The translations under genes and the position numbers were made by a program. This document shows, piece after piece, positions 1-50,227 of a DNA stretch of 50,227 nt. The DNA lies in IMG/VR virus record IMGVR_UViG_2529292913_000006; one strand, given 5' to 3'. How positions within the stretch are numbered: position 1 is the first letter of the stretch; each line of letters starts with the position of its first letter. Below the pieces are notes generated by a model. The model made no database searches and was not told the DNA's origin. It saw nothing but the letters and a program-made list of their open reading frames with translations. This stretch comes from a virus. Taxonomy: Duplodnaviria > Heunggongvirae > Uroviricota > Caudoviricetes.

Positions 1-1143
1 CTATGCTGTTTTGATATCTACGATAATCCAGTCTTTACCACGATCATCATTGTATCGGTCGGTCATTTTTCTGGATTTATGGCCTAACAATTTTTGCGTA
101 TCCAGACCCTGTTCCCGATATAACCGTTCTGACAGAGATCGCTGCTCATGAAATGTGGGCGCAGTTCCTTGCTCCCATTTTATGCCACATTTTTCCCGGG
201 CCTTTTTAAAAGCCGTTGTCAGAGTATTTGCAGAAACCTGGTCTCCTCTGTTTGCTTGAGAGGTAGTGTGACGGTAATGGACCAGATATTTACTAACAAC
301 AGCATCCCTGCACTGAGATATAACTTCACGAAGGGTAATATTCAGAGCATCGCATTTCAGGTTAAGCGGAATAGCAAGTTTTGAACCGGTTTTTTCCTGA
401 GTAATGTGCAACATGTCGTCCCATATATCAGAGAATTTCAAATTGCAGATATCGCCTAAACGTTGTCCAGTAACAAGAGCAAGTAGCATGCCGCATTTTA
501 AATAGGGCTGCCGTCTGCTTACGCTTTCAAATATTGCCTGCCATTCGGGCAGTGACAATCTTTGGCGGTTTACTCGATTTCGCGGTTGTTTTGTTGCCTG
601 CGCTGGGTTAAATCCTGGCGGAACATGTCCTGCGTGTTGTGCTTCTTTGAAGACGTCGATCAACACCATTCTCACGACTTGCGCCATCCTGTTATGACCT
701 TCAGCCTTTACAGCATCAATTATTTCGGCAATATCAAGTGCGGTAATATCCTTGAGGTGTTGCATTCCACAATGCTCACGGAAAAGACGAATGGGTTTGC
801 CTTTTTGCCGATAGGAGTTGGGTCTTAGTTCATTATGTTGCAGCCTGTCCTCCTGGATAGAAATATATTTATCAAGCCATTCTGTCACCGTAATGTCTGA
901 GCGCCTGCCTTTCATTCTTTCCAGACGCTCATTGACGCTTAATATTTGTCGGGTACGTTGTTCAGCAATAATGGTATTTGCTTCAGTAGCAACTTGTTTT
1001 GCTTCATTCTCATCAGTTCCTAAGCTATGAAAACGACCGGATAGTGGATGTTTGTATTGCCAATATACCTTTCCGGTTCGCTTATCTAATTTGCAATATA
1101 AATTGGGTATAGAGATTTTGTGAGATCGGGGTCTAGCAGCCAT
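1..1143 (-). CDS. int: Phage tyrosine integrase (lambdoid, icd-targeting type)
   Basis: 380-aa ORF, ATG at 1143, stop at window edge; C-terminal tyrosine-recombinase motifs; xis immediately upstream; icd 3' fragment at the other prophage end. Confidence 0.9.
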   Translation of the reverse strand: MAARPRSHKISIPNLYCKLDKRTGKVYWQYKHPLSGRFHSLGTDENEAKQVATEANTIIAEQRTRQILSVNERLERMKGRRSDITVTEWLDKYISIQEDRLQHNELRPNSYRQKGKPIRLFREHCGMQHLKDITALDIAEIIDAVKAEGHNRMAQVVRMVLIDVFKEAQHAGHVPPGFNPAQATKQPRNRVNRQRLSLPEWQAIFESVSRRQPYLKCGMLLALVTGQRLGDICNLKFSDIWDDMLHITQEKTGSKLAIPLNLKCDALNITLREVISQCRDAVVSKYLVHYRHTTSQANRGDQVSANTLTTAFKKAREKCGIKWEQGTAPTFHEQRSLSERLYREQGLDTQKLLGHKSRKMTDRYNDDRGKDWIIVDIKTA

Positions 1144-1369
1144 CAGCGATTATCCGTTGGAGTTTTGGGTTTGCGTTTATTGGGAGTTGCGGTTCTGCAA
1201 GCGTTCCTACAAAACGGGAATTTCGGTCAATCATCCAGTAGCGACCAACTTTTATAGCGGGTGGGGCCATCATTTTCCCTTGCGCGTATTTTTTCAGAAC
1301 TCGCTCACTTGGTGCTAAGTCCCCAAATTCTTCTTTAGCCCAGTCCTGTAAAGTGATTAGTCGAGACAT
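1133..1369 (-). CDS. xis: Excisionase
   Basis: 78-aa ORF overlapping int start by 11 nt; strong SD (GAGGAGG) upstream; position and size typical of lambdoid Xis. Confidence 0.7.
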   Translation of the reverse strand: MSRLITLQDWAKEEFGDLAPSERVLKKYAQGKMMAPPAIKVGRYWMIDRNSRFVGTLAEPQLPINANPKLQRIIADGC

Positions 1370-1508
1370 TTGTCCTCCTCTTAGCTGCTGAGGGAGTTTG
1401 TGACCGATATATCTGACATGATATTAAGCTCATGGCAGGTACATCTCTTGACTGGTCATAGAGATAAATTTAATGCTGAGAAATGCAGTATTGAATTTAT
1501 CAATTTTT

Positions 1509-1748
1509 CTATTTTCTGCGTATGGCACGTAACTTCTTAATGTGTTCTGCCGTTTCGATCTCTTCTGCTATCCGATCTGCATCAGCTTTATTCACAGGTT
1601 CAAAGTCATGATTAAAGCGGAACATGCTGGCGATACATGTTCTGCCTTTTCGGATGTAGTGAACTTTGTTGTGGGTAGAACGCAGGATTTTGCAGGGAGT
1701 GCCGTGGTGGTCGACGTACCAGGTGTTAGGAAAAATGATTCTGAACAT
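1509..1748 (-). CDS. Hypothetical small phage protein
   Basis: 79-aa ORF with ATG start, co-oriented with the early-left operon. Confidence 0.45.
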   Translation of the reverse strand: MFRIIFPNTWYVDHHGTPCKILRSTHNKVHYIRKGRTCIASMFRFNHDFEPVNKADADRIAEEIETAEHIKKLRAIRRK

Positions 1749-1795
1749 TTTTACACCTCAGTTGGACGATGTTGAAATTTGCTGCTTTGAGGCCA

Positions 1796-2014
1796 TCACA
1801 ATCCCCATTGTTTGTTCTTAAGTTCGATCTCCTCCTGGCAACTTGCACAAGTCCGACAACCCTGAACGACCAGGCGTCTTCGCTCATCTATCGGATCGCC
1901 ACACTCACAACAATGAGTGGCAGATACAGTCTGGTAGTTCAGACGACGCATTTTTATTGCTGTATTGCGCTGTAATTCTTCGATTTCTGATGCTGAATCA
2001 ATGATGTCTGCCAT
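1796..2014 (-). CDS. TraR/DksA-family C4 zinc-finger protein
   Basis: 72 aa with CxxC...CxxC (CCECGDPIDERRR...CRTCASC), typical of phage TraR-like proteins. Confidence 0.75.
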   Translation of the reverse strand: MADIIDSASEIEELQRNTAIKMRRLNYQTVSATHCCECGDPIDERRRLVVQGCRTCASCQEEIELKNKQWGL

Positions 2015-2112
2015 CTTCCATTAATCCCTGAATTGTTGGTTAATACGCTTGAGGGTGAATGCGAATAATAAAAAAGGAGCCTGTAGCTCCCTGATGATTT
2101 TGCTTTTCATGT

Positions 2113-2394
2113 TCACCGTTCCTTAAAGACGCCGTTTAACATGCCGATTGCCAGACTTAAGTGAGTCGGTGTGAATCCCATCAGCGTTACCGTTTCGCGG
2201 TGCTTCTTCAGTACGCTACGGCAAATGTCATCGACGTTTTTATCCGGAAACTGCTGTCTGGCTTTTTTGATTTCAGAATTAGCCTGACGGGCAATACTGC
2301 GAAGGGCGTTTTCTTGCTGAGGTGTCATTGAACAAGTCCCATGTCGGCAAGCATAAGCACACAGAATATGAAGCCCGCTGCCAGAAAAATGCAT
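2113..2394 (-). CDS. Hypothetical phage protein
   Basis: 93-aa ORF, ATG start, co-oriented; no recognisable motif. Confidence 0.4.
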   Translation of the reverse strand: MHFSGSGLHILCAYACRHGTCSMTPQQENALRSIARQANSEIKKARQQFPDKNVDDICRSVLKKHRETVTLMGFTPTHLSLAIGMLNGVFKER

Positions 2395-2404
2395 TCAGTG
2401 GTTG

Positions 2405-2962
2405 TCATGCAGCCTCCCGACGGGCAAGAATCCTTGAGCCGAACGCCATCAACTCTCCACGATCAACGGTCGTAAAGTGGCAGTGTGTACGGGGGTATGG
2501 GTGCCAGATAATGAGCATCGAGCCTTTATTATTTCCACTGACGGGTTTCTCAGTGAGTGGGTTAATAAATGCCAGTCGTCCTGCCGTGATGAATCTGACC
2601 TCACTGGCGGTTTGTATCGCTTCATGAAACCATCCGACAGATGTGTCAGCAGGCAATAACATTACACATCCCACACTACTGAATTTGTTTTCAGTGGCTG
2701 CCTTTTTCACAAAAGGGGAAATATTGCTGTATGGTGGATTCAACCAGACATAACCAGAGGCATATCCCATTGCTTCAGGCCATGAAGTGGTTAATGTGTT
2801 CTGCTCCTGTGAGATAAAAAGCCGACATAGTCGGTTTTTTTCGCTGGCGGCAGCATCAAGTTGAAAAACGAACTCTGCATTAAGCGCAGCAAAAATCTCT
2901 GGTGGTGTGCGCCAGCTGTCGCGATGTTCGGCAGGAGTATTGCTTCCGGTGAAATCAGTCAT
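2405..2962 (-). CDS. Phage DNA N6-adenine methyltransferase (Dam-like)
   Basis: 185 aa containing the NPPY motif (WLNPPYSNISPF) of N6-adenine MTases. Confidence 0.8.
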   Translation of the reverse strand: MTDFTGSNTPAEHRDSWRTPPEIFAALNAEFVFQLDAAASEKNRLCRLFISQEQNTLTTSWPEAMGYASGYVWLNPPYSNISPFVKKAATENKFSSVGCVMLLPADTSVGWFHEAIQTASEVRFITAGRLAFINPLTEKPVSGNNKGSMLIIWHPYPRTHCHFTTVDRGELMAFGSRILARREAA

Positions 2963-3112
2963 ACAGCCCCCGTTTATTATTTATCTCCTCAGCCAGCCGC
3001 TGTGCTTTCAGGGGATTTCGGATAACAGAAAGGCCGGGAAATATCCAGCCTCGCTTTGTAACGGAGTAGACGAAAGTGATCGTGCCTACCCGGATATTAT
3101 CGTGAGGATGCT

Positions 3113-3793
3113 TCATCGCCATTGCTCCCCAAATACAAAACCAATTTCAGCCAGTGCCTCGTCCATTTTTTCGATGAACTCCGGCACCATCTCGTCAAAA
3201 CTCGCCATGTACTTTTCATCCCGCTCAACCACGACATAATGCAGGCCTTCACGCTTCATACGCGGGTCATAGTTGGCAAAGTACCAGGCATCTTTTCGCG
3301 TCACCCACATGCTGTACTGCACCTGGGCCATGTAAGCCGACTTTATGGCCTCGAAACCACCGAGCCGGAACTTCATGAAATCCCGGGAGGTAAACGGGCA
3401 TTTCAGCTCAAGGCCATTGCCGTCACTGCATAAACCATCGGGAGAGCAGGCGGTGCGCATACTTTCGTCGCGATAGATGATCGGGGATTCAATAACATTT
3501 ACGCCGGAAGTGAACTCAAACAGGGTTCTGGCGTCGTTCTCGTACTGTTTTCCCCAGGCCAGCGCTTTAGCGTTAACTTCCAGAGCCACACCGGTGCAAA
3601 CCTCAGCCAGCAGGGTGTGGAAGTAGGACATTTTCATGTCAGGCCACTTCTTTCCTGATCGGGGCTTTGCTATCACGTTGTGAACTTCTGAAGCGGTGAT
3701 GACGCCGAGCCGTAATTTGTGCCATGCATCATCCCCCTGTTCGACAGCTCTCACGTCGATCCCGGTACGCTGCAGGATAATGTCCGGTGTCAT
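3113..3793 (-). CDS. exo: Lambda exonuclease (Red-alpha)
   Basis: 226-aa protein recognised as near-identical to lambda Exo ([39 protein letters not shown]...). Confidence 0.95.
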
Positions 3794-4575
3794 GCTGCCA
3801 CCTTCTGCTCAGTGGCTTTCTGTTTCAGGAATCCAAGAGCTTTCACTGCTTCGGCCTGTGTCAGTTCTGACGATGCGCGAATGTCGCGGCGAAATATCTG
3901 GGAACAGAGCGGCAATAAGTCGTCATCCCATGTTTTATCCAGGGCGATCAGCAGAGTGTTAATCTCCTGCATGGTTTCATCGTTAACCGGAGTGATGTCG
4001 CGTTCTGGCTGACGTTCTGCAGTGTATGCAGTATTTTCGACAATGCGCTCGGCTTCATCCTTGTCATAGATACCAGCAAATCCGAAGGCCAGACGGGCAC
4101 ACTGAATCATGGCTTTATGCCGTAACATCCGTTTGGGATGCGACTGCCACGGCCCCGTGATTTCTCTGCCTTCGCGGGTTTTGAATGGTTCGCGGCGGCA
4201 TTCATCCATCCATTCGGTAACGCAGATCGGATGATTACGGTCCTTGCGGTAAATCCGGCATGTACAGGATTCATTGTCCTGCTCAAAGTCCATGCCATCA
4301 AACTGCTGGTTTTCATTGATGATGCGGGACCAGCCATCAACGCCCACCACCGAAACAATGCCGTTCTGCTTATCAGGGAAGGCGTAAATTTCTTTCGTCC
4401 ACGGATTAAGGCCGTACTGGTTGGCGACGATCAACAATGCGATGAACTGCGCATCGCTGGCATCACCTTTAAATGCCGTCTGGCGAAGAGTGGTGATCAG
4501 TTCCTGTGGGTCGACAGAATCCATGCCGACACGTTCAGCCAGCTTCCCTGCCAGCGTTGCGAGTGCTGTACTCAT
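3790..4575 (-). CDS. bet: Recombination protein Bet (Red-beta)
   Basis: 261-aa protein recognised as lambda Bet; 4-nt overlap with exo. Confidence 0.95.
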
Positions 4576-4580
4576 CCGTT

Positions 4581-4877
4581 TTATACCTCTGAATCAATAT
4601 CAAACTGGTGGTGAGCAATGGTTTCAACCATGTACCGGATGTGTTCTGCCATGCGCTCCTGAAACTCAACATCGTCATCAAACGCACGGGTAATGGCTTT
4701 TTTGCTGGCCCCGCAGCGTTGCAAATGATCGATACAGAGTGATTCAAACAGGTGCTGTGGAAGACCTTTTTCCATGTCGTCTGCCAGTTCTGCCTCTTTC
4801 TCTTCACGGGCGATCTGCTGGTAGTGACGTGCCCAGCTCTGAGCCTCAAGACGATCCTGAATGTAATAAGCGTTCAT
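4581..4877 (-). CDS. gam: Host nuclease inhibitor Gam (short form)
   Basis: 98-aa protein matching lambda GamS ([21 protein letters not shown]...); ATG at 4877. Confidence 0.9.
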
Positions 4878-4953
4878 GGCTGAACTCCTGAAAATGGCTG
4901 TGAAAATATCGCCCGCGAAATGCCAGGCTGATTAGGAAAACAGGAAAGAGGGG

Positions 4954-5160
4954 TTAGTGATTCAGGCCGTTACCGCGTCCGTCGAGAAAAACTTCTACGA
5001 GCAAATCACGGGTATAAGTGCGCTCGATGCCGCGATGCAGATAAAGCCGTCCGCGTAAATTAGCTGATGCAGTCCAGGTACCATCTTTGTGTTTGACCAG
5101 CATTCCTGGCATGACCGCACCGCGATTAACGGTCTGCGTTCCGTAATGTTGATGAACCAT
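4954..5160 (-). CDS. Small hypothetical protein, first gene leftward of OL (kil/N position)
   Basis: 68 aa from ATG at 5160 preceded by AGGAG SD; the longer 136-aa track ORF starts at TTG and is probably over-extended. Confidence 0.4.
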   Translation of the reverse strand: MVHQHYGTQTVNRGAVMPGMLVKHKDGTWTASANLRGRLYLHRGIERTYTRDLLVEVFLDGRGNGLNH

Positions 5161-5435
5161 AAAAACTCCTGCCCGTAAGCTGGGCTGCTGAACATATAAA
5201 GACTTCTGCGCGTATTCAGGCGGTGGATGGCCGCCGGTTGTCATAACTAAGCCGCCTCGTTGAAGCGACTGAGGTATGAAGTGTTGAGTTGATTTCAGCT
5301 GGTCACACCGACGTTCACGCGTCCGCTTCACCCCTCGCACTCCCCGGAGCCTGCTGAAATTCAAGCTGCGGATCTAAGCGGTCATCGCAACGGTGAATCA
5401 GGTGATTGCCGTATCGTTGTGTTGTTGCGACATGG

Positions 5436-5520
5436 TGATAATAGCTATTGCTATTGATGATATCAATACTTATTGCTATTGCTAGATGTGTTTTGATATT
5501 AAATATTTGATAGCAAAAAG
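5436..5520. promoter_or_regulatory. Putative OL/PL operator-promoter region
   Basis: Repeated TTGCTATTG motifs (5448-5456, 5473-5481, inverted copy near 5510) shared with the cI-cro intergenic region; inverted repeat TATTGAT/ATCAATA at 5453-5469. Confidence 0.5.
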
Positions 5521-5611
5521 AATTAATTTTGTGACTTGCATCGCATAGCGATAACTGAAGCGGGGTTGTGGTGGTTTTTTGAACGGTGTGTGTGATGAGG
5601 GGAGGCAAAAG

Positions 5612-5645
5612 AAAACCCGGCACGGTGGCCGGGACGTTTTATTTC
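5612..5645 (-). terminator. Rho-independent terminator ending the immunity-region operon
   Basis: Stem CCCGGC/GCCGGG (5616-5633) followed on the minus strand by a T-run; sits immediately downstream of the DUF4411 stop. Confidence 0.6.
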
Positions 5646-6151
5646 AAAGAAAAATTATGACTAGCGTATCTTGGAAGAAATTCATATAGTGTTAATGTCT
5701 TAACGCCGTGAGAAGCAGCAGCATCCGGGATCATTATTCTTTTTTTAGGTTTGCCACCGGATGGTTTCTCATGGGTAATAATAGTATATCCATGTGTCAT
5801 CGCATGGGCTATTAAAAAAGCATCTGCTTTTTCATGGCTTGCAAAATCAAACTTTGCCTTTTCGGTAACATCTAATTTAGTTGACCAATTTATTAACTTT
5901 GCATAATTTTCTATTGAACTATGCTCATCTTCGAAGAATGATGATGGTAACTCTTCTTTAATCCATTTACACAATGGATCATCTTTTGCACATAGTTCTT
6001 TTTTTACAGCATTAATGCTATAAATCAGACCATTAATGTGTAAAGCGAGAAGAAAATCCCAAAATATTTTGCAATAATTGAAGTTATATGCAAAGTTTTT
6101 TGCCTCTATGAAGACATTACTATCAATTAAGAATTTTCCATTATGAATCAT
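5639..6151 (-). CDS. DUF4411-family protein (predicted PIN-like nuclease), candidate toxin/effector
   Basis: 170-aa ORF; ATG overlaps the stop of the upstream ImmA-like gene (ATGA coupling); family assignment from memory of sequence features. Confidence 0.75.
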   Translation of the reverse strand: MIHNGKFLIDSNVFIEAKNFAYNFNYCKIFWDFLLALHINGLIYSINAVKKELCAKDDPLCKWIKEELPSSFFEDEHSSIENYAKLINWSTKLDVTEKAKFDFASHEKADAFLIAHAMTHGYTIITHEKPSGGKPKKRIMIPDAAASHGVKTLTLYEFLPRYASHNFSLK

Positions 6152-7287
6152 AGAGATTCTCGTTTTTTATAAAATTCAACAACTGTATCTGCTTTTACAT
6201 TTAGCAGTACGCCTGCTTCCCTTAATGGTAATTGTTGAGACATTGCTTTGGAAATTATTATATTCGTAAGTTTTGGACTGTTACGAACAGGTAATGTGTT
6301 AAAGAAAGAACCACCATTGGATTCTTTTTTGGGCTTATTGTAAGCTTGATCTTTAATTATCTCCAAAGTGTTTCTTTCTATCAAATCTAATTGTAACGCT
6401 TTGATTGCACAAGCGAAATCACTAACCTTAAATAACTTAGAAACCTCTTTTACTCGATAATAATTATTATCGCTGGATGCATTAAGCCAGAAAGATTTGA
6501 AGAGATTATCAGGCATTAAGATTTCAGCAGCAACTTTATTACAAAAAGATTCTATGTTTTTTTCTGTGTCCCACCCAGAGACTCCATCGACTCCAAGCCA
6601 AAGATGAGCCACCTCATGAAATAATGTAAATACCTGCGCAGATAACGCGTCCGAGCTATTTACAAAAATGATCGGAGCAACGCTATCAGATATACAGAAA
6701 CCACGAAACTCTCGCGTGTCAAGTTTTCTTTTATTATTATTACCCACAACACCATTCTTGAAAACTAATACGCCAGTGTCTTCTATTAGTTTTGCCACTT
6801 TAGAAAAATAGCTCTCAAAAGTGACATTTTTTATCTCTTTTTGTATATCAAAATGTATTGTGTTTGCTATGTCTGTAGCAACAACCTTATAATTTAATTT
6901 TCTATTAAATTTAAATTTACCAATAAAATCGAGTGGATCATCATTACCATTTTCTCTTAAATAGTCTTTGTACCACTCAAGTTTATATTCTATATCATAG
7001 TAAACATCAAAAAAATCTTTTCCTAACTCACGGCTATTTATAGCTTGCCTTAAGTCAGGGATCTTGGGTTTGGCTGGAGTTGGTGGCGTTTCAAGAAATA
7101 AAAAACCGAAAGGGATTCCTCCAATTTTTGCCAGTTTTTCTGCTGCGGATTTACTTACCACTCCGTTAAGAAATTTATTAATCTTTTTGGGCATGACTTG
7201 GTCAGCAAGAGTTTCGATAGAAACTCCTTGAGAATTTGCTATCCAATCAATCATCTTCCTAGACAATTGAAATTCAACCGCTGCCAT
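6148..7287 (-). CDS. HTH (XRE-type) plus ImmA/IrrE-family zinc metallopeptidase (COG2856-like)
   Basis: 379 aa; HEXXH motif (FHEVAHLWLG) in central region; N-terminal HTH-like segment; good SD (AGGTGA) upstream. Confidence 0.8.
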   Translation of the reverse strand: MAAVEFQLSRKMIDWIANSQGVSIETLADQVMPKKINKFLNGVVSKSAAEKLAKIGGIPFGFLFLETPPTPAKPKIPDLRQAINSRELGKDFFDVYYDIEYKLEWYKDYLRENGNDDPLDFIGKFKFNRKLNYKVVATDIANTIHFDIQKEIKNVTFESYFSKVAKLIEDTGVLVFKNGVVGNNNKRKLDTREFRGFCISDSVAPIIFVNSSDALSAQVFTLFHEVAHLWLGVDGVSGWDTEKNIESFCNKVAAEILMPDNLFKSFWLNASSDNNYYRVKEVSKLFKVSDFACAIKALQLDLIERNTLEIIKDQAYNKPKKESNGGSFFNTLPVRNSPKLTNIIISKAMSQQLPLREAGVLLNVKADTVVEFYKKRESL

Positions 7288-7316
7288 GTTATCACCTAGT
7301 TAAAAAACCTATTATT

Positions 7317-7354
7317 CAACAATTATTGTTGTGCACCTGATAGCTAACGTCAAG
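7317..7354 (-). promoter_or_regulatory. Putative promoter and palindromic operator upstream of the ImmA-like gene
   Basis: 15-bp palindrome CAACAAT-A-ATTGTTG at 7317-7331; TTGACG -35-like hexamer on minus strand at 7349-7354. Confidence 0.35.
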
Positions 7355-7415
7355 CCTAATTTATTGCCTTACTACAGTAAGCTGAAAAGCGAAGTGCATA
7401 ATTTTGTTCTGATTT

Positions 7416-8108
7416 CTACCCATGCTTTCTATATGTCTGCGGCATGCTCCCGATGACTTTCCCGAAGATGAACACGCGGTTCATCTCGTCTTTCTCGATC
7501 GGGTCCCACGGTGAGTAGCTCTTGTTATCAGAGATAACCAGCAGCTTATCCTTCATCATTTGCAGGCGTTTTACATGGGCGGTGTCGTCATACAGAAACG
7601 CATAGATACCATCACCGTCGAAAGATTTAACCGTGATATCAACGAACAGCAGATCACCTGGTTCGATCGTTCCTGACATGCTGTCACCACGCACGTTAAT
7701 GATGCGGATATTTTCCGCCTTCCTGCCATCGAACATGTGACGAGCATCGTCAAACGAGTATTCAACCGAGCGTAGAACTTCTACAAACTCACGGTTGATT
7801 ACACCCGGCCCGGCACTGACTTCTATATCAAGAACGTCAATTTTGAAGTATTTGGAATGGCTGACAGCAGGCTTCCCTGATTGTTGACCGTCATTTCTCA
7901 TCGGGCCTATGCCTGAAGAGAGCCATTCTGTTCGAACACCCAATGCATTAGCTATTTCAACAATTTTTGTTGAGCCGCGCGCGTTGCCGCTTGTCAGTCT
8001 CCAGATTGTGGGTTGAGCTACGCCAGACGCCTTTGCAAGAGCGCCTTGAGACATTCCAGATTGTTCCATCGCTAGATTTAAGCGATCAGCAAGAGTTTCT
8101 TTTTTCAT
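7416..8108 (-). CDS. cI: Prophage repressor cI (HTH plus LexA-like S24 autopeptidase)
   Basis: N-terminal HTH (MSQGALAKASGVAQPTIWRL), C-terminal S24 domain (GDSM serine, KRL lysine); ATG at 8108 preferred over the track TTG at 8144. Confidence 0.85.
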   Translation of the reverse strand: MKKETLADRLNLAMEQSGMSQGALAKASGVAQPTIWRLTSGNARGSTKIVEIANALGVRTEWLSSGIGPMRNDGQQSGKPAVSHSKYFKIDVLDIEVSAGPGVINREFVEVLRSVEYSFDDARHMFDGRKAENIRIINVRGDSMSGTIEPGDLLFVDITVKSFDGDGIYAFLYDDTAHVKRLQMMKDKLLVISDNKSYSPWDPIEKDEMNRVFIFGKVIGSMPQTYRKHG

Positions 8109-8148
8109 AAGTTTTAATTTATACGCTTGCGTATTGATGGTCAAAACA

Positions 8149-8212
8149 CGTTTTGCTATTGCTTGGATTAATACTCATTGCTATTATTCATTCATTGCAA
8201 TACCAATAGGAA
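8149..8212. promoter_or_regulatory. Putative OR operator region with divergent PRM/PR
   Basis: TTGCTATTG at 8153-8161 and related repeats at 8177-8187 and 8193-8210, between divergent cI and cro. Confidence 0.5.
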
Positions 8213-8218
8213 TTGATA

Positions 8219-8446
8219 ATGACAAATCAAACCATTCAACTCGCAATCAGTATTACAGGTAGTCAAAAACGACTGGCAGATCTATGCGGTGTAGCCCAAC
8301 CCACAGTTTGGCGTTGGCTACACGGTGGCGGAATTGATGCCCGCTATGTAATGAAAATTGTCTCAGCCACTGGTGGAAAGATTAAACCAGCAGATATTCG
8401 TCCCGACCTCGCACCATTGTTTAACGCGAGTAATTCTGCCGCCTAA
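8219..8446 (+). CDS. cro: Cro/YdaS-like HTH regulator
   Basis: Divergent from cI; HTH (SQKRLADLCGVAQPTVWRWL) resembles the cI recognition helix; ATG at 8219 with AGGA SD; track start at 8213 is TTG. Confidence 0.7.
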   Translation: MTNQTIQLAISITGSQKRLADLCGVAQPTVWRWLHGGGIDARYVMKIVSATGGKIKPADIRPDLAPLFNASNSAA

Positions 8447-8470
8447 ACTGCGGCGTTAACTGATAAGGCA

Positions 8471-9016
8471 ATGACTATGCAACCACTTACATACCAACAG
8501 ACTAGCGGATTTAGCCCGACTGCGGTGATAAATCGTTCTCAAACAAAACAAGCTCCAGGCCACGAAAAAATCCGTGATGCCGTCCGCGCCTGGTCGGCTG
8601 TAGATAATCAGGATGTCGTTGCCGCACTCATTGTGAATGAGTATCGGGAGCAGGGCGGCGGCACCATCGATTTCCCTGATGATGTCAGCCGTGCACGCCA
8701 GAAGCTGTTCCGCTTCCTCGATAACAAATTCGATTCTGAAAAATACCGAAATAACGTGCGTGAATTGACCCCGGCAATTCTGGCGGTACTACCGCTGGAA
8801 TATCGCGGCCACCTGGTTGAGCAGGATAGCTTCATGGCTCGGCTGGCTGAAATGGAAAAGGAACTCAGTGAGGCAAAACAGGCTGTCATTCTCAACGCAC
8901 CACGCCACCAGAAACTGAAGGAGATGAGTGAAGGCATTGTGTCGATGTTTCGTGTGGACCCGGATTTGGCTGGTCCACTGATGGCGATGGTCACCACCAT
9001 GCTGGGGGCAATATGA
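8471..9016 (+). CDS. YdaT-like protein (cII position)
   Basis: 181 aa; motifs EYREQGGG and LTPAILAVLPLEYR resemble Rac prophage YdaT. Confidence 0.55.
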   Translation: MTMQPLTYQQTSGFSPTAVINRSQTKQAPGHEKIRDAVRAWSAVDNQDVVAALIVNEYREQGGGTIDFPDDVSRARQKLFRFLDNKFDSEKYRNNVRELTPAILAVLPLEYRGHLVEQDSFMARLAEMEKELSEAKQAVILNAPRHQKLKEMSEGIVSMFRVDPDLAGPLMAMVTTMLGAI

Positions 9017-9102
9017 CAGGTTCGGAAATGGCGAAAGCCGGTCTGCGCGAACAGAACCGACTTTCAGGTGCAAATCGTAACACACTCATTGCGGGAGGAA
9101 TT

Positions 9103-10032
9103 ATGGCAAACACTGCTGAGATATTCAATTTTCCAGTGCCGGATGTGGCACAAAAGGAGCCGCGCGTGGCAGATCTCGACGATGGTTATACGCGCATTGC
9201 AAATGAGTTGCTGGAAGCTGTGATGCTGGCCGGATTAACACAGCACCAGCTTCTGGTCTTCCTGGCTGTCATGCGCAAAACATATGGCTTTAATAAAAGA
9301 CTGGATTGGGTGAGCAACGAGCAACTTTCCGAATTGACCGGGATATTGCCGCACAAGTGTTCTGCTGCAAAAAGCGTTCTGGTAAAGCGTGGGATTCTTA
9401 TTCAGAGCGGGCGGAATATCGGCATTAATAATGTGGTCAGTGAATGGTCAACATTACCCGAATCAGGTAAGAAAAATAAAGTTTACCTGAAAGAGGTAAA
9501 TTTACCTGAATCAGGTAAGAAAAGTTTACCCAAATCAGGTAAAGGCGTTTACCCGAATCAGGTAAACACAAAAGACAAACTAACAAAAGACAATATAAAA
9601 CCTTTTTCGTCCGAGAATTATGGCGAATCCTCTGACCAGCCAGAAAATGCCCTTCCTGTGGTGAAACCGGATGCTGCAATTCAGAGCGGCAGCAAGTGGG
9701 GGACAGCAGAAGACCTGACCGCCGCAGAGTGGATGTTTGACATGGTGAAGACCATCGCGCCATCAGCCAGAAAACCGAATTTTGCAGGGTGGGCTAACGA
9801 TATCCGCCTGATGCGTGAACGTGACGGACGTAACCACCGCGACATGTGTGTACTGTTCCGCTGGGCATGCCAGGACAACTTCTGGTCCGGTAACGTGCTG
9901 AGTCCGGCCAAACTCCGCGACAAGTGGACCCAGCTCGAAATCAACCGAAACAAGCAACAGGCTGGCGTGACAGCCGGCAAACCAAAACTCGACCTGACAA
10001 ACACAGACTGGATTTACGGGGTGGATCTATGA
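9103..10032 (+). CDS. O: Replication initiator O
   Basis: N-terminus (MANTAEIFNFP...VADLDDGYTRIANELLEA) matches lambda O; GGAGG SD before ATG 9103; iterons inside the gene. Confidence 0.85.
   Translation: MANTAEIFNFPVPDVAQKEPRVADLDDGYTRIANELLEAVMLAGLTQHQLLVFLAVMRKTYGFNKRLDWVSNEQLSELTGILPHKCSAAKSVLVKRGILIQSGRNIGINNVVSEWSTLPESGKKNKVYLKEVNLPESGKKSLPKSGKGVYPNQVNTKDKLTKDNIKPFSSENYGESSDQPENALPVVKPDAAIQSGSKWGTAEDLTAAEWMFDMVKTIAPSARKPNFAGWANDIRLMRERDGRNHRDMCVLFRWACQDNFWSGNVLSPAKLRDKWTQLEINRNKQQAGVTAGKPKLDLTNTDWIYGVDL
9455..9610. repeat. Replication origin: four iterons plus AT-rich region inside O
   Basis: Repeated ATCAGGTAA-containing 18-20 bp units at about 9460-9560, followed by an A-rich stretch. 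Confidence 0.75.
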
Positions 10033-10742
10033 AAAACATCGCCGCACAGATGATTAACTTTGACCGTGAGCAGATGCGCCGGATCGCCAACAACATGCCG
10101 GAACAGTACGACGAAAAGCCGCAGGTACAGCAGGTAGCGCAGATCATCAACGGTGTATTCAGCCAGTTGCTGGCAACTTTCCCTGCGAGCCTGGCTAACC
10201 GTGACCAGAACGAACTGAACGAAATTCGCCGCCAGTGGGTTCTGGCTTTCCGGGAAAACGGGATCACCACAATGGAACAGGTTAACGCTGGAATGCGCGT
10301 AGCCCGTCGGCAGAATCGACCATTCCTGCCGTCGCCCGGCCAGTTCGTAGCGTGGTGTAAGCAGAGTGGCGGGGCGTTAGGTATCACTGTTGACCAAGTC
10401 ATAACCGAATACTGGGATTGGCGTAATCGTTCCTTCGAATTCACTTCCAGCGAGCATTTCCCGTGGTCACAGCCTGTCATGTACCACATCTGCGTCGAAC
10501 TGCGCCACCGCAGCACAGAGCGCCAGTTAACGCATGGTGAGCTGGCGCGTGAAGCCGGCGATCTGCTGGACATGTGGGAGAGGCGCGTCACCGAGGGCAA
10601 ACCAGTACCGCCTGTGCGCCGGGCGATTGCAGCACCGGCTGCCGAGCATGGCCCGACGCCAATCCAGCTGCTTCAGGCGAAGTACAACCGCAACAAGTCG
10701 AACGGGATGGTGCGAAGTGGTAAAGAAGATAATAAAGAATAA
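10029..10742 (+). CDS. P: Replication protein P (DnaB helicase loader)
   Basis: N-terminal half matches lambda P (MKNIAAQM.NFDREQMRRIANNMPEQYDEKPQVQQ...); ATGA overlap with O stop. Confidence 0.85.
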   Translation: MKNIAAQMINFDREQMRRIANNMPEQYDEKPQVQQVAQIINGVFSQLLATFPASLANRDQNELNEIRRQWVLAFRENGITTMEQVNAGMRVARRQNRPFLPSPGQFVAWCKQSGGALGITVDQVITEYWDWRNRSFEFTSSEHFPWSQPVMYHICVELRHRSTERQLTHGELAREAGDLLDMWERRVTEGKPVPPVRRAIAAPAAEHGPTPIQLLQAKYNRNKSNGMVRSGKEDNKE

Positions 10743-10820
10743 TATTTAGGGTTATAGGTCTTAGCCCATTTTAAATGGAAGGCAGACATGCAGCCATGCA
10801 TACTTCGCATGGCAACATAA

Positions 10821-11249
10821 TTATTTAGACAAACTATCTAATTTTTGCGTCGCTTTTTGTGTTAGGTCGCTGTAACTGATAAACCCTACGTTAGCACCTA
10901 CAATTAACACTAAGAACACTAAGCTGCATATGGATAGAGTGGCAGATTTATGCTTATGGAAAACAAAATATGCTACTATTGCACTTAATATGAAGGAAAT
11001 GAATAGAAATATAGATGTTGATGTTTTTAGATATTTTTCAGGAAATAATGGGTGAGCAATAATGTATACAAGATTAAGTAGTATATAAATTGCTACCGGA
11101 ATGAAAATCATGCTCCAGTGTGTATCTTTTTTGGGAGGGATTGGCTGCAAATAATCAGACACCGTTTTTCCATCAGTTTCAAGAAGAATTACTAGATCTC
11201 TTACTTCACCACTGACTTGAGTGCCATCCTTAGTAGTAATGTTAATCAT
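10821..11249 (-). CDS. Small membrane protein (about 3 TM helices), second gene of an AT-rich cargo pair
   Basis: ATG at 11249 overlaps the TGA of the upstream gene; hydrophobic segments (IFIPVAIYILLNLVYII, IFLFISFILSAIVAYFVF, ICSLVFLVLIVGANVGFI). Confidence 0.55.
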   Translation of the reverse strand: MINITTKDGTQVSGEVRDLVILLETDGKTVSDYLQPIPPKKDTHWSMIFIPVAIYILLNLVYIIAHPLFPEKYLKTSTSIFLFISFILSAIVAYFVFHKHKSATLSICSLVFLVLIVGANVGFISYSDLTQKATQKLDSLSK

Positions 11250-11623
11250 TTTTTCCCTCCAAATACGATGCCCTCTACGTCTTTGGAAGCTTTTTGTGAT
11301 GACCACTCCTCTGAATCAGGTGATTTAATTAAAAATATTGTATCTCCATCAAAAATCGTATTTGTTCCGTAAAAATTTACATTTGATAGATCACCACCAA
11401 AAACCCTCTGCCCACTCGAGGTAATTGCCTCACCTAATTTAGTAAAATTACCTGCAATAGATGATTTTCTTTTTCCACTTCTATTCAAAGTGGCTTTAAT
11501 TACACCACCACCATCCTTAGAGTTAAATAATTGAATGTCCACTCCAGCAGTTGGTTGTATATATTTTGAAAGCTCTTTCTTGAACTTGTTAATATATTTA
11601 TCTTTGTTTTCTTTGTTGGTCAT
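11246..11623 (-). CDS. Hypothetical soluble protein, first gene of the AT-rich cargo pair
   Basis: 125-aa ORF with ATG start, Lys/Gly-rich, no recognisable domain; antisense to the replication module. Confidence 0.55.
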   Translation of the reverse strand: MTNKENKDKYINKFKKELSKYIQPTAGVDIQLFNSKDGGGVIKATLNRSGKRKSSIAGNFTKLGEAITSSGQRVFGGDLSNVNFYGTNTIFDGDTIFLIKSPDSEEWSSQKASKDVEGIVFGGKK

Positions 11624-11887
11624 TGGTTAGATCCATAGTTCTGGCTGTGATTAGGTGAAAGTATACAAGGTTTTTAAAGCGAAGATCACTGTTTTGGCTT
11701 CAAGATAGTTTTGATTTATCGTAATCAATCCGCCATAATCCTCTCATCGGAGCCTGAACAACTCCGGTGACTTCTGCGCATTTAAGGGGACTTAAATGCG
11801 ACCACAATCTGAACTCATCACCTTGTCACAGATGCAGAAATGCACCTGCGATTTTCTGCATTCTGCGGTTTCCGTTAGGGAGGCCGT

Positions 11888-12343
11888 ATGACTCTGCCAG
11901 TAGACGGCATCAAACTCCATCGCGGTAACTTCGCGGCCATCGGCCAGCAGATTCAGCCATTGCTGGATGCCGGGCAATGCTTACGCCTGCAGGTTAAGCC
12001 GTGGCGCGAGAAGCGCAGCCTGTCGCAGAACGCGCTCAGCCACATGTGGTACACGGAGATCAGCGAATATCTCATCGCCCGCGGCAAGACCTTCGCTACG
12101 CCTGAGTGGGTCAAAGACGCGATGAAGCACACCTATCTCGGCTACGAAAGCAAAGACCGTGTAGATGTCGTGTCCGGCGAGGTCACCACCGTCCAATCCC
12201 TCCGCCATACGTCAGAGCTGGAAACCGGCGAGATGTACATCTTCCTGTGCAAAGTCGAAGCCTGGGCGATGAATATCGGCTGCCACCTGACAATTCCGCA
12301 GAGCTGTGAATACCAGCAGCTGCGCGATAAGCAGGAGGCGTAA
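11888..12343 (+). CDS. ninB: NinB-family recombination protein
   Basis: 151 aa in the nin region with an NinB-like motif (SLSQNALSHMWY). Confidence 0.65.
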   Translation: MTLPVDGIKLHRGNFAAIGQQIQPLLDAGQCLRLQVKPWREKRSLSQNALSHMWYTEISEYLIARGKTFATPEWVKDAMKHTYLGYESKDRVDVVSGEVTTVQSLRHTSELETGEMYIFLCKVEAWAMNIGCHLTIPQSCEYQQLRDKQEA

Positions 12344-12513
12344 TGGCTACACCGCTTATTCGTGTCATGAACGGGCACATCTACAGAGTATCAAATCGTC
12401 GTAAGCGTAAGCCTGAGCTGAAGCCATCCGAAATACCAACACTGCTCGGATATACCGCTAGCCTGGTTGATAAAAAATGGTTGCGACTGGCAGCAAGGAG
12501 GAATCATGGCTGA
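12343..12513 (+). CDS. ninE: NinE-like small protein
   Basis: 56-aa ORF not in the track (MATPLIRVMNGHIYRVSNRRKRKPELKPSEIP...); GGAGG SD; TAATG overlap with ninB. Confidence 0.6.
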   Translation: MATPLIRVMNGHIYRVSNRRKRKPELKPSEIPTLLGYTASLVDKKWLRLAARRNHG

Positions 12514-12796
12514 TTTGAGAAAAGCAGCGCGTGGTCGGGAATGCCAGGTAAGAATCCCTGGCGTATGTAATGGCAATCCTGAAACGTCAGTACTGGCACA
12601 TATCCGGCTGGCTGGATTGTGCGGTACCGGTATCAAACCGCCAGACCTGATTGCCACCATTGCATGTTCTGCCTGTCACGACGAAATCGACCGCCGCACA
12701 TATTTTGTCGATGCTGAGTATGCAAAAGAATGCGCGCTGGAAGGTATGGCGAGAACGCAGGTTATCTGGCTGAAAGAGGGGGTTATTAAGGCGTGA
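12506..12796 (+). CDS. DUF1364-family nin-region protein (cysteine-rich)
   Basis: ATG at 12506 with AGGAGG SD; precedes rusA as in DLP12. Confidence 0.6.
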
Positions 12797-13155
12797 ATAC
12801 CTACAGCATCACATTACCCTGGCCTCCGAGCAATAACCGCTATTACCGCCATAATCGCGGGCGCACACACATCAGCGCAGAAGGGCAGGCATACCGCGAT
12901 AACGTCACCCGAATCATTAAAAACGCAATGCTGGATATCGGCCTGGCTATGCCAGTGAAAATCCGTATTGAGTGCCACATGCCGGATCGCCGTCGCCGTG
13001 ACCTGGATAATCTGCAAAAAGCCGCTTTTGACGCACTCACCAAAGCAGGTTTCTGGCTGGATGATGCTCAGGTCGTTGATTACCGCGTTGTGAAGATGCC
13101 TGTTACCAAAGGTGGGAGGCTGGAACTGACCATCACCGAAATGGGGAATGAATGA
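12793..13155 (+). CDS. rusA: Holliday junction resolvase RusA
   Basis: 120 aa recognised as RusA ([26 protein letters not shown]...[28 protein letters not shown]); GTG start. Confidence 0.95.
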
Positions 13156-13377
13156 TGTTTGAGTTTTATATGGCAGAACTTCTTCGCCACCGCTGGGGGC
13201 ATCTGCGCTTATATCGTTTCCCCGGTTCTGTTTTGACCGATTACCGAATACTGAAGAATTACGCCAAAACCCTGACAGGAGCAGGAGTATGAAGTCAGAG
13301 ATAACAATCAACTAATACTGTTTTGTTGATTTTTGCTTGTAATTGGCGTTCTGGTCTGATTTTTGTGGAGTAAGTTG

Positions 13378-13761
13378 ATGCGTGATATTCAGATGGTTCT
13401 TGAGCGTTGGGGAGCGTGGGCGGCTAATAATCATGAAGATGTGACCTGGTCGTCCATTGCCGCCGGTTTTAAGGGATTAATTACTTCAAAAGTAAAATCT
13501 CGCCCGCAATGTTGTGACGATGACGCGATGATTATTTGCGGGTGCATGGCCCGTCTGAAAAAGAACAACAGCGATTTGCACGATTTATTAGTAGATTATT
13601 ATGTAGTCGGTATGACATTCATGTCACTGGCAGGTAAGCATTGCTGCTCTGATGGTTATATCGGGAAAAGGTTACAGAAGGCTGAGGGCATAATTGAAGG
13701 GATGTTAATGGCATTAGATATCCGGTTAGAGATGGATATCGTTGTTAATAACTCTAATTAA
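13378..13761 (+). CDS. Q: Late-gene antiterminator Q
   Basis: 127 aa ([22 protein letters not shown]...) recognised as the DLP12 QuuD-type Q; GGAG SD. Confidence 0.8.
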
Positions 13762-13779
13762 TATGCCAATTGTTTACTA

Positions 13780-13812
13780 AAAATTATTAAAAATGGGGCG
13801 TTGCAACGCCCC
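13780..13812 (-). terminator. Rho-independent terminator of the porin gene
   Basis: GGGGCG-TTGCAA-CGCCCC hairpin followed on the minus strand by a T-rich tract. Confidence 0.45.
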
Positions 13813-13949
13813 CAAAAATAAAGGGTAATATATAACAGAAGGTTTATATAGTTAGAAGCAAGGTTGTGCTCCTAAAGGAAGTGGCTTGAGGGAGCCACTT
13901 ATATGTTGGGGAGGCAAAGCCTCCCGCAACATATCTTTTAGTAATCAAA

Positions 13950-15032
13950 TTAGAACTGGTAAACCATACCTACAGCAACGATATCATCGGTAGCAACGCC
14001 AGATGCTTTCGTGAAATCGCTCTTATCAATCAGGTTGATTTTGTAATCAACAAAAGTGGACATATTTTTGTTGAAGTAATAGGTTGCACCTACATCAATA
14101 TATTCAACCAGGTCCTGATCACCCCACGCACCCAAGTCTTTTCCTTTAGATTGCAGGTAAGCAACGGACGGACGCAGACCGAAGTCGAACTGATATTGTG
14201 CAACTACTTCGAAGTTTTGTGCTTTGTTGGCAATATGGTTATTACCAAAAACAGTCATGTTCTGGGTTTCAGAATAGGTGGTAGCCAGATAGATGTTGTT
14301 CGCATCATATTTCAGACCAGCTGCCCATACTTCAGCATTTTGACCAGATGCATTCAGGCTGTTGTTACCGTAGATAACCTGATTATTAGTGCGGTCAGAT
14401 TTAGCATAGGTTGCACCTACACCGAATCCTTCATACTCATAAGTAGTGGAGAAACCGAAACCATCACCATTAGCTTCAGTTACGTCAGTGCGGTCATTTT
14501 TACCCTGATACTGAGCAGCAAAGTTCAGACCATCAACCAGACCAAAGAAGTCGTTGTTACGATAAGTTGCAACACCAGTGGTGCGACCAGTCATGAACAC
14601 ATCTGTTTGGGTCCAGGTATCGCCACCGAATTCTGGCAGAACGTCAGTCCACGCACCGATGTCATATGCTACACCGTAGTTACGGCCGTAATCGATTGAG
14701 CCGTAGTCCCCGAATTTCAGGCCTGCAAATGCAAGACGGGTTTTGTCTTTGGAGGAGCCTTGAGATTCAGCGCGGTTGCCTTTGAATTCATATTCCCACT
14801 GACCGAAACCAGTCAGTTGATCGTTGATTTGGGTTTCACCTTTGAAGCCAAGACGGGCATAAGTAGTATCACCATCATCTGCATCATTAGAGGAGAAGTA
14901 GTGCTTGGCATTAACTTTCCCATATAGATCCAGCTTGTTACTGTCTTTATTATAAATTTCAGCTGCCTGAGCAGACATCGCCATCAGTACTGATGCAGCT
15001 ACAGCAGAAATTGCCACTGTTAATTTTTTCAT
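13950..15032 (-). CDS. nmpC: OmpC/OmpF-family general porin (NmpC/Lc-type, prophage-encoded)
   Basis: 360 aa with signal peptide ([23 protein letters not shown]), porin hallmarks and C-terminal MVYQF; antisense between Q and the lysis cassette. Confidence 0.9.
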
Positions 15033-15462
15033 CGTGAGCCCTTTTTTTTGAACTATTATTAAAAAATGATGTCACTGCGCGATAAATATTCATCTAATCA
15101 ATGTGATTATTTCAAGATGTAAGTTTTGGTTTCTCGTTTGATTTGTGAAGTAGATCTCTATTTTTATCTGAACTTTTTTCTATCGAATCCTATTCATGGC
15201 TCTTGGCTGAATAAAAATAAATCTATTAGCCAATTTATATTAACGGCTGTTATTTATAAGTGCTCTGTAATTTGAAGGTTCAATTTAAATCGGCTAAAAA
15301 TAACGCTGGAAATTATTTGCTGGTTATTTATTGAGATTTGCTTATGTATTTGTAGTGGTGTTTTCAATACTCGGTAGCATTCTCGCAAATATCATTTTGT
15401 GGTTTACGTACGTAAAAAATTGGTTATGCTGTTAAGAGTGGTTACTTCGTCACACAGCTTAA

Positions 15463-15490
15463 ACCCGCCGTCGAGCGGGTTTTTCCATTT
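15463..15490 (+). terminator. Candidate tR'-like terminator upstream of the lysis genes
   Basis: Hairpin ACCCGC-CGTCGA-GCGGGT followed by TTTTCC. Confidence 0.4.
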
Positions 15491-15605
15491 TTTGAGTCTC
15501 GATATTAGCTGATAACCCAATACCTGAGTTATTCACTGACTCCGAGTCTGTTACGTTTCGTAGTATTCCCTCAATTTACACCCGCTTTGTCTGCGAGGTG
15601 GGGTT

Positions 15606-15821
15606 ATGAAATCCATGGATAAGTTAACAACGGGTGTCGCCTATGGCACCTCAGCAGGTAGTGCCGGTTACTGGTTTTTACAGCTGCTCGATAAAGTCAC
15701 GCCCTCACAGTGGGCAGCAATAGGTGTGCTGGGTAGCCTGGTATTTGGCCTGCTGACGTACCTGACAAACCTTTATTTCAAGATTAAAGAAGATAAGCGC
15801 AAGGCTGCGAGAGGTGAATAA
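15606..15821 (+). CDS. S: Class II holin (phage-21 S-type pinholin)
   Basis: 71 aa ([25 protein letters not shown]...); two TM segments; TAATG overlap with the endolysin. Confidence 0.9.
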
Positions 15822-16251
15822 TGCCTCCATCATTACGAAAAGCCGTTGCTGCTGCTATTGGTGGCGGAGCAATTGCTATAGCATCAGTGTTAATCACTGG
15901 CCCAAGTGGTAACGATGGTCTGGAAGGTGTCAGCTACATACCATACAAAGATATTGTTGGTGTATGGACTGTATGTCACGGGCATACAGGAAAAGACATC
16001 ATGCTCGGTAAAACGTATACCAAAGCAGAATGCAAAGCACTCTTGAATAAAGACCTTGCCACTGTCGCCAGACAAATTAACCCGTACATCGAAGTCGATA
16101 TACCGGAAACAACGCGCGGCGCTCTTTACTCATTCGTTTACAACGTGGGTGCTGGCAATTTAGACTGGCCCCCTGAATCTCCAGACAACCAATATCACTT
16201 ATTTAAGTGATAGTCTTAATACTAGTTTTTAGACTAGTCATTGGAGAGCAG

Positions 16252-16617
16252 ATGATTGATGTCTTAGGACCGGAGAAACGCAGACGGCGTACTACACAGG
16301 AAAAGATCGCTATTGTTCAGCAGAGTTTTGAACCGGGAATGACAGTCTCCCTTGTTGCCCGGCAACACGGTGTGGCAGCCAGCCAGTTATTTCTCTGGCG
16401 CAAGCAATACCAGGAGGGAAGTCTTACTGCTGTGGCCGCAGGAGAACAGGTCGTTCCTGCCTCTGAACTTGCTGCCGCCATGAAGCAGATTAAAGAACTC
16501 CAGCGCCTGCTCGGCAAAAAAACGATGGAAAATGAACTCCTTAAAGAAGCCGTTGAATATGGGCGTGCAAAAAAGTGGATAGCGCACGCGCCCTTATTGC
16601 CCGGGGATGGGGAGTAA
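16252..16617 (+). CDS. insC: IS2 transposase OrfA (InsC)
   Basis: 121 aa ([41 protein letters not shown]...); SD GGAGAG. Confidence 0.9.
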
Positions 16618-17480
16618 GCTTAGTCAGCCGTTGTCTCCGGGTGTCGCGTGCGCAGTTGCACGTCATTCTCAGACGAACCGATGACTGGAAAGATGGTCGC
16701 CGCAGCCGTCACTCAGATGATACGGATGTGCTTCTCCGTATACACCATGTTATCGGAGAGCTGCCCACATATGGTTATCGTCGGGTATGGGCGCTGCTTC
16801 GCAGACAGGCCGAACTTGATGGTATGCCTGCGATCAATGCCAAACGTATTTACCGGATCATGCGCCAGAATGCGCTGTTGCTTGAGCGAAAACCCGCTGT
16901 ACCGCCATCGAAACGGGCACATACCGGCAGAGTGGCTGTGAAAGAAAGTAATCAGCGATGGTGCTCTGACGGGTTCGAGTTCCGCTGTGATAACGGAGAA
17001 AAACTGCGAGTCACGTTCGCGCTGGACTGCTGTGACCGTGAGGCACTGCACTGGGCGGTCACTACGGGCGGCTTCAACAGTGAAACAGTACAGGACGTCA
17101 TGCTGGGAGCGGTGGAACGCCGTTTCGGCAACGAGCTTCCGGCGTCTCCAGTAGAGTGGCTGACGGATAATGGTTCATGCTACCGGGCTAATGAAACACG
17201 GCAGTTTGCCCGGATGTTGGGGCTTGAACCGAAGAACACGGCGGTGCGGAGTCCGGAGAGTAACGGCATAGCAGAGAGCTTCGTGAAAACGATAAAGCGT
17301 GACTACATCAGTGTCATGCCCAAACCAGACGGGTTAACGGCAGCAAAGAACCTTGCAGAGGCATTCGAGCATTATAACGAATGGCATCCGCATAGTGCAC
17401 TGGGTTATCGCTCGCCACGGGAATATCTACGGCAGCAAGCCAGTAATGGGTTAAGTGATAACAGGTGTCTGGAAATATAG
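16575..17480 (+). CDS. insD: IS2 transposase OrfB (InsD), DDE integrase core
   Basis: 301 aa overlapping insC in the -1 frame, the usual IS3-family arrangement. Confidence 0.9.
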
Positions 17481-17650
17481 GGGCAAATCCACAATTTCAG
17501 AACATCGACGCTTCTTCGCAAAATAAACCAGGGCGATATCAAAGGCGCATGTGATCAGCTACGTCGCTGGACATATGCTGGCGGTAAGCAATGGAAAGGT
17601 CTCATGACTCGTCGTGAGATTGAGCGTGAAATCTGTTTGTGGGGTCAGCA

Positions 17651-18112
17651 ATGAACAGAGTAACCGCGATTATCTCCGCTCTGGTTATCTGCATCATCGT
17701 CTGCCTGTCATGGGCTGTTAATCATTACCGTGATAACGCCATTACCTACAAAGCCCAGCGCGACAAAAATGCCAGAGAACTGAAGCTGGCGAACGCGGCA
17801 ATTACTGACATGCAGATGCGCCAGCGTGATGTTGCTGCACTGGATGAAAAATACACGAAGGAGTTAGCTAATGCGAAAGCTGAAAATGATGCTCTGCGTG
17901 ATGATGTTGCCGCTGGTCGTCGTCGGTTGCACATCAAAGCAGTCTGTCAGTCAGTGCGTGAAGCCACCACCGCCTCCGGCGTGGATAATGCAGCCTCCCC
18001 CCGACTGGCAGACACCGCTGAACAGGATTATTTCACCCTCAGAGAGAGGCTGATCACTATGCAAAAACAACTGGAAGGAACCCAGAAGTATATTAATGAG
18101 CAGTGCAGATAG
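17651..18112 (+). CDS. Rz: Spanin inner-membrane subunit Rz
   Basis: ATG 17651 overlaps the endolysin stop; N-terminal TM segment then coiled-coil region. Confidence 0.85.
17871..18053 (+). CDS. Rz1: Spanin outer-membrane lipoprotein Rz1 (embedded in Rz, +1 frame)
   Basis: 60 aa with lipobox (LVVVGC) and proline-rich body ([20 protein letters not shown]). Confidence 0.8.
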
Positions 18113-18143
18113 AGCTGCCCATATCGATGGGCAACTCATGCAA

Positions 18144-18437
18144 TTATTGTGAGCAATACACACGCGCTTCCAGCGGAGTATAAATGCCTAAAGTAATAAA
18201 ACCGAGCAATCCATTTACGAATGTTTGCTGGGTTTCTGTTTTAACAACATTTTCTGCGCCGCCACAAATTTTGGCTGCATCAACAGTTTTCTCCTGTCCA
18301 ATTCCCGAAACGAAGAAGTGATGGGTGATGGTTTCCTTTGGTGTTACTGCTGTCGGTTTGTTTCCAACAGTAAACGTCTGTTGAGCACATCCTGTAATAA
18401 GCATTGCCAGAGCGGCAGAAAACAACATTTTTTTCAT
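18144..18437 (-). CDS. bor: Bor lipoprotein (serum-resistance moron)
   Basis: 97 aa from ATG at 18437 (MKKMLFSAALAMLITGC...); antisense to the lysis genes as in lambda. Confidence 0.85.
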   Translation of the reverse strand: MKKMLFSAALAMLITGCAQQTFTVGNKPTAVTPKETITHHFFVSGIGQEKTVDAAKICGGAENVVKTETQQTFVNGLLGFITLGIYTPLEARVYCSQ

Positions 18438-18799
18438 CTTATTATCCTGCATTGTTAAAAACGGCAGAATCCTATGTGACAACAATTAAACGATAGTTAA
18501 ATGGATTGATGAAAATTAAAACTATATAGGTGTACGCTCAGACTATTGGAGGAAGTTGGGGACACTCAGAATCCTGTGGAATGAAATAAACCGGTCTATC
18601 CGTCTATTACCCTTTTAGCTGCGCTGTATCGTCGCCGTATTCCCGCATTAACCATGACCGTAGCCCGACGGGGAATTCCTTCTGCGTGAGTGTGCGGGAA
18701 TAATCAAAAACGATGCACACCGGGTTTTACTGTGCTGACAGACGCAGGGTTACCCTCATAGTCGCTTTTCCGGTGCGATGGTGGAAGAAACCGGGATGT

Positions 18800-18994
18800 T
18801 CATCCATCATCACTTTGGATTGATGTATATGCTCTCTTTTCTGACGTTAGTCTCCGACGGCAGGCTTCAATGACCCAGGCTGAGAAATTCCCAGACCCTT
18901 TTTGCTCAAGAGCGATGTTAATTTGTTCAATCATTTGGTTAGGAAAGCGGATGTTGCGGGTTGTTGTTCTGCGGGTTCTGTTCTTCGTTGACAT
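18800..18994 (-). CDS. Small hypothetical protein near the genome right end (DUF3950/YlcI-like)
   Basis: 64-aa ORF between bor and cos. Confidence 0.5.
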   Translation of the reverse strand: MSTKNRTRRTTTRNIRFPNQMIEQINIALEQKGSGNFSAWVIEACRRRLTSEKRAYTSIQSDDG

Positions 18995-19149
18995 GAGGTT
19001 GCCCCGTATTCAGTGTCGCTGATTTGTATTGTCTGAAGTTGTTTTTACGTTAAGTTGATGCAGATCAATTAATACGATACCTGCGTCATAATTGATTATT
19101 TGACGTGGTTTGATGGCGTAGATGCACGTTGTGACATGTAGATGATAAT

Positions 19150-19382
19150 TATTATCATTTTGCGGGTCCTTTCCGGCGATCCGACAGGTTACGGGGCGGC
19201 GACCTCGCGGGTTTTCGCTATTTATGAAAAATTTCCGGTTTAAGGCGTTTCCGTTCTTCTTCGTCATAACTTAATGTTTTTATTTAAAATACCCTCTGAA
19301 AAGAAAGGAAACGACAGGTGCTGAAAGCGAGCTTTTTGGCCTCTGTCGTTTCCTTTCTCTGTTTTTGTCCGTGGAATGAACA
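19150..19382. other. cos site region (cosQ-cosN-cosB); cohesive-end sequence GGGCGGCGACCT at 19194-19205
   Basis: Recognised lambda terminal sequences: ...CCGACAGGTTACG followed by GGGCGGCGACCTCGCGGGTTTTCGCTATTTATGAAAA...; directly upstream of Nu1. Confidence 0.8.
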
Positions 19383-19902
19383 ATGGAAGTCAACAAAAAG
19401 CAGCTGGCTGACATTTTCGGTGCGAGTATCCGTACCATTCAGAACTGGCAGGAACAGGGAATGCCCGTTCTGCGAGGCGGTGGCAAGGGTAATGAGGTGC
19501 TTTATGACTCTGCCGCCGTCATAAAATGGTATGCCGAAAGGGATGCTGAAATTGAGAACGAAAAGCTGCGCCGGGAGGTTGAAGAACTGCGGCAGGCCAG
19601 CGAGGCAGATCTCCAGCCAGGAACTATTGAGTACGAACGCCATCGACTTACGCGTGCGCAGGCCGACGCACAGGAACTGAAGAATGCCAGAGACTCCGCT
19701 GAAGTGGTGGAAACCGCATTCTGTACTTTCGTGTTGTCGCGGATCGCAGGTGAAATTGCCAGTATTCTCGACGGGCTCCCCCTGTCGGTGCAGCGGCGTT
19801 TTCCGGAACTGGAAAACCGACATGTTGATTTCCTGAAACGGGATATTATCAAAGCCATGAACAAAGCAGCCGCGCTGGATGAACTGATACCGGGGTTGCT
19901 GA

Positions 19903-19928
<26 letters not shown>
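19383..19928 (+). CDS. nu1: Terminase small subunit Nu1
   Basis: 181 aa recognised as lambda Nu1 (MEVNKKQLADIFGASIRTIQNWQEQGMPV...). Confidence 0.95.
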
Positions 19929-23609
<3,681 letters not shown>

Positions 23610-23629
<20 letters not shown>

Positions 23630-24929
23630 TCTCCCGCATATTGCCAGCATGGCTTTTAATGAGCCGCTGATGCTTGAACCCGCCTATGCGCGGGTTTTCT
23701 TTTGTGCGCTTGCAGGCCAGCTTGGGATCAGCCGCCTGACGGATGCGGTGTCCGGCGACAGCCTGACTGCCCAGGAGGCACTCGCGACGCTGGCATTATC
23801 CGGTGATGATGACGGACCACGACAGGCCCGCAGTTATCAGGTCATGAACGGCATCGCCGTGCTGCCGGTGTCCGGCACGCTGGTCAGCCGGACGCGGGCG
23901 CTGCAGCCGTATTCGGGGATGACCGGTTACAACGGCATTATCGCCCGTCTGCAACAGGCTGCCAGCGATCCGATGGTGGACGGCATTCTGCTGGATATGG
24001 ACACACCGGGCGGGATGGTGGCGGGAGCATTTGACTGTGCTGACATCATCGCCCGTGTGCGAGACATAAAACCGGTATGGGCGCTGGCCAACGACATGAA
24101 CTGCAGTGCAGGTCAGCTGCTTGCCAGCGCCGCCTCCCGGCGTCTGGTCACGCAGACCGCCCGGACAGGCTCCATCGGCGTCATGATGGCTCACAGTAAT
24201 TACGGTGCTGCGCTGGAGAAACAGGGCGTGGAAATCACGCTGATTTACAGCGGCAGCCATAAGGTGGATGGCAACCCCTACAGCCATCTACCGGATGATG
24301 TCCGGGAAACACTGCAGTCCCGGATGGATGCAACCCGCCGGATGTTTGCACAGAAGGTGTCGGCATATACCGGCCTGTCCGTGCAGGCTGTGCTGGATAC
24401 CGAGGCTGCAGTGTACAGCGGTCAGGAGGCCATTGATGCCGGACTGGCTGATGAACTTGTGAACAGTACCGATGCGATCACCGTCATGCGTGATGCACTG
24501 GATGCACGTAAATCCCGTCTCTCAGGAGGGCGAATGACCAAAGAGACTCAATCAACAACTGTTTCAGCCACTGCTTTGCAGGCTGACGTTACTGGCGTAG
24601 TGCAAGCGACGGAGGGCGAGAACGCCAGCGCTGCGCAGCCGGACGTGAACGCGCAGATCACCGCAGCGGTTGCGGCAGAAAACAGTCGCATTATGGGGAT
24701 CCTCAACTGTGAGGAGGCTCACGGACGCGAAGAACAGGCATGCGTGCTGGCCGAAACCCCCGGTATGACCGTGGAAACGGCCCGCCGTATTCTGGCCGCA
24801 GCACCACAGAGTGCACAGGCGCGCAGTGACACTGCGCTGGATCGTCTGATGCAGGGGGCACCGGCACCGCTGGCTGCAGGTAACCCGGCATCTGATGCCG
24901 TTAACGATTTGCTGAACACACCAGTGTAA
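23610..24929 (+). CDS. C: Head maturation protease C
   Basis: GTG start at 23610 (MTAELRNLPHIASMAFNEPLMLEPAYARVFF...), 439 aa. Confidence 0.9.
24324..24929 (+). CDS. nu3: Scaffold protein Nu3 (in-frame internal start within C)
   Basis: In-frame ATG at 24324 at the position expected from lambda gene organisation. Confidence 0.5.
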   Translation: MDATRRMFAQKVSAYTGLSVQAVLDTEAAVYSGQEAIDAGLADELVNSTDAITVMRDALDARKSRLSGGRMTKETQSTTVSATALQADVTGVVQATEGENASAAQPDVNAQITAAVAAENSRIMGILNCEEAHGREEQACVLAETPGMTVETARRILAAAPQSAQARSDTALDRLMQGAPAPLAAGNPASDAVNDLLNTPV

Positions 24930-24938
24930 GGGATGTTT

Positions 24939-25271
24939 ATGACGAGCAAAGAAACCTTTACCCATTACCAGCCGCTGGGCAACAGTGACCCGGCTCATAC
25001 CGCAACCGCGCCCGGCGGGTTGAGTGCGAAAGCGCCTGCAATGACCCCGCTGATGCTGGACACCTCCACCCGTAAGCTGGTTGCGTGGGATGGCACCACC
25101 GACGGTGCTGCCGTTGGCATTCTTGCAGTTGCTGCTGACCAGACCAGCACCACACTGACGTTCTACAAGTCCGGCACGTTCCGTTATGAGGATGTGCTCT
25201 GGCCGGAGGCTGCCAGCGACGAGACGAAAAAACGGACCGCGTTTGCCGGAACGGCAATCAGCATCGTTTAA
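24939..25271 (+). CDS. D: Head decoration protein D
   Basis: 110 aa ([27 protein letters not shown]...) matching lambda gpD. Confidence 0.9.
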
Positions 25272-25326
25272 CCTGACCCTTCATCACTAAAGGCCGCCTG
25301 TGCGGCTTTTTTTACGGGATTTTTTT

Positions 25327-26352
25327 ATGTCGATGTACACAACCGCCCAGCTGCTGGCGGCAAATGAGCAGAAATTTAAGTTTGATCCGCTGTTTCTGCG
25401 TCTCTTTTTCCGTGAGAGCTATCCCTTCACCACGGAAAAAGTCTATCTCTCACAAATTCCTGGACTGGTAAACATGGCGCTGTACGTTTCGCCAATTGTT
25501 TCCGGTGAGGTTATCCGTTCCCGTGGCGGCTCCACCTCTGAATTTACGCCGGGTTATGTCAAGCCGAAGCATGAGGTGAATCCGCAGATGACCCTGCGTC
25601 GCCTGCCGGATGAAGATCCGCAGAATCTGGCGGACCCGGCTTACCGCCGCCGTCGCATCATCCTGCAGAACATGCGTGACGAAGAGCTGGCCATTGCTCA
25701 GGTCGAAGAGATGCAGGCAGTTTCTGCCGTGCTCAAGGGCAAATACACCATGACCGGTGAAGCCTTCGATCCGGTTGAGGTGGATATGGGCCGCAGTGAG
25801 GCGAATAACATCACGCAGTCCGGCGGCACGGAGTGGAGCAAGCGTGACAAGTCCACGTATGACCCGACCGACGATATCGAAGCCTACGCGCTGAACGCCA
25901 GCGGTGTGGTGAATATCATCGTGTTTGATCCGAAAGGCTGGGCGCTGTTCCGTTCCTTCAAAGCCGTCAAGGAGAAGCTGGATACCCGTCGCGGCTCTCA
26001 TTCCGAGCTGGAGACAGCGGTAAAAGACCTGGGCAAAGCGGTGTCCTATAAGGGAATGTATGGCGATGTGGCCATCGTCGTGTATTCCGGACAGTACGTG
26101 GAAAACGGCGTCAAAAAGAACTTCCTGCCGGACAACACGATGGTGCTGGGGAACACTCAGGCTCGCGGTCTGCGCACCTATGGCTGCATTCAGGATGCGG
26201 ACGCACAGCGCGAAGGCATTAACGCCTCTGCCCGTTACCCGAAAAACTGGGTGACTACCGGCGATCCGGCGCGTGAGTTCACCATGATTCAGTCAGCACC
26301 GCTGATGCTGCTGGCTGATCCTGATGAGTTCGTGTCCGTTCAACTGGCGTAA
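25327..26352 (+). CDS. E: Major capsid protein E
   Basis: 341 aa from ATG 25327 (MSMYTTAQLLAANEQKFKFDPLF...). Confidence 0.95.
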   Translation: MSMYTTAQLLAANEQKFKFDPLFLRLFFRESYPFTTEKVYLSQIPGLVNMALYVSPIVSGEVIRSRGGSTSEFTPGYVKPKHEVNPQMTLRRLPDEDPQNLADPAYRRRRIILQNMRDEELAIAQVEEMQAVSAVLKGKYTMTGEAFDPVEVDMGRSEANNITQSGGTEWSKRDKSTYDPTDDIEAYALNASGVVNIIVFDPKGWALFRSFKAVKEKLDTRRGSHSELETAVKDLGKAVSYKGMYGDVAIVVYSGQYVENGVKKNFLPDNTMVLGNTQARGLRTYGCIQDADAQREGINASARYPKNWVTTGDPAREFTMIQSAPLMLLADPDEFVSVQLA

Positions 26353-26393
26353 TCATGGCCCTTCGGGGCCATTTTCTCTCTGTGGAGGAGTTC

Positions 26394-26789
26394 ATGACGA
26401 AAGATGAACTGATTGCCCGTCTTCAGGTGCTGGGTGAGCAACTGAACCGTGATGTCAGCCTGACGGGGACGAAAGAAGAACTGGTGCTCCGTGTGGCAGA
26501 GCTGGAAGAGGAGCTTGATGACACGGATGACGCTGCCGGTCAGGACACATCTGTCAGCCCGGAAAATGCGCTGACCGGACATGAAAATGAGGTGGTATCA
26601 GCGCAGCCGGATACCGTGATTGATACGGCTGCTCTGGTCACGGTTGTGGCACTGGTGACGCTGCATACTGATGCACTTCACGCCACGCGGGATGAGCCTG
26701 TGGCATTTGTGCTGCCGGGAACGGCGTTTCGTGTCTCTGCCGGTGTGGCAGCCGAAATGACAGAACATGGCCTGGCCAGAATGCAATAA
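26394..26789 (+). CDS. FI: DNA packaging protein FI
   Basis: ATG 26394 with GGAGG SD; lambda FI-like (MTKDELIARLQVLGEQLNRDVSLTG...). Confidence 0.85.
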   Translation: MTKDELIARLQVLGEQLNRDVSLTGTKEELVLRVAELEEELDDTDDAAGQDTSVSPENALTGHENEVVSAQPDTVIDTAALVTVVALVTLHTDALHATRDEPVAFVLPGTAFRVSAGVAAEMTEHGLARMQ

Positions 26790-26800
26790 CGGGAGGCGCT

Positions 26801-27154
26801 GTGGCTGATTTCGATAACCTGTTCGATGCTGCCATTGCCCGCGCCGATGAAACGATACGCGGGTACATGGGAACGTCAGCCACCATGACATCCGGTGAGC
26901 AGTCAGGTGCGGTGATACGTGGTGTTTTTGATGACCCTGAAAATATCAGCTATGCCGGACAGGGCGTGCGCGTTGAAGGCTCCAGCCCGTCCCTGTTTGT
27001 CCGGACTGATGATGTGCGGCAGCTGCGGCGTGGAGACACACTGACCATCGGCGAGGAAAACTTCTGGGTGGACCGGATTTCGCCGGATGATGGCGGAAGC
27101 TGTCATCTCTGGCTTGGGCGTGGCGTGCCGCCTGCCGTTAACCGTCGCCGCTGA
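26801..27154 (+). CDS. FII: Head completion protein FII
   Basis: 117 aa, GTG start with GGGAGG SD. Confidence 0.85.
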   Translation: MADFDNLFDAAIARADETIRGYMGTSATMTSGEQSGAVIRGVFDDPENISYAGQGVRVEGSSPSLFVRTDDVRQLRRGDTLTIGEENFWVDRISPDDGGSCHLWLGRGVPPAVNRRR

Positions 27155-27165
27155 AAGGGGGATGT

Positions 27166-27744
27166 ATGGCCATAAAAGGTCTTGAGCAGGCCGTTGAAAA
27201 CCTCAGCCGTATCAGCAAAACGGCGGTGCCTGGTGCCGCCGCAATGGCCATTAACCGCGTTGCGTCATCCGCGATATCGCAGTCGGCGTCACAGGTTGCC
27301 CGTGAGACAAAGGTACGCCGGAAACTGGTAAAGGAAAGGGCCAGGCTGAAAAGGGCCACGGTCAAAAATCCGCAGGCCAGAATCAAAGTTAACCGGGGGG
27401 ATTTGCCCGTAATAAAGCTGGGTAACGCGCGGGTTGTCCTGTCCCGACGCAGGCGTCGTAAAAAGGGGCAGCGTTCAGCCCTGAAAGGTGGCGGCAGTGT
27501 GCTTGTGGTGGGAAACCGTCGTATTCCCGGCACGTTTATTCAGCAACTGAAAAACGGCCGGTGGCATGTTATGCAGCGTGTGGCCGGGAAAAACCGTTAC
27601 CCCATTGATGTAGTGAAAATCCCGATGGCGGTGCCGCTGACCACGGCGTTTAAACAGAATATTGAACGGATACGGCGTGAACGTCTTCCGAAAGAGCTGG
27701 GCTATGCGCTGCAGCATCAACTGAGGATGGTAATAAAGCGATGA
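27166..27744 (+). CDS. Z: Tail completion protein Z
   Basis: 192 aa, lambda order. Confidence 0.85.
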   Translation: MAIKGLEQAVENLSRISKTAVPGAAAMAINRVASSAISQSASQVARETKVRRKLVKERARLKRATVKNPQARIKVNRGDLPVIKLGNARVVLSRRRRRKKGQRSALKGGGSVLVVGNRRIPGTFIQQLKNGRWHVMQRVAGKNRYPIDVVKIPMAVPLTTAFKQNIERIRRERLPKELGYALQHQLRMVIKR

Positions 27745-28136
27745 AACATACTGAACTCCGTGCAGCCGTACTGGATGCACTGGAGAAGCATGACACCGGG
27801 GCGACGTTTTTTGATGGTCGCCCCGCTGTTTTTGATGAGGCGGATTTTCCGGCAGTTGCCGTTTATCTCACCGGCGCTGAATACACGGGCGAAGAGCTGG
27901 ACAGCGATACCTGGCAGGCGGAGCTGCATATCGAAGTTTTCCTGCCTGCTCAGGTGCCGGATTCAGAGCTGGATGCGTGGATGGAGTCCCGGATTTATCC
28001 GGTGATGAGCGATATCCCGGCACTGTCAGATTTGATCACCAGTATGGTGGCCAGCGGCTATGACTACCGGCGCGACGATGATGCGGGCCTGTGGAGTTCA
28101 GCCGATCTGACTTATGTCATTACCTATGAAATGTGA
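27741..28136 (+). CDS. U: Tail terminator protein U
   Basis: 131 aa, ATGA overlap with Z. Confidence 0.85.
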
Positions 28137-28143
28137 GGACGCT

Positions 28144-28884
28144 ATGCCTGTACCAAATCCTGTAATGCCGGTGAAAGGTGCCGGGACCACCCTGTGGGTT
28201 TATAAGGGGAGCGGTGACCCTTATGCGAATCCGCTTTCAGACGTTGACTGGTCGCGTCTGGCAAAAGTTAAAGACCTGACGCCCGGCGAACTGACCGCTG
28301 AGTCCTATGACGACAGCTATCTCGATGATGAAGATGCAGACTGGACTGCGACCGGGCAGGGGCAGAAATCTGCCGGAGATACCAGCTTCACGCTGGCGTG
28401 GATGCCCGGAGAGCAGGGGCAGCAGGCGCTGCTGGCGTGGTTTAATGAAGGCGATACCCGTGCCTATAAAATCCGCTTCCCGAACGGCACGGTCGATGTG
28501 TTCCGTGGCTGGGTCAGCAGTATCGGTAAGGCGGTGACGGCGAAGGAAGTGATCACCCGCACGGTGAAAGTCACCAATGTGGGACGTCCGTCGATGGCAG
28601 AAGATCGCAGCACGGTAACAGCGGCAACCGGTATGACCGTGACGCCAGCCAGCGCTTCCGTAGTGAAAGGGAAGAGCACCACGCTGACCGTGGCATTCCA
28701 GCCGGAAGGCGCAACCGACAAGAGCTTCCGTGCGGTGTCAGCGGATAAAACAAAAGCCACCGTGTCGGTCAGTGGTATGACCATCACCGTGAATGGCGTT
28801 GCTGCAGGTAAGGTCAACATTCCGGTCGTATCCGGTAATGGTGAGTTTGCTGCGGTTGCAGAAATCACCGTCACCGCCAGTTAA
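28144..28884 (+). CDS. V: Major tail protein V
   Basis: 246 aa from ATG 28144 ([22 protein letters not shown]...); C-terminal Ig-like domain. Confidence 0.9.
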
Positions 28885-28899
28885 TCCGGAGAGTCAGAG

Positions 28900-29322
28900 A
28901 TGTTCCTGAAAACCGAATCATTTGAACATAACGGCGTGACCGTCACGCTTTCTGAACTGTCAGCCCTGCAGCGTATTGAGCATCTCGCCCTGATGAAACG
29001 GCAGGCAGAACAGGCGGAGTCAGACAGCAACCGGCAGGTTACTGTGGAAGACGTCATCAGAACCGGTGCTTGTGTGGTGGCGATGTCCCTGTGGCATAAC
29101 CATCCGAAGAAGACGCAGATGCCGTCCATGAATGAAGCCGTTAAACAGATTGAGCAGGAAGTGCTTACCACCTGGCCTACAGAGGCAATTTCTCATGCTG
29201 AAAACGTGGTGTACCGGCTGTCCGGTATGTATGAGTTTGTGGTGAATGATGCCCCTGAACAGGCAGAGGACGCTGGGCCTGCAGAGCCTGTTTCTGCGGG
29301 AAAGTGTTCGACGGTGAGCTGA
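28900..29322 (+). CDS. G: Tail assembly chaperone G
   Basis: 140 aa, lambda order. Confidence 0.85.
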   Translation: MFLKTESFEHNGVTVTLSELSALQRIEHLALMKRQAEQAESDSNRQVTVEDVIRTGACVVAMSLWHNHPKKTQMPSMNEAVKQIEQEVLTTWPTEAISHAENVVYRLSGMYEFVVNDAPEQAEDAGPAEPVSAGKCSTVS

Positions 29323-29738
29323 GTTTTGCCCTGAAACTGGCGCGCGAGATGGGGCGACCCGACTGGCGTGCCATGCTTGCCGGGATGTCATCCACGGAGT
29401 ATGCCGACTGGCACCGCTTTTACAGTACCCATTATTTTCATGATGTTCTGCTGGATATGCACTTTTCCGGGCTGACGTACACCGTGCTCAGCCTGTTTTT
29501 CAGCGATCCGGATATGCATCCGCTGGATTTCAGTCTGCTGAACCGGCGTGAGGCTGACGAAGAGCCTGAAGATGATGTGCTGATGCAGAAAGCGGCAGGG
29601 CTTGCCGGAGGCGTTCGTTTTGGCCCGGACGGGAATGAAGTTATCCCCGCTTCCCCGGATGTGGCGGACATGACGGAGGATGACGTAATGCTGATGACAG
29701 TATCAGAAGGGATCGCAGGAGGAGTCCGGTATGGCTGA
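28900..29738 (+). CDS. T: Tail assembly chaperone G-T fusion via programmed -1 frameshift
   Basis: Slippery heptamer GGGAAAG at 29298-29304 near the G 3' end; T frame open from 29304 to 29738. Confidence 0.7.
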
Positions 29739-32310
29739 ACCGGTAGGCGATCTGGTCGTTGATTTAAGTCTGGATGCGGCCAGATTTGACGAGCAGATGG
29801 CCAGAGTCAGGCGTCATTTTTCCGGTACGGAAACTGATGCGAAAAAAACAGCGGCAGTCGTTGAACAGTCGCTGAGCCGACAGGCGCTGGCTGCACAGAA
29901 AGCGGGGATTTCCGTCGGGCAGTATAAAGCCGCCATGCGTATGCTGCCTGCACAGTTCACCGACGTGGCCACGCAGCTTGCAGGCGGGCAAAGTCCGTGG
30001 CTGATCCTGCTGCAACAGGGTGGTCAGGTTAAGGACTCCTTCGGCGGGATGATCCCCATGTTCAGGGGGCTTGCCGGTGCGATCACCCTGCCGATGGTGG
30101 GGGCCACCTCGCTGGCGGTGGCGACCGGTGCGCTGGCGTATGCCTGGTATCAGGGCAACTCAACCCTGTCCGATTTCAACAAAAGGCTGGTCCTTTCCGG
30201 CAATCAGGCGGGACTGACGGCAGATCGTATTCTGGCCCTGTCCAGAGCCGGGCAGGCGGCAGGGCTGACGTTTAACCAGACCAGCGAGTCACTGACGGCG
30301 CTGGTGAATGCCGGTGTGCGTGGTGGTGAGCAGTTTGAGGCGATCAGCCAGAGTGTGGCGCGTTTCTCCTCTGCATCCGGCGTGGAGGTGGACAAGGTCG
30401 CTGAAGCCTTCGGGAAGCTGACCACAGACCCGACGTCGGGACTGACAGCGATGGCACGTCAGTTCCATAACGTGACGGCGGAGCAGATTGCGTATGTTGC
30501 TCAGTTGCAGCGTTCCGGAGATGAAGCCGGGGCATTGCAGGCGGCGAACGAGGCCGCAACGAAAGGGTTTGATGACCAGACCCGCCGCCTGAAAGAGAAC
30601 ATGGGCACGCTGGAGACCTGGGCAGACAGGACAGCACGGGCATTCAAATCCATGTGGGATTCGGTGCTGGATATTGGTCGCCCGGACACTGCCCAGGGAA
30701 TGCTGGAGAAAGCAGAAAAGGCTTTTGATGAGGCGGACAAAAAATGGCAGTGGTATCAGAGCCGGAGCCACCGGCGCGGTAAAACCTCAGCATTTCTTGC
30801 CAATCTCCGGGGAGCATGGGAGGACAGAGCGAATGCGCAACTTGGGCTTTCAGCCGCCACGTTGCAGGCCGATCTTGAAAAGGCCAGAGAGATGGCAGCA
30901 AAGGACTGGGCCGAGTCTGAGGCATCACGGCTGAAATATACCGAAGAGGCGCAGAAGGCTTACGAACGCCTGCAGACGCCGCTGGAGAAATATACCGCCC
31001 GTCAGGAAGAACTGAACAAGGCACTGAAAGACGGGAAAATCCTGCAGGCAGATTACAACACGCTGATGGCGGCGGCGAAAAAGGATTATGAAGCGACGCT
31101 GAAAAAGCCGAAACAGTCCGGCGTGAAAGTGTCTGCGGGCGATCGTCAGGAAGACAGTGCTCATGCTGCCCTGCTGACGCTTCAGGCTGAACTCCGGACG
31201 CTGGAGAAGCATGCCGGAGCAAATGAGAAAATCAGCCAGCAGCGCCGGGATTTGTGGAAGGCGGAGAGTCAGTTCGCGGTACTGGAGGAGGCGGCGCAAC
31301 GTCGCCAGCTGTCCGCACAGGAGAAATCCCTGCTGGCGCATAAAGATGAGACGCTGGAGTACAAACGCCAGCTGGCTGCACTTGGCGACAAGGTTACGTA
31401 TCAGGAGCGCCTGAACGCGCTGGCGCAGCAGGCGGATAAATTCGCACAGCAGCAACGGGCAAAACGGGCCGCCATTGATGCGAAAAGCCGGGGGCTGACT
31501 GACCGGCAGGCAGCGCGGGAAGCCACGGAACAGCGCCTGAAGGAACAGTATGGCGATAATCCGCTGGCGCTGAATAACGTCATGTCAGAGCAGAAAAAGA
31601 CCTGGGCGGCTGAAGACCAGCTTCGCGGGAGCTGGATGGCAGGCCTGACGTCCGGCTGGAGTGAGTGGGAAGAGAGCGCCACGGACAGTATGTCGCAGGT
31701 AAAAAGTGCAGCCACGCAGACCTTTGATGGTATTGCACAGAATATGGCGGCGATGCTGACCGGCAGTGAGCAGAACTGGCGCAGCTTCACCCGTTCCGTG
31801 CTGTCCATGATGACAGAAATTCTGCTTAAGCAGGCAATGGTGGGGATTGTCGGGAGTATCGGCAGCGCCATTGGCGGGGCTGTTGGTGGCGGCGCATCCG
31901 CGTCAGGCGGTACAGCCATTCAGGCCGCTGCGGCGAAATTCCATTTTGCAACCGGAGGATTTACGGGAACCGGCGGCAAATATGAGCCAGCGGGGATTGT
32001 TCACCGTGGTGAATTTGTCTTCACAAAGGAGGCAACCAGCCGGATTGGCGTGGGGAATCTCTACCGGCTGATGCGCGGCTATGCCACCGGTGGTTATGTC
32101 GGTACACCGGGCAGTCTGGCTGACAGCCGATCGCAGGCGTCCGGGACGTTTGAGCAGAATAACCATGTGGTGATTAACAACGACGGCACGAACGGGCAGA
32201 TAGGTCCGGCTGCTCTGAAGGCGGTGTATGACATGGCCCGCAAGGGTGCCCGTGATGAAATTCAGACACAGATGCGTGATGGTGGACTGTTCTCCGGAGG
32301 TGGACGATGA
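29731..32310 (+). CDS. H: Tail tape measure protein H
   Basis: 859 aa, Ala/Gln-rich coiled region; about 6 aa longer than lambda H as recalled. Confidence 0.9.
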   Translation: MAEPVGDLVVDLSLDAARFDEQMARVRRHFSGTETDAKKTAAVVEQSLSRQALAAQKAGISVGQYKAAMRMLPAQFTDVATQLAGGQSPWLILLQQGGQVKDSFGGMIPMFRGLAGAITLPMVGATSLAVATGALAYAWYQGNSTLSDFNKRLVLSGNQAGLTADRILALSRAGQAAGLTFNQTSESLTALVNAGVRGGEQFEAISQSVARFSSASGVEVDKVAEAFGKLTTDPTSGLTAMARQFHNVTAEQIAYVAQLQRSGDEAGALQAANEAATKGFDDQTRRLKENMGTLETWADRTARAFKSMWDSVLDIGRPDTAQGMLEKAEKAFDEADKKWQWYQSRSHRRGKTSAFLANLRGAWEDRANAQLGLSAATLQADLEKAREMAAKDWAESEASRLKYTEEAQKAYERLQTPLEKYTARQEELNKALKDGKILQADYNTLMAAAKKDYEATLKKPKQSGVKVSAGDRQEDSAHAALLTLQAELRTLEKHAGANEKISQQRRDLWKAESQFAVLEEAAQRRQLSAQEKSLLAHKDETLEYKRQLAALGDKVTYQERLNALAQQADKFAQQQRAKRAAIDAKSRGLTDRQAAREATEQRLKEQYGDNPLALNNVMSEQKKTWAAEDQLRGSWMAGLTSGWSEWEESATDSMSQVKSAATQTFDGIAQNMAAMLTGSEQNWRSFTRSVLSMMTEILLKQAMVGIVGSIGSAIGGAVGGGASASGGTAIQAAAAKFHFATGGFTGTGGKYEPAGIVHRGEFVFTKEATSRIGVGNLYRLMRGYATGGYVGTPGSLADSRSQASGTFEQNNHVVINNDGTNGQIGPAALKAVYDMARKGARDEIQTQMRDGGLFSGGGR

Positions 32311-32636
32311 AAACCTTCCGCTGGAAAGTGAAACCCGGTATGGATGTGGCTTCGGCCCCTTCTGTAAGAAAGGTGCGCTTTGGTGATGGCTATTCCCAGC
32401 GAGCGCCTGCCGGGCTGAATGCCAACCTGAAAACGTACAGCGTGACGCTTTCTGTCCCCCGTTGGGAGGCCACGGCGCTGGAGTCGTTTCTGGAAGAGCA
32501 CGGGGGCTGGAAAGCCTTTCTGTGGACGCCGCCTTATGAGTGGCGGCAGATAAAGGTGACTTGCGCAAAATGGTCGTCGCGGGTCAGTATGCTGCGTGTT
32601 GAGTTCAGCGCAGAGTTTGAACAGGTGGTGAACTGA
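32307..32636 (+). CDS. M: Tail tip protein M
   Basis: 109 aa, ATGA overlap with H. Confidence 0.85.
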   Translation: MKTFRWKVKPGMDVASAPSVRKVRFGDGYSQRAPAGLNANLKTYSVTLSVPRWEATALESFLEEHGGWKAFLWTPPYEWRQIKVTCAKWSSRVSMLRVEFSAEFEQVVN

Positions 32637-33334
32637 TGCAGGATATCCGACAGGAAACACTGAATGAATGCACCCGTGCGGAGCAGTCGGCCAGCGTGGT
32701 GCTCTGGGAAATCGACCTGACAGAGGTCGGTGGAGAACGTTATTTTTTCTGTAATGAGCAGAACGATAAAGGTGAGCCGGTCACCTGGCAGGGGCGACAG
32801 TATCAGGCGTATCCCATTCAGGGGACGGGATTTGAACTGAACGGCAAAGGCAGTGCTGCCCGTCCGACACTGACGGTTTCTAACCTGCACGGCATGGTCA
32901 CCGGGATGGCGGAAGATCTGCAGAGTCTGGTCGGCGGAACGGTGGTCCGGCGTAAGGTTTACGCCCGTTTTCTGGATGCGGTGAACTTCGTCAACGGAAA
33001 CAGTGACGCCGATCCGGAGCAGGAGGTGATCAGCCGCTGGCGCATTGAGCAGTGCAGCGAACTGAGCGCGGTGAGTGCCTCTTTTGTACTGTCCACGCCG
33101 ACGGAAACGGACGGCGCTGTTTTTCCGGGACGTATCATGCTGGCCAACACCTGCACCTGGACCTATCGCGGCGATGAGTGCGGTTATCACGGTCCGGCGG
33201 TCGCGGATGAATATGACCAGCCAACGTTCGATATCACGAAGGATAAATGCAGCAAATGCCTGAGTGGCTGTAAGTTTCGCAATAACGTCGGCAACTTTGG
33301 CGGCTTCCTTTCCATTAACAAACTTTCGCAGTAA
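32636..33334 (+). CDS. L: Tail tip protein L
   Basis: 232 aa, TGATG overlap with M. Confidence 0.85.
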   Translation: MQDIRQETLNECTRAEQSASVVLWEIDLTEVGGERYFFCNEQNDKGEPVTWQGRQYQAYPIQGTGFELNGKGSAARPTLTVSNLHGMVTGMAEDLQSLVGGTVVRRKVYARFLDAVNFVNGNSDADPEQEVISRWRIEQCSELSAVSASFVLSTPTETDGAVFPGRIMLANTCTWTYRGDECGYHGPAVADEYDQPTFDITKDKCSKCLSGCKFRNNVGNFGGFLSINKLSQ

Positions 33335-33338
33335 TCCC

Positions 33339-34082
33339 ATGACAGAGACAGAATCAGCGATTCTGGCGCACGCCCGGCGATGTGCGCCAGCGGAGTCGTG
33401 CGGCTTCGTGGTGAGAACGCCGGAGGGGGAAAGATATTTTCCCTGCGTGAATATTTCCGGTGAGCCGGAGGATTATTTCCGGATGGCTCCGGAGGACTGG
33501 CTGCAGGCAGAAATGCAGGGTGAGATTGTGGCGCTGGTCCACAGCCACCCCGGTGGTCTGCCCTGGCTGAGTGAGGCCGACCGGCGGCTGCAGGTGCAGA
33601 GTGATTTGCCGTGGTGGCTGGTCTGCCGGGGGACGATTCATAAGTTCCGCTGTGTGCCGCATCTCACCGGGCGGCGCTTTGAGCACGGTGTGACGGACTG
33701 TTACACACTGTTCCGGGATGCTTATCATCTGGCGGGGATTGAGATGCCGGACTTTCATCGTGAGGATGACTGGTGGCGTAACGGCCAGAATCTCTATCTG
33801 GATAATCTGGAGGCGACGGGGCTGTATCAGGTGCCGTTGTCAGCGGCACAGCCGGGCGATGTGCTGCTGTGCTGTTTTGGTTCATCGGTGCCGAATCACG
33901 CCGCAATTTACTGCGGCGACGGCGAGCTGCTGCACCATATTCCTGAACAACTGAGCAAACGAGAGAGGTACACCGACAAATGGCAGCGACGCACACACTC
34001 CCTCTGGCGTCACCGGGCATGGCGCGCATCTGCCTTTACGGGGATTTACAACGATTTGGTCGCCGCATCGACCTTCGTGTGA
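33339..34082 (+). CDS. K: Tail tip assembly protein K (MPN/JAMM plus NlpC/P60 domains)
   Basis: ATG 33339 (MTETESAILAHARRC...); JAMM motif HSHPGG...SEAD; the lambda annotation as recalled starts at the internal Met equivalent to 33483. Confidence 0.8.
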   Translation: MTETESAILAHARRCAPAESCGFVVRTPEGERYFPCVNISGEPEDYFRMAPEDWLQAEMQGEIVALVHSHPGGLPWLSEADRRLQVQSDLPWWLVCRGTIHKFRCVPHLTGRRFEHGVTDCYTLFRDAYHLAGIEMPDFHREDDWWRNGQNLYLDNLEATGLYQVPLSAAQPGDVLLCCFGSSVPNHAAIYCGDGELLHHIPEQLSKRERYTDKWQRRTHSLWRHRAWRASAFTGIYNDLVAASTFV

Positions 34083-34651
34083 AAACGGGGGCTGAAGCCA
34101 TCCGGGCACTGGCCACACAGCTCCCGGCGTTTCGTCAGAAACTGAGCGACGGCTGGTATCAGGTACGGATTGCCGGGCGGGACGTCAGCACGTCCGGGTT
34201 GACGGCGCAGTTACATGAGACTCTGCCTGATGGCGCTGTGATTCATATTGTTCCCAGAGTCGCCGGGGCCAAGTCAGGTGGCGTATTCCAGATTGTCCTG
34301 GGAGCAGCCGCCATTGCCGGATCATTCTTTACTGCCGGAGCCACCCTTGCAGCATGGGGGGCAGCCATTGGGGCCGGTGGTATGACCGGCATCCTGTTTT
34401 CTCTCGGTGCCAGTATGGTGCTCGGTGGTGTGGCGCAGATGCTGGCACCGAAAGCCAGGACGCCCACGGCAGCCAGTACAGATAACGGCAAACAGAACAC
34501 GTATTTCTCGTCACTGGATAACATGGTTGCCCAGGGCAATGTTCTGCCTGTTCTGTACGGGGAAATGCGCGTGGGATCACGTGTGGTTTCTCAGGAGATC
34601 AGCACGGCAGACGAAGGGGATGGTGGTCAGGTTGTGGTGATTGGTCGCTGA
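33980..34651 (+). CDS. I: Tail tip assembly protein I
   Basis: 223 aa overlapping the K 3' end as in lambda. Confidence 0.85.
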   Translation: MAATHTLPLASPGMARICLYGDLQRFGRRIDLRVKTGAEAIRALATQLPAFRQKLSDGWYQVRIAGRDVSTSGLTAQLHETLPDGAVIHIVPRVAGAKSGGVFQIVLGAAAIAGSFFTAGATLAAWGAAIGAGGMTGILFSLGASMVLGGVAQMLAPKARTPTAASTDNGKQNTYFSSLDNMVAQGNVLPVLYGEMRVGSRVVSQEISTADEGDGGQVVVIGR

Positions 34652-34669
34652 TGCAAAACATTTTATGTG

Positions 34670-34692
34670 AAACCGCCTGCGGGCGGTTTTGT
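34670..34692 (+). terminator. Hairpin between I and J
   Basis: AACCGCC-TGCG-GGCGGTT followed by TTTT. Confidence 0.4.
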
Positions 34693-34711
34693 CGTTTATG
34701 GAGCGTGACGA

Positions 34712-37700
34712 ATGGGTAAAGGCAGCAGTAAGGGGCATACCCCGCGCGAAGCAAAGGACAACCTGAAGTCCACGCAGTTGCTGAGTGTGATCGATGCCAT
34801 CAGCGAAGGGCCGATTGAAGGTCCGGTGGATGGATTAAAAAGCGTGCTGCTGAACAGTACACCGGTGCTGGACAGTGAGAGGAATACTAACATCTCCGGT
34901 GTCACGGTGGTGTTCCGGGCAGGTGAGCAGGAACAGACACCGCCGGAGGGATTTGAATCATCAGGTTCCGAGACGGTACTGGGTACGGAAGTGAAATACG
35001 ACACGCCGATCACCCGGACCATCACGTCGGCAAACATTGACCGTCTGCGCTTTACCTTCGGTGTGCAGGCACTGGTGGAAACCACCTCAAAGGGGGACAG
35101 GAATCCGTCGGAAGTCCGCCTGCTGGTTCAGATACAACGTAACGGTGGCTGGGTGACGGAAAAAGACATCACCATTAAGGGCAAAACCACCTCGCAGTAT
35201 CTGGCCTCGGTAGTGGTGGATAATCTGCCGCCGCGCCCGTTCAACATCCGGATGCGCAGGATGACGCCGGACAGCACCACAGACCAGCTGCAGAACAAAA
35301 CGCTCTGGTCGTCATACACCGAAATCATCGATGTGAAACAGTGCTACCCGAACACGGCACTGGTCGGCGTACAGGTGGATTCGGAGCAGTTCGGCAGCCA
35401 GCAGGTGAGCCGTAATTATCATCTTCGCGGGCGTATTCTGCAGGTGCCGTCGAATTATAACCCGCAGACGCGGCAATACAGCGGTATCTGGGACGGAACG
35501 TTTAAACCGGCATACAGCAATAACATGGCCTGGTGTCTGTGGGATATGCTGACCCACCCGCGCTACGGCATGGGTAAACGTCTTGGTGCGGCAGATGTGG
35601 ATAAATGGGCGCTGTATGTCATCGGCCAGTGTTGCGACCAGTCGGTGCCGGACGGTTTTGGCGGCACGGAGCCGCGCATCACCTGTAATGCCTGGCTGAC
35701 CACACAGCGTAAGGCGTGGGATGTTCTCAGTGATTTCTGCTCGGCGATGCGCTGTATGCCGGTATGGAACGGGCAGACGCTGACGTTCGTGCAGGACCGA
35801 CCATCAGATAAGGTGTGGACCTATAACCGCAGTAATGTGGTGATGCCGGATGATGGCGCGCCGTTCCGCTACAGCTTCAGCGCCCTGAAGGACCGCCATA
35901 ATGCCGTTGAGGTGAACTGGATTGACCCGGATAACGGCTGGGAGACGGCGACAGAGCTTGTGGAGGACACGCAGGCCATTGCCCGTTACGGTCGTAACGT
36001 CACGAAGATGGATGCCTTTGGCTGTACCAGCCGGGGGCAGGCACACCGCGCCGGGCTGTGGCTGATTAAAACGGAACTGCTGGAAACGCAGACCGTGGAC
36101 TTCAGCGTGGGTGCCGAAGGGCTTCGCCATGTACCAGGTGATGTCATTGAAATCTGTGATGATGACTATGCGGGGATCAGCACCGGCGGGCGCGTGCTGG
36201 CGGTGAACAGCCAGACCCGGACGCTGACGCTCGACCGTGAAATCACGCTGCCATCCTCCGGTACCACGCTGATAAGCCTGGTTGACGGAAGTGGCAATCC
36301 GGTCAGCGTGGAGGTCCAGTCCGTCACCGACGGCGTGAAGGTAAAAGTGAGCCGTGTTCCTGACGGCGTTGCCGGATACAGCGTGTGGGGGCTGAAGCTG
36401 CCGACGCTGCGCCAGCGCCTGTTCCGCTGCGTGAGTATCCGTGAGAACGATGACGGTACGTATGCCATCACTGCCGTGCAGCATGTACCGGAAAAAGAAG
36501 CCATCGTGGATAACGGGGCGCACTTTGACGGCGACCAGAGCGACACGGTGAATGGTGTCACGCCGCCAGCAGTGCAGCACCTGACTGCCGAAGTCACCGC
36601 AGACAGTGGGGAGTATCAGGTACTGGCCCGCTGGGATACGCCGAAGGTGGTGAAGGGCGTGAGTTTCATGCTTCGCCTGACCGTGGCAGCGGATGACGGC
36701 AGTGAGCGGCTGGTCAGCACAGCCCGGACGGCGGAAACCACATACCGCTTCACACAACTGGCGCTGGGGAACTACAGGCTGACAGTCCGGGCAGTAAATG
36801 CGTGGGGGCAGCAGGGCGATCCGGCATCGGTATCGTTCCGGATTGCCGCACCGGCAGCGCCGTCGCAGATTGAGCTGACACCGGGGTATTTTCAGATAAC
36901 CGCCACGCCGCATCTTGCGGTTTATGATCCGACGGTACAGTTTGAGTTCTGGTTCTCGGAAACGCGGATTACCGATATCAGGCAGGTTGAAACCACAGCC
37001 CGCTACCTTGGCACGGGGCTGTACTGGATAGCCGCCAGTATCAATATCAAACCGGGCCATGATTATTACTTTTATATCCGCAGTGTGAACACCGTTGGCA
37101 AATCGGCATTCGTGGAGGCCGTCGGTCGGGCGAGCGATGATGCGGAAGGTTACCTGGATTTTTTCAAAGGCAAGATAACCGAATCCCATCTCGGTAAAGG
37201 GCTGCTGGAAAAAGTCGACCTGACGGAAGATAACGCCAGCAGACTGGATCAGTTTTCGAAAGAGTGGAAAGACGCCAACGATAAATGGAATGCCATGTGG
37301 GGCGTCAAAATTGAGCAGACCGAAGACGGTAAGCATTATGTCGCGGGACTTGGCCTCAGCATGGAGGATACAGAGGAAGGCAAACTGAGCCAGTTTCTGG
37401 TTGCCGCTAACCGTATCGCGTTTATTGACCCGGCAAACGGGAATGAAACGCCGATGTTTGTGGCGCAGGGCAACCAGATATTCATGAACGAAGTGTTCCT
37501 GAAACGCCTGACGGCCCCCACCATTACCAGTGGTGGAAATCCACCGGTATTTTCCCTGACACCGGACGGAAAGCTGACCGCTAAAAATGCGGATATCAGT
37601 GGCAGTGTGAATGCGAACTCCGGGACGCTCAACAACGTCACGATAAATGAAAACTGTACGATTAAGGGTATGCTGGAGGCGAATCAGGTCAGAGGTGATT

Positions 37701-38125
37701 TTGTTAAAACAGTATCCAAATCATTCCCGAAAAAGGCTGGTACGTGGGGTAACACGGAAACACCAGACGGGACGGTTACAGTCACCATCAGCGATGATCA
37801 TAACTTTGACCGTCAAATCATTATTCCGCCCATTATCTTTAACGGTATAGCGTATGACGATCCGGGAAGTGGTGATAACCCGGGAGGTACAAGGTACACG
37901 GGGTATGGTTTTGAAGTTCGCAAAAACGGCGTATTAATCGCATCCAGAGAAACTAAAGGGGCCATTCCCGGTAGTTACAGTGCGGTTATTGATATGCCGA
38001 GTGGCAGGGGAAGCGTCACTCTGGAGTTTAAGATTTTCCAGAAAGGCAATCAGGGGGCAGGCAATATCACCGACTGTACGGTGATTGTGACCAAAAAGGC
38101 TGCTTCCGGCATCAGTATTCGTTGA
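34712..38125 (+). CDS. J: Central tail fibre / host specificity protein J
   Basis: 1137 aa, lambda J-like over its length. Confidence 0.9.
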
Positions 38126-38195
38126 AATTGTTATAACCCCAATAAAGGGCGTCAGGAATGACGCCTTTTTTATTGCAGAAAAGCGAGAGGTAATT

Positions 38196-38795
38196 ATGCG
38201 TAAAGTTTGTGCAGCCATTTTGTCCGCAGCCATCTGTCTGGTCGTATCCGGTGCGCCTGCATGGGCGTCTGAACATCAGTCCACGCTGAGCGCGGGGTAT
38301 CTTCATGCCTCGACGAACGTTCCCGGCAGCGATGATCTTAACGGGATTAACGTGAAATACCGTTATGAGTTTACGGACACGCTGGGGATGGTGACGTCAT
38401 TCAGCTATGCAGAAGACAAGAATCGCCAGCTGACTCATTACAGCGATACCCGCTGGCATGAAGATTCCGTGCGTAACCGCTGGTTCAGCGTGATGGCGGG
38501 GCCGTCTGTGCGCGTGAATGAATGGTTCAGCGCGTATGCGATGGCGGGTGTGGCTTACAGCCGTATTTCGACTTTCTCCGGGGATTATCTCCGCGTAACT
38601 GACAACAAGGGGAAAACGCACGAAGTGCTGACCGGAAGTGATGACGGTCGCCGCAGCAACACGTCTCTGGCGTGGGGAGCTGGCGTGCAGTTTAACCCGA
38701 CCGAATCCGTGGCCATTGATGTCGCTTATGAAGGCTCCGGCAGTGGTGACTGGCGCACTGACGGGTTCATCGTGGGTGTTGGTTATAAATTCTGA
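38196..38795 (+). CDS. lom: Outer-membrane protein Lom (Ail/OmpX family moron)
   Basis: 199 aa with signal peptide and C-terminal aromatic residue (GVGYKF). Confidence 0.85.
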   Translation: MRKVCAAILSAAICLVVSGAPAWASEHQSTLSAGYLHASTNVPGSDDLNGINVKYRYEFTDTLGMVTSFSYAEDKNRQLTHYSDTRWHEDSVRNRWFSVMAGPSVRVNEWFSAYAMAGVAYSRISTFSGDYLRVTDNKGKTHEVLTGSDDGRRSNTSLAWGAGVQFNPTESVAIDVAYEGSGSGDWRTDGFIVGVGYKF

Positions 38796-38821
38796 TTAGC
38801 CAGGTAACACAGTGTTATGAC

Positions 38822-38850
38822 AGCCCGCCGGTTCAGGCGGGCTTTTTTGT
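38822..38850 (+). terminator. Rho-independent terminator after lom
   Basis: AGCCCGCC-GGTTCA-GGCGGGCT followed by TTTTTTG. Confidence 0.6.
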
Positions 38851-38859
38851 GGGGTGAAT

Positions 38860-41800
38860 ATGGCAGTAAAAATTTCAGGTGTACTGAAAGACGGTGCAGG
38901 TAAACCGGTACAGAACTGCACAATCCAGCTGAAAGCAAAACGTAACAGCACCACGGTGGTGGTGAACACGGTGGCATCTGAAAATCCGGATGAAGCAGGG
39001 CGTTACAGCATGGACGTTGAGTACGGTCAGTACAGCGTTATTCTGTTGGTGGAAGGCTTCCCGCCATCGCATGCCGGGACCATCACCGTGTATGAAGATT
39101 CTCAACCCGGTACGCTGAATGATTTTCTCGGTGCCATGACGGAGGATGATGCCCGTCCGGAGGCACTGCGCCGCTTTGAACTGATGGTGGAAGAGGTGGC
39201 GCGTAACGCGTCCGCAGTGGCACAGGACACGGCAGCCGCGAAGAAGTCAGCCAGCGATGCCGGCACATCAGCCCGTGAGGCGGCAACCCATGCGACTGAT
39301 GCTACAGGCTCAGCACGCGCAGCCAGCACGTCAGCCGGACAGGCCGCGTCGTCGGCTCAGTCAGCGTCTTCCAGCGCAGGAACGGCATCAACAAAGGCTA
39401 CTGAAGCATCAAAAAGTGCTGCCGCTGCAGAGTCCTCAAAAAGCGCGGCGGCCACCAGTGCCGGTGCGGCGAAAACGTCAGAAACGAATGCGGCAGCGTC
39501 ACAACAATCAGCCGCCACTTCTGCATCCACCGCGACCACGAAAGCGTCAGAAGCTGCCACCTCAGCCCGGGATGCGGCGGCCTCAAAAGAGGCAGCGAAA
39601 TCATCAGAAACGAACGCATCATCAAGTGCCAGTAGTGCAGCTTCCTCGGCAACGGCGGCAGGAAATTCCGCGAAGGCCGCAAAAACGTCTGAGACGAATG
39701 CGGATAACAGCGCACAGGCGGCAGCGGCCTCACAAACTGCATCGGCAAACTCCGCGACAGCAGCCAAAAAATCAGAAACCAACGCGAAAAATAGCGAGGC
39801 AGCAGCAAAGAGCAGCGAAACAAACGCTAAAGCCAGCGAAACTAATGCTAAATCCAGTGAAACAAACGCGGCGAAATCTGCGGCGGACGCACTTAATTAT
39901 CGCAACCAGGCGCAAGTAATTGTTGGCGATAATATCGGTCTTGGCTCAGCCCCGCGTGATTGTCCTGATATTTCCGGCAACCCATCAGGGTATATCGGAT
40001 TTATGCGCATTATGAGTAATGCAAAAGGCTTTCCATCGATTGCATCCGGTGAAAGCAGTCTTACGGGGTTTATTAGTCAGGTAGATGGAACACCAGCGTA
40101 TACAGGTGTATTTCAGGGATGGGCTACGCGCTCGCTTTATACTTATCGCTGGAATCCGACAATAGGCCCGCAGTGGACGCGTCACGCAAGAAAAGATGCA
40201 GTGGACAGGCTTACTCAACTAACAGGTAATACACGCGTATATTGTCAAAATGCAAGCAAATTTTTTAGTATCTACGATTCAGGAACATGGGGTTATTACG
40301 ATGCAGAGAATAGCGAATGGATTCCGCTTTCGATCGCGGCCGGAGGTACTGGTGCGGCAACTATTGATGGTGCCAGAACGAATCTTGGCTTAGGTAGGAA
40401 CAACAGCCCTCAACTTAACAGTCTATTTCTTGATAGATATAGTGATTCGACCAATACATACACATCTAGTGGAATTCTCCATACAAGACTGTTAGCAACT
40501 GACAGCACTGTGCGTCTTGGTGCTGATATGTATGTTGAGACTTTATCAAATGAGCCAGGTCAATTAACAATAAGGTTTACATACGATGGTTCAACTGGTG
40601 CTTCAAAATATCTAAACCTTAACTCAGAAGGTAATTTAATTGTAGATAGTGCGATACTGAGATCAACGGTTGAAAAACCTTTACAAATAAGGAGCGCTAA
40701 CCCAGCAATAAGATTTAATGAAACAGATCGCCCGGCTAACACGCCTACTTATACTCTCATTGCTAATGCTGGCGACTGGTTTATTCAGAAACGCGATTAT
40801 GATGATGCCGGAAGCGTTAGTAACGCAATTGCATATAATTTCGCAAACGACAGAATTGATGTGCAAAATCTTAAAGCGTCTGGGTTAATTACAGCTAACT
40901 CAGGAATCGCAACATTAACAGGTCATGACTGGAACTCTCAGCATACTGATAACGTCGACAAATTTAGACCAATCGCAGGCAGTACAAACGGCCCGGCAGG
41001 CTCTATGGTTCTTGGCGGCATTCATGTTCAATTTAGTAAAAATTATGCTGTGCAGTTCGGAGGCCGCAATTCCGGTTTTTGGGGAAGAACAATTGAAAAT
41101 GGAACGACGCAGGAATGGAAGAAATTACTAACAGTAGACGATCTCAATTCATCTACCGATCTTGCTGTCAGGTCATTAACCACATCTAACCCGGTAAAAT
41201 CTGGCGGAGGGCGAATTGATGTCCTTGGAAGCACGTCAGACTATAGCAAAATGGATTGCTTTGTACGTGGGTTTGATAGCACCGGTAATTCTCTCGCGTG
41301 GGCGTTGGGTTCATCAGTCGGCGTAAGTAAGATGCTGTCGCTAAAAAATTTCTTTAGCGGAGCTGAGATACTGCTAAATGGTAATGACGGCGCGGTTCAA
41401 CTCAAAACAGGTGCTGTTAACGGGGCTAAAGCGCAGGCGCTCACTATCAACAAGGATGAGGTTAACTCAACTGTTGATTTAACTCTTACAAAACAAACAG
41501 GGACTGGAAATCGTTTTGTTTTACAGAACTTAGGTAATACAGAACTATCATTTGCCGCAAAAGTATGGGGATCAAGTGATCGACAAAACGTTTTTGAGGT
41601 TGGAACGTCTGCTGCGTATCTGTTTTATGCGCAAAAAACGTCAGCAGGCCAGTTGTTTGATGTAAATGGCGCTATTAATTGCACAACGCTGAATCAGTCA
41701 TCAGACCGCGACCTTAAAGACGATATTCTCGTTATCAGCGACGCGACGAAAGCAATCCGTAAAATGAACGGATACACCTACACGCTCAAGGAAAACGGGA

Positions 41801-42135
41801 TGCCTTATGCTGGCGTTATTGCACAGGAAGTAATGGAGGCGATACCAGAAGCTGTGGGATCGTTTACTCATTATGGTGAAGAGTTGCAAGGTCCGACCGT
41901 TGACGGCAACGAGCTACGCGAAGAAACTCGCTATCTTAATGTTGACTACTCCGCCGTGACGGGTTTACTTGTTCAGGTCGCCCGTGAAACAGATGATCGC
42001 GTTACCGCGCTGGAAGAGGAAAACACAACGCTACGTCAAAATCTGGCAACAGCAGGCACCCGGATCAGCACTCTGGAAAATCAGGTAAGCGAACTGGTTG
42101 CACTTGTCCGGCAGTTAACAGGAAGCGAACATTGA
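38860..42135 (+). CDS. stf: Side tail fibre: lambda Stf N-terminus fused to a distal region ending in an S74-type intramolecular chaperone domain
   Basis: ATG 38860 (MAVKISGVLKDGAGKPVQNCTIQLKAK...); Ala/Ser-rich SETNA repeats at about 39230-39900; C-terminal SDRDLKDDI... coiled-coil tail. Confidence 0.8.
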   Translation: MAVKISGVLKDGAGKPVQNCTIQLKAKRNSTTVVVNTVASENPDEAGRYSMDVEYGQYSVILLVEGFPPSHAGTITVYEDSQPGTLNDFLGAMTEDDARPEALRRFELMVEEVARNASAVAQDTAAAKKSASDAGTSAREAATHATDATGSARAASTSAGQAASSAQSASSSAGTASTKATEASKSAAAAESSKSAAATSAGAAKTSETNAAASQQSAATSASTATTKASEAATSARDAAASKEAAKSSETNASSSASSAASSATAAGNSAKAAKTSETNADNSAQAAAASQTASANSATAAKKSETNAKNSEAAAKSSETNAKASETNAKSSETNAAKSAADALNYRNQAQVIVGDNIGLGSAPRDCPDISGNPSGYIGFMRIMSNAKGFPSIASGESSLTGFISQVDGTPAYTGVFQGWATRSLYTYRWNPTIGPQWTRHARKDAVDRLTQLTGNTRVYCQNASKFFSIYDSGTWGYYDAENSEWIPLSIAAGGTGAATIDGARTNLGLGRNNSPQLNSLFLDRYSDSTNTYTSSGILHTRLLATDSTVRLGADMYVETLSNEPGQLTIRFTYDGSTGASKYLNLNSEGNLIVDSAILRSTVEKPLQIRSANPAIRFNETDRPANTPTYTLIANAGDWFIQKRDYDDAGSVSNAIAYNFANDRIDVQNLKASGLITANSGIATLTGHDWNSQHTDNVDKFRPIAGSTNGPAGSMVLGGIHVQFSKNYAVQFGGRNSGFWGRTIENGTTQEWKKLLTVDDLNSSTDLAVRSLTTSNPVKSGGGRIDVLGSTSDYSKMDCFVRGFDSTGNSLAWALGSSVGVSKMLSLKNFFSGAEILLNGNDGAVQLKTGAVNGAKAQALTINKDEVNSTVDLTLTKQTGTGNRFVLQNLGNTELSFAAKVWGSSDRQNVFEVGTSAAYLFYAQKTSAGQLFDVNGAINCTTLNQSSDRDLKDDILVISDATKAIRKMNGYTYTLKENGMPYAGVIAQEVMEAIPEAVGSFTHYGEELQGPTVDGNELREETRYLNVDYSAVTGLLVQVARETDDRVTALEEENTTLRQNLATAGTRISTLENQVSELVALVRQLTGSEH

Positions 42136-42174
42136 TATCCTTCAAGCCCTGAAGGAGGCTGTTCCTGGTACGTT

Positions 42175-42306
42175 CAGACTGTTGCTGAGCTGGAGATCGC
42201 AACGGAGGAAGAGAAAGCGTTTCTGGCCGCATGGAAAACATATCGGGTATTGCTGAACCGTGTTGATACAGTAAACCCCGTCTGGCCTCCACCTTCGAAG
42301 CGATAG
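42175..42306 (+). pseudogene. tfa: Remnant 3' end of a tail fibre assembly gene
   Basis: Open frame ...[40 protein letters not shown] resembling Tfa C-termini; no start codon or 5' portion. Confidence 0.45.
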
Positions 42307-42610
42307 CCCAGCAACTCCTAAATAGCTGCGCATAATACCGCTACACCTGCCGTTTTACTGACATTTGGAATATTGCGTGAGGGCAACATATCGAGGGGCA
42401 GATACAGCTCGGTCAAATAGAAAAACAGCCCCACTATTTACCATGCAATAGCTGGTCAAAAGGAGAGCACTATTCCGCTCCGCGTAGTATTTTGTGTTTA
42501 TAGTGATAACTTAGGTAATGCTTAGTCACTAAGATACTTTGCTATTGGAGAGCGATTTATAATGTGGGCGCAACAGATTTTTACTATTGCGCCACTTGCT
42601 CTTGTGAGTA

Positions 42611-43699
42611 CTATTCGCTATAAGTTAATGTTGGTTTTGAAAGTCTTTTGGATATTGTTTTTCCGATATTAATGAATGGAGTTTCAATATATTTATAAAT
42701 AAAGAATGATAAGAACAAGCTAAGAGCAATAATGAATGAAAACTTAGAGAACCCAGGTTTTTCATAAAGCGGAATGAAATCCTTAAAATTAATTAAAAAT
42801 AGCATTACTATCGCATGGGATAAATACAGAGAGTAAGAGATATCACCTAGCTTACTGAGTATTTTATTTTCCCTTAATCCGAAGTTAACTTCATAAAGTA
42901 AAACTCCCGTAATTATGGAGGCTGCCCACAATCCGAAGTTTAAAGGGCCATGACCAAATCTGAATTGATAAAAATATGAGCAAACACCAAATGAAACCAA
43001 AAGGAATGATATCGCCTTTGCGTTTTTTATATATTTAAATTTTCTGTGTATTATATACAGAAACATCCCATAAACGAATTCTAACAGCATGGGTGATGAC
43101 ATTAAGTTTAGAAAGCCAATATGCCAATGACCTGTATCACCAATCGTAAACTTACTTGATAGAGAAAGGCTGTTGGAAAATTTCAACTGTATGAGAAGTA
43201 GCGGGACTATCAATGCAATAACTGATATTAATAATCTGTTTTTATGACTCAGCGATATTGCAAGCATAAAAATGAAATAAAAATAGACTTCAAAGGTTAA
43301 TGTCCATGCTGGATAAAGCACGTTGTATCCGAAGAATGGCGCTTCTGAATAATAGTCCAGGTGAAGCAGAAACAATGAACGCAATAATTCACTTTCGGTG
43401 AAGACTGGGTTCAATAAAAAGAATAAGATTGTGCAAATGAAAAATACAGGGTAAATCCTGAAAAAACGCCTGGTCATAAAGTTAATAGGGGAATTTGTTT
43501 CTTTTTTTTGACTCGATAACATTATTATAAATCCACTTATAATAAAAAACAGATCAACCCCAAAACCACCACTAATAAACAATAAATCACCTAGATCTTT
43601 TTGTGCGTAAACTTCATTTAGGTATTGTTTATTGTGATATGCAACAACGAGTAATGCTGCTACACCTCGCAAATAGTGAATTGATTTTACCTTCTTCAT
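42611..43699 (-). CDS. Acyltransferase family 3 integral membrane protein (O-antigen/LPS acetyltransferase-like)
   Basis: 362 aa, about 10 predicted TM segments, conserved N-terminal region (YLRGVAALLVVAYH...FFIISGF); low GC; antisense. Confidence 0.8.
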   Translation of the reverse strand: MKKVKSIHYLRGVAALLVVAYHNKQYLNEVYAQKDLGDLLFISGGFGVDLFFIISGFIIMLSSQKKETNSPINFMTRRFFRIYPVFFICTILFFLLNPVFTESELLRSLFLLHLDYYSEAPFFGYNVLYPAWTLTFEVYFYFIFMLAISLSHKNRLLISVIALIVPLLLIQLKFSNSLSLSSKFTIGDTGHWHIGFLNLMSSPMLLEFVYGMFLYIIHRKFKYIKNAKAISFLLVSFGVCSYFYQFRFGHGPLNFGLWAASIITGVLLYEVNFGLRENKILSKLGDISYSLYLSHAIVMLFLINFKDFIPLYEKPGFSKFSFIIALSLFLSFFIYKYIETPFINIGKTISKRLSKPTLTYSE

Positions 43700-44169
43700 T
43701 TTTATATAATCACTGTTCCAATTTTTTTATTTTACAAACAATTCTATCTAGCTCATTAGTACTCAAAGTCAGATTGGTAGCAATAAAAAAACAAGATATG
43801 TGATGACATGGCGCGGGGCTCAGAACCACTCGTGTATTTTCGCCACTGGCTATGACTGGCTGCACCTGCAAGATCTGCCATTTGTGTGCCAGTATACCCA
43901 AGCTCTGACTTTATGTTTACCAGATCCTCTGGAGTGCCGGGGAGTATAATCGTTGATTAATCGAATCTGCAACTATTTCAGAACGACCTAGGTTAAAGTG
44001 CGCTCTGCAGTCTCTTATATAAGGTGATACTTTAATTGTCTGGAAACTGGACAGGTTAGGAAGGAGCAGGAAACATCTTATTATACTTACCGAGTAGCTG
44101 CGGGTAAGGGGGGGATTTCCGTAGCCTGACAGGTAACATTGACACGTCAACATCGATGGTTTTTTTTAT

Positions 44170-44412
44170 TTTTCCATGTGATGGAGCCCTGGTTGAAATG
44201 AAGCGTGAACTGATTGATGACTGAACAAAAGTTGGACTGGAAGATGCTCGCGCACAGGGAGGAATTGGTGGACGTCGTCCTAAACTTACATCAGAACAAT
44301 GGGCGCAGGCCGGGCGATTAATTGCATCAAAAGTCCCGCGTCAGAAGGTGGCGATCATCTATGATATTGGTGTATCGACTTTGTATAAGAGGTTTCCAGC
44401 CAGGATTATATA
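44170..44412 (+). pseudogene. pin: DNA invertase (Pin/Gin/Hin family) 3' remnant with frameshift
   Basis: Frames encode FFHVMEPWL..., MKRELIDD*, then LEDARAQGGIGGRRPKLTSEQWAQAGRLIASKVPRQKVAIIYDIGVSTLYKRFPAR, matching invertase C-terminal HTH; N-terminal catalytic domain absent. Confidence 0.7.
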
Positions 44413-44736
44413 AAACTGCAGACACGCCGTATGCAAGACGTGCTGCGGTTGGTTGATGCACTTTCGAGAGTGTATGTATTGAATAATTTCCAACCGTCAT
44501 TAATTTTATTTATTTTTTGCATGAGAGGATTTGAACCTCCGAGCCTCGACACCTTATGACAACGCGATATTCCCTTGATGACCGCTATGCGCCAAAATAA
44601 CCAATTGATAAATAAGTTGATTTTAATTGGTTGGAAGCAAGTCAGGTCAAATTCAGCATGCCGCTCTCTGTATCGGGTAGTTAAATTTTTCTATAACTGA
44701 TAGTAATATGTTAAAACTCACACAGATAAATTATCA

Positions 44737-46719
44737 TTGCTCAACAAGTATAATGGAGTTCCCGTGGATACAGCAGAACATGATGGCAAATTTGCTTGGG
44801 CTAGTTTTTATGAGGCTTTTGCCAACGCGTTACTGACTTGGCGAAATCGTAGAGATGAATTAGTCAAAGGTATTCATCTAATTGCCTCAGGTGTGGAAGG
44901 AATGTCCCATCTGCAGGACAAATCTATTATGGGAGAGATCTTTCCCTTAAAAGACATTTGTCCGTTTACTACTATGGGCTTGTTCAATCGTAACTTGACC
45001 GACAGCAATCGCAAAATTATTGCTGCCAAGCTAGCGAATTTGTTGGGCGTGAACGAACCGATTCCTGACTCCTTTGCCGGAATCCCGCTGTTGAATAACC
45101 AAAAATCTTGGTTCTTTGGTTATGAAAAGTCACGCGACCCTAATGACATTGAATGCTTGTGGGAAATGTTCTCGCAGGCAATGACCTTTGCGGATAACCA
45201 GAATACTAACTCTGCAGACTTCACTGCCGCATATGACATCGCTTCTACAGTAATGAATGTCGGTTGGAATCTCACCATGGGGTTGTACTGGACCCGTCCT
45301 TGGTTCTACCCTACTTTAGATAGCCAGTCGCAGTATTACATTCAGACAGTGTTAAACATTAAGATCATTAAAAACGGGGCAAAAGGTCGCTGTAGTGGAC
45401 AAAGTTACCTGAGTCTTATGCGGGCGCTGAACGAGGTCTTTACCCAACCAAACTATCCGGTTCATTCTTTCCCAGAACTTTCTTTATCAGCGTGGAATAC
45501 AGATCTTAGCCAGTCTAAAGATGAGGTGGCAAATAGAACGTGGAAAGCCTCTTTACTGAATAAAATTAAGGCGTTATGCCTGAAAAAAAATGGCCCTTAT
45601 TTCACTGCTTCGGAGTTGGAAGAAAACTACTTGGACGTATTCAAGGTAGAGCATCCTGAGAGCAAAACAGTTACAAGCTCAATCTACTTTTATCTACAGA
45701 AACTATGCAATGATGATGAGTTAAAGTCCCTTGAGTCCGGAAATTATGAATACCTGAATTTTGAGAAAAACGAATCCCAGACGATAACTGAGGAAACTGT
45801 CGAAGAGAGTGCGCCGTTGCCAAAACTCACTCACGTTCCTTATGACATCAGTCATCTGGTGCAGGATGGCTGTTTCTTGGAAGAGGCTAAGATCCAACTC
45901 ACACTTCAGCGCCTGATCGACAAGAAAAACCTGATATTACAAGGACCACCCGGAACTGGAAAAACCTGGTTAGCGCGACGTCTGGCGTACTGCTTGATGG
46001 GAGAAAAAGCACCTGAGCGTATTAGCGCGGTGCAATTTCACCCGAACCTCTCTTACGAAGACTTTATTCGCGGCTGGCGTCCAGGTAAAGAAGGGCAATT
46101 GACGCTAATTGATGGACCTTTTGTAAATGCAATCAAAACTGCAGTCAATAATCCTACCTCGAAATATGTGGTGATAATTGAAGAGATTAATCGTGGCAAT
46201 CCGGCGCAAATCTTCGGTGAAACACTCACGTTGATGGAAGCAGATAAACGCACGCCGACTGAGGCATTATCTCTTTCCTATCCTAAAAATGATGATGAAA
46301 AAATATACATTCCTGAGAATCTATATATCATCGGTACGATGAATATTGCAGACCGCTCACTCGCACTACTTGACCTAGCGCTGCGCCGTCGTTTCGCGTT
46401 TATCGATCTAAAGCCAGCTTTTAATGACGCGTGGAGAAACTGGGTAAATTATAATTACGCAATTGATTTTGACATGTTAGCATTCATCAAATCTCGACTG
46501 ACGGTACTTAACGATATGCTGGCAAAAGATGTTACCTTAGGACCACAGTTTTGTATCGGTCACAGCTATGTCACCCCAGCTATCGGCCAAAAAATCAACG
46601 ATGCCCAGGCTTGGTATGAACAAGTCGTTGATACAGAGATCTGCCCTTTGCTCGCCGAATATTGGTTCGATGCTCCAAATAAAGTCGATGAAGCCAGAAA
46701 AGTGTTATTAGCAAAATGA
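44737..46719 (+). CDS. McrB-like AAA+ GTPase with a long uncharacterised N-terminal domain
   Basis: Walker A GPPGTGKT, Walker B VVIIEEINRGN, McrB-type MNIADRS motif, RRRF arginine finger; about 390 aa of non-canonical N-terminus; start uncertain (track TTG 44737; GTG 44764 has a GGAG SD). Confidence 0.8.
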   Translation: MLNKYNGVPVDTAEHDGKFAWASFYEAFANALLTWRNRRDELVKGIHLIASGVEGMSHLQDKSIMGEIFPLKDICPFTTMGLFNRNLTDSNRKIIAAKLANLLGVNEPIPDSFAGIPLLNNQKSWFFGYEKSRDPNDIECLWEMFSQAMTFADNQNTNSADFTAAYDIASTVMNVGWNLTMGLYWTRPWFYPTLDSQSQYYIQTVLNIKIIKNGAKGRCSGQSYLSLMRALNEVFTQPNYPVHSFPELSLSAWNTDLSQSKDEVANRTWKASLLNKIKALCLKKNGPYFTASELEENYLDVFKVEHPESKTVTSSIYFYLQKLCNDDELKSLESGNYEYLNFEKNESQTITEETVEESAPLPKLTHVPYDISHLVQDGCFLEEAKIQLTLQRLIDKKNLILQGPPGTGKTWLARRLAYCLMGEKAPERISAVQFHPNLSYEDFIRGWRPGKEGQLTLIDGPFVNAIKTAVNNPTSKYVVIIEEINRGNPAQIFGETLTLMEADKRTPTEALSLSYPKNDDEKIYIPENLYIIGTMNIADRSLALLDLALRRRFAFIDLKPAFNDAWRNWVNYNYAIDFDMLAFIKSRLTVLNDMLAKDVTLGPQFCIGHSYVTPAIGQKINDAQAWYEQVVDTEICPLLAEYWFDAPNKVDEARKVLLAK

Positions 46720-47837
46720 CGACAATAACCGGGAGTGAGCAACATACAGCATCACGTATTCCCATGCGAAATATCTGGATGCTGATGCTGTACGCTTCAG
46801 ATCTGTTTCGTCAGTTAGGGCGCAATCAGATCGCAGTAGAAGATAACCCAGCAGAAATCCCCGACCTGGTGGCGACAATCCTCCTTCATGAGATTACGCT
46901 GCGCCGACGTCGCAATTTAAATATGGGATACCAAACTTGTCATGCGGCCCTGAACCGGGTGAGAGGGCGCATTGACATACTGTATACTGCCAGTCATCAA
47001 CTACTGGAACGGGGACAGGTTGCCTGCCATTTTCAAGACATAACCCTCAACACCCCCCGAAATCGCTATGTTCGCTGTGCGTTAGAACGTCTGGCCTCAA
47101 TCATAGTGAAACCGTCTTTGGCGGCAGATTGCCATTTTATGGCAATATCACTTCGCCGTGAGGGGATAAATGGAGGATATCCTGCCCCCCACGAATTACC
47201 CTCAGTGTGGCGTTTTGGACGCCATGATGCCGCAGATAAACCGATGGTCGATGCCGCACGATTAGCTTTTGAACTGCTGATGCCGACCGAAGATCAAGGC
47301 CAATATCTTTTACCTGCGCCCTCAAATAACCTTTACTGGATGAGAAGACTATTTGAAAAAGGTATCGCTGGCTTATATCGTGTACACCTTGCCAAAACAA
47401 CTTGGCAGGTCTCTGCAGGGAAAGAGCTGAAATGGGCGTTGAGCGATCAAAGTGCAGGTAGTGCAGAGATTTTCCCGACAATGAAGTCAGACATTATTCT
47501 GGAACACAAGACTGCCCAGCGGCGTATTATTATCGATACCAAATTTAATTCGATTCTGACAAAGGGTTGGCATCGGGAGCAATCACTACGTAATGGCTAT
47601 ATTTATCAGCTATATACCTACCTTAGAACACAGGAGAACAAGACGGATCCGCTTTCGCTCAATGCCGCTGGTCTTCTACTTCATCCAGCTGTTGGCTATA
47701 TGCTTAATGAGTATGTTGTCACTCAGGGACATAAGATCCATTTTGCTACAGTAGATATGACGGTAGATGCTAAAGCAATTAAAAAACAATTGCTGGCAAT
47801 AGCCCATGATTGTGCAGGAGTCGCGGTTGATGACTAA
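46716..47837 (+). CDS. McrC-like PD-(D/E)xK nuclease partner
   Basis: 373 aa; ATGA overlap with upstream gene; candidate catalytic motif SDIILEH...IIIDTKF. Confidence 0.7.
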   Translation: MTTITGSEQHTASRIPMRNIWMLMLYASDLFRQLGRNQIAVEDNPAEIPDLVATILLHEITLRRRRNLNMGYQTCHAALNRVRGRIDILYTASHQLLERGQVACHFQDITLNTPRNRYVRCALERLASIIVKPSLAADCHFMAISLRREGINGGYPAPHELPSVWRFGRHDAADKPMVDAARLAFELLMPTEDQGQYLLPAPSNNLYWMRRLFEKGIAGLYRVHLAKTTWQVSAGKELKWALSDQSAGSAEIFPTMKSDIILEHKTAQRRIIIDTKFNSILTKGWHREQSLRNGYIYQLYTYLRTQENKTDPLSLNAAGLLLHPAVGYMLNEYVVTQGHKIHFATVDMTVDAKAIKKQLLAIAHDCAGVAVDD

Positions 47838-48539
47838 CCATCCTATAAGGCACTGGCTGTAATATAATCAATAGTTTCAATTAAGTAGCTGTTATCCGTG
47901 CTTAGTCATCATATGACGCACCACGGTCTAATTTTCCTGCTCATACATTGATATATCCTTGTCGAGCCCGGAAAGTCGCAGTCCACTATTAGGTATACCG
48001 ATTGCCAGCACCAAAAGCTTCTTTGTAATTATTATATCGGGGAATGCCTATTTTTTAGTGACAATATCAGATAGCAATTAATAAGCGGTGCCGGTAATGG
48101 ATGTTATGTTTAATGTATAGATACAGTCATCATAAACTAAACGTCTGTTGTTCGCTCATAACCGACATTTATCTCAGTTATGGAAGATAATTATGTATGC
48201 AGATAATGGGGCAGACAGTCGTGGAGTAAACAAGGTTTTGCACTGATTGGCGGCATCGTTATCTTATTTTTAATTATGTGCCTCTTAACATAAGTTGGGA
48301 CAAAACAGAGACACATAAGGTCTCACAAAGGTCTGCAAGGCCTCACATGTATTGAGGTGTTAATAAAATGTAGACTTGTAATTTGGATATAAATGGTAGA
48401 GAAAACCTTTCCCCAAAATAAAAACGAACGTCAATGAAATCAAACGGTTGAATAAAGTTGATTTTGGCTAATAAAAAAACAATAAAATATTTTTTATGAT
48501 TAAATATCAATGACTTGAACTTAATGTTTTTATATACTG

Positions 48540-48701
48540 TTACGCCATATGGGTTGGACTGAAGCGGCTGACCTGATTGTTAAAGGTATGGAAGGCGCAA
48601 TCAATGCCAAGACCGTAACCTATGACTTCGAACGTCTGATGGAAGGCGCTAAATTGCTGAAATGTTCAGAGTTTGGTGACGCGATCATCAAGAATATGTA
48701 A
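48540..48701 (+). pseudogene. icd: icd 3'-terminal fragment at attR (icdC-type remnant)
   Basis: Frame encodes [53 protein letters not shown], the C-terminus of isocitrate dehydrogenase, with no upstream gene body; AT-rich phage DNA to the left. Confidence 0.85.
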
Positions 48702-48724
48702 TCTCTCCATGTGTTAAATATTGA

Positions 48725-48756
48725 AACGGGCGTATAACACGCCCGTTGTTTTATTT
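48725..48756 (+). terminator. icd rho-independent terminator
   Basis: AACGGGCGT-ATAACA-CGCCCGTT followed by a T-run. Confidence 0.65.
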
Positions 48757-48803
48757 ATGTGGATATTATTAATAGCATATCGAGCATATTTATATAAAAC
48801 CCT

Positions 48804-49127
48804 TTACTTGAGCCCATATGGGCATATTTTTATAATGCAACTATTATGCAAACATTTATTTGTTATTTTGCTTTCTCCTGGAGGACACTCTTGACTGCTT
48901 TTGAGTAGACTCCATAAATCCTTGTTGAATGGTGCGATGTTATAAATAGTAATAGGATATTCTTTATCTTTAAGGATAATACCAGATTTAACCGGTTTAA
49001 ATATACTGCCAGGAGGGAGAAATATAGTAGATTGATACCAGATGATCATTTTCATATCACCCCATATGACTGAAAAAGATATACCGCATGTAGGTTGAAT
49101 TACCGTGTCAATTACTATCCACTTCAT
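48804..49127 (-). CDS. iraM: Anti-adaptor protein IraM
   Basis: 107 aa recognised as IraM ([19 protein letters not shown]...[16 protein letters not shown]). Confidence 0.85.
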
Positions 49128-49822
49128 TTGTTATGTCTTATCCCACGGTATTTAATATAGTTCATTTGGATATTCATTTCTTTATTTTGCATATGAGTAT
49201 ATTACCCCTTCAAAAAATAAATTAATTAAAACGATTGCTTATATAAAACAAAATTTAAAGCAAGGAATCTCAATGGATGTTAAACAAAATGAGATTTAGT
49301 GAAAACAATAAATTATTCACTTCGTTTTAGATTTGTTTAGCTATAATGTTATACATTCAAATGACTGAACATCCTGTAATTAAAACATAGCCTTTATGCT
49401 ACTTGGTGCCAATTTGCTAAACATTATGGTTGCTTTTTTATATAACGATAATAATGAATATAAGCATGACATGAGAATAAGGTTCCAATTTTTGAGTTAT
49501 ATAGGAAAGGTTTAACCTGTTCCTGGCTAAAATACATATAACTGGATGATGACTAAACCAAAACACATGTGCGTTAAGTATTGAAACGGGCGTATGGCAC
49601 ACCCGTTGTTTTTATAAATATATTAACCGTTATAAAATAACGTATAGAAAGTCAAGTGATCACATTTCAAATATCAATTTGATAGTATTGGCCTGGTGAT
49701 TATTTATGGGTAGCAATAAAAGGACAGTATTTATCATCCATAGGGATAGTCTCTGTACTTTTATTCCCATTATGCTAATGCCTTACTGAATTATGAAGCA
49801 TTTCTTTAGTATCCAACTTTAG

Positions 49823-50227
49823 CTAGATTAATGGTTTATTATTTTCTACATCTTCAATATATAAAAGCGTATTATCAATGGCGTAGTAACTGCGTTTGTT
49901 ATGATTAACATCAGTAACCCAACGGAAAACGCCCGCGCCTGCTAGTGTTGAACAGTATTCCCGAAATGTAGATTTTCCGCAAATATGAAGCAATGCGGCC
50001 TCTTTTATTTTAGCAGGGTTCTTGGTCGTACTAACTTTTAACAGGTTCCTGGTTCCTCTTAATAACAAAACCGTATCATCGTGAGTAATAATTCTGATGT
50101 TATCCGTAGCCAGATAATAAATGTAATGTGCAATACGGTGATGTTTTAATTCTGAATAAAACCAGGAGAAGTTTTGCTCTTTTCTCACTTGCTCAAACAT
50201 CTTTTGAAAAACAACGACCTGATCCAT
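49823..50227 (-). CDS. ycgX: YcgX-like hypothetical protein
   Basis: 134-aa ORF with ATG at the window end; order after iraM matches E. coli. Confidence 0.65.
   Translation of the reverse strand: MDQVVVFQKMFEQVRKEQNFSWFYSELKHHRIAHYIYYLATDNIRIITHDDTVLLLRGTRNLLKVSTTKNPAKIKEAALLHICGKSTFREYCSTLAGAGVFRWVTDVNHNKRSYYAIDNTLLYIEDVENNKPLI

Follow-up and report, generated by a model that had tools for sequence, protein, structure and literature searches.

The first gene transcribed from PL in this phage is, by its sequence, a Kil of the KilR/phi80 type, and it stands behind a terminator-free leader whose downstream part is a conserved RNA cassette. We analysed the whole stretch of 50,227 nucleotides (the window) and found no N gene, nut site or HK022-type put site at any relevant place in it. 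Our overall reading, with a probability of about 0.65, is that Kil is the first PL gene, that the phage has no N, nut or put, that the leader is free of terminators, and that the cassette acts as a translational control. The features on which this rests are as follows.

2074-2092, minus strand: first strong intrinsic terminator in the PL operon, AGGGAGCUACAGGCUCCUU followed by UUUUAUUAUU (terminator scan and sequence).
4954-5160, minus strand: kil, 68 aa, first gene of the PL operon (matches to phrog_294, NF008465 and Rac KilR).
5161-5237, minus strand: conserved translation-initiation region, running from GCGCAGAAGUCUU through GGAG (5169-5166) to the AUG (diversity and alignment).
5161-5364, minus strand: N-terminal extension of the 136-aa ORF from TTG 5364, read as non-coding (allele changes, stops and indels).
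5219-5244, minus strand: invariant segment AUGACAACCGGCGGCCAUCCACCGCC, with the uORF start and hairpin H5 (exact pattern scan).
5241-5279, minus strand: hairpin H4, predicted (MFE and alifold, 17 variants, covariation, model R2).
5283-5431, minus strand: 5' part of the PL leader (regions A and B), non-coding and terminator-free (terminator scan and Rfam, put and boxA searches).
5432-5505, no strand assigned: OL operator region with ATTGCTATT-type repeats (families D1, I1 and I2).
5438-5466, minus strand: PL promoter, sigma-70-like, within operator repeats common to OR.
5616-5633, both strands: bidirectional intrinsic terminator upstream of OL/PL (two-strand terminator scan; kept in relatives).
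13363-13761, plus strand: Q-like late antiterminator gene (phrog_79, E 4e-53).

The ORF starting at ATG 5160, with GGAG five bases upstream, encodes 68 aa and lies in frame within the 136-aa ORF. The translation matched phrog_294 (E 1.3e-37, residues 1-68 on profile positions 13-80 of 83) and the NCBIfam profile NF008465, 'FtsZ inhibitor protein' (E 1.8e-17, residues 1-68 on positions 1-70 of 73, with residue 1 on position 1), so that both profiles were matched by the whole protein. BLASTP gave 36% identity to Rac KilR (E 9e-13). The NF008465 score was 63 bits, under the curated Rac-subfamily cut-off of 92 bits, and the kil product is therefore placed in a sister subfamily to Rac KilR. More than 1000 contigs encode an identical protein under the name 'cell division inhibitor protein', and in phages Perceval, 4A7 and PhiR30_1 the annotation is Kil. 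Like other members, the protein is small (~70 aa), early-left and adjoins recombination/anti-RecBCD genes: gam lies directly downstream (Pfam Gam, E 2e-63), followed by bet and exo, and the same neighbourhood was found in Perceval, 4A7, HK225 and KO-TP1. Pfam gave no match to the 68-aa or 136-aa translation. The earlier note had regarded the 68-aa protein as unknown and without resemblance to Kil, and had named a sensitive search placing it in the N or Kil family as the result that would overturn this; these searches gave that result for Kil. The comparison made there was probably with lambda's own Kil, which returned a best tblastn match of only E 0.71, at an unrelated place in the window; KilR-type and lambda-type Kil are mutually unrelated (PMC12482147). 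The KilR family blocks Z-ring formation (PMC5793797, PMC12482147), and by analogy with Rac KilR, the one homologue for which this activity is known, the phage protein would inhibit host cell division through FtsZ. As a protein the ORF brings nothing new, being a catalogued Kil.

Substitutions among 56 alleles separated the 68-aa gene from the longer frame around it. Variable sites in kil fell 0/1/17 by codon position, with 20 synonymous changes and 1 non-synonymous change, and this pattern marks the 68-aa ORF as a real coding sequence; its start, MVHQHYGT, is kept across genera. The extension showed sites at 12/6/9 by codon position and 10 synonymous versus 18 non-synonymous changes. A CAG to TAG change at 5271 broke the 136-aa frame in 15 of the 56 alleles, the TTG start at 5364 was itself mutated among alleles, frameshifting indels occurred within the extension, and HK225 and other genera carried in-frame stops in the same region. 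The 136-aa ORF with its TTG start is present at 4954-5364 on the minus strand as described before, and on these patterns it is a reading frame left open by chance over an untranslated leader of ~270 nt. The choice of the small ATG-5160 ORF with its good Shine-Dalgarno sequence as the first gene downstream of PL thus holds, with both GGAG and the promoter in place.

The promoter has a -35 of TTGATA (5466-5461), a 17-nt spacer and a -10 of TATTAT (5443-5438) on the minus strand, with 10 of 12 consensus matches in a consensus scan, and its transcript is predicted to start at about 5431-5433. PL is embedded in the OL repeats, and the direct and inverted families tie this region to OR (8132-8187). 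Farther upstream, the terminator at 5616-5633 ends the cI-moron transcript. Relatives of different immunity diverged exactly upstream of about 5430. The left operon reads PL, leader, kil, gam, bet and exo, and farther on an orf61-like gene, a dksA-like gene, xis and int. The phage is of the Bievrevirus lineage (Perceval, 4A7), which is very common among E. coli prophages. The same PL-leader-kil arrangement was present in 16 deposited phage genomes and in 2231 of the 5426 complete E. coli genomes. Perceval makes virions (PMC9928086), which together with these counts indicates that the lineage is viable. The earlier statement that Q-mediated late antitermination is present was borne out by the phrog_79 match, and the homologue in phage 4A7 is likewise annotated as Q-like.

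The downstream part of the leader, 5279-5161, forms the cassette. Hairpin H4 is predicted to comprise an outer stem UCAUA/UAUGA, a 2-bp step, a 9-bp inner stem AGUCGCUUC/GAGGCGGCU and a loop AAC, and this fold, in both MFE and alifold predictions, hides AUG 5244 and the GAGG upstream of it. All 17 H4 sequence variants folded to one architecture in independent single-sequence folds. An initial MAFFT alignment of the variants was mis-registered and was replaced by a model-guided one. Covariation in the new alignment, which leans towards structure but agrees with the single-sequence folds, was strong: 97.4% of cells were paired versus 85.3% in shuffles, double-change cells numbered 98 versus 31±4 (a value reached by 0 of 500 shuffles), and 7 pairs showed compensatory changes, with slid controls at no more than 0.07. 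The covariance model R2 scored 89.9 bits at 5218-5279. Overlapping the base of H4, the invariant segment AUGACAACCGGCGGCCAUCCACCGCC holds the start of a uORF, MTTGGHPPP, with a polyproline motif, and the H5 stem GGCGG (5235-5231)/CCGCC (5223-5219). Here the uORF continues without a stop into the kil frame, for a total of 96 aa; elsewhere it is 15 to 43 aa long or fused to the next gene, and the segment is kept at the nucleotide rather than the peptide level. A literature search on the uORF peptide gave no paper.

The initiation region at 5161-5237 had a diversity of 0.007, versus 0.045 at kil third positions, and was kept across 95 unique cassette instances whatever the next gene. The exact pattern scan found the AUGACAACCGGCGGCCAUCCACCGCC segment in at least 120 viral contigs, where the cassette precedes more than 25 unrelated genes; its recurring order is a UCAUA/UAUGA hairpin, then AUGACAACCGGCGGCCAUCCACCG, then a ribosome-binding region 52-86 nt downstream. 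Among 103 instances with context, 63 lay behind a T-run terminator, 36 behind a leader of the window's type and 4 in other settings. In one of these four, the L117 contig, the cassette begins 3 nt after a 96.5-bit put match, and in phi80 it directly follows the terminator downstream of the annotated N gene. Rfam returned only chance-level matches (the whole window at the gathering threshold, 4800-5700 at E ≤ 10), and the cassette had no Rfam match.

These positions suggest how the operon may work. In related lambdoid phages the cassette, made up of an AUG-hiding covarying hairpin, the invariant polyproline uORF start, the second hairpin and the conserved ribosome-binding region, stands at the head of the delayed-early left genes. 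There it usually comes directly behind putL or behind a tL1-like terminator that closes the N module; in this lineage a terminator-free 150-nt segment joins PL straight to the cassette. The minus-strand scan found no terminator-like site between PL and kil, and kil-gam-bet-exo therefore probably need no antiterminator: RNA polymerase would reach them unaided, and a dedicated early antitermination system appears to be absent. The cassette most likely sets the amount of the putatively toxic Kil that is translated. H4 would have to open for the uORF to be read, and translation of the uORF might then expose or bypass the ribosome-binding site of kil. We regard as tentative the broader proposal that the cassette is an undescribed, widespread cis-regulatory RNA that gates translation (or Rho sensitivity) of the first delayed-early-left gene, and that the 150-nt RNA between PL and the cassette replaces N-tL1/put, either as an RNA antiterminator or by making early antitermination dispensable.

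The long untranslated leader could instead be mainly a Rho/NusG-dependent attenuator that silences the putatively toxic kil when PL leaks, as for Rac kilR, a reading that we consider unlikely. Rho and NusG keep Rac kilR repressed, and a fall in NusG relieves this repression (PMC5793797; PMC12482147); Rac kilR likewise has a structured 5'UTR, from which the sRNA KilS is produced (PMC8175672). The ~270-nt leader here would stay untranslated unless H4 opens, and C exceeds G at its 5' end (C/G 1.53) and at 5303-5213 (C/G 1.7). However, within the operon these ratios rank no higher than about the 90th-95th percentile, G predominates in the middle of the leader (C/G 0.57), and by inspection the leader has no sequence similarity to that of Rac. 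As a Rho-loading signature, the C/G composition was unremarkable. Attenuation of this kind is compatible with translational control by the cassette and does not exclude it.

Kil might also be made partly or wholly as a 96-aa protein from AUG 5244 (MTTGGHPPP...), besides the 68-aa form. AUG 5244 is invariant, the 96-aa frame was open in every window-type allele seen, and some annotators call this form, for example as 'prophage Kil protein' in O157:H7 TW14359. Against this, the predicted H4 buries the AUG and its GAGG; the same AUG begins a separate 15-43-aa uORF in HK225, phi80, KO-TP1 and others; and the intervening segment, which is in another reading frame elsewhere, is conserved as nucleotides and not as peptide. 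The NCBIfam profile alignment begins at Met 5160, this Met1 is kept across genera that have stops upstream, and by our own arithmetic the 19 intervening codons would be open by chance about 40% of the time. A longer Kil is thus rather improbable, and the 68-aa product behind a translationally controlling cassette is the reading that we retain.

Downstream in the operon, the terminator at 2092-2074 lies after the orf61-like gene and before the dksA-like gene, xis and int, and its stem was invariant in 42 related loci. Since it separates the recombination genes from xis/int, expression of Xis and Int from PL would need read-through. PR transcripts have to pass a weak hairpin downstream of P (10749-10767) and then, before ybcN and Q, ~1.1 kb of moron DNA that is antisense and untranslated (10821-11623). 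This moron stretch is a natural Rho target, and some anti-termination activity may therefore still exist in the phage.

Such an activity could reside in the leader itself, if 5431-5283 were a new cis-acting antiterminator RNA, a put analogue giving read-through of 2092-2074 to xis/int. The segment sits where relatives have nutL-N-tL1 (phi80) or putL (L117), spanning PL start to cassette; in mosaics it stays with kil and not with the immunity region, the breakpoints falling at the start site; the conserved downstream terminator would give it a task; and HK639 is annotated with a put-like site in its PL operon. The evidence on the segment's own constraint points the other way. Its nucleotide diversity was 0.031, about 70% of the synonymous-site value (0.045, from the third codon positions of kil); alleles tolerated indels of 1, 1 and 5 nt; and the first 37 nt were swapped in L015-type prophages. 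The whole leader folded no more stably than shuffles (z-score -0.46), and allelic substitutions kept 13 pairs of its MFE structure and broke 9, with 13.0 expected, so that H4 alone was supported. Aligned locally with the PL leaders of phi80 and HK225, 5433-5283 scored no better than shuffles, the segment bore no likeness to put, and no second copy corresponding to putR was found in the PR operon or elsewhere in the window. We consider this explanation improbable and prefer a leader that is simply free of terminators.

The searches for the known early antitermination systems were empty. A covariance model R1, built from 9 put sequences with a consensus of two stems and the invariant elements GAACG, GUCGG and GGCGGG..CAGG..CAAU, scored HK022 putL at 97.7 bits and putR at 55.6 bits; its best match in the window was 11.6 bits at 22040, an unrelated site, and nothing exceeded 6.4 bits in 4800-9200 with filters off. 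boxA was absent from 5433-5161 (minus strand) and 8195-8500 (plus strand) within 1 mismatch (8-mer) or 3 mismatches (13-mer), and its window-wide counts were below chance. After cro only one hairpin occurs (8438-8454); its loop is 7 nt, and it has neither a boxA nor a counterpart in the PL leader. A perfect boxA follows cro in L014-type sister prophages, which likewise lack N, a hint that part of the lineage uses Nus-factor-dependent antitermination.

PHROG scans of all early ORFs revealed no N-like gene, and tblastn against six frames of the window gave no match for lambda N, phi80 N or HK022 Nun (best E 0.09) or for three HK225 early proteins and lambda cIII. Between PL and kil there is no candidate ORF; the remaining early ORFs all fall into families found in lambda alongside N, or have another assigned role. 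N, nut and put are absent at the sensitivity used, which for HMM and BLAST searches is low towards a wholly novel small protein; the earlier observation of no recognisable N stands accordingly. Its suggestion that early antitermination may use a divergent protein or an RNA-based mechanism found no support, as neither a PL-to-kil ORF, an intact Arg-rich frame, nor, in the PL leader and post-cro region, a boxA or HK022-type put was found. The Arg-rich extension was considered as a lambda-N-like RNA-binding motif and rejected, its frame being broken in many alleles. A divergent N-like protein, in that extension or in another small unrecognised ORF, is very improbable: GVKRTRERRCDQL superficially resembles the lambda N arginine-rich motif TRRRERRAEKQ and HMM libraries cover N-like proteins poorly (the phi80-like early-left proteins of HK225 have no PHROG functional label, hence no N homologue can be named there), but the TAG at 5271, the frameshifts, the lost TTG start, the non-coding substitution pattern, the empty tblastn searches, the assigned early ORFs and the lack of nut sites all count against it.

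Overall, this is an ordinary phage region with one modestly interesting RNA element. The lineage, found in ~40% of the complete E. coli genomes, follows a lambda-like programme that has Q but lacks N, nut and put. It offers a tractable natural case in which to ask how far a lambdoid phage depends on early antitermination, and how xis, int and Q are reached past a conserved terminator and an antisense moron block. If the reading of cassette and leader is true, this very common E. coli prophage group would be a natural 'N-independent lambda'. The cassette marks the junction of antitermination module and accessory genes in many phages; because here it would control a putatively toxic division inhibitor, it may matter for lysogen fitness and for KilR-type stress responses as in K-12.

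Among known systems, the homologous Rac KilR, an FtsZ/MreB inhibitor (73 aa, against 68 here), is likewise early-left, just upstream of recombination genes and behind a long structured 5'UTR; however, kil here adjoins lambda-type gam-bet-exo, whereas kilR adjoins recET, and the sequence of the leader shows no relation to the Rac leader or to KilS. Lambda shares the operon logic (PL, kil-gam-bet-exo, xis-int) and Q-dependent late control, but the present phage has no N, nut, cIII, ral, ea10 or sieB segment, and lambda Kil, a 47-aa ZipA-dependent FtsZ inhibitor, is unrelated to the Kil found here (PMC12482147). phi80 and HK225 share the H4/uORF/H5 cassette (60.5 and 86.6 bits with model R2), a related PL/operator style and a related cro C-terminus, where a hairpin spans the stop codon, and HK225 has the same Kil-family gene behind the cassette. 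Their early-left order is PL, a nutL-like hairpin with boxA, N or other early genes, tL1, the cassette and the next gene; an intrinsic terminator and 0.7-1.3 kb of early genes thus separate PL from the cassette. Here there is neither, and the PL leader with boxA-like UGCUUUUUAACAA is replaced by the unrelated 150-nt segment. HK022 and HK639 are N-less lambdoid phages with non-coding RNA from the PL start, as here, and carry out RNA-only early antitermination via put. In contrast, the present phage has no put sequence or structure, its leader segment is poorly constrained, and its post-cro spacer is only 24 nt with no second site. Control by AUG sequestration or leader peptides is known from the alternative structures of lambda cIII mRNA and the proline-codon leader ORFs mgtL and mgtP. 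The cassette would resemble these elements in its start codon occluded by a hairpin and its stalling-prone PPP uORF upstream of the regulated gene, but it has no sequence relationship to them and is portable, standing before more than 25 unrelated genes.

We compared the 68-aa translation of the ORF at 5160–4954 (-) with protein profiles and public records. It matched PHROG 294, "Kil protein for bacterial septation inhibition" (E 1.3e-37), and NCBIfam NF008465, "FtsZ inhibitor protein" (E 1.8e-17), with residue 1 on profile position 1, and it shared 36% identity with KilR of the Rac prophage (E 9e-13). The identical sequence occurs on more than 1000 public contigs as "cell division inhibitor protein", PGAP annotates a one-residue variant as "phage encoded cell division inhibitor protein", and phage records give the 68-aa protein the name Kil. 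Judged by these matches, the ORF is a known Kil. The earlier note had called the protein unknown, without resemblance to N, Kil or CIII; the sensitive profile search that it named beforehand as the refuting test places the ORF in the Kil family, while the part concerning N and CIII holds, tblastn being negative for both. A tblastn search for similarity to the 47-aa lambda Kil found none. The two Kil types (KilR/phi80-type and lambda) are unrelated (PMC12482147), which explains why the earlier note, with lambda as its reference, did not recognise the protein.

Both the 136-aa ORF (4954–5364, TTG start) and its internal in-frame start codon (ATG 5160, GGAG five bases before it) are present as described. 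To compare start sites, we used 56 distinct alleles that span the leader and kil, taken from IMG/VR contigs and E. coli genomes. Within kil (5160–4954), variable sites by codon position numbered 0/1/17, with 20 synonymous versus 1 non-synonymous, and the same frame upstream (5364–5161) gave 12/6/9, with 10 synonymous versus 18 non-synonymous. TAG replaces CAG at 5271 in 15 of the 56 alleles, the TTG start is itself subject to mutation, and further alleles have indels in the extension (1 nt deleted, 1 nt inserted or 5 nt duplicated). The same Met (M-V/I-H/N-Q-H-Y-G-T) starts the protein in Citrobacter, Kluyvera, Enterobacter, Silvania and phage HK225, where in-frame stops precede it. This comparison indicates that the 68-aa ORF is the real gene and the 136-aa ORF an artefact. 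An Arg-rich stretch of the longer frame, slightly like the RNA-binding motif of lambda N, is non-coding according to the same alleles.

The window is a lambdoid prophage. Perceval, 4A7 and Lambda_4C10 (genus Bievrevirus), together with several PhiR phages, are its nearest deposited phages, and they are 90–97% identical to it over 4880–5640. Its features are as follows.

1–1143 (-): int, then xis and several small b-region-type genes, also (-)
3113–3793 (-): exo
3790–4575 (-): bet
4581–4877 (-): gam (Pfam Gam, E 2e-63), after which comes ORF 4954–5364
5466–5438 (-): PL promoter, sigma-70-type, TTGATA-17-TATTAT, within operator repeats recurring at OR
5616–5633: bidirectional terminator (scan on both strands)
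5639–6151 (-): DUF4411/PIN-like moron, low GC (Pfam E 1e-37)
6148–7287 (-): M78-peptidase (IrrE-type) plus HTH moron, low GC (E 1e-13)
7416–8144 (-): cI
8213–8446: YdaS-type cro
8471–9016: YdaT-type CII-like gene, then O, P and a DLP12-like nin region
10821–11306 and 11246–11623 (-): antisense morons (PHROGs 16940 and 18061)
13363–13761: Q-like gene, terminating the nin region

Because PL is embedded in operator repeats common to OR, the transcript start is expected near 5431. The moron pair between OL and cI (5639–7287) is probably a toxin-antitoxin or defence pair co-expressed with cI. Cargo at this position differs elsewhere: a SIR2 protein in strain EC93, an ASCH protein in 4A7, and yet other genes in Perceval and TUM11352.

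The stretch from PL to kil holds no ORF. When all early ORFs were scanned against PHROG, the assignments were recombination proteins, a methyltransferase, lambda b-region families, a DksA-like protein, P, two morons, cro and Q, with no N among them, and six-frame tblastn with lambda N, phi80 N, HK022 Nun, lambda cIII and three HK225 early proteins gave a best E of 0.05 or worse. Neither the PL leader nor the region downstream of cro contains boxA. The cro–cII spacer is only 24 nt and has a single hairpin at 8438–8454 (+), GCCGC-CUAAACU-GCGGC, with the cro stop codon in its loop; this hairpin lacks a U-tract, a boxA and a twin in the PL leader, and HK225 has a similar one in the same place (GCCGCC-UAAC-GGCGGC). 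A put covariance model built from HK022 putL and putR plus seven homologues scored 97.7 and 55.6 bits on the HK022 sites; run without filters, it still found no match in the window leader or PR region, and Rfam found none over the whole window. These results indicate that N, nut and put are genuinely absent, upholding the earlier reading that no N is recognisable and that Q is present.

The 3' part of the leader, 5279–5161, recurs in phi80, HK225, Enterobacter phage BHUENT6 and Klebsiella phage KO-TP1, and an exact-match search with its invariant core located it on at least 120 IMG/VR contigs. In order, this cassette consists of:

5279–5241: hairpin H4, whose outer stem UCAUA/UAUGA holds an AUG (5244)
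invariant AUGACAACCGGCGGCCAUCCACCGCC: start of a uORF (MTTGGHPPP) plus a second hairpin, 5235–5219
a short variable stretch
a conserved region up to the Shine-Dalgarno and AUG of the next gene

Seventeen H4 variants with inner stems very unlike in sequence adopt the same architecture in single-sequence folds. In a model-guided alignment of 42 distinct sequences, which is biased towards the model but agrees with the independent single-sequence folds, 97.4% of the H4 cells were paired, compared with 85.3% after shuffling and 29–49% with slid partners. Cells changed on both sides numbered 98 versus 31±4 in shuffles (reached by 0 of 500), and seven H4 pairs showed compensatory changes. A U-G pair in 39 of the 42 sequences assigns the structure to the PL-sense RNA. 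The uORF is 15–43 aa in most phages, frequently ending in ...EVLY, and its region is conserved as nucleotides: in the window GCGCAGAAGUCUU, though unchanged, is read in a different frame that continues into kil. Behind the cassette lie more than 25 unrelated gene families, kil being one. Lambda, HK022, Rac and the kil loci of other genera lack the cassette, and the papers searched do not mention the uORF peptide. It can be repeated within a single operon: viral contig L198 has copies at 6647–6707 and 7253–7308 (76.3 and 45.4 bits), about 600 nt apart. This covarying cassette is the sole feature that deserves follow-up.

We surveyed the context of 103 cassette instances. An intrinsic terminator with a T-run lies directly upstream of H4 in 63, the window-type leader in 36 and something else in 4. 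In phi80 this terminator follows the annotated N gene, and in contig L117 (6152–6301) the cassette starts 3 nt downstream of putL, a 96.5-bit put RNA; it thus marks the border between the early antitermination module and accessory genes. In another put-type phage contig (L110, 3423–4077), the cassette lies about 500 nt downstream of putL. Unlike phi80 and L117, the window lineage lacks the module ahead of the cassette. Loss of the N-tL1 module accounts best for the missing N, nut and put, better than a hidden replacement such as the divergent protein or RNA substitute suggested earlier. On the simplest reading, polymerase reaches kil, gam, bet and exo needing no antiterminator. Perceval produces virions, so the lineage is viable (PMC9928086).

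A strong intrinsic terminator (2092–2074 (-), 8-bp stem plus U-tract, stem invariant in 42 related loci) sits in the PL operon between the recombination genes/orf61-like and dksA-like/DUF4222/xis/int. In the PR path, a weak hairpin (10749–10767) follows P, and across the P-to-ybcN interval (10743–11887) transcripts cross about 1.1 kb of antisense, sense-untranslated moron DNA before ybcN and Q; a promoter-like TTGATT-17-CATAAT (11711–11739) and several inverted repeats precede ybcN. Sisters of the L014 type, also N-less and with the same PL-leader-kil arrangement, have a perfect boxA (CGCTCTTTAACAA) between cro and the YdaT-type CII-like gene (L014:7052–7064, E. coli TUM11352 prophage), as do phages PhiR5_1, PhiR34_1, PhiR47_2, PhiR26_1, IdasGreatGrand and Turner. 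Among deposited phages this module occurs only in this N-less group, and the window's own immunity type is without it. The sister boxA may serve host Nus-factor (rrn-like) antitermination without N. Given the terminator at 2092–2074, the antisense block and the sister boxA, some antitermination may therefore persist, perhaps of the Nus-factor type and in part of the lineage.

The whole leader (5161–5430) was found, without any annotation there, in 2231 of 5426 complete E. coli genomes. In prophages of other immunity types the shared stretch begins exactly at the predicted start site (L014) or at 5397 (L015), so the leader travels with kil and not with the repressor. Nucleotide diversity was distributed as follows.

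5393–5283: 0.031
5282–5238: 0.040
5237–5175: 0.007
kil third codon positions: 0.045
kil first and second codon positions: 0.0004

Constraint thus looks weak over the 5' 150 nt and strong over the 3' 80 nt. Against the whole-leader MFE structure, allelic substitutions kept 13 pairs and broke 9, which is chance (13.0 expected). We propose that, once the repressor is inactivated, PL transcripts would cross the leader unimpeded with the uORF start concealed by H4. Opening of H4 would let ribosomes translate the polyproline uORF, which in the window continues in frame into kil, and this translation would open up the conserved segment that surrounds the kil ribosome-binding site. The outcome would be a low, controlled amount of a toxic division inhibitor ahead of gam-bet-exo.

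The leader could also be a Rho-dependent attenuator, for which analogy provides a precedent: Rac kilR is kept silent by Rho and NusG (PMC5793797), and its 5'UTR gives rise to the sRNA KilS; the compositional signature for Rho in the window leader, however, is only mediocre. That the 150-nt segment is a new RNA antiterminator is improbable, because it evolves near-neutrally, tolerates indels and has had its first 37 nt swapped. A scan found no terminator-like site within this segment, which joins PL to the cassette; it has no similarity to the phi80 and HK225 leaders and no second copy in the window.

Downstream, the 76-nt kil-gam spacer carries a weak terminator-like hairpin (4911–4928 (-), GCCUGGCAUUUCGCGGGC plus GAUAUUUUCA), and its diversity, from a sample of only 15 loci, is 0.0125, below synonymous sites. 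In Citrobacter, Silvania, Enterobacter and Kluyvera prophages (L006–L012), kil is likewise the first gene behind a PL-like promoter, with a different conserved leader (..AAGCGCAUCG..GUUCCGCCAGCCUGGCGACAAGG..) about 100–170 nt upstream, and some have a long hairpin (about 18 bp around about 45 nt) ahead of kil. In E. coli K-12 Rac, KilS (L103:3906–4003 (-)) is a RefSeq-annotated sRNA in the kilR 5'UTR; a terminator-like hairpin, some 175 nt before kilR, marks the end of the sRNA. KilS and the window leader are unrelated in sequence, but KilS is a precedent for a regulatory RNA ahead of this gene family.

Follow-up and report, generated by a model that had tools for sequence, protein, structure and literature searches.

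A probable HTH-IrrE/DUF4411 toxin-antitoxin cassette in the cargo slot between cI and the terminator of a lambdoid Escherichia coli prophage

The segment that follows the cI-type repressor gene of a lambdoid Escherichia coli prophage, analysed here within a window of 50,227 nt (the whole stretch of DNA studied, IMG/VR record IMGVR_UViG_2529292913_000006), is in our judgement probably a toxin-antitoxin cassette of two genes, AT-rich and acquired horizontally, that belongs to the HTH-IrrE/ImmA peptidase plus DUF4411 PIN family and is lodged in the cargo slot of the prophage. The antitoxin gene comes first and the toxin gene second, both on the minus strand. The pair lies between cI and the oL/pL operator cluster, because the oL-like cluster at 5432-5540 repeats oR (it contains a 49-nt direct repeat with 76% identity to the oR region 8137-8185), and this is the rexAB site of lambda, the position that an initial annotation of the window had proposed. 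On sequence comparison, VapBC52 of Mycobacterium tuberculosis belongs to the same family as the prophage cassette, and the architecture seems to resemble that of RosmerTA; the cassette is a fresh example in a telling location and not a novel system type. The genes, motifs and flanking elements are as follows:

5432..5540, no strand: oL/pL-like operator cluster (inferred; repeats the oR sequence)
5466->5438, minus strand: leftward promoter candidate TTGATA-17-TATTAT within the oL/pL cluster (promoter scan)
5639..6151, minus strand: DUF4411 PIN-like toxin gene (predicted RNase), 170 aa (ORF call; Pfam)
6148-6151, minus strand: ATGA stop/start overlap, translational coupling (the plus strand reads 'tcat')
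6148..7287, minus strand: antitoxin/sensor gene, 379 aa (ORF call; Peptidase_M78/IrrE with HEVAH)
6604..6618, minus strand: HEVAH zinc-binding motif (H224, E225, H228) within FHEVAHLWLG (read from the translation)
7045..7059, minus strand: linker motif PDLRQ (P77-Q81), which corresponds to the 'FR' self-cleavage motif of VapB52 (alignment)
5645..7415, minus strand: variable cargo segment (cassette), from the cI stop codon to the shared backbone
7416..8144, minus strand: cI-type repressor, HTH_3 plus Peptidase_S24, directly upstream of the cassette (Pfam)
8213..8446: cro (ORF list and Pfam)

The gene structure, domains, folds and catalytic-residue conservation of the pair, together with its homology to VapB52 and VapC52, are read straight from the data. 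The initial annotation had called an HEXXH peptidase translationally coupled to a DUF4411 protein, and all of this was confirmed, from the ATGA overlap and the HEVAH codons to the two domains, which are the only Pfam families that match the pair at E<=0.01 (Peptidase_M78 and DUF4411, with no homology to RexA or RexB). In the toxin, DUF4411 (PF14367) matches aa 7-161 (E=1.2e-37) and the PHROGs family phrog_11126 covers the full length (E=1e-67). The AF2 model of the toxin (pLDDT 87.4) finds its best Foldseek matches exclusively among VapC/PIN-domain proteins, with a probability of 0.99-1.00 for the first 19, and all of 32 homologues have the five acidic residues D10, E52, D58, D110 and E128, so that the PIN fold and acidic residues anticipated for a structure prediction were indeed recovered. 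A profile of the toxin family (A1) matches VapC52 (9vzy_D) with E=9e-14, and all five residues align with acidic counterparts there. The toxin matches no PADLOC v2.0.0 model (E<=0.01), including the recognised RmrT families, and no NCBIfam model, and because the DUF4411 protein is unmatched in these collections, the locus is not classifiable as a recognised defence system.

The antitoxin consists of an N-terminal five-helix domain, the PDLRQ linker, an IrrE/ImmA (M78) zinc peptidase and C-terminal helices. Peptidase_M78 (PF06114, IrrE N-terminal-like) matches aa 169-291 with E=1.2e-13, and phrog_2439 matches over the full length (E=3e-76; PHROGs); the AF2 model (pLDDT 87.9) predicts a CapP/IrrE-like fold for the middle domain, its top fold matches being CapP (7t5t) and IrrE (3dti), and the PADLOC capP model scores 52.7 bits. 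Thirteen PADLOC RmrA models also match the protein, weakly (E 6e-8 to 8e-4, ~17-30 bits), some of them near full length. Downstream of HEVAH sit the third zinc ligand, E246, and a C249-N250 motif, and H224, E225, H228, E246, C249 and N250 are all invariant across 33 antitoxin homologues. In the same homologues D78 and R80 of the linker never vary, and position 79 is occupied by L, F or M; the motif aligns with 'LRDFRR' of VapB52 and, in the AlphaFold model, falls in a linker of low confidence (aa 70-90). The antitoxin profile (A2) matches VapB52 (9vzy_A) with E=1.6e-22 over profile positions 10-334 of 378 (chain 4-345), an alignment that leaves out the last ~45 residues, which form the C-terminal domain, and the single-sequence match between the two proteins is limited to the peptidase core (E=8e-7). 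The position of the VapB52 'cysteine switch', Cys229, corresponds to S237 in the prophage antitoxin, a serine that is nearly invariant in the 33 homologues, and the alignment of these holds no Cys between HEXXH and E246. As for the HTH-like N-terminus of the initial annotation, Pfam returned no HTH family in the N-terminal 80 aa of six antitoxin homologues (E<=10); the description draws on the VapB52 N-terminal-domain homology and the five-helix AlphaFold model, both of which are consistent with it.

VapBC52 is the closest guide to how such a pair may work. Its structures (PDB 9VZY/9VZZ; Singh et al., Nucleic Acids Res, June 2026; PMC13273310) include a 1:2 VapB52:VapC52 crystal complex, and in this system ssDNA triggers self-cleavage of the antitoxin, with the linker 'FR' motif as the proposed cleavage site, which removes the toxin-binding domain and frees the tRNA-cleaving toxin, whereas in the auto-inhibited state the 'cysteine switch' loop residue Cys229 ligates the zinc (PMC13273310). 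Both systems place the antitoxin gene first and pair a DUF4411 PIN toxin, its acidic residues aligned, with a large antitoxin composed of an N-terminal domain (toxin-binding in VapB52), an [LF]R linker, an HEXXH IrrE/CapP-like peptidase and C-terminal helices. The likeness is one of sequence profiles, 9VZY not being among the Foldseek PDB matches (entries to April 2026). The two differ in that their sequences are distant, that Cys229 is replaced by serine in the prophage antitoxin, and that VapBC52 is a chromosomal locus whereas the prophage pair occupies an immunity region in a proteobacterial host.

A mechanism can be proposed. In the lysogen, transcription of the pair would start at the cassette's own promoter, probably with a further contribution of read-through from pRM/cI. 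The 379-aa protein would hold the 170-aa PIN toxin, as a dimer, in an inactive state, as in the homologous 1:2 VapB52:VapC52 complex, its N-terminal domain binding the toxin and its C-terminal helices covering the active site, and the same N-terminal domain would probably serve in addition as a repressor of the cassette promoter at a palindrome. An infection or DNA-damage signal would activate the zinc peptidase to cut its own PDLRQ linker and release the toxin; as this clade has a serine in place of the regulatory cysteine, the trigger may differ from the ssDNA that acts on VapB52. Once free, the toxin would cleave RNA, its likeliest targets being, as for VapC52, the anticodon or variable loops of tRNA; translation would then stop and the superinfecting phage would be aborted. 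The 50-kb window holds no tRNA genes as possible toxin targets or decoys. The peptidase-regulated PIN nuclease imagined in the initial annotation agrees with the published mechanism of the homologous VapBC52 (PMC13273310). A separate consideration, which runs counter to such a scheme, is that SOS induction of the carrier prophage should itself set off a system triggered by ssDNA, and this looks self-defeating.

The view that pairs of this kind had no experimental characterisation is outdated: HTH-DUF955 with DUF4411 was described in 2017 as a predicted three-component toxin-antitoxin system (PMC5499597), RosmerTA, in which ImmA-type antitoxins are combined with swappable toxins, was validated as anti-phage defence in 2022-23 (10.1101/2022.05.11.491447; PMC10440598), and in 2026 the structure of a DUF4411 pair was determined and the pair was tested (PMC13273310). 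The HTH-DUF955(COG2856)-PIN systems of Makarova 2009 and Matelska 2017 show the identical pair and order, with DUF4411.1 downstream of a fused HTH-DUF955, but that work was computational only and the prophage context downstream of cI is not remarked there. RosmerTA (RmrT/RmrA; Millman et al. 2022; Ernits et al. 2023) shares the ImmA/M78 zinc peptidase, the swappable toxin partner and perhaps the HTH-like N-terminus (undetected by Pfam here), some of its members are phage-borne and several are validated against phage, and NetFlax reported PIN-like partners of the ImmA node. However, the characterised RmrT toxins are unlike DUF4411 (RmrT-D5, for example, depolarises membranes), and PADLOC would miss the prophage locus, no model matching its DUF4411 protein. 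RexAB of lambda has the same map position, with cI on one side and the terminator/oL on the other, and is encoded on the strand of cI; it too is a two-gene module, expressed in lysogens and acting by abortive infection, but it consists of a membrane channel (RexB) and the activator of this channel (RexA), as against a protease-antitoxin and a predicted RNase here, with no kinship of sequence or fold. The M78/IrrE peptidase fold recurs in ImmR/ImmA (ICEBs1), IrrE/DdrO and CapP/CapH, where it is activated by a DNA-damage-type signal, and ImmA of ICEBs1 also sits downstream of a repressor gene; in these systems a separate repressor is cut, whereas here the substrate-like motif lies in the same polypeptide, and, unlike CapP/CapH, the prophage has no CBASS or CapH gene and its neighbouring cI has an S24 autoprotease of its own. 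Canonical VapBC modules differ in their VapB of ~8-13 kDa with an AbrB, RHH, Phd or similar domain, compared with the 379-aa M78 peptidase of the prophage. The pair is absent from the experimental screens of Rousset 2022, Vassallo 2022 and Liu 2026, and no account of this locus was found in the literature on RmrA/RmrT and rexAB hotspots.

The slot between cI and the terminator is a cargo hotspot. By blastn, the backbone is 95-97.5% identical to phages PhiR70_1, 4A7 and Perceval; this identity stops at 5633-5644 and resumes exactly at 7416, and GC falls to 0.28-0.38 in the cargo segment vs ~0.5 in the flanks. Within the same flanks, other E. coli prophages carry PADLOC defence candidates, namely SIR2 (PDC-S25), a HipA-kinase with DUF3037 (PDC-M66) or ASCH with a partner (PDC-M11), and in others the slot holds MqsA-like cargo, Panacea-domain cargo or nothing. 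The elements that would govern its expression are these:

7325..7353, minus strand: candidate cassette-borne sigma-70-like promoter, TTGACG-17 nt-AACAAT (consensus scan)
7317..7331, no strand: perfect 7-1-7 palindrome CAACAAT-T-ATTGTTG, overlapping the -10 element upstream of the antitoxin gene
5616..5633, minus strand: intrinsic terminator-like hairpin with T-run (phage backbone), in sequence shared with relatives

The element TTGACG-N17-(C)AACAAT also precedes the orthologous gene in Klebsiella and in other enterobacterial cassettes with unrelated neighbours, which is consistent with a promoter function. The palindrome, which makes good the earlier mention of a palindrome-bearing upstream region, is one of only 2 such sites in the 50-kb window (vs 0.09 chance matches expected); a partial inverted repeat is retained at this position in related cassettes, and it may serve as an autoregulatory operator. 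Its twin (14/15) lies inside cI at 7958-7972. Cross-regulation between the cassette and cI through this twin was considered and set aside as a probable coincidence, the twin being present also in the cI of cassette-less phages, and it is further countered by the CAACAAT half-site, which is the conserved -10 of cassettes beside unrelated repressors. The hairpin at 5616-5633, first described as the cassette's own terminator, does exist but belongs to the phage: it lies within backbone sequence that is 95-96% identical to relatives carrying other cargo, which rules out a cassette-owned terminator, and it ends whatever cargo fills the slot. No minus-strand terminator is predicted between cI and the cassette, and co-transcription of the cassette with cI is plausible. 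New here are the cassette as AT-rich cargo in a slot with alternative defence-candidate cargos, the backbone origin of the terminator, the repeated cI-side placement, and the serine at the VapB52 cysteine-switch position in the clade.

Obligate pairing and recurrent placement beside repressors are, like the cargo boundaries, direct observations. An ImmA-family gene stands directly upstream of the DUF4411 relative in ~68 of 75 IMG/VR loci, most of these ~68 having gene overlaps of 4, 1 or 8 nt, and the neighbourhood survey called for at the outset showed an S24 cI-type repressor immediately upstream of the pair, on the same strand, in 30 of 58 distinct viral contexts; the cI-side arrangement also occurs in Providencia and Klebsiella prophages. 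The pair exists outside phages as well, in small non-phage islands and at chromosomal sites with no phage repressor nearby, and the DUF4411 profile collects 5418 clusters at 50% identity (E<=1e-3), the family being mostly non-viral. A tblastn search of the toxin against 50,697 phage records gave one distant match, and the plasmid collection yielded one record with a match, a 1.3-Mb replicon. Two E. coli genomes have an IS1 insertion that divides the antitoxin gene but leaves the toxin gene 100% intact.

Three other accounts of the pair have to be weighed against these data. It might be an addiction module that stabilises the prophage by killing or arresting cells that lose or inactivate it, rather than one that stops other phages, an account that we regard as unlikely although several features speak for it: the antitoxin-first, overlapping architecture is that of classical toxin-antitoxin systems, a candidate autoregulatory operator is present, copies of the pair exist in small non-phage islands and at chromosomal sites, and the phage protection conferred by VapBC52 was confined to the toxin overexpressed alone, with none when the antitoxin was co-expressed (PMC13273310). 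Set against these are the location in lambda's rexAB site, the filling of this slot in sister prophages by PADLOC defence candidates and not by toxin-antitoxin genes alone, the defence against phage by RosmerTA with the same kind of antitoxin, and the antitoxin itself, a 379-aa sensor protease and not a labile small protein. The tolerated IS1-split allele also argues against strong post-segregational killing; more generally, it is hard to square with a strongly toxic, constitutively expressed toxin, unless IS1 exerts a polar effect or neutralising activity persists in the N-terminal fragment. A second account is that of a general stress system, in which growth would be arrested on DNA damage or metal stress and the prophage would be a merely permissive insertion site. 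The link of VapBC52 to copper tolerance and intracellular survival, its ssDNA trigger (PMC13273310) and the very large, mostly non-viral family favour this account, but neither repeated placement beside the lysogeny repressors of unrelated phages nor location in a hotspot of defence candidates is expected of a neutral site, and we consider it quite improbable.

Placement beside the repressor could instead point to an ImmA-type anti-repressor or induction accessory, whose protease would cleave cI or another repressor on damage while the nuclease aids the lytic programme, for example by host shut-off. In its favour, ICEBs1 and certain phages have immA immediately after the gene for the repressor that ImmA cleaves (PMC10440598), the pair has this position in about half of its viral contexts, and the M78 fold is common to IrrE and CapP, which cleave partner repressors. 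We nonetheless hold this account to be very improbable. The neighbouring cI carries its own S24 autoprotease domain and recurs, 95-97.5% identical, in phages without the cassette, and for these reasons it would seem to need no ImmA. Moreover, the neighbouring repressors are mutually unrelated (8-40% identity) while the protease is always coupled to DUF4411, the pair also occurs away from any phage repressor, and the protease has a conserved substrate-like [LF]R linker of its own and is homologous to the self-cleaving VapB52 (profile 10-334 of 378).

Taking the segment as a toxin-antitoxin cargo cassette, one further reading, which we put forward as conjecture and think clearly unlikely, is that the proteobacterial, prophage-borne branch with the serine senses a cue other than bulk ssDNA, such as a specific protein or nucleic acid of the superinfecting phage, and that this slot of lambdoid phages serves generally as a defence hotspot, expressed in lysogens, in which selection favours cargos compatible with the carrier phage; the latter part would follow from the serine-switch reading together with the many unrelated cargos at the same site. 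If the serine-switch reading is true, the cassette would stay silent during the SOS induction of its own prophage and during Red-mediated recombination. The sole characterised member of the large family of DUF4411 pairs is a mycobacterial chromosomal locus, and the E. coli lambdoid copy, in a slot expressed in the lysogen, offers a tractable natural setting for studying defence by an intact HTH-IrrE/DUF4411 pair under native expression. It also bears on how the protease may be triggered without the cysteine switch, and on how a prophage escapes poisoning by its own ssDNA-sensing cargo at induction. Finally, the cargos of the slot are interchangeable in E. coli prophages and mostly 'defence candidates' so far, which makes it a useful place to seek more.

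Two minus-strand genes lie directly downstream of cI and are coupled through an ATGA overlap, as the initial annotation had described, and profile searches recover the domains anticipated for both products: a Peptidase_M78, IrrE N-terminal-like domain at aa 169-291 of the 379-aa protein (Pfam, E=1.2e-13) and DUF4411 at aa 7-161 of the 170-aa protein (Pfam, E=1.2e-37), with both proteins matched full-length in PHROGs. The gene order runs oL/pL, terminator, DUF4411, protease, cI, oR, cro and puts the pair where lambda has rexB-rexA, which bears out the rexAB-equivalent position originally proposed. The locus is laid out as follows.

5432-5540, oL/pL-like cluster with the oR operator repeat (49 nt at 76% identity) and a leftward promoter candidate
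5633-5616, minus strand, terminator-like hairpin with T-run
5639..6151, minus strand, DUF4411 ORF, 170 aa
6148-6151, minus strand, ATGA overlap of the two ORFs
6148..7287, minus strand, protease ORF, 379 aa
6604-6618, minus strand, HEVAH codons of the protease ORF
7317-7331, perfect palindrome CAACAAT-T-ATTGTTG, covering the -10 element
7353->7325, minus strand, promoter-like TTGACG-17-AACAAT in the cargo leader
7416..8144, minus strand, directly upstream of the pair, cI-type repressor with HTH_3 and Peptidase_S24 (Pfam)
From 8213, cro, diverging from cI

Bievrevirus phages (4A7, Perceval) match the backbone, and in them kil carries a phi80-like annotation; in 4877-5640, no N-like antiterminator gene separates the pL candidate from kil, gam, bet and exo.

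Phage-collection relatives (PhiR70_1, 4A7, Perceval and others) share cI and the left flank at 95-97.5% identity to the window, and the cassette is absent from all of them. In blastn alignments the shared sequence stops at 5633-5644 and restarts exactly at 7416, the cI stop codon, so that the cargo comprises 5645-7415, including a 128-bp leader, with a GC content of 0.28-0.38 against ~0.5 in the flanks. Since the 5633-5616 hairpin sits in the backbone common to relatives without the cassette, it is the phage's own terminator, ending any cargo present, and not a cassette-owned one as first supposed. The interval from cI to the cassette contains no predicted minus-strand terminator, which fits a presumed read-through from pRM, as in lambda cI-rexA-rexB. 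TTGACG-N17-CAACAAT also stands ahead of orthologous cassettes with unrelated neighbours; the cassette thus carries a predicted promoter of its own and likely an autoregulatory site, for which the 7317-7331 palindrome, in the upstream region already noted as palindrome-bearing, is the likely candidate. This palindrome has a 14/15 twin within the cI coding sequence (7958-7972), and the two are the only such sites in the 50-kb window (0.09 matches expected by chance); cross-regulation of cI and the cassette was considered, but the match is probably coincidental, because cI of cassette-free phages contains the twin too and cassettes elsewhere conserve the half-site as their -10. A second short palindrome, CTTACTACAGTAAG (+ strand, 7369-7382), lies in the leader ~35 nt downstream of the cI stop; having no T-run, it is not terminator-like.

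Among 5426 complete E. coli genomes, 33 carry the entire cassette, at >=99.8% identity. Other records with matching flanks (cI and the left side), taken as a spread sample and with loci L014-L016 and L093-L095 among them, showed other contents in the same slot, between the cI stop codon and the backbone terminator/oL:

SIR2 protein (PADLOC defence candidate PDC-S25, E=1e-234)
HipA-family kinase with DUF3037 (PDC-M66A/B)
ASCH protein with a 353-aa protein (PDC-M11A/B)
MqsA-like antitoxin with two unknown genes
Panacea-domain pair
DUF6932, DUF7946 or a BamE-like lipoprotein
Nothing (empty slot)

The slot is a true hotspot for cargo, in which defence candidates and genes of toxin-antitoxin type are enriched; most of its cargos are unvalidated defence candidates.

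An ImmA-family ORF (E<=1e-66 against the protease-family profile) stands immediately upstream, on the same strand, in about 68 of the 75 IMG/VR loci encoding a DUF4411 relative, typically overlapping it by 4, 1 or 8 nt; among the remainder, L026 and L038 have too little upstream sequence, L091 and L092 match a query fragment only, and the other three are L058, L085 and L086. The neighbourhood survey called for by the initial annotation places the pair directly downstream of an S24 repressor in 30 of 58 distinct viral contexts (HTH_3 in 26 of the 58 distinct same-strand upstream ORFs), these ORFs being only 8-40% identical to the window's cI. The repressor-pair arrangement recurs in three Providencia prophages, each with a different cI/cro pair, in a Klebsiella Rac-like prophage and in a P22-like immI region; a small Actinobacillus island has the pair on its own, and on metagenome contig L010 (2404-9247) it lies beside large DUF499 (HEPN_Swt1), DUF1156 and SNF2 helicase genes, a setting that looks defence-island-like.

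The proposed PIN-like nuclease identity of the DUF4411 protein is upheld by its AlphaFold model (pLDDT 87.4), whose best PDB matches are exclusively VapC/PIN-domain proteins (probability 0.99-1.00 for the first 19, TM-score <=0.68), and by five acidic residues (D10, E52, D58, D110, E128) invariant in 32 homologues of 32-85% identity. The family is large, as its profile matched 5418 clusters at E<=1e-3 among 1.84 billion representative proteins. In the protease protein, H224, E225, H228, E246, C249 and N250 are invariant across 33 homologues (36-82% identity), as are D78 and R80 within a PD[LFM]R motif. Its model (pLDDT 87.9; best PDB matches CapP, 7t5t, and IrrE, 3dti) comprises a five-helix N-terminal domain (aa 10-64), a low-confidence linker holding PDLRQ (aa 70-90), and a peptidase core followed by a helical C-terminal region. 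The HEXXH protease assignment stands, with HEVAH in an M78 domain, but for the HTH-like N-terminus Pfam returns no HTH, even at E<=10 in six homologues.

PDB sequence searches led to 9VZY and 9VZZ, a "DUF4411 family protein" with an "HTH cro/C1-type domain-containing protein", which are M. tuberculosis VapC52 and VapB52 (Singh et al., NAR, June 2026, PMC13273310). VapC52 is hit by the DUF4411 profile at E=9e-14, its acidic residues lining up, and VapB52 by the protease profile at E=1.6e-22 over profile positions 10-334 of 378, a stretch that takes in the N-terminal domain and a DFRR motif. VapC52 is a PIN tRNase cutting anticodon or variable loops; one VapB52 binds its dimer through the N-terminal domain, the C-terminal domain blocking the active site, and ssDNA activates the HEXXH peptidase so that VapB52 removes its own N-terminal domain, probably at an FR motif, with zinc-ligating Cys229 as a "cysteine switch"; toxin overexpression protected M. 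smegmatis from phage D29, whereas toxin-antitoxin co-expression did not (PMC13273310). The architecture was already known, having been predicted in 2009-2017, with DUF4411.1 downstream of fused HTH-DUF955 genes predicted to form three-component toxin-antitoxin systems (Matelska et al. 2017, PMC5499597). The class was validated as a defence system in 2022-23, through RosmerTA, which pairs a Zn-peptidase antitoxin with varying toxins (Millman et al. 2022, 10.1101/2022.05.11.491447), and through the ImmA antitoxin node, which has PIN-like partners and a validated phage-borne RosmerTA (Ernits et al. 2023, PMC10440598). With a DUF4411 member solved and tested in 2026, the earlier statement that no experimental characterisation was known is outdated. 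Current tools would not call this locus a known defence system, because no PADLOC model matches the toxin, and for the protease the RmrA models score weakly (about 30 bits) and capP scores 52.7 bits. The E. coli protein differs from VapB52 in having S237, nearly invariant in 33 homologues, in place of Cys229, and no cysteine at all between HEXXH and E246.

The best-supported reading is a VapBC52/RosmerTA-like toxin-antitoxin abortive-infection or exclusion cassette carried as lysogen-expressed cargo. By homology, the antitoxin would form a complex with the toxin and autoregulate the cassette promoter, and a trigger would induce antitoxin self-cleavage at PDLRQ, freeing the PIN RNase to cleave tRNA. 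A prophage addiction module is compatible with the same architecture but accounts less well for the hotspot context, and a generic stress toxin-antitoxin system leaves the recurrence beside repressors unexplained. An ImmA-type anti-repressor role is suggested by position, immA following immR in ICEBs1, yet several facts contradict it: cI possesses an S24 domain of its own, the same cI works in phages that lack the cassette, the adjoining repressors are unrelated to one another, and the protease is obligately coupled to DUF4411.

Several observations weigh against a simple version of the abortive-infection or exclusion reading: the protease lacks the regulatory cysteine, an ssDNA trigger would in principle clash with induction of the carrier prophage, native-level defence has been reported for no member of the DUF4411-pair family, and a split antitoxin is tolerated. 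In two E. coli genomes, ATCC 43886 (L017, NZ_CP024256.1, 1240-3665) and E2528-C1 (NZ_CP035870.1), an IS1 copy with the 9-bp target duplication TGTTGTGGG interrupts the protease gene after about codon 183, and the downstream DUF4411 gene is still 100% identical. The allele is natural and viable, its antitoxin disrupted; since the toxin gene is intact, loss of intact antitoxin is evidently tolerated, perhaps through polarity or an N-terminal fragment that still neutralises.

What is added here is the prophage immunity-slot context, a documented cargo hotspot, a backbone-owned terminator and the serine-for-cysteine difference, which together make the E. coli copy well suited to testing native-level defence and trigger specificity.

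Follow-up and report, generated by a model that had tools for sequence, protein, structure and literature searches.

Between the replication gene P and the nin region of a lambdoid prophage lie two short, AT-rich genes on the minus strand, here called A and B, and the question is whether they are phage genes proper or cargo, and what the pair does. The window, meaning the whole stretch of 50,227 nucleotides that was analysed, corresponds to a full-length, DLP12-like E. coli prophage of the lambdoid type. Strain A7 has an identical pair, in a prophage beside tRNA-Arg with the gene order integrase, exo/bet/gam, cI-like repressor, O, P, [B, A], ybcN, ninE, ybcO, rusA, quuD, OmpC-like porin and lysis genes. 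The pair and its flanks in the window are laid out as follows.

10029..10742, plus strand: replication gene P, the left flank, convergent with B and 63.5% identical to lambda P
10821..11249, minus strand: gene B, encoding a 142-aa membrane protein (WP_000608370.1; phrog_16940)
11246..11260, minus strand: translational-coupling junction, with a GGAGG Shine-Dalgarno sequence (11260-11256) within the last codons of A, followed by ATGA
11246..11623, minus strand: gene A, encoding a soluble, Lys/Gly-rich protein of 125 aa (RefSeq WP_000182282.1, "hypothetical protein"; phrog_18061)
11888..12343, plus strand: ybcN (YbcN family), the first nin-region gene and the right flank, divergent from A

An overlapping gene pair under purifying selection

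A sequence-only reading of this locus had described an antisense, AT-rich and translationally coupled pair inserted between P and ninB, and each part of that description was borne out. Both ORFs lie on the minus strand, with P and ybcN on the plus strand; the pair has 34% GC and its flanking genes 57-58% (33.7% vs. 56.5% for P and 57.7% for ybcN/ninB, with 49.3% for the whole window); and the ATGA at 11249-11246 serves as both the stop of A and the start of B, a 4-nt overlap preceded by GGAGG inside A. Gene B is 142 aa long when read from the ATG at 11249, while the mechanical ORF reaches further, to a GTG at 11306.

Shuffling the region 2000 times produced a stop-free run of at least 125 codons in only 7 cases, dN/dS of the window copy against its enterobacterial relatives was 0.07-0.08 for gene A and 0.07-0.09 for gene B, and both proteins are conserved across phyla. 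The two ORFs are therefore not chance readings, and A and B are genes under strong purifying selection. In its deviant GC content and its insertion between phage genes that are neighbours or near neighbours in relatives, the pair behaves like a phage moron, an accessory unit outside the phage's own programme.

The P-ninB slot as a cargo site

The same slot had been said to hold ren in lambda and other cargo in DLP12, which inspection of both genomes confirmed: ren lies between P and ninB in lambda, and emrE, ylcJ, ybcK, ybcL, ybcM and ylcH lie between renD and ybcN in the DLP12 prophage of K-12. The P-ninB slot is thus a site for cargo. The pair is present in 46 of 5426 complete E. coli genomes, always at 99% identity or more, and the carriers comprise at least two prophage variants with differing integrases and post-cI cargo. 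In Klebsiella and Enterobacter prophages, it is invariably antisense at the replication/nin junction, next to replication functions supplied by O/P, DnaB-like or IstB/DnaA-like modules. Similarity of the locus to other phages is restricted to positions 1003-1201 of the 1201-nt query (window ~11702-11900), in the ybcN-proximal flank.

Constant placement in enterobacterial lambdoid prophages, in the position of lambda ren, would suit a role in the phage life cycle, for example in protection, as with Ren, or in regulating replication or recombination. However, lambda Ren, RexA, RexB, P and NinB were all without match to A or B in BLASTP and family HMM comparisons, a homology check that had been named as a possible refutation of an exclusion function. 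Ren is moreover a 96-aa protein encoded on the early-operon strand after P, whereas the pair is antisense to that operon. Homologous pairs also occur in an integron, in a small plasmid and in chromosomal islands of Flavobacteriia, Synechococcus and Nitrospira, and isolated phage genomes (50,697 searched) gave no match. We regard a life-cycle role as largely refuted and highly improbable.

Sequence features and database searches of A and B

Protein A contains 17 Lys, 15 Gly and no hydrophobic segment, and protein B contains three hydrophobic segments (residues ~45-67, ~78-97 and ~105-125), in agreement with the original description of a soluble protein paired with a three-helix membrane protein. 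Members of the A family share the motif F-x-G-T-N ... L-I-K ... W ... A-x-x-D-V, in which K100 is invariant and Y10, G39, F84, G86, T87, W107 and D115 are nearly so. In B, a net-acidic, soluble N-terminal region of ~44 residues precedes the transmembrane (TM) segments, a basic HKHK loop lies between TM2 and TM3, and the C-terminal tail is short. Given the acidic N-terminal region and the basic loop, the positive-inside rule suggests a topology with the N-terminus in and the C-terminus out. The family consensus of B reads MK[IL]G..EGTPEE[IV]..F.EN.GL...Y at the N-terminus, followed by a Trp, three TM segments with a basic loop before the third, and a short tail. The idea that A and B might be duplicates of each other was discarded after an hhalign comparison of their profiles proved negative.

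The sequence-only reading had recognised no family for either protein, and the searches agree. Neither A nor 84 of its homologues matched Pfam-A or NCBIfam at curated cut-offs, and A showed no HTH, RHH, AbrB or other domain; B and 18 of its homologues gave only sub-threshold matches of their TM segments to unrelated membrane families in the same databases. None of the 5027 models of PADLOC-DB v2.0.0 matched A or B at E <= 1, Rfam had no match in the window, and profile searches of the PDB with a deep alignment of A and an alignment of B returned nothing meaningful. Both proteins match PHROG families over their full lengths, A to phrog_18061 (E 9.3e-85, residues 1-125 of 125) and B to phrog_16940 (E 2.3e-96, residues 1-142 of 142). 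These families are both annotated as "unknown function" and therefore supply no name or mechanism. Searches of the literature by accession, PHROG identifier and topic returned no description of A or B.

Structure prediction gave low-confidence AF2 models, with an alpha-beta-beta-alpha-beta-beta-alpha topology for A (pLDDT 58.5) and a beta-hairpin and helix followed by three long helices for B (pLDDT 67.7), and fold searches with them yielded generic matches only; the models are poor because they were built on shallow enterobacterial alignments. Judged by these comparisons, A-B appears to belong to no described family.

A and B travel together across phyla

Word-indexed searches recovered enterobacterial relatives only, at 63-92% identity. 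At E <= 1e-3, an exhaustive search with a profile of A yielded 111 clusters (50% identity level), with lengths of 120-135 aa in nearly every case; one of them, a repeat protein of 1251 aa (P0130), was set aside as an apparent false match. To place homologues in genomes, a degenerate DNA pattern of the A motif was searched in GTDB genomes and IMG/VR contigs, which gave 16 and 11 matching stretches, with a confirmed A homologue in 11 of the 16 and in all 11, respectively. The genome matches fall in Proteobacteria, Bacteroidota, Cyanobacteria and Nitrospirota, and include Thiohalobacter, Photobacterium, Neptuniibacter, Nitrosomonas, Nitrospira, a Deltaproteobacteria MAG, Synechococcus and three Flavobacteriia. 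Because the family occurs in several phyla and in non-phage contexts, the pair is not specific to the lambdoid slot.

Every complete locus that we checked encodes A followed by a B-type protein with an N-terminal soluble domain and three TM segments. This holds even for the most divergent members of the A family (L047, L048, L050, P0031, P0033 and P0036), and the 4-nt ATGA overlap is kept in most homologous pairs across phyla. An all-against-all BLAST of 129 neighbour proteins from 17 loci revealed no recurrent third gene, and since no other neighbour recurs in these loci, A and B make up the whole system. In one subgroup an overlapping upstream gene was considered as a further component and identified as a plasmid Rep gene. 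In tblastn searches of 50,697 isolated phage genomes and 72,556 plasmids, neither A nor B nor distant homologues of A found a match, and the family is therefore rare.

Two loci show A in other company. A protein of 447 aa (P0104) joins an A domain to an HNH nuclease and a further C-terminal region, and the 77 nt left before the contig end contain no overlapping start of a B gene; this fusion is a single protein, seen on metagenomic contigs of 1.7 kb that stem from two or three sequencing runs. At a second locus (L048), an N-terminally extended A protein is encoded after a protein of 545 aa whose EVIDNGCGM motif may mark it as a GHKL-type ATPase. Together these arrangements, one example each, fit A as a putative sensor or adaptor that could be coupled to various effectors.

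Carriage on mobile elements

The homologous pair of locus L016 lies exactly between two attC sites (GCCTAAC...GTTAGGC, with 34-nt inverted arms), and the neighbouring cassettes are likewise flanked, so that this pair is a single integron gene cassette. Such sites were recognised as imperfect palindromes of the form RYYYAAC ... GTTRRRY, a measure that applies to the integron locus and not to the copy in the window. Other cassettes of the array encode GNAT, BrnA and Gp49/HTH proteins. The closest outgroup of A (P0031, 42% identity) is encoded on a 4.8-kb contig (L055) with the order Rep-A-B-MobC-relaxase, where A-B is the sole cargo. This small mobilizable plasmid encodes a Rep with 82% identity to that of ~5-kb enterobacterial plasmids. 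Phage-like contigs carrying the pair (L012/L013 and L037) encode integrase, lysozyme, holin and terminase. In most hosts the GC content of the cassette is below that of its flanks. Integrases were also seen in several A-B loci. A-B thus appears, from these contexts, to be a self-contained, horizontally mobile two-gene module, and carriage by prophages, integrons and small plasmids is typical of defence and toxin-antitoxin cargo.

Of ~13 independent chromosomal loci, 4 place known defence genes beside the pair, a modest association that is suggestive only, because the count has no matched control set. At L018, BrxA is encoded immediately downstream of the pair (E 6e-40); at L016, a PD-Lambda-3_B cassette adjoins it (E 6e-83); at L021, a PDC-M14A-like gene is adjacent and DrmD lies 2 kb off (E 9e-204); and at L033, an AriA/PtuA/HEC-04-like ATPase is encoded 1.6 kb away. 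Elsewhere the flanks are housekeeping genes, among them smc/zipA/ligA, thiC, and genes for an MCP and a TonB receptor. Toxin-antitoxin-like pairs lie near the cassette at L016 and L058, and at the latter, PIN-like and DUF4160/DUF2442 pairs adjoin it.

These surroundings bear on an accessory membrane function outside conflict, in which B would serve, for example, as a small channel, a transporter or a stress-tolerance factor alongside a cytosolic partner, the two carried as lysogenic-conversion cargo much like emrE. The K-12 slot does hold the non-defence genes emrE, ybcL and ybcM, several homologous loci lie among housekeeping or transport genes, and no defence model was matched. Against this, no transporter or channel family was found above threshold, and the patchy spread, low GC and mobile carriers near BREX, DISARM and PD-Lambda-3 genes suit conflict systems better. 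We consider an accessory function of this kind unlikely.

Lesions in B and the possibility of an addiction module

Several loci retain an intact A beside an inactivated B, namely L034 (a frameshift), L039 (a 1-nt deletion) and L023, a pattern expected were B the costly component. The converse, a 5'-truncated A with an intact B, was seen only at L026, which suggests that B is not constitutively lethal. Overall, the lesions suggest that B would be costly but not unconditionally lethal.

A bias of this kind is one reason to consider a toxin-antitoxin addiction module, in which B would be a membrane toxin and A its cytosolic antitoxin, stabilising the element that carries them. Two genes of ~125-140 codons, the soluble one first and overlapping by 4 nt, form a classical antitoxin-toxin layout, and such small, adjacent, co-translated genes, here conserved across phyla, are one feature of type II/IV modules, in which one partner is toxic and the other neutralises it. 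The company kept by the pair points the same way, as an integron cassette among toxin-antitoxin cassettes, beside PIN-like and DUF4160/DUF2442 pairs, and as the sole cargo of a small plasmid. In E. coli, CptA(YgfX)/CptB(SdhE) and GhoT/GhoS are toxin-antitoxin pairs with a membrane toxin; they resemble A-B in having a small soluble gene upstream of a small membrane gene, with similar sizes and operon layout, but share no Pfam or NCBIfam match with it, and B is larger, with three TM segments and a conserved soluble N-terminal domain. Several observations weigh against an addiction module: A has no recognisable DNA-binding antitoxin domain, no toxin-antitoxin family in Pfam or NCBIfam was matched, the truncated A beside an intact B at L026 speaks against a constitutively lethal B, the family is absent from the 72,556 sequenced plasmids, where addiction modules are usually common, and fusion to an HNH nuclease would be odd for an antitoxin. 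An addiction module is in our view rather unlikely, and it overlaps with a defensive function, because many toxin-antitoxin systems act as abortive-infection systems.

Candidate expression signals at the ends of the cassette

Three features outside the coding regions may bear on how the pair is expressed.

11660..11665, minus strand: candidate -10 box TATACT, 36 nt upstream of the ATG of A, with no good -35
10793..10813, minus strand: GC-rich hairpin GCCATGC-N7-GCATGGC, beginning 8 nt past the stop of B, the conserved 3' end of the cassette
10749..10767, no strand assigned: terminator-like hairpin, GGGTTATAGGTCTTAGCCC followed by a T-rich tail on the plus strand, between the convergent genes P and B

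A -10-like box (TATACT, TATAAT or TATGAT) is conserved in position, 36-40 nt before the ATG of A, in the E. coli, Klebsiella and Enterobacter versions, while the remaining DNA upstream of A is unrelated among them. A consensus promoter scan of the window made no call at the box and found no strong sigma-70 promoter for the pair, and the box is therefore only a putative promoter element. At the other end, each of the three enterobacterial lineages has a GC-rich hairpin after the stop codon of B; it scores z = -2.9 in the window, and the same stem sequence recurs within longer stems at L003 (z = -5.4) and L002 (z = -4.4). As this hairpin lacks a U tract, it is no canonical intrinsic terminator, and a terminator scan of the window called none on the minus strand for A-B. 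The hairpin at 10749..10767 was called as a terminator on the plus strand only and could also act on the minus strand. Autonomous expression of the pair is plausible, because the -10-like box and the 3' hairpin are both conserved, and its antisense, convergent orientation would uncouple it from the repressed early operon.

A possible membrane-based exclusion module

A cytosolic protein coupled to a small membrane protein had been taken, in the sequence-only reading, as a layout that recurs in superinfection exclusion and abortive infection. With the contextual support added here, this is still the best hypothesis, and with not quite even confidence we tentatively favour a two-part, Rex-like exclusion or abortive-infection module in which A would be the cytosolic sensor or regulator and B the membrane effector. 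The pair would be expressed in lysogens, and translational coupling would keep the yields of A and B in a fixed ratio. As a small cytosolic alpha/beta protein, A would dock on the conserved cytosolic N-terminal domain of B, a small inner-membrane protein with three TM segments. On a cue from an infecting phage, A would release or activate B, which may then oligomerise and compromise the membrane or block DNA entry, so that the superinfecting phage would be excluded by a Rex-like abortive-infection or exclusion logic.

By analogy, A-B may work like known soluble-plus-membrane pairs of prophages, while apparently being a member of none. RexA/RexB of lambda, which is expressed in lysogens and depolarises the membrane on superinfection, likewise combines a cytosolic protein, encoded first, with a small polytopic protein of the inner membrane; it is also prophage-borne accessory cargo dispensable for phage growth, for which a logic of a sensor gating an effector has been proposed. 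The two systems nevertheless differ in several respects. Neither Rex protein has sequence or profile similarity to A or B; RexA has 279 aa against 125 aa for A, and RexB has 144 aa and four TM segments, against 142 aa, three TM segments and a conserved cytosolic N-terminal domain for B; the rex genes lie downstream of cI, whereas A-B occupies the P-ninB slot; and members of the A-B family are found in several phyla and also on an integron and a plasmid. The gp30/gp31 pairs of the mycobacteriophages Sbash and Butters are prophage-expressed pairs of a cytoplasmic and a membrane protein that exclude heterotypic phages; they have the same two-gene layout as A-B but come from other hosts, and their sequences are unrelated as far as known. 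P22 SieA, T4 Imm and HK97 gp15 are single small inner-membrane proteins that shield the host from incoming phage DNA. They act alone, whereas A-B has a strictly co-conserved soluble partner and occurs outside phages.

A broader proposal is that A-B represents a widespread new two-gene anti-phage system, in which a novel sensor A would be coupled to an effector that is the three-TM protein B or, rarely, a fused HNH nuclease, and which would be spread by prophages, integrons and small plasmids; we consider this possible rather than probable. If the pair does exclude phages, it would constitute a compact defence family of ~0.9 kb with no homology to known systems, carried by E. coli, Klebsiella and Enterobacter prophages and by marine and soil bacteria. 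It would also offer a tractable model for the control of a minimal membrane effector by a small soluble sensor, a matter that for RexAB has been debated for decades. Were it a toxin-antitoxin module with a membrane toxin instead, the family would be new in that case too.

The replication-nin junction of lambdoid prophages is itself a cargo slot worth mining, since its occupants include ren, emrE/ybcLM, DndB-like genes, colicin-like genes and the A-B pair. At L002, a DndB-like gene lies in the same prophage slot.

Boundaries and stacked contents of the replication-nin cargo slot

The overlapping gene pair A-B (a 125-aa soluble protein and a 142-aa protein with three transmembrane helices; hereafter, the cassette) lies antisense in the interval between replication gene P and ybcN. 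Two sets of coordinates describe this cargo slot, one in the window and one in locus L002, an enterobacterial prophage with A-B in the same interval:

Window 11702-11900: about 190 bp upstream of ybcN, shared by lambdoid phages
L002 5665-7348 and 9118-10971: extra slot cargo besides A-B

The stretch upstream of ybcN marks the right-hand edge of the slot. It shares 79-98% identity across many lambdoid phages, including HK639, HK225, phi80, phage 82 and Enterobacter phages, and carries an annotated regulator-binding site, promoter and RBS in phage 82 and the annotated inverted repeat IR4 in phi80. In L002, the slot encodes, alongside A-B, a DndB-like gene (E 7e-36), a weakly matching HNH gene, and a gene pair with weak matches to pore-forming-colicin and colicin-immunity Pfam families. 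Multiple cargo units are therefore stacked in this slot.

The cassette on an integron and a plasmid

Beyond this slot, two loci place the pair on other types of element:

L016 3600-6737: chromosomal integron array of high GC content, its attC sites clearly recognisable
L055 3-3080: Rep, A, B, MobC/NikA-like protein and relaxase, in that order, on a 4.8-kb metagenomic contig

In the integron array, A-B forms a single cassette, and the other cassettes encode a PD-Lambda-3_B homologue, GNAT acetyltransferases, and BrnA and Gp49/HTH toxin-antitoxin-like genes. The Rep protein of L055 is 82% identical to that of enterobacterial plasmids of about 5 kb, and L055 is a small mobilizable plasmid with the cassette as its only cargo. 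A tblastn search of three A variants against 72,556 PLSDB plasmids returned no matches.

Unusual architectures and damaged copies

Two loci depart from the usual gene layout:

L045 246-1589: P0104, a 447-aa metagenomic A-family protein
L048 258-3051: A homologue lengthened at its N terminus by 110 aa, and its three-TM partner

In P0104, residues 7-119 form an A-family domain, which is joined to an HNH nuclease motif and an uncharacterised C-terminal region of about 200 aa; no overlapping gene start is found downstream in the 77 nt left before the contig end. Upstream of the extended A homologue, L048 encodes a 545-aa protein with an EVIDNGCGM motif, which we take to be GHKL-ATPase-like, and a gene for a phage Rep_O protein lies on the same contig. 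L048 may represent a three-gene variant.

Part of the cassette copies are decaying:

L034 12897-13381: B frameshifted, A intact
L023: B frameshifted, A intact
L039 about 10414: B with a 1-nt deletion in codon 9, A intact
L026 13368-13818 (Nitrosomonas sp. Nm33): A without its start and first ~11 codons, B intact

In E. coli CV839-06 (NZ_CP025753.1, 4022822-4024799), the 1.2-kb region is matched as two pieces with IS1A between them, and the cassette or its flank has therefore been broken by an insertion sequence.

A repressor-adjacent slot and other window genes

The region beside the repressor looks like a second variable cargo slot, and its cargo is possibly defensive:

Window 5639-7287 (-): overlapping pair of genes for a 379-aa metallopeptidase of the ImmA/IrrE family and a 170-aa DUF4411 protein
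Window 7416-8144 (-): cI-like repressor

The 379-aa peptidase has weak PADLOC matches to CapP (E 1e-14) and RmrA (E 6e-8).

The pair sits immediately downstream of the repressor, the rexAB position of lambda. Relatives have different genes at this position: E. coli BH100N encodes ASCH together with one hypothetical protein, and Klebsiella prophages have KilA-N/BstA_C, NYN or CbiA-like genes.

Two further window genes are of note:

Window 8471-9016 (+): 181-aa protein gene at the cII position
Window 13950-15032 (-): intact 360-aa OmpC-family porin (NmpC/Lc-like)

The 181-aa protein had no PADLOC match; the gene at the same position in RefSeq prophages is labelled 'toxin YdaT domain-containing protein'. 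The porin gene is antisense, with the Q antiterminator on one side and the lysis genes on the other, in DNA whose GC content is below that of its flanks. It is intact; the K-12 DLP12 copy is interrupted by IS5.

Follow-up and report, generated by a model that had tools for sequence, protein, structure and literature searches.

The gene at positions 13950–15032 (minus strand) of the window, by which we mean the whole 50,227-nt stretch of viral DNA analysed here, encodes an intact porin of the NmpC/Lc type. With a probability that we put at roughly 85%, this allele is a classical lysogenic-conversion moron, of the kind represented by nmpC of DLP12 and lc of PA-2, that swaps the major porin of the lysogen and most likely protects it from OmpC-dependent phages. 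The window contains a lambdoid prophage that is inserted at icd and has the full lambdoid order of genes, int through tail fibres. A near-identical prophage (99.9–100% identity) is present in the porcine strain CV839-06, for which RefSeq annotates the corresponding block as quuD, 'porin OmpC', essD, rrrD (split by an IS3-family element), rzpD, and iss. One IS1 copy of CV839-06 (L001 17411–18179) is missing from the window (11478–11487), and the tape-measure (29731–32310) and J (34712–38125) reading frames are intact in the window, whereas RefSeq flags internal stops in both in CV839-06 (compared loci L001 and L006). The window therefore derives either from a distinct though related genome or from an assembly that has been corrected.

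The porin reading frame is uninterrupted from ATG to TAA and encodes 360 amino acids. The Pfam model Porin_1 covers residues 29–360 (model positions 1–337 of 337, E = 3e-153), and residues 24–360 align with the mature chains of solved OmpC, OmpK36, OmpK37, OmpF, and PhoE (E values down to 2e-137). Because the mature chains of these solved porins start at query residue 24, residues 1–23 (14964–15032, minus strand) are predicted to form a signal peptide that is cleaved after AQA23 and before AEIYNK. We aligned the window porin with OmpC, OmpF, PhoE, and OmpN of K-12, OmpD of Salmonella, and two proteins named NmpC or Lc. Across these eight porins, the AAE at the signal-peptide junction (A23, A24, E25), the L3 motif PEFGGD (P133, E134, F135, G136, G137, D138), and the C-terminal YQF (Y358, Q359, F360), which makes phenylalanine the last residue, are invariant. 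Full-length alignment to solved trimeric porins, combined with 62–68% identity to the K-12 porins, suggests that the product is a trimeric 16-strand β-barrel with a water-filled pore. All 69 full-coverage copies of the gene in viral contigs are intact; they comprise 14 protein alleles, and dN/dS of these copies versus the window allele is 0.02–0.19, with dS of up to 0.62. The integrity of 69 of 69 copies and these low dN/dS values show that the reading frame does not exist by chance and point to a maintained, functional gene. The first-pass annotation had described an intact OmpC-family porin encoded antisense between Q and the holin; the full-length frame, the complete Porin_1 domain, and membership of the OmpC/OmpF/PhoE family bear this out, as do the flanking plus-strand genes, Q at 13378–13761 and the holin at 15606–15821.

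The same description survives at the level of the family but not if it is taken to mean OmpC proper, as the protein falls into the NmpC/Lc/OmpD subgroup. Its identity is 91% to the NmpC/Lc type, 82% to OmpD, 68% to OmpN, 65% to PhoE, 64% to OmpC of K-12, and 62% to OmpF. It scores 518 bits against the NCBIfam 'porin OmpC' subfamily, for which the cut-off is 484, but does not reach the equivalog cut-offs that NCBIfam sets for PhoE and OmpF. With OmpC, OmpF, PhoE, and OmpN, the window porin has in common the Pfam family and three conserved elements (the signal-peptide junction, PEFGGD in L3, and the C-terminal YQF), but it is only 62–68% identical to them and is prophage-borne. Salmonella enterica OmpD is alike over its full length at 82% identity and belongs to the same subgroup; it differs in being a chromosomal core porin rather than phage cargo and in lacking an ipeX context. 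The exact window protein represents a cluster of 2741 member sequences; its neighbours go by the names NmpC precursor, porin protein LC, or DLP12 porin when ~90% identical and by Salmonella OmpD when ~80% identical. Compared to the window porin, the 365-aa NmpC/Lc type differs at ~9% of residues and is 5 residues longer. These differences are concentrated in three short stretches, including FGN..NHIANK, that align with variable surface-loop regions of the other porins and that, given the general structure of porins, we take to be loops L4–L6. With 2741 cluster members, the 360-aa loop variant is common.

Downstream of the stop codon, the porin mRNA has a structured 3′ UTR of 164 nt (13786–13949, minus strand) that is 97% identical to the sequence 3′ of nmpC in DLP12 of K-12 and in phage 434B. 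This region folds as a row of stable hairpins (−63.2 kcal/mol, z = −9.2) and is strongly conserved, with 23 variants in 69 viral copies that differ at few positions, too few for covariation. The terminal hairpin of the fold is an intrinsic terminator (13812–13795, minus strand), GGGGCGTTGCAACGCCCC then AUUUUUAAUAAUUUUU, which would end the porin/ipeX transcript; it has seven pairs, six of them G–C, a loop of 4, and the tail ATTTTTAATA. An independent terminator scan recovered this same minus-strand hairpin, which had been proposed as the gene's own terminator; it lies 138 nt past the porin stop codon, not directly after it. The terminator is unidirectional and acts on leftward transcription only, because the plus-strand side then reads CAAAAA.

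By sequence, this structured 3′ UTR is the ipeX region. No Rfam family matched anywhere in the window at gathering thresholds, and since Rfam lacks a model for ipeX, we identified the RNA from its sequence identity to DLP12 and from published descriptions. In DLP12, ipeX is a 167-nt RNA that arises from the phage porin promoter within the porin transcript and controls OmpC production without obvious complementarity (PMC12197685), and it has been named among the repressors of ompC mRNA (PMC3333887). In a crude calculation of ipeX pairing with RNAduplex on whole sequences, shuffles (200 per target) paired as well as the real sequence 8 times for ompC, 29 times for ompF, and 126 times for phoE, which is no convincing sign of pairing with ompC. 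An OmpC-lowering RNA gives a concrete and already known mechanism to the earlier suggestion that the porin, together with lom and bor, could alter the receptor landscape of the lysogen.

The order quuD–porin (antisense)–essD–rrrD–rzpD–bor is common to the window and DLP12. Q is 100% identical to QuuD of K-12, the 3′ UTR with ipeX and the terminator is 97% identical, and Q, the 3′ UTR, and the 3′ end of the porin gene together are 98.4% identical in DNA, whereas the remaining porin coding region is just 92.7% identical. The two prophages also differ in that nmpC of K-12 is broken by IS5 near codon 346, at a site corresponding to window positions of about 13992–14007, whereas the window copy is intact, and in that the window prophage lies at icd, not argU. 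Phage 434B shares the block order quuD–nmpC–essD–rrrD–rzpD–borD. Proteins that bear the name 'outer membrane porin protein LC' are ~90% identical to the window porin. Phage PA-2 follows a like logic, with a phage porin and a downstream ipeX sequence that lowers OmpC, which is PA-2's own receptor; for the window prophage, OmpC use is deduced only from its 434-type J. Castillo-Keller et al. (2006) reportedly dealt with PA-2 lc and ipeX and also covered an effect on OmpF. By identity, position, orientation, ipeX, and terminator, the window porin belongs to the NmpC/Lc prophage group. An NmpC/Lc porin in the Q–S interval, the ipeX RNA, bor, and lom are all known biology that has been described for decades, and we claim no novelty for them because the arrangement is textbook material (DLP12, PA-2, 434B).

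The left neighbour of the porin unit is an antiterminator Q of the QuuD type (127 aa; 13378–13761, plus strand, with a start at 13363 or 13378; Phage_antitermQ, E = 4e-53) with a distant match to Q21 structures. The right edge of the interval is a conserved plus-strand block at 15430–15487, which contains a hairpin (15461–15482) followed by a T-run, was detected by terminator scan and conservation, and was recognised through comparison with SfII and cdtI. DLP12, SfII, and cdtI all carry a conserved version of this block immediately before their lysis genes, and at least 120 viral contigs contain its exact 49-nt core; none of the records examined annotates the block. We infer that it is part of the late-promoter leader, as a candidate pR′-proximal leader and terminator. 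If this reading holds, late transcription starts beyond the 5′ end of the porin gene and therefore does not run antisense through it. By eye, TTTACG-N16-TATGCT (15404–15431, plus strand) is a candidate promoter with 8 of 12 matches just upstream of the conserved leader. For the DLP12 late promoter, the published position is limited to '-121 to +650', without primer sequences (PMC7918800). A comparison with Lambda_2E9 for shared qut/pR′ sequence revealed no non-coding similarity.

The first gene of the lysis cassette is a phage-21-type holin, EssD (15606–15821, plus strand; Phage_holin_2_1, E = 2e-35; RefSeq essD in the near-identical genome). It is followed by rrrD (15821–17654), a SAR-type endolysin gene split at about 16160–17492 by an IS3-family element with orfA at 16207–16617 and orfB at 16575–17480; the lysozyme reading frame ends at 129 aa and matches positions 3–83 of 125 of its model. 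With rrrD split in this way, the prophage is probably lysis-defective, while porin, bor, and lom are intact.

A Q of the PF06530 family lies upstream of the leader element in all 99 contigs with a visible Q, ending 0.86–2.96 kb before it. In 65 of these contigs a QuuD-type Q is accompanied by the porin; the other 34 have a Q relative of 45–52% identity and different cargo between Q and the leader, and the principal reading frames of this non-porin cargo are antisense in every class sampled. Loci L107, L109, L122, L129, L133, L017, and L050 are porin-less relatives with antisense cargo in the interval. The porin ATG lies 394–398 nt from the late-leader element in porin-bearing contigs, with the exception of L100, in which an insertion increases this distance to 1172 nt. 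Lambda_2E9 resembles the window in Q (89% identical in DNA) and in the holin (83%) but has genes for a Blc lipocalin and a YbgA-like protein in place of the porin. Absence from relatives that keep the same flanks (Lambda_2E9 and the 34 contigs) and a terminator of its own are as expected of a moron, and we read the porin unit as occupying a variable cargo slot between Q and the late-leader element.

PADLOC matches in the slot cargo include the HNH nuclease-like PDC-M68A, PDC-S20, and PDC-M53A, as well as a HEC-04/ATPase-Toprim-like ATPase paired with a C5 (cytosine) methyltransferase, which suggests that the Q–leader interval is a defence hot spot. We propose, tentatively and with rather less than even confidence, that in phages with this Q family the interval is a dedicated, exchangeable slot for antisense cargo in which porin–ipeX serves as a receptor-swap defence module alternative to anti-phage genes, and that the 360-aa L4–L6 variant could be the outcome of selection for escape from phages whose receptors are NmpC/Lc-type porins. 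This cargo-slot view is the sole angle of our analysis that is even mildly new.

The C-terminal 250 aa of the prophage's J protein (37373–38122; gene 34712–38125) are 94.8% identical to J of phage 434, 98.8% identical to that of mEp460, and 58% identical to that of λ. The J protein of 434 targets OmpC (PMC12502783), and this similarity to 434 suggests that the receptor of the window prophage is OmpC, not LamB. We propose that the porin gene works as a self-contained leftward unit, consisting of an AT-rich 5′ flank, the 360-aa precursor, the 164-nt ipeX 3′ UTR, and the intrinsic terminator, that would be transcribed antisense to the phage late genes. The lysogen would export the porin to the outer membrane, where trimers of the 16-strand barrel would act as general diffusion pores, and the ipeX part of the porin transcript would lower synthesis of host OmpC and also of OmpF, so that the net outcome would be an exchange of the major porin. 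If its own porin takes the place of OmpC, a prophage that itself adsorbs to OmpC would leave the lysogen poorly infected by related phages and by other OmpC-dependent phages. Superinfection protection is a likely consequence of the porin swap because the J tip is of the 434 type, whose receptor is OmpC. This receptor-swap logic has long been proposed for PA-2. Permeability and surface antigenicity would be expected to change as well.

Exclusion is the selective benefit that we favour for the porin swap, but it is also possible, if short of an even chance, that the gene is kept mainly for host physiology, for instance because it aids the uptake of solutes, the tolerance of heat or stress, or the variation of antigens in the gut, and that phage exclusion is incidental. 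NmpC has been tied to heat resistance in strain AW1.7, and nmpC is induced at host temperature in uropathogenic E. coli (UPEC): in CFT073, growth at 37°C strongly favours the two nmpC genes and 23°C favours ompC, in both RNA and protein (PMC12890032). The differences between the window porin and the NmpC/Lc type are concentrated in regions that align with surface loops L4–L6, and the block persists even though an IS has broken the endolysin gene, which may mean that the phage, as a virus, no longer benefits. Against a mainly physiological role stand the physical coupling of the porin to the OmpC-lowering ipeX, its co-occurrence with a 434-type, presumably OmpC-using J, and the presence of defence-like genes in the same slot of related phages. 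The physiological and phage-exclusion readings are compatible and not mutually exclusive, and effects on permeability, heat tolerance, and antigenicity may matter as much as exclusion.

The AT-rich 5′ flank (15033–15429, minus strand, identified by composition) must hold the promoter and 5′ UTR of the porin gene, and the ~400 nt upstream of the gene are 29–31% G+C. Neither a porin promoter nor pR′ turned up in a σ70 scan of both strands of 15033–15605. A CRP-like site at 15144–15159 (2 mismatches) was dropped as evidence, as the window has 20 such sites compared to 23 expected by chance. The lack of a consensus promoter in 15033–15429 and the low G+C content of the upstream DNA would fit a porin that is intact and yet essentially silent in the lysogen, for example through silencing at its AT-rich promoter region, and that has little effect on the cell surface unless activated. 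The intact nmpC of E. coli B is reportedly a 'quiescent' porin gene, to go by the title of Prilipov et al. (1998), and the thermoregulation reported for nmpC also speaks for this reading. We nonetheless consider a silent porin unlikely. Strong purifying selection, with 69 of 69 copies intact, argues against it, as does the expression of prophage porin genes measured in CFT073 and in LF82, where expression of a prophage NmpC moron stands 10-fold above the local prophage background (PMC9928086). That the porin is likewise expressed in the lysogen of this strain is what we infer.

Counted at a query coverage of at least 80%, the Q–porin–holin block is carried by almost half of the complete E. coli genomes (2393 of 5426) and by 36 phage records, several of which describe induced phages. 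The suggestion that the gene is a chromosomal ompC paralogue merely adjoining phage genes has in its favour that RefSeq names it simply 'porin OmpC', but the gene lies inside the Q–S interval of a complete lambdoid order and is only 64% identical to K-12 OmpC, and the presence of the block in these 36 sequenced phage genomes, induced phages included, and in at least 65 viral contigs refutes this reading, leaving it a negligible probability.

The porin is not the only envelope-related cargo of the prophage. The first-pass annotation had grouped it with bor and lom as three outer-membrane proteins, and both of these genes are indeed present as complete reading frames with full domains. The bor/iss lipoprotein gene (18144–18437, minus strand) encodes 97 aa, of which residues 19–95 match positions 1–75 of 75 of Lambda_Bor (PF06291, E = 6e-31); it has the lipobox LITGC at residues 13–17, is named Iss by RefSeq, and resembles λ Bor in its 92% identity and in its antisense position after Rz. 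The lom gene (38196–38795, plus strand) encodes an outer-membrane β-barrel of the Ail/Lom family (199 aa; Ail_Lom, PF06316, positions 1–199 of 199, E = 9e-124) and lies, as in λ, between J and the side tail-fibre gene, but is just 45% identical to λ Lom. That side tail-fibre gene (38854–42135, plus strand; 1093 aa) is annotated in the near-identical genome with a C-terminal S74 peptidase (intramolecular chaperone) domain, unlike λ Stf. On the 3′ side of the tail-fibre genes, a 362-aa reading frame at 42611–43699 (minus strand), assigned to an acyltransferase family in the annotation of the near-identical genome, may be an O-antigen-modifying conversion gene and thus a fourth envelope-altering cargo.

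Other features lie elsewhere in the window. A pair of genes for a DUF4411 protein and an ImmA/IrrE metallopeptidase (5639–7287, minus strand) adjoins the XRE-type repressor in the immunity region and may be a toxin–antitoxin or defence-type module. An AAA ATPase and McrC pair (44737–47837, plus strand) resembles an McrBC-type restriction system. After it comes a 212-nt duplicate of the 3′ end of icd (48543–48754, 98.6% identical), which identifies the right attachment site as well as an e14-like remnant located past the tail genes.

As a discovery, the porin unit carries little weight; its value lies in annotation. The gene that RefSeq labels 'porin OmpC' is NmpC/Lc-type prophage cargo with an unannotated regulatory 3′ UTR. 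The comparison of cargo between Q and the late leader offers a modest lead for mapping defence hot spots in lambdoid phages. For the bacterium, the porin unit may change porin-dependent antibiotic uptake, vaccine-relevant antigens, and phage susceptibility in a porcine ETEC-like background.

Follow-up and report, generated by a model that had tools for sequence, protein, structure and literature searches.

The analysed window, a stretch of 50,227 nt of tailed-phage DNA (IMG/VR record IMGVR_UViG_2529292913_000006), carries a lysis cassette of the phage-21 type. Its first gene is an intact pinholin gene, essD/S21 (15606..15821, + strand; Pfam Phage_holin_2_1, PF04971, 2e-35), an ORF of 71 codons with the features of a class II holin of the S21 type: the protein begins MKSM with the M1...M4 dual start, and the gene adjoins that for the SAR endolysin. 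The endolysin gene, rrrD, is present on the same strand in two pieces. The 5′ fragment (15821..16160) ends after 340 nt, i.e. after codon 113 plus 1 nt, and the 3′ fragment (17497..17654), which covers the remainder of codon 114 and all that follows up to the stop codon, is not translatable alone. An IS2 isoform of 1331 bp (16161..17491, +) with its transposase co-directional with the late operon separates the two, and the 5-bp target-site duplication CAATT flanks it on the left (16156-16160) and on the right (17492-17496). The stop codon of rrrD overlaps the start codon of Rz (ATGA). The Rz spanin gene is intact (17651-18112, +; Pfam Phage_lysis, PF03245, 5.8e-54), as is the Rz1 lipoprotein gene embedded in it in the +1 frame (17871-18053, +; Pfam Rz1, PF06085, 9.3e-20); the Rz1 lipobox is LVVVGC, as expected of a two-component spanin.

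Removal in silico of the IS along with one CAATT produced an in-frame ORF of 498 nt (165 aa), an exact restoration that bears out the claim of the preliminary description that the SAR endolysin gene is split after codon 113. The restored ORF matches Pfam Phage_lysozyme (PF00959, 2.8e-45); its product is identical to RrrD (PDB 4ZPU) at 163 of 165 positions and matches R21 (3HDE) over the full length (E=9.6e-111), and many genomes carry an intact rrrD with exactly the same DNA sequence (100% identity). The window contains 52 copies of the pentamer CAATT, and the chance of a 5-bp repeat alone is 1 in 1024; the insertion is unequivocal because a known ORF is exactly restored, which goes beyond the 5-bp repeat alone.

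The interrupted ORF runs through 16 IS-encoded codons to a stop at 16210 inside IS2, and the resulting 129-aa fragment is the sole possible rrrD product. With the Pfam lysozyme domain at residues 34-156, the cut at 113 takes away its last ~43 positions; residues 114-165, missing from the 129-aa product, make up about a third (~35%) of the GH24 lysozyme domain. The Gly/Ala-rich N-terminal SAR segment (residues 8-26) is kept, as are E35, D44 and T50, read from the translation. We take E35-D44-T50 to be the catalytic triad, the roles of the SAR segment and the triad being known from R21 (PDB 3HDE). The gene, split at nt 340, is thereby a pseudogene of the R21/RrrD family rather than an uninterrupted SAR endolysin gene. 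RefSeq annotates the fragments as ‘lysozyme RrrD, missing C-terminus’ and ‘missing N-terminus’ in the genomes of CV839-06 and ETEC1731. The event is of a known kind and the pseudogene status is already in RefSeq; no specific earlier account of rrrD::IS2 turned up in the literature searched.

The cassette resembles that of phage 21 and DLP12 (PDB 3HDE, 3HDF, 4ZPU) in gene order and protein families, and the layout of Q, reverse-strand porin, S, R, Rz/Rz1 and bor is as in DLP12. It differs in that R is split here by an IS; moreover, DLP12 is a remnant, whereas the cassette of the window is part of a prophage of full length, inserted at icd and equipped with structural genes of the lambda type.

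The IS2 element

The element has TAGACTGGCC at its 5′ end and GGCAAATCCA at its 3′ end; the terminal inverted repeats are imperfect in an IRL/IRR alignment, and the ends are of the TA/TG...CA form. The gene orfA/insC (16252-16617) encodes an HTH_Tnp_1 domain and orfB/insD (16575-17480) the rve/DDE domains (Pfam), with an A6G slippery site, AAAAAAG, at 16569. Overlapping HTH and DDE/rve reading frames with predicted −1 frameshifting at A6G place the element in the IS3 family.

The reference copy, IS2A of E. coli K-12 (IS3 family, IS2 group; NC_000913.3 381260-382590), has the same length, 5-bp duplication, terminal sequences, InsC, rve domain and orfA/orfB organization with the A6G −1 frameshift site. 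Where the two differ is in 58 substitutions, spread over IS positions 42 to 1305 of an ungapped alignment (95.64% nucleotide identity), and in nine amino acid changes in InsD (292/301 identical); InsC is identical. By the ISfinder convention, isoforms share ≥95% nucleotide identity with the reference IS2, a threshold that the element passes barely. We thus confirm a complete 1331-bp IS2 with CAATT on both sides, as first described, all coordinates included, and would add on the grounds of nucleotide identity that it is a diverged isoform. Since copies at least 99% identical to it are found in 393 records, this subtype is distinct and widespread. The PGAP label for it is merely ‘IS3 family transposase’, and in CV839-06 PGAP annotated the frameshifted IS2 transposase as intact.

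[quoted passage not shown] Copies of the IS 100% identical to that of the window are present at 11 other places in the genome of CV839-06, 20 in ETEC1731 and 7 in ETEC1747. Multi-copy elements are the usual source of assembly errors, and misplacement of a repeated IS2 copy into rrrD was considered for this reason. The probability of such an artefact is close to nil: the 5-bp duplication is perfect, the gene is restored in frame, and the same junctions are seen in the window and in the assemblies of CV839-06 (PacBio plus Illumina, PMC5824013) and ETEC1731, which different laboratories made independently from long-read or hybrid data. Misassembly, named at the outset as a way in which the description could fail, is excluded by these junctions.

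The prophage outside rrrD

The integrase gene (1-1143, −; WP_000741338.1) and the excisionase gene (1133-1369, −; WP_000088653.1) are full-length ORFs; both proteins are common to CV839-06, ETEC1731 and ETEC1747, and int/xis are as in phage 4A7. The late antiterminator gene Q (13378..13761, +; Pfam Phage_antitermQ, 4e-53) is of the quuD type and is named quuD in RefSeq. Between Q and the lysis cassette lies a cargo gene for a porin of the OmpC/Lc type (13950..15032, −; Pfam Porin_1, 3e-153), annotated as ompC in relatives, and another cargo gene encodes the bor/iss serum-survival lipoprotein (18144..18437, −; Pfam Lambda_Bor, 6.4e-31; RefSeq iss). A lambda-type cohesive-end sequence, GGGCGGCGACCT (19194..19205, +), is situated 189 bp upstream of Nu1. 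In the lambda-type morphogenetic block from Nu1 to J (19383..38125, +), which includes the G/T slippery site GGGAAAG at 29298, every ORF is full length. Over 99% of its length, the block shares 97% identity with those of ev207, 434 and lambda h434 imm21, all viable lambdoid phages, whose structural genes it resembles. The claim of intact holin, Rz/Rz1 and morphogenetic genes thus stands.

The attR region (48543..48754, +) is a 212-bp duplicate of the 3′ end of icd, matching the icd 3′ end of ETEC1731 at 209/212 positions. With attL located just left of the window, the distance from attL to attR is 48,814 bp, the IS included. Lambda heads package up to ~51 kb of DNA, and a genome of ~48.8 kb would fit. 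Present at the sequence level are int, xis, the att duplication at icd, CI (S24 peptidase), O, P, Q, cos, terminase and the head and tail genes. Apart from rrrD, the gene and site content is that of a seemingly complete prophage of ~48.8 kb at icd. The description ‘otherwise intact prophage’ needs a minor qualification, as near attR there is a tail-fibre-assembly (tfa) fragment as well as a pin recombinase pseudogene, both old remnants. The cargo genes (porin, iss/bor, lom, acyltransferase, McrBC-like) are intact.

The early region resembles that of Bievrevirus 4A7, 1W and 3W (96% identity over 73% of int-Q), with the same layout of int, xis, CI, cro, cII and O/P. Unlike its viable relatives, the prophage of the window has DUF4411 and ImmA/IrrE genes beside CI, an orphan methyltransferase gene, an e14-like right end with McrBC-like genes, and IS2 in R. 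Neither Pfam nor PHROGs searches revealed an N-like ORF in the 478 bp without annotation that separate kil from the DUF4411 gene (5161-5638). A missing N antiterminator was considered as a hidden defect and dropped, given that viable 4A7 has the same layout, also with no annotated N. No known RNA families were detected in the window at gathering thresholds.

Lysis by other means was also considered: either residual activity of the truncated endolysin or the endolysin of another prophage might still allow this prophage to lyse its host. The truncated product does keep the SAR domain and E35/D44/T50, and E. coli genomes usually have several prophages. We consider this very unlikely, given the loss of a third of the GH24 domain and the need for co-induction of another phage in any complementation in trans. 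Furthermore, no second lysozyme was found in the prophage among RefSeq names or by Pfam analysis of the hypothetical proteins, K and the tail fibre; K is a tail protein with NlpC/P60 and JAB domains and the tail fibre has an S74 chaperone, neither being a lysis enzyme. A query with the 2.4-kb cassette hit a single place in CV839-06 and a single place in ETEC1731, leaving no second P21-type cassette in either host genome. A second functional endolysin, the other finding that could have overturned the first description, was therefore not encountered in the annotation of the prophage or as a P21-type cassette in these two hosts. With rrrD split and no second lysozyme there, the prophage has no functional holin-endolysin-spanin system of its own.

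Distribution of the allele and recurrent IS2 insertion in rrrD and Rz

Among 5,426 complete E. coli genomes the exact rrrD::IS2 allele was found in two, CV839-06 and ETEC1731, which are near-clonal porcine ETEC; the window is 99.98% identical to each of them. A sibling strain, ETEC1747, has the same prophage with an intact rrrD free of the IS, the flanks being 99.96% and 99.90% identical; this supplies the comparison with an IS-free relative that had been suggested. The insertion is confined to one porcine ETEC lineage. The sequence data support the view that it is recent, as originally proposed, because the duplication is perfect, the transposase is intact, the restored ORF equals live alleles and the sibling prophage is free of the IS. 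Related copies of the prophage carry lesions of different types: IS1 and internal stops in H and J in CV839-06, a stop in J in ETEC1747, and a large deletion plus IS3 in AR_0369. ETEC1731 differs from the window by 1-bp indels. As neither genome matches it exactly, the window stems from a third source, near-clonal with these two.

Insertions of IS2-family elements in P21-type cassettes are not limited to this lineage. Of the insertions listed, at least 12 events in 14 genomes map to rrrD and Rz, where they occupy ten different positions; two more IS2 copies lie beyond the Rz region, on its downstream side. In the other strains, each of the 14 related IS2 copies of full length is flanked by a 5-bp duplication. 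The CAATT site of the window, rrrD nt 336-340, received at least three independent IS2 hits, involving different IS2 subtypes, both orientations and different prophages, a pattern that points to an IS2 hotspot in rrrD. Strain 400660 has IS2 at CAATT with the same duplication and in the opposite orientation, while PK8566 has a canonical IS2 (99.8% identical to IS2A) at CAATT in a prophage different from that of the window. Two hits fell on the site CAACG, and two of the sites in Rz are offset by 1 bp.

An alternative explanation of the shared CAATT insertions is a single ancestral event spread by prophage recombination, with the IS homogenised later, in which case there would be no independent hits on a hotspot. 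Transfer of an allele by homologous recombination is possible, as the rrrD flanks are very similar among prophages, and CH4804 and 2EC1 do share both the CAACG site and the prophage context. Descent, however, cannot yield the reversed insertion of 400660 with the same duplication, and the IS2 copies of PK8566 and the window differ markedly in their identity to IS2A (99.8% vs 95.6%), with the 58 differences spanning positions 42-1305 and with different prophages around them. A single origin is therefore unlikely.

That different subtypes of IS2 have repeatedly struck the same pentanucleotide offers a small, concrete handle on IS2 target choice. Targeting by resemblance to the inverted repeats was rejected as a cause: the local alignment score of a 75-bp target segment against IS2 IRL/IRR was 8, compared with a cassette-wide mean of 8.6, i.e. 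no enrichment. The ten distinct pentanucleotides duplicated in rrrD and Rz showed no evident consensus when compared. Mutation-accumulation data revealed no sequence motif in IS2 target choice (PMC5009759). As a tentative idea, to which we give a rather low probability, the rrrD-Rz segment of phage-21-type cassettes may hold true IS2 hotspots. In that case E. coli lineages would lose lysis repeatedly and at a high rate, turning lambdoid prophages release-defective, with convergent knock-outs perhaps favoured at the population level.

Likely course and consequences of the insertion

Taken as a whole, the locus is very probably explained by a recent IS2 transposition into codon 114 of rrrD in a complete lambdoid prophage at icd of a porcine ETEC, best seen as a step of decay that was neutral or nearly so, and not as a selected disarming. 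A resident IS2-type element would have moved into the codon with the usual 5-bp duplication, possibly helped by a local IS2 target preference in an IS2-rich genome. SOS induction would be expected to lead to excision, replication and the assembly of virions. RNA polymerase modified by Q should read past the IS and transcribe Rz/Rz1 as well as the head and tail genes, because the modified enzyme is resistant to terminators. The pinholin would then trigger and the cell would die by depolarisation; with no muralytic enzyme the wall would stay intact, the spanins would be unable to act and the virions would be trapped. The full set of genes and sites combined with the split endolysin makes it sound to infer, as the preliminary description did, a phage able to excise, replicate and assemble but not to lyse normally. 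The IS may, however, exert some polarity on Rz/Rz1 and the structural genes, and loss of R-Rz translational coupling could lower spanin levels. Complementation in trans is conceivable as well, by a non-homologous endolysin of a further, co-induced prophage in the same host.

The same description saw a domestication step that disarms killing, and here our reading departs from it. Pinholins kill by collapse of the proton motive force, for which endolysin is not needed (PMC9636201). As the pinholin is intact, the induced cell should still die; losing R should block lysis and virion release, not death of the cell, and there is no obvious gain for an individual lysogen. Adaptive domestication, in which the insertion is selected for stopping lysis and release while useful cargo is kept, would be consistent with the intact cargo genes and with the recurrence of IS2-family insertions in rrrD and Rz of P21-type cassettes, and the DLP12-type lysis module has host-side roles, changes in which can give a phenotype (PMC7918800). 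A selected defective prophage would be expected to show a lesion conserved across a clade or some other mark of selection, yet no such mark is seen: the allele is confined to the two near-clonal genomes, ETEC1747 lacks it, and relatives of the same prophage decay through quite different lesions. Moreover, selection would accept any disrupting position, whereas re-use of the exact pentanucleotide points to target preference. We consider adaptive domestication quite unlikely for this allele; for the IS2 insertions elsewhere in or beside rrrD and Rz of other genomes, some selection for lysis-defective prophages is possible.

Decay by transposition into codon 114 fits the general picture of IS-mediated prophage decay (reviewed in PMC6379469) and the prophage domestication literature that PMC13548323 cites. 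As in the ‘grounding’ of lambdoid prophages in E. coli O157 and Shigella, or the IS5 in nmpC of DLP12, a host IS inactivates one prophage gene and the rest persists. The present case differs from these in that a single hit, on a phage complete in other respects, has struck the endolysin gene and not int/xis, att or regulatory genes, and therefore release should be blocked rather than induction or host killing.

The locus itself is of little significance, as one more IS-inactivated prophage gene. The rrrD::IS2 strains ETEC1731 and CV839-06, together with rrrD+ ETEC1747, nevertheless constitute a clean natural pair, 99.9% identical over the compared region, that could show how a SAR-endolysin null in a wild lambdoid prophage affects induction, death of the host and release of virions.

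IS2 insertion in the endolysin gene

The endolysin gene of the prophage, rrrD (gene R, for a SAR endolysin of the phage-21 type), starts at 15821 and is interrupted past nt 340, i.e. codon 113 plus one base, by a 1331-bp element (16161-17491) situated between two copies of CAATT (16156-16160 and 17492-17496). In layout as well as in the position of the cut (about codon 113) the region reads as the preliminary description had it. The element begins with TAGACTGGCCCCC, ends with GGGGCAAATCCA and has imperfect terminal inverted repeats; it carries orfA (16252-16617, Pfam HTH_Tnp_1) and, overlapping it, orfB (16575-17480; HTH_21, rve and rve_3), with the slippery motif AAAAAAG at 16569. A gapless alignment with IS2A of E. 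coli K-12 gave 95.64% identity (58 substitutions), with InsC identical and InsD identical at 292 of 301 positions. By convention 95% identity defines an IS isoform; the element is therefore an IS2 isoform barely inside the limit, and this is probably the reason why PGAP names its product ‘IS3 family transposase’ rather than IS2. The sequence represents a distinct IS2 subtype, with copies at least 99% identical in 393 records of chromosomes and plasmids.

A 5-bp repeat by itself is weak evidence of transposition, as the window has 52 CAATT sites. In silico deletion of the IS with one CAATT, however, produced a 498-nt ORF. Its product matches Pfam Phage_lysozyme (residues 34-156, E=2.8e-45), is identical to the solved RrrD (4ZPU) at 163 of 165 residues and matches R21 (3HDE) over the full length (E=9.6e-111); at the DNA level the restored gene is 100% identical to intact rrrD of many E. 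coli genomes. That a known gene is restored exactly and in frame settles the matter: the insertion is real.

Downstream of the junction the truncated ORF runs through 16 IS-encoded codons to a stop at 16210, and the 3′ fragment of rrrD has no start codon of its own. The sole translatable product retains the SAR segment (residues about 8-26) together with E35, D44 and T50, and lacks residues 114-165, roughly the final third of the GH24 domain; RefSeq already flags the gene as a pseudogene. A promoter-like sequence, TTTACA-18-TAGACT (16137-16166), straddles the left junction, with the −35 element within rrrD, the −10 element from the first IS2 bases and direction into the transposase genes; it matches at 9 of 12 positions only, and promoter-like sites show no enrichment in the region.

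Occurrence, age and repeated use of insertion sites

We ran a 400-bp probe over the left junction against 5,426 complete E. coli genomes. Full-length matches with 100% identity were found in two of them only: CV839-06, a piglet ETEC vaccine strain with an assembly from PacBio and Illumina data (PMC5824013), and ETEC1731, a Belgian pig-faecal strain. Over the compared regions the window shows 99.98-99.99% identity to these genomes and is identical to neither (the ETEC1731 prophage has 1-bp indels). Placement of IS2 by misassembly, a possibility raised in the preliminary description, is excluded, as the same junctions are present in three independent sequences.

Strain ETEC1747 belongs to the Belgian pig collection that includes ETEC1731; its copy of the prophage, also at icd, has an intact rrrD (WP_001135274.1). 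RefSeq protein accessions are shared with the window almost gene for gene, and the flanks of the insertion site are 99.96% (left, 16.2 kb) and 99.90% (right, 20.2 kb) identical. Copies 100% identical to the window IS exist elsewhere in CV839-06, ETEC1731 and ETEC1747, where IS2-like sequences occupy 11, 20 and 7 places, respectively. The near-identical IS-free prophage of ETEC1747, the identical IS copies, the perfect duplication and an intact transposase together indicate that a resident copy recently transposed here by copy-and-paste, after the lineage had split from ETEC1747-like relatives; the earlier suggestion of a recent event is thus supported.

Junction probes in both orientations identified further genomes in which an IS2-family element lies within or next to rrrD or Rz; 13 of the further genomes listed were mapped, giving 15 loci with CV839-06 and ETEC1731. 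The CAATT at rrrD nt 336-340 is the target of the variant IS2 in the window lineage (+ orientation, icd prophage), of a canonical IS2 (99.8% identical to IS2A, + orientation) in a prophage adjoining trkG in PK8566, and of a canonical IS2 in − orientation in 400660. The last insertion does not derive from the window's event, since the duplication is the same and the orientation is opposite. These junctions indicate at least three independent insertions at the CAATT of rrrD, involving different prophages, more than one IS2 subtype and either orientation. CAACG at rrrD nt 290-294 was hit twice (variant IS2 in CH4804, canonical in 2EC1), and two targets in Rz, CCGTG (variant in FACU2024) and ACCGT (canonical in EPSSH018), are 1 bp apart.

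If 12 events, assumed independent, were distributed uniformly over about 800 positions, the probability of a triple hit would be about 4e-4; under the same assumption the probability of at least four coincident pairs would be about 2e-5. The target region is unlike the ends of IS2, and the duplicated pentanucleotides compared share no visible consensus, in agreement with PMC5009759, where IS2 showed no target motif. The pattern indicates a local IS2 target preference, or hotspot, in rrrD, which would partly explain why this gene was hit in the window lineage. In PSJ-16 (2767-5433) we observed a nested arrangement: an outer IS2 in rrrD (duplication GCTAC) is split by an inner IS2, full length and from another subtype (duplication ATCAG).

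Completeness of the prophage

The preliminary description called the prophage otherwise intact; this holds at the sequence level, except for e14-like tfa and pin remnants. The window contains a lambdoid prophage inserted at icd. The integrase (1-1143) and excisionase (1133-1369) genes are followed by exo, bet and gam (recombination), kil and a CI-type repressor (7416-8108) that includes an autocleavage domain of the S24 family. Genes resembling cro and CII and those for replication, O and P, come next, and the early region ends with the nin region and a quuD-type Q (13378-13761). After an OmpC/Lc-type porin gene on the reverse strand (13950-15032), an S21-type pinholin gene (15606-15821) directly precedes the split endolysin gene, beyond which are Rz (17651-18112), Rz1 (17871-18053) and bor/iss (18144-18437, minus strand). 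The lambda cos sequence GGGCGGCGACCT is at 19194, 189 bp upstream of Nu1, and all ORFs from Nu1 to J (19383-38125) are full length, with the G/T slippery site present at 29298. The right end, past J, holds lom, a long tail-fibre gene (S74 chaperone domain) and 41 codons of a tail-fibre-assembly gene, followed by an acyltransferase gene, a pin recombinase pseudogene, an McrBC-like pair and attR, where the 3′ end of icd is duplicated over 212 bp (48543-48754). The attL-attR distance, IS included, is 48,814 bp, within the lambda packaging range.

Viable phages resemble both the structural and the early region of the prophage: ev207, 434 and lambda h434 imm21 are 97% identical to Nu1-J over 99% of its length, and the Bievrevirus phages 4A7, 1W and 3W are 96% identical to the early region over 73% of its length, with the same arrangement of int, xis, CI, cro, cII and O/P. 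No N gene is annotated by RefSeq in the prophage, and neither an N-like ORF nor an Rfam match was found in the unannotated 478-bp gap (5161-5638) that separates kil from the accessory genes on the CI side. We rejected the missing N as a lesion, since viable phage 4A7 has the same gap; phages of this type may use an unannotated or N-independent device for early antitermination.

Three further features were observed. The site that rexAB occupies in lambda, immediately downstream of CI (5639-7287, minus strand), has genes for a DUF4411 protein and a 379-aa ImmA/IrrE (M78) metallopeptidase, the latter with weak PADLOC matches to capP and RmrA; they may be a defence or regulatory pair expressed in the lysogen, and phage 4A7 has other genes at this spot. 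The e14-like right end (42184-48754), which closes with an McrB-like AAA ATPase, McrC and the icd′ duplicate, looks like the remains of an older element that had integrated at icd and was retained in the present prophage. A strong terminator-like hairpin on the late-operon strand (15461-15482, AAACCCGCCGTCGAGCGGGTTT followed by a T-run), located past the antisense porin gene and 124 bp upstream of the pinholin start, could be a tR′-type terminator overridden by Q.

Predicted effect on lysis and decay of related prophages

No second lysozyme is annotated in the prophage, and a 2.4-kb probe covering the entire P21-type cassette detected one place only per carrier genome. The split rrrD and the lack of another annotated lysozyme support the earlier prediction of a prophage that would be lysis-defective yet otherwise complete. 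The pinholin/SAR-endolysin pathway is established (PMC9636201). By analogy, an induced cell would still build up pinholin, which would trigger and dissipate the proton motive force; without a muralytic enzyme the wall would stay intact, the spanins would be unable to fuse the membranes, and progeny would be trapped in a dead cell. Q-modified polymerase is terminator-resistant, so transcription should cross the IS and continue into Rz/Rz1 and the genes for structural proteins. Any R-Rz translational coupling would be lost, since the Rz start codon overlaps the stop of R (ATGA, 17651-17654).

The insertion had been proposed as a domestication step that disarms killing. Neither part of this proposal is supported: loss of R would block release, not death of the induced cell, and the allele is limited to a small lineage, whose relatives' prophages decay by unrelated lesions. 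The CV839-06 prophage has an extra IS1 between P and ybcN and internal stops in H (tape-measure) and J; the ETEC1747 prophage has an internal stop in J; in the related prophage of AR_0369 a deletion fuses the terminase region with J, an IS3 lies close to xis, and the replication region has been replaced. Some of these internal stops may be sequencing errors. IS-mediated prophage decay has been reviewed as a general process (PMC6379469); the event in the window follows its ordinary pattern, and rrrD::IS2 is a further example of a well-known kind of event. The rrrD::IS2 and rrrD+ strains constitute a natural pair that can be used experimentally.

Follow-up and report, generated by a model that had tools for sequence, protein, structure and literature searches.

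A chimeric lambdoid side tail fibre with a T5-like, predicted self-chaperoning end and a downstream tfa scar

Tail fibre proteins often need help to fold, and the help comes in different forms. The side tail fibre locus of Ur-lambda (Stf and Tfa; orf-401/orf-314/orf-194) has the order J, lom, stf, tfa, and the classical Stf, with Phage_fiber_2 repeats and a Collar domain at its end, needs a separate Tfa of 194 aa. The K1F endosialidase instead carries its own self-cleaving trimerisation chaperone at the C-terminus, the founder of the S74 family of MEROPS and Pfam. The pb1 proteins of T5 (2015, PMC4690869) and slur09 likewise have a C-terminal S74 domain with Ser and Lys at positions i and i+5 and a coiled coil behind it, and no separate chaperone gene follows them; the N-terminus of T5 pb1 binds to the collar. 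Engineered chimeras have revealed that the N-terminus of lambda Stf can bear an S74-terminated receptor-binding protein, and lambda-Stf/K1F fusions are functional (Brodel et al., 2024, PMC11338833). The fibre described here is a chimera of natural origin.

The window, that is, the whole 50,227-nt stretch of caudoviral DNA analyzed (IMG/VR record IMGVR_UViG_2529292913_000006), contains the temperate lambdoid J-lom-stf locus of an E. coli prophage. We consider it highly probable that its stf encodes a chimeric lambdoid Stf with a T5-like self-chaperoning end, is followed by a scar of tfa, and is part of a cassette that arose once and has since been spreading. The features are as follows.

34712-38125: J, with GpJ domains
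38196..38795, + strand: lom, Ail/Lom outer-membrane protein (Pfam Ail_Lom, E 9e-124)
38860 (ATG)-42135, + strand: stf, chimeric side tail fibre, 1091 aa (open reading frame list, Pfam)
38860..39261, + strand: lambda Stf-type N-terminal anchor, aa 1-134 (Pfam phage_tail_N, PF08400)
39361..39915, + strand: Ala/Ser-rich SETNA region, about aa 168-352, common to lambdoid Stf and T5-family pb1
39916..41700, + strand: distal shaft and presumed receptor-binding part, aa 353-947 (slur09 pb1 homology, GC)
41701..42132, + strand: S74 intramolecular chaperone, predicted released fragment, aa 948-1091, 144 aa (Peptidase_S74)
42136..42172, + strand: spacer, 37 nt, always linked to the S74 end
42172..42270, + strand: tfa remnant, 33 codons, 99 nt (Caudo_TAP, tblastn)
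42271..44411, no strand: insertion/replacement, 2.1 kb (homology gap relative to the other S74 loci)
42611-43699, - strand: acyltransferase, GC 0.32 (Acyl_transf_3, E 2.6e-34)
about 43966-44416, + strand: serine-recombinase remnant (PGAP recombinase pseudogene; tblastn with Pin)
44412..44497, + strand: conserved segment, the original right flank (blastn)

As lom lies directly upstream of stf, the position is that of the lambda J-lom-stf-tfa locus. The stf gene is an uninterrupted open reading frame of 1091 codons (alternative GTG start at 38854, TGA stop at 42133-42135), and J is also intact. An earlier note on this DNA had proposed a lambda Stf-like N-terminus followed by SETNA repeats, and both are present: Stf aa 1-134 match phage_tail_N over the entire profile (positions 1-134 of 134, E 1.2e-71), which together with the position downstream of J and lom identifies a lambda-type Stf, and the SETNA motif occurs seven times (aa 207, 249, 277, 305, 319, 326 and 333). 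Over its first 840 nt (to 39701), stf has 87.5% DNA identity with lambda orf-401 and 95% with PhiR68_2 stf, and at the protein level PhiR68_2 Stf and window Stf share 79% identity over aa 1-351. T5 ltf DNA is 81.7% identical to stf at 39586-39831, and a 21-nt tandem repeat lies within the SETNA region at 39813-39869; this repeat region is probably the left-hand homology arm. In comparison with the classical Stf, the distal part has been replaced: the Phage_fiber_2 repeats and the Collar domain, both found in PhiR68_2 Stf, are absent from window Stf, there is no cognate intact tfa, and 33 codons of tfa are left. A search of NCBIfam gave no match for either Stf or the tfa stub.

Homology to slur09 pb1 begins only at about aa 168 of Stf, aa 1-167 being the lambda Stf anchor, and it extends over aa 168-513 (55%, E 3e-100) and aa 675-1072 (65%, E 2e-164); the T5-type N-terminal collar-attachment part of pb1 is absent from window Stf. 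At the DNA level, identity to the slur09 pb1 gene is 86% at 39933-40207 and 68% at 40939-42015. A hypervariable block occupies about 40002-40917, where homology to mEp460 and FREC5 is lost (40002/40212-40917), and the second pb1-like segment starts at aa 675. GC content falls from 0.58 to 0.43 along stf, the distal part having 0.43-0.44. With this homology to T5-like pb1 and the lower GC, a recombinational swap, as the earlier note had suggested, is the natural reading; its restriction to the receptor-binding end was too narrow, since the pb1-like sequence comprises both aa 168-513 and aa 675-1072. These comparisons support the view that Stf beyond about aa 168 was derived from pb1, the L-shaped fibre protein of a T5-like phage. 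Unlike in K1F, no sialidase or depolymerase domain was detected in window Stf.

The C-terminal end had been likened to an S74-type chaperone with a coiled coil, and the profile search bears this out: Peptidase_S74 (PF13884) matches Stf aa 948-999 with E 4.5e-13 and 49.7 bits (cut-off 22). The domain is placed at the extreme C-terminus, starting 144 residues from the end, with a coiled-coil helix behind it (about aa 1040-1091; a weak coiled-coil-type Pfam match covers aa 1048-1089). Its motif is NQS-S948-DRDL-K953-DDI, in which Ser948 (codon 41701-41703) and Lys953 (codon 41716-41718) align with Ser1264 and Lys1269 of T5 pb1, the residues whose catalytic roles have been described (PMC4690869), so the Ser-Lys dyad that the earlier note wanted checked has a counterpart in Stf. 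Across the chaperone region, identity to T5 pb1 amounts to only 25%, and at this level its folding-sensor Arg and Asp cannot be mapped onto Stf. Both Ser948 and Lys953 are invariant in an alignment with T5 pb1, slur09, HannyBb, Henu8 and chee130_1 as well as in family alignments of 22 and 26 sequences. A profile of the S74 domain matches S16 gp37 (6F45, E 9e-10) and the MYRF domain (7DC3, E 1e-4), and phmmer and profile searches of PDB sequences gave no direct match to T5 pb1 (4UW8) or K1F (3GW6); T5 ltf was aligned separately because these searches did not reach T5 pb1. AlphaFold2 monomers of aa 745-1091 and aa 940-1091, built on the 22- and 26-sequence alignments, had mean pLDDT values of 50 and 58; they are confident only in the long C-terminal helix (pLDDT 88-95), and the quality of the remainder does not allow a fold search for the alpha/beta part, beta-hairpin 'tentacles' and helical bundle of such chaperones. 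Purifying selection acts on the S74 fragment: dN/dS is mostly 0.07-0.25 in the more diverged pairs, with dS up to about 0.45.

Behind the stop codon of stf, an open frame at 42136-42306 continues in frame with stf, separated from it by a single TGA and having no ATG, GTG or TTG start. It had been noticed as a startless frame resembling the C-terminus of Tfa, with coordinates that prove essentially exact: it matches positions 87-127 of the 131 of Caudo_TAP (E 2.7e-11, 44.2 bits, cut-off 22.1) and several PHROG tail-fibre-assembly families. In tblastn with intact Tfa, 42172-42270 corresponds to residues 147-179 of lambda and PhiR68_2 Tfa within the conserved C-terminal helical domain, the trimerisation-helix part of the protein, and comparison with the tfa 3′ ends of lambda, Rac, Qin and PhiR68_2 gives DNA identities of 79.6% to lambda tfa (nt 440-537) and 83.5% to PhiR68_2, tfaQ and tfaR. 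The stub is truncated at both ends, as the open frame finishes with 36 nt (42271-42306) of non-tfa origin, and in the PGAP annotation it is a pseudogene 'missing N-terminus'. Nowhere does the window contain an intact tfa. According to PMC9608196, which relays North et al. (2019), Tfa is modular, with a conserved C-terminal domain and a fibre-specific N-terminal domain that binds the fibre. On that account the stub represents the conserved helical domain, which can explain why it is the 3′ end of tfa that has survived; lacking the fibre-binding domain and a start codon, it is not a chaperone gene. The tfa piece is a non-coding scar. The 37-nt spacer resembles neither tfa nor the DNA that follows the S74 fibre genes in slur09, Henu8 and HannyBb. 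It holds a Shine-Dalgarno-like AAGGAGG (42152-42158), 14 nt before the junction, with no start codon behind it. The sole CTG after this motif (42165-42167) was considered as a start codon of the stub; it lies in another reading frame and is missing from the other spacer variant.

How widespread is this arrangement? The junction of S74 end, spacer and stub is carried by 803 of 5426 complete E. coli genomes (~15%). The locus comparison called for by the earlier note reveals exact homology breakpoints in related loci: the junction is the same in all 57, and the spacer shows only four point variants among them. Of 53 loci found by scanning IMG/VR with a spacer 17-mer, 50 have the stub junction; the other three are one stf deletion and two unrelated loci. 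Two plaque-forming phages, mEp460 and PhiR70_1, share the arrangement. In mEp460, Stf (AFM76057) has the same architecture and the same succession of stop, spacer and stub, whereas it differs from window Stf in its length of 1202 aa, in its central block and in a complete stub 3′ end (Tfa residues 147-191), which is followed by dinI and int. The same architecture and junction are found in the RefSeq family 'prophage tail fiber N-terminal domain and S74 family endopeptidase-containing protein' (e.g., WP_000268788.1), the name also given to the stf of E. coli CV839-06, whose locus is 99.8% identical to the window over 5.9 kb. Thus the S74-stf/tfa-stub arrangement is real but common, and both of its features have already been annotated by RefSeq; no prior description of an S74-type lambdoid Stf with tfa remnants was found in the literature searched.

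Nucleotide diversity is 0.01-0.045 across 41956-42200, against 0.10-0.26 on the left and 0.08-0.14 on the right; as the loci were gathered through exact 17-22-mers inside this island, its values are biased downward, a bias that does not apply to the ~150 nt around the seeds. There are about 40 variants of the stub peptide. The allele of the 3′ tail follows 12 clusters of downstream context, the alleles of the spacer and the middle being shuffled, and one tail allele equals the tail of an intact lambda tfa. Since the mosaic of the stub 3′ half tracks the 12 downstream contexts, the stub marks right-hand homologous crossovers; recombinants between lambda and Rac whose right crossover lies in tfa have been made in experiments (PMC3945230). 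These patterns support one old ancestral event as the source of the junction, carried in a spreading cassette rather than being specific to the window prophage. Exchange by a Pin/Gin-type invertase, considered because of the serine-recombinase remnant nearby, was rejected: the junctions lie in the 3′ end of tfa and not where constant and variable fibre parts meet, and the stub alleles are patterned as homologous crossovers would leave them.

A model of the fibre and its history can be outlined as follows. Residues 1-134/167 of Stf would act as the lambda anchor that fixes the fibre to the tail tip, followed by the Ala/Ser-rich shaft with SETNA repeats and a pb1-like remainder ending in the S74 chaperone. 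If Stf behaves as T5 pb1 and the K1F endosialidase do, three C-terminal domains would trimerise via the coiled coil and serve as a template on which the distal part folds, and the Ser948-Lys953 dyad would then cleave between Ser947 and Ser948 to free the 144-residue fragment. An Stf with such an end would not require a separate Tfa. The redundancy of Tfa, which the earlier note had put forward, is what we infer from the biology of S74 chaperones, the purifying selection on the S74 fragment and the lack of an intact tfa in every one of the 56 S74 loci, the window among them, for which tfa data are usable. The occurrence of the arrangement in the isolated phages mEp460 and PhiR70_1 and the functional lambda-Stf/K1F fusions point the same way. 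The junction of S74 end, 37-nt spacer and stub would have formed once, after which the cassette presumably moved among many lambdoid backbones by homologous recombination, with left crossovers in the conserved 5′/repeat region of stf and right crossovers inside the stub. An acyltransferase-bearing insertion would later have replaced the last 12 stub codons in the window prophage. Autocleavage of Stf, its independence of Tfa, the order of these events and the receptor are likewise matters that we infer.

Could the junction instead have formed in two steps? An S74 stf might have been followed by an intact tfa that had a ribosome-binding site of its own, and an internal deletion might later have taken out tfa codons 1 to about 146, so that the spacer is the old stf-tfa intergenic region. 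The strong AAGGAGG with nothing to translate would fit this history, and so would other tfa 3′ stubs, cut at Tfa residues 132, 137, 156 and 162, which indicate that truncation of tfa is recurrent. However, the spacer is never accompanied by an intact tfa, the IMG/VR scan having returned the stub junction almost throughout, and no tfa follows pb1 in the T5-family donors; a two-step origin is accordingly rather improbable. Far less credit still can be given to the idea that the stub is functional and kept by selection, either as a C-terminal extension made by read-through of the TGA or as a regulatory or terminator element. It would account for the frame shared with stf past a single stop, for a frame that in 55 of 57 loci stays open as far as the native tfa stop or one comparable to it, and for the very low diversity of the junction region. 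Nevertheless, all copies of the stub stem from one junction, so that their conserved frame carries no independent weight, and repeated copying from intact tfa alleles explains why it is open. In addition, TAA replaces TGA in one locus and another is frameshifted, the extension would ride on the cleaved-off fragment, the native C-terminus of the stub is gone in the window, and searches in and around the stub revealed neither a terminator-like site (41900-44800) nor an Rfam family or a tRNA.

It is similarly very hard to believe that stf is a decaying relic of a defective prophage, in which the absence of tfa reflects general erosion rather than redundancy. Lambda-type phages tolerate the loss of Stf (PMC3945230), stf is broken by IS elements or frameshifts in some relatives, and J is a pseudogene in CV839-06. 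Against erosion stand the integrity of stf and J in the window, the selection on the S74 fragment maintained to a dS of about 0.45 with invariant catalytic residues, and the identical arrangement in the isolated phages mEp460 and PhiR70_1. As lambda forms plaques without Stf, the presence of stf in viable phages is no proof that the fibre is assembled.

The preferred reading, a chimeric self-chaperoning Stf with a tfa scar, would make this locus a natural example of how a temperate phage can change its host-recognition hardware by grafting the fibre of a virulent phage with a built-in chaperone and losing the chaperone gene simultaneously, and it reveals no new mechanism. For annotation, a short 'tfa' fragment behind an S74 fibre should be regarded as a scar and not as an overlooked gene; for design, such fibres suggest chimeric lambda-type fibres that do without a helper chaperone. 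The leftover end of tfa also marks the sites of later exchanges and cargo insertions. We tentatively suggest that the tfa 3′ end might be a general docking site for recombination at the right end of lambdoid tail operons, which persists as a stub once stf-tfa has given way to a chaperone-independent fibre cassette, lets the cassette hop between at least 12 backbones and receives cargo genes (the acyltransferase; SAM-methyltransferases); in its strong version, the stub would be kept because of the exchangeability that it confers.

In the window, homology to all other S74 loci ends at 42270 and resumes at 44412, the 2.1-kb segment in between having taken away the last 12 codons of tfa. The segment at 44412..44497 is 84.9% identical (blastn) to L002 7557-7642 and L003 8230-8315, and its counterpart directly follows the complete stub in mEp460 and in E. 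coli isolate 162 (NZ_OW849377). The acyltransferase insertion is presumably later than the S74/stub junction. The window-type stub tail (GTTGATACAGTAAACCCCGTCTGG) has no exact match among GTDB species representatives, and the acyltransferase segment is rare, being found in 32 of 5426 genomes. Elsewhere, SAM-methyltransferases sit flanked by two stubs.

The side tail fibre gene (stf) of this lambda-like prophage very probably encodes a lambda-anchored fibre resembling pb1, the L-shaped tail fibre protein of phage T5 (gene ltf). Such a fibre would fold using its own S74 domain, a self-cleaving intramolecular chaperone that would be shed by autocleavage at Ser948/Lys953. The tfa gene, which encodes the separate tail fibre assembly chaperone, would have been lost in the replacement that installed this cassette, with its conserved 3′ end staying as a crossover site. 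The features concerned are as follows.

Features of the prophage, its tail-fibre region and the adjoining genes (window positions)
1-1143, minus strand: lambda-type integrase, at the left end of the window
34712-38125: J, full gene, an intact ORF of 1137 codons
38196-38795: lom
38854 (GTG) or 38860 (ATG) to the TGA at 42133-42135, plus strand: stf, 1091 residues counted from the ATG
42611-43699, minus strand: acyltransferase (Acyl_transf_3), 362 aa, GC 0.32
43966-44416, plus strand: Pin/Hin-type serine-recombinase remnant, frameshifted and with internal stops
44737-47837, plus strand: McrBC-like pair (AAA_5 protein, 660 aa; McrC-family protein, 373 aa), directly after the tail-fibre region, in the prophage or in the host flank

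The earlier note had described a lambda Stf-like N-terminus with SETNA repeats and an S74-type chaperone at the other end, and both are present where it placed them. Residues 1-134 form a complete 'prophage tail fibre N-terminal' domain (Pfam, E 1.2e-71), seven SETNA motifs lie at aa 207-333, and a 21-nt tandem repeat is found in the gene at 39813-39869. Peptidase_S74 is matched at aa 948-999 (Pfam, E 4.5e-13; 49.7 bits, curated cut-off 22), and a weak coiled-coil-type match follows at aa 1048-1089. At the sequence level, Stf can thus be classed as a lambda Stf by its N-terminus and as an S74 intramolecular-chaperone fibre by its C-terminus, and its distal end is not that of a classical Stf. 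Just before the S74 domain, aa ~905-947 (window ~41570-41700; VWGS-SDRQNVFEVG...FYAQ...VNG) match a repeated domain of the T4 proximal long tail fibre gp34 (PDB 4UXE/5NXF, E about 2e-6).

The Ser-Lys catalytic dyad lies in the motif N-Q-S947-S948-D-R-D-L-K953. When the C-terminus is aligned with the last 197 residues of T5 pb1 and with four further phage fibres, Ser948, Asp949, Leu952 and Lys953 do not vary, and Ser948 and Lys953 align with T5 Ser1264 and Lys1269; no counterpart of the T5 folding-sensor Arg could be mapped in the alignment with pb1. In T5 pb1 the Thr1263-Ser1264 bond is the cleavage site, Lys1269 activates Ser1264, and an S1264A mutant remains uncut (PMC4690869). The catalytic residues are unchanged in two alignments of database homologues (22 and 26 sequences), and across related loci the 144-codon S74 fragment has a dN/dS of mostly 0.07-0.25, with dS up to about 0.45-0.49. 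Among solved structures, a profile built from six S74 C-termini matches the fibre gp37 of S16, where the motif reads SSDRRIK (6F45, E 9e-10), and the auto-processing domain of MYRF (7DC3, E 1.2e-4). Two AlphaFold2 monomer models of the fibre were poor (pLDDT 50 and 58), the long C-terminal helix alone being confident.

The DNA shared with classical lambdoid stf genes ends at 39701 (95% identity to the comparison phage PhiR68_2, 87.5% to lambda orf-401). In PhiR68_2, Phage_fiber_2 repeats and a distal Collar domain complete the Stf and a 191-aa Tfa comes next, whereas the Stf of the window is pb1-like: pb1 of the T5-like phage slur09 is 55% identical to aa 168-513 (E 3e-100) and 65% identical to aa 675-1072 (E 2e-164), with DNA identities of 86% at 39933-40207 and 68% at 40939-42015. 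The anchor has a GC content of 0.58, the middle and distal parts one of 0.43-0.44. The specifically lambda-type part is thus only the first ~167 residues, the remainder past the repeat region being pb1-like, and this supports the recombinational swap of the receptor-binding end that had been suggested. T5 ltf is 81.7% identical in DNA at 39586-39831, within the Ala/Ser repeat region, and this region, common to both families, could plausibly have served as the left-hand homology arm. Downstream of pb1, T5-family phages carry no gene for a chaperone.

Directly past the stf stop, and in the same reading frame, an open frame (42136-42306) reads as a peptide of 56 residues and contains no ATG, GTG or TTG. 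It had been taken for a startless Tfa C-terminus, and its peptide indeed matches only positions 87-127 of the 131 of the Caudo_TAP profile (Pfam, E 2.7e-11), as well as several PHROG tail-fibre-assembly families. With an intact Tfa as tblastn query, 42172-42270 corresponds to Tfa residues 147-179, and the DNA of this stub is 79.6% identical to lambda tfa nt 440-537 and 83.5% to tfaQ, tfaR and PhiR68_2 tfa; the last 11 residues of the frame are not tfa. As summarized from North et al. 2019 in PMC9608196, the N-terminal domain of Tfa is variable and fibre-binding and the C-terminal helical domain is conserved; the stub is therefore a piece of the universal domain, and it is the fibre-specific part that is gone. 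As judged from sequence, nothing of a tfa gene remains here except similarity to the C-terminal domain. The 37-nt spacer (42136-42172) has no likeness to tfa or to the sequence after other S74 fibres.

The same junction of S74 end, spacer and stub recurs in relatives. Sequence past the stf stop was readable in 57 cases, drawn from two exact-match IMG/VR scans, the retrieved loci and the window; all 57 share one spacer, which occurs in four point variants, and in all of them the stub begins at the same point. A 281-nt probe (41990-42270) that runs from the end of stf through the spacer and the stub has at least 80% of its length covered in 803 of the 5426 complete E. coli genomes, and the isolated phages mEp460 and PhiR70_1 carry the same arrangement. 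Nucleotide diversity drops to 0.01-0.045 at 41956-42200, an interval made up of the final ~180 nt of stf, the spacer and the stub's left portion. Upstream of 41920 it is 0.10-0.26, and over the stub's right portion 0.08-0.14; the dip is somewhat exaggerated by the use of seeds inside this island to find the loci. As a peptide, the stub exists in about 40 variants. Its 3′ tail allele (...WPAVPVME, shared with lambda, ...WPALP, ...EEPDTM and ...NPVRE are examples) goes with the downstream sequence, which falls into 12 clusters, whereas alleles of the spacer and of the middle of the stub are mixed across these clusters. Such a pattern would be expected had the junction arisen once, rather recently compared with the alleles to its left and right, and had the cassette then moved between backbones via homologous crossovers inside the stub. 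Lambda x Rac crossovers inside tfa have been obtained experimentally (PMC3945230).

Other histories fit less well. That an S74 fibre was acquired first and tfa then suffered an internal deletion would account for an orphan AAGGAGG in the spacer (42152-42158), which has no usable start codon behind it, but no intermediate was found, intact tfa being absent from all 56 S74 loci with usable tfa data, window included; this order of events is unlikely. We give very little credence to a stub that still functions, by read-through of the TGA or in regulation. It is in frame with stf, a single TGA separating the two (42130-42306), and the stop is TGA in 56 of the 57 sequences and TAA in one. However, the copies all go back to one origin and one of them is frameshifted; an extension made by read-through would be part of the fragment that is released, and searches for RNA and terminator elements were negative. 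The shared frame was probably passed on from the single junction event and not selected. Equally improbable is general decay of a defective prophage, which is contradicted by the intact stf ORF, purifying selection and the same arrangement in isolated phages. Replacement of the fibre end together with tfa thus remains the preferred reading, in agreement with that of the earlier note.

Self-chaperoning S74 fibres and mosaic tail-fibre genes are established, and the feature itself is ordinary and widespread. Engineered lambda-Stf/K1F fusions are functional (PMC11338833). Both parts are already labelled by RefSeq: in E. coli CV839-06, which has the same locus at 99.8% identity, PGAP names the fibre 'prophage tail fiber N-terminal domain and S74 family endopeptidase-containing protein' and the stub a tfa pseudogene 'missing N-terminus'. 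In the literature searched, no paper dealt with a tfa stub at S74-type lambdoid fibres or with its crossover role, and this part is a modest addition to what is known. The annotation of the CV839-06 prophage (L001 1-3026) gives J as a pseudogene, interrupted by an internal stop, whereas J of the window is intact.

The stub is complete as far as the native tfa stop (residues 147-191) in mEp460, PhiR70_1 and E. coli isolate 162 (NZ_OW849377). In the window and 31 other genomes homology breaks at 42270 and returns only at 44412-44497, the segment directly after the stub in mEp460; a cargo insertion has therefore truncated the stub again, this time at the 3′ end. The intervening 2.1 kb holds the acyltransferase gene and the serine-recombinase remnant, and the segment is present in only 32 of the 5426 complete E. 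coli genomes. T5 pb1 binds O-antigen, and the position beside a pb1-related fibre suggests that the acyltransferase may be a lysogenic-conversion gene modifying surface polysaccharide. The recombinase remnant, a PGAP pseudogene in CV839-06, occupies the place of an intact invertase in classical stf-tfa loci (PhiR68_2, HannyBb).

Elsewhere tfa is truncated at other points (residues 132, 137, 156 and 162), and such 3′-end stubs are therefore a recurrent type of scar. In seven loci (L011 6183-7366, L012 6183-8678, L016, L028, L029, L045 and L046) tandem stubs (residues 147-191 and 132/137-191) lie about 1 kb apart. In L011 and L012, which are annotated, the two stubs flank a class I SAM-dependent methyltransferase gene, the other five being unannotated IMG/VR contigs with the same double-stub pattern; L056 and L063 also have second stubs, with flanks that are unannotated. 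Tandem stubs suggest cargo insertion through recombination in the tfa 3′ end. The phages HannyBb (L008 3970-5464) and PhiR47_1 (L009) show another lambdoid layout, with a separate 343-aa S74-terminated fibre protein followed by a ~99-aa ORF, after which HannyBb alone has an independent tfa stub (residues 156-191) beside a DNA invertase. In one IMG/VR contig (L043, 2908572912_000001) the lom coding sequence (...DDLNGINVK) is joined straight to spacer and stub, a deletion of the whole stf that retained the stub.
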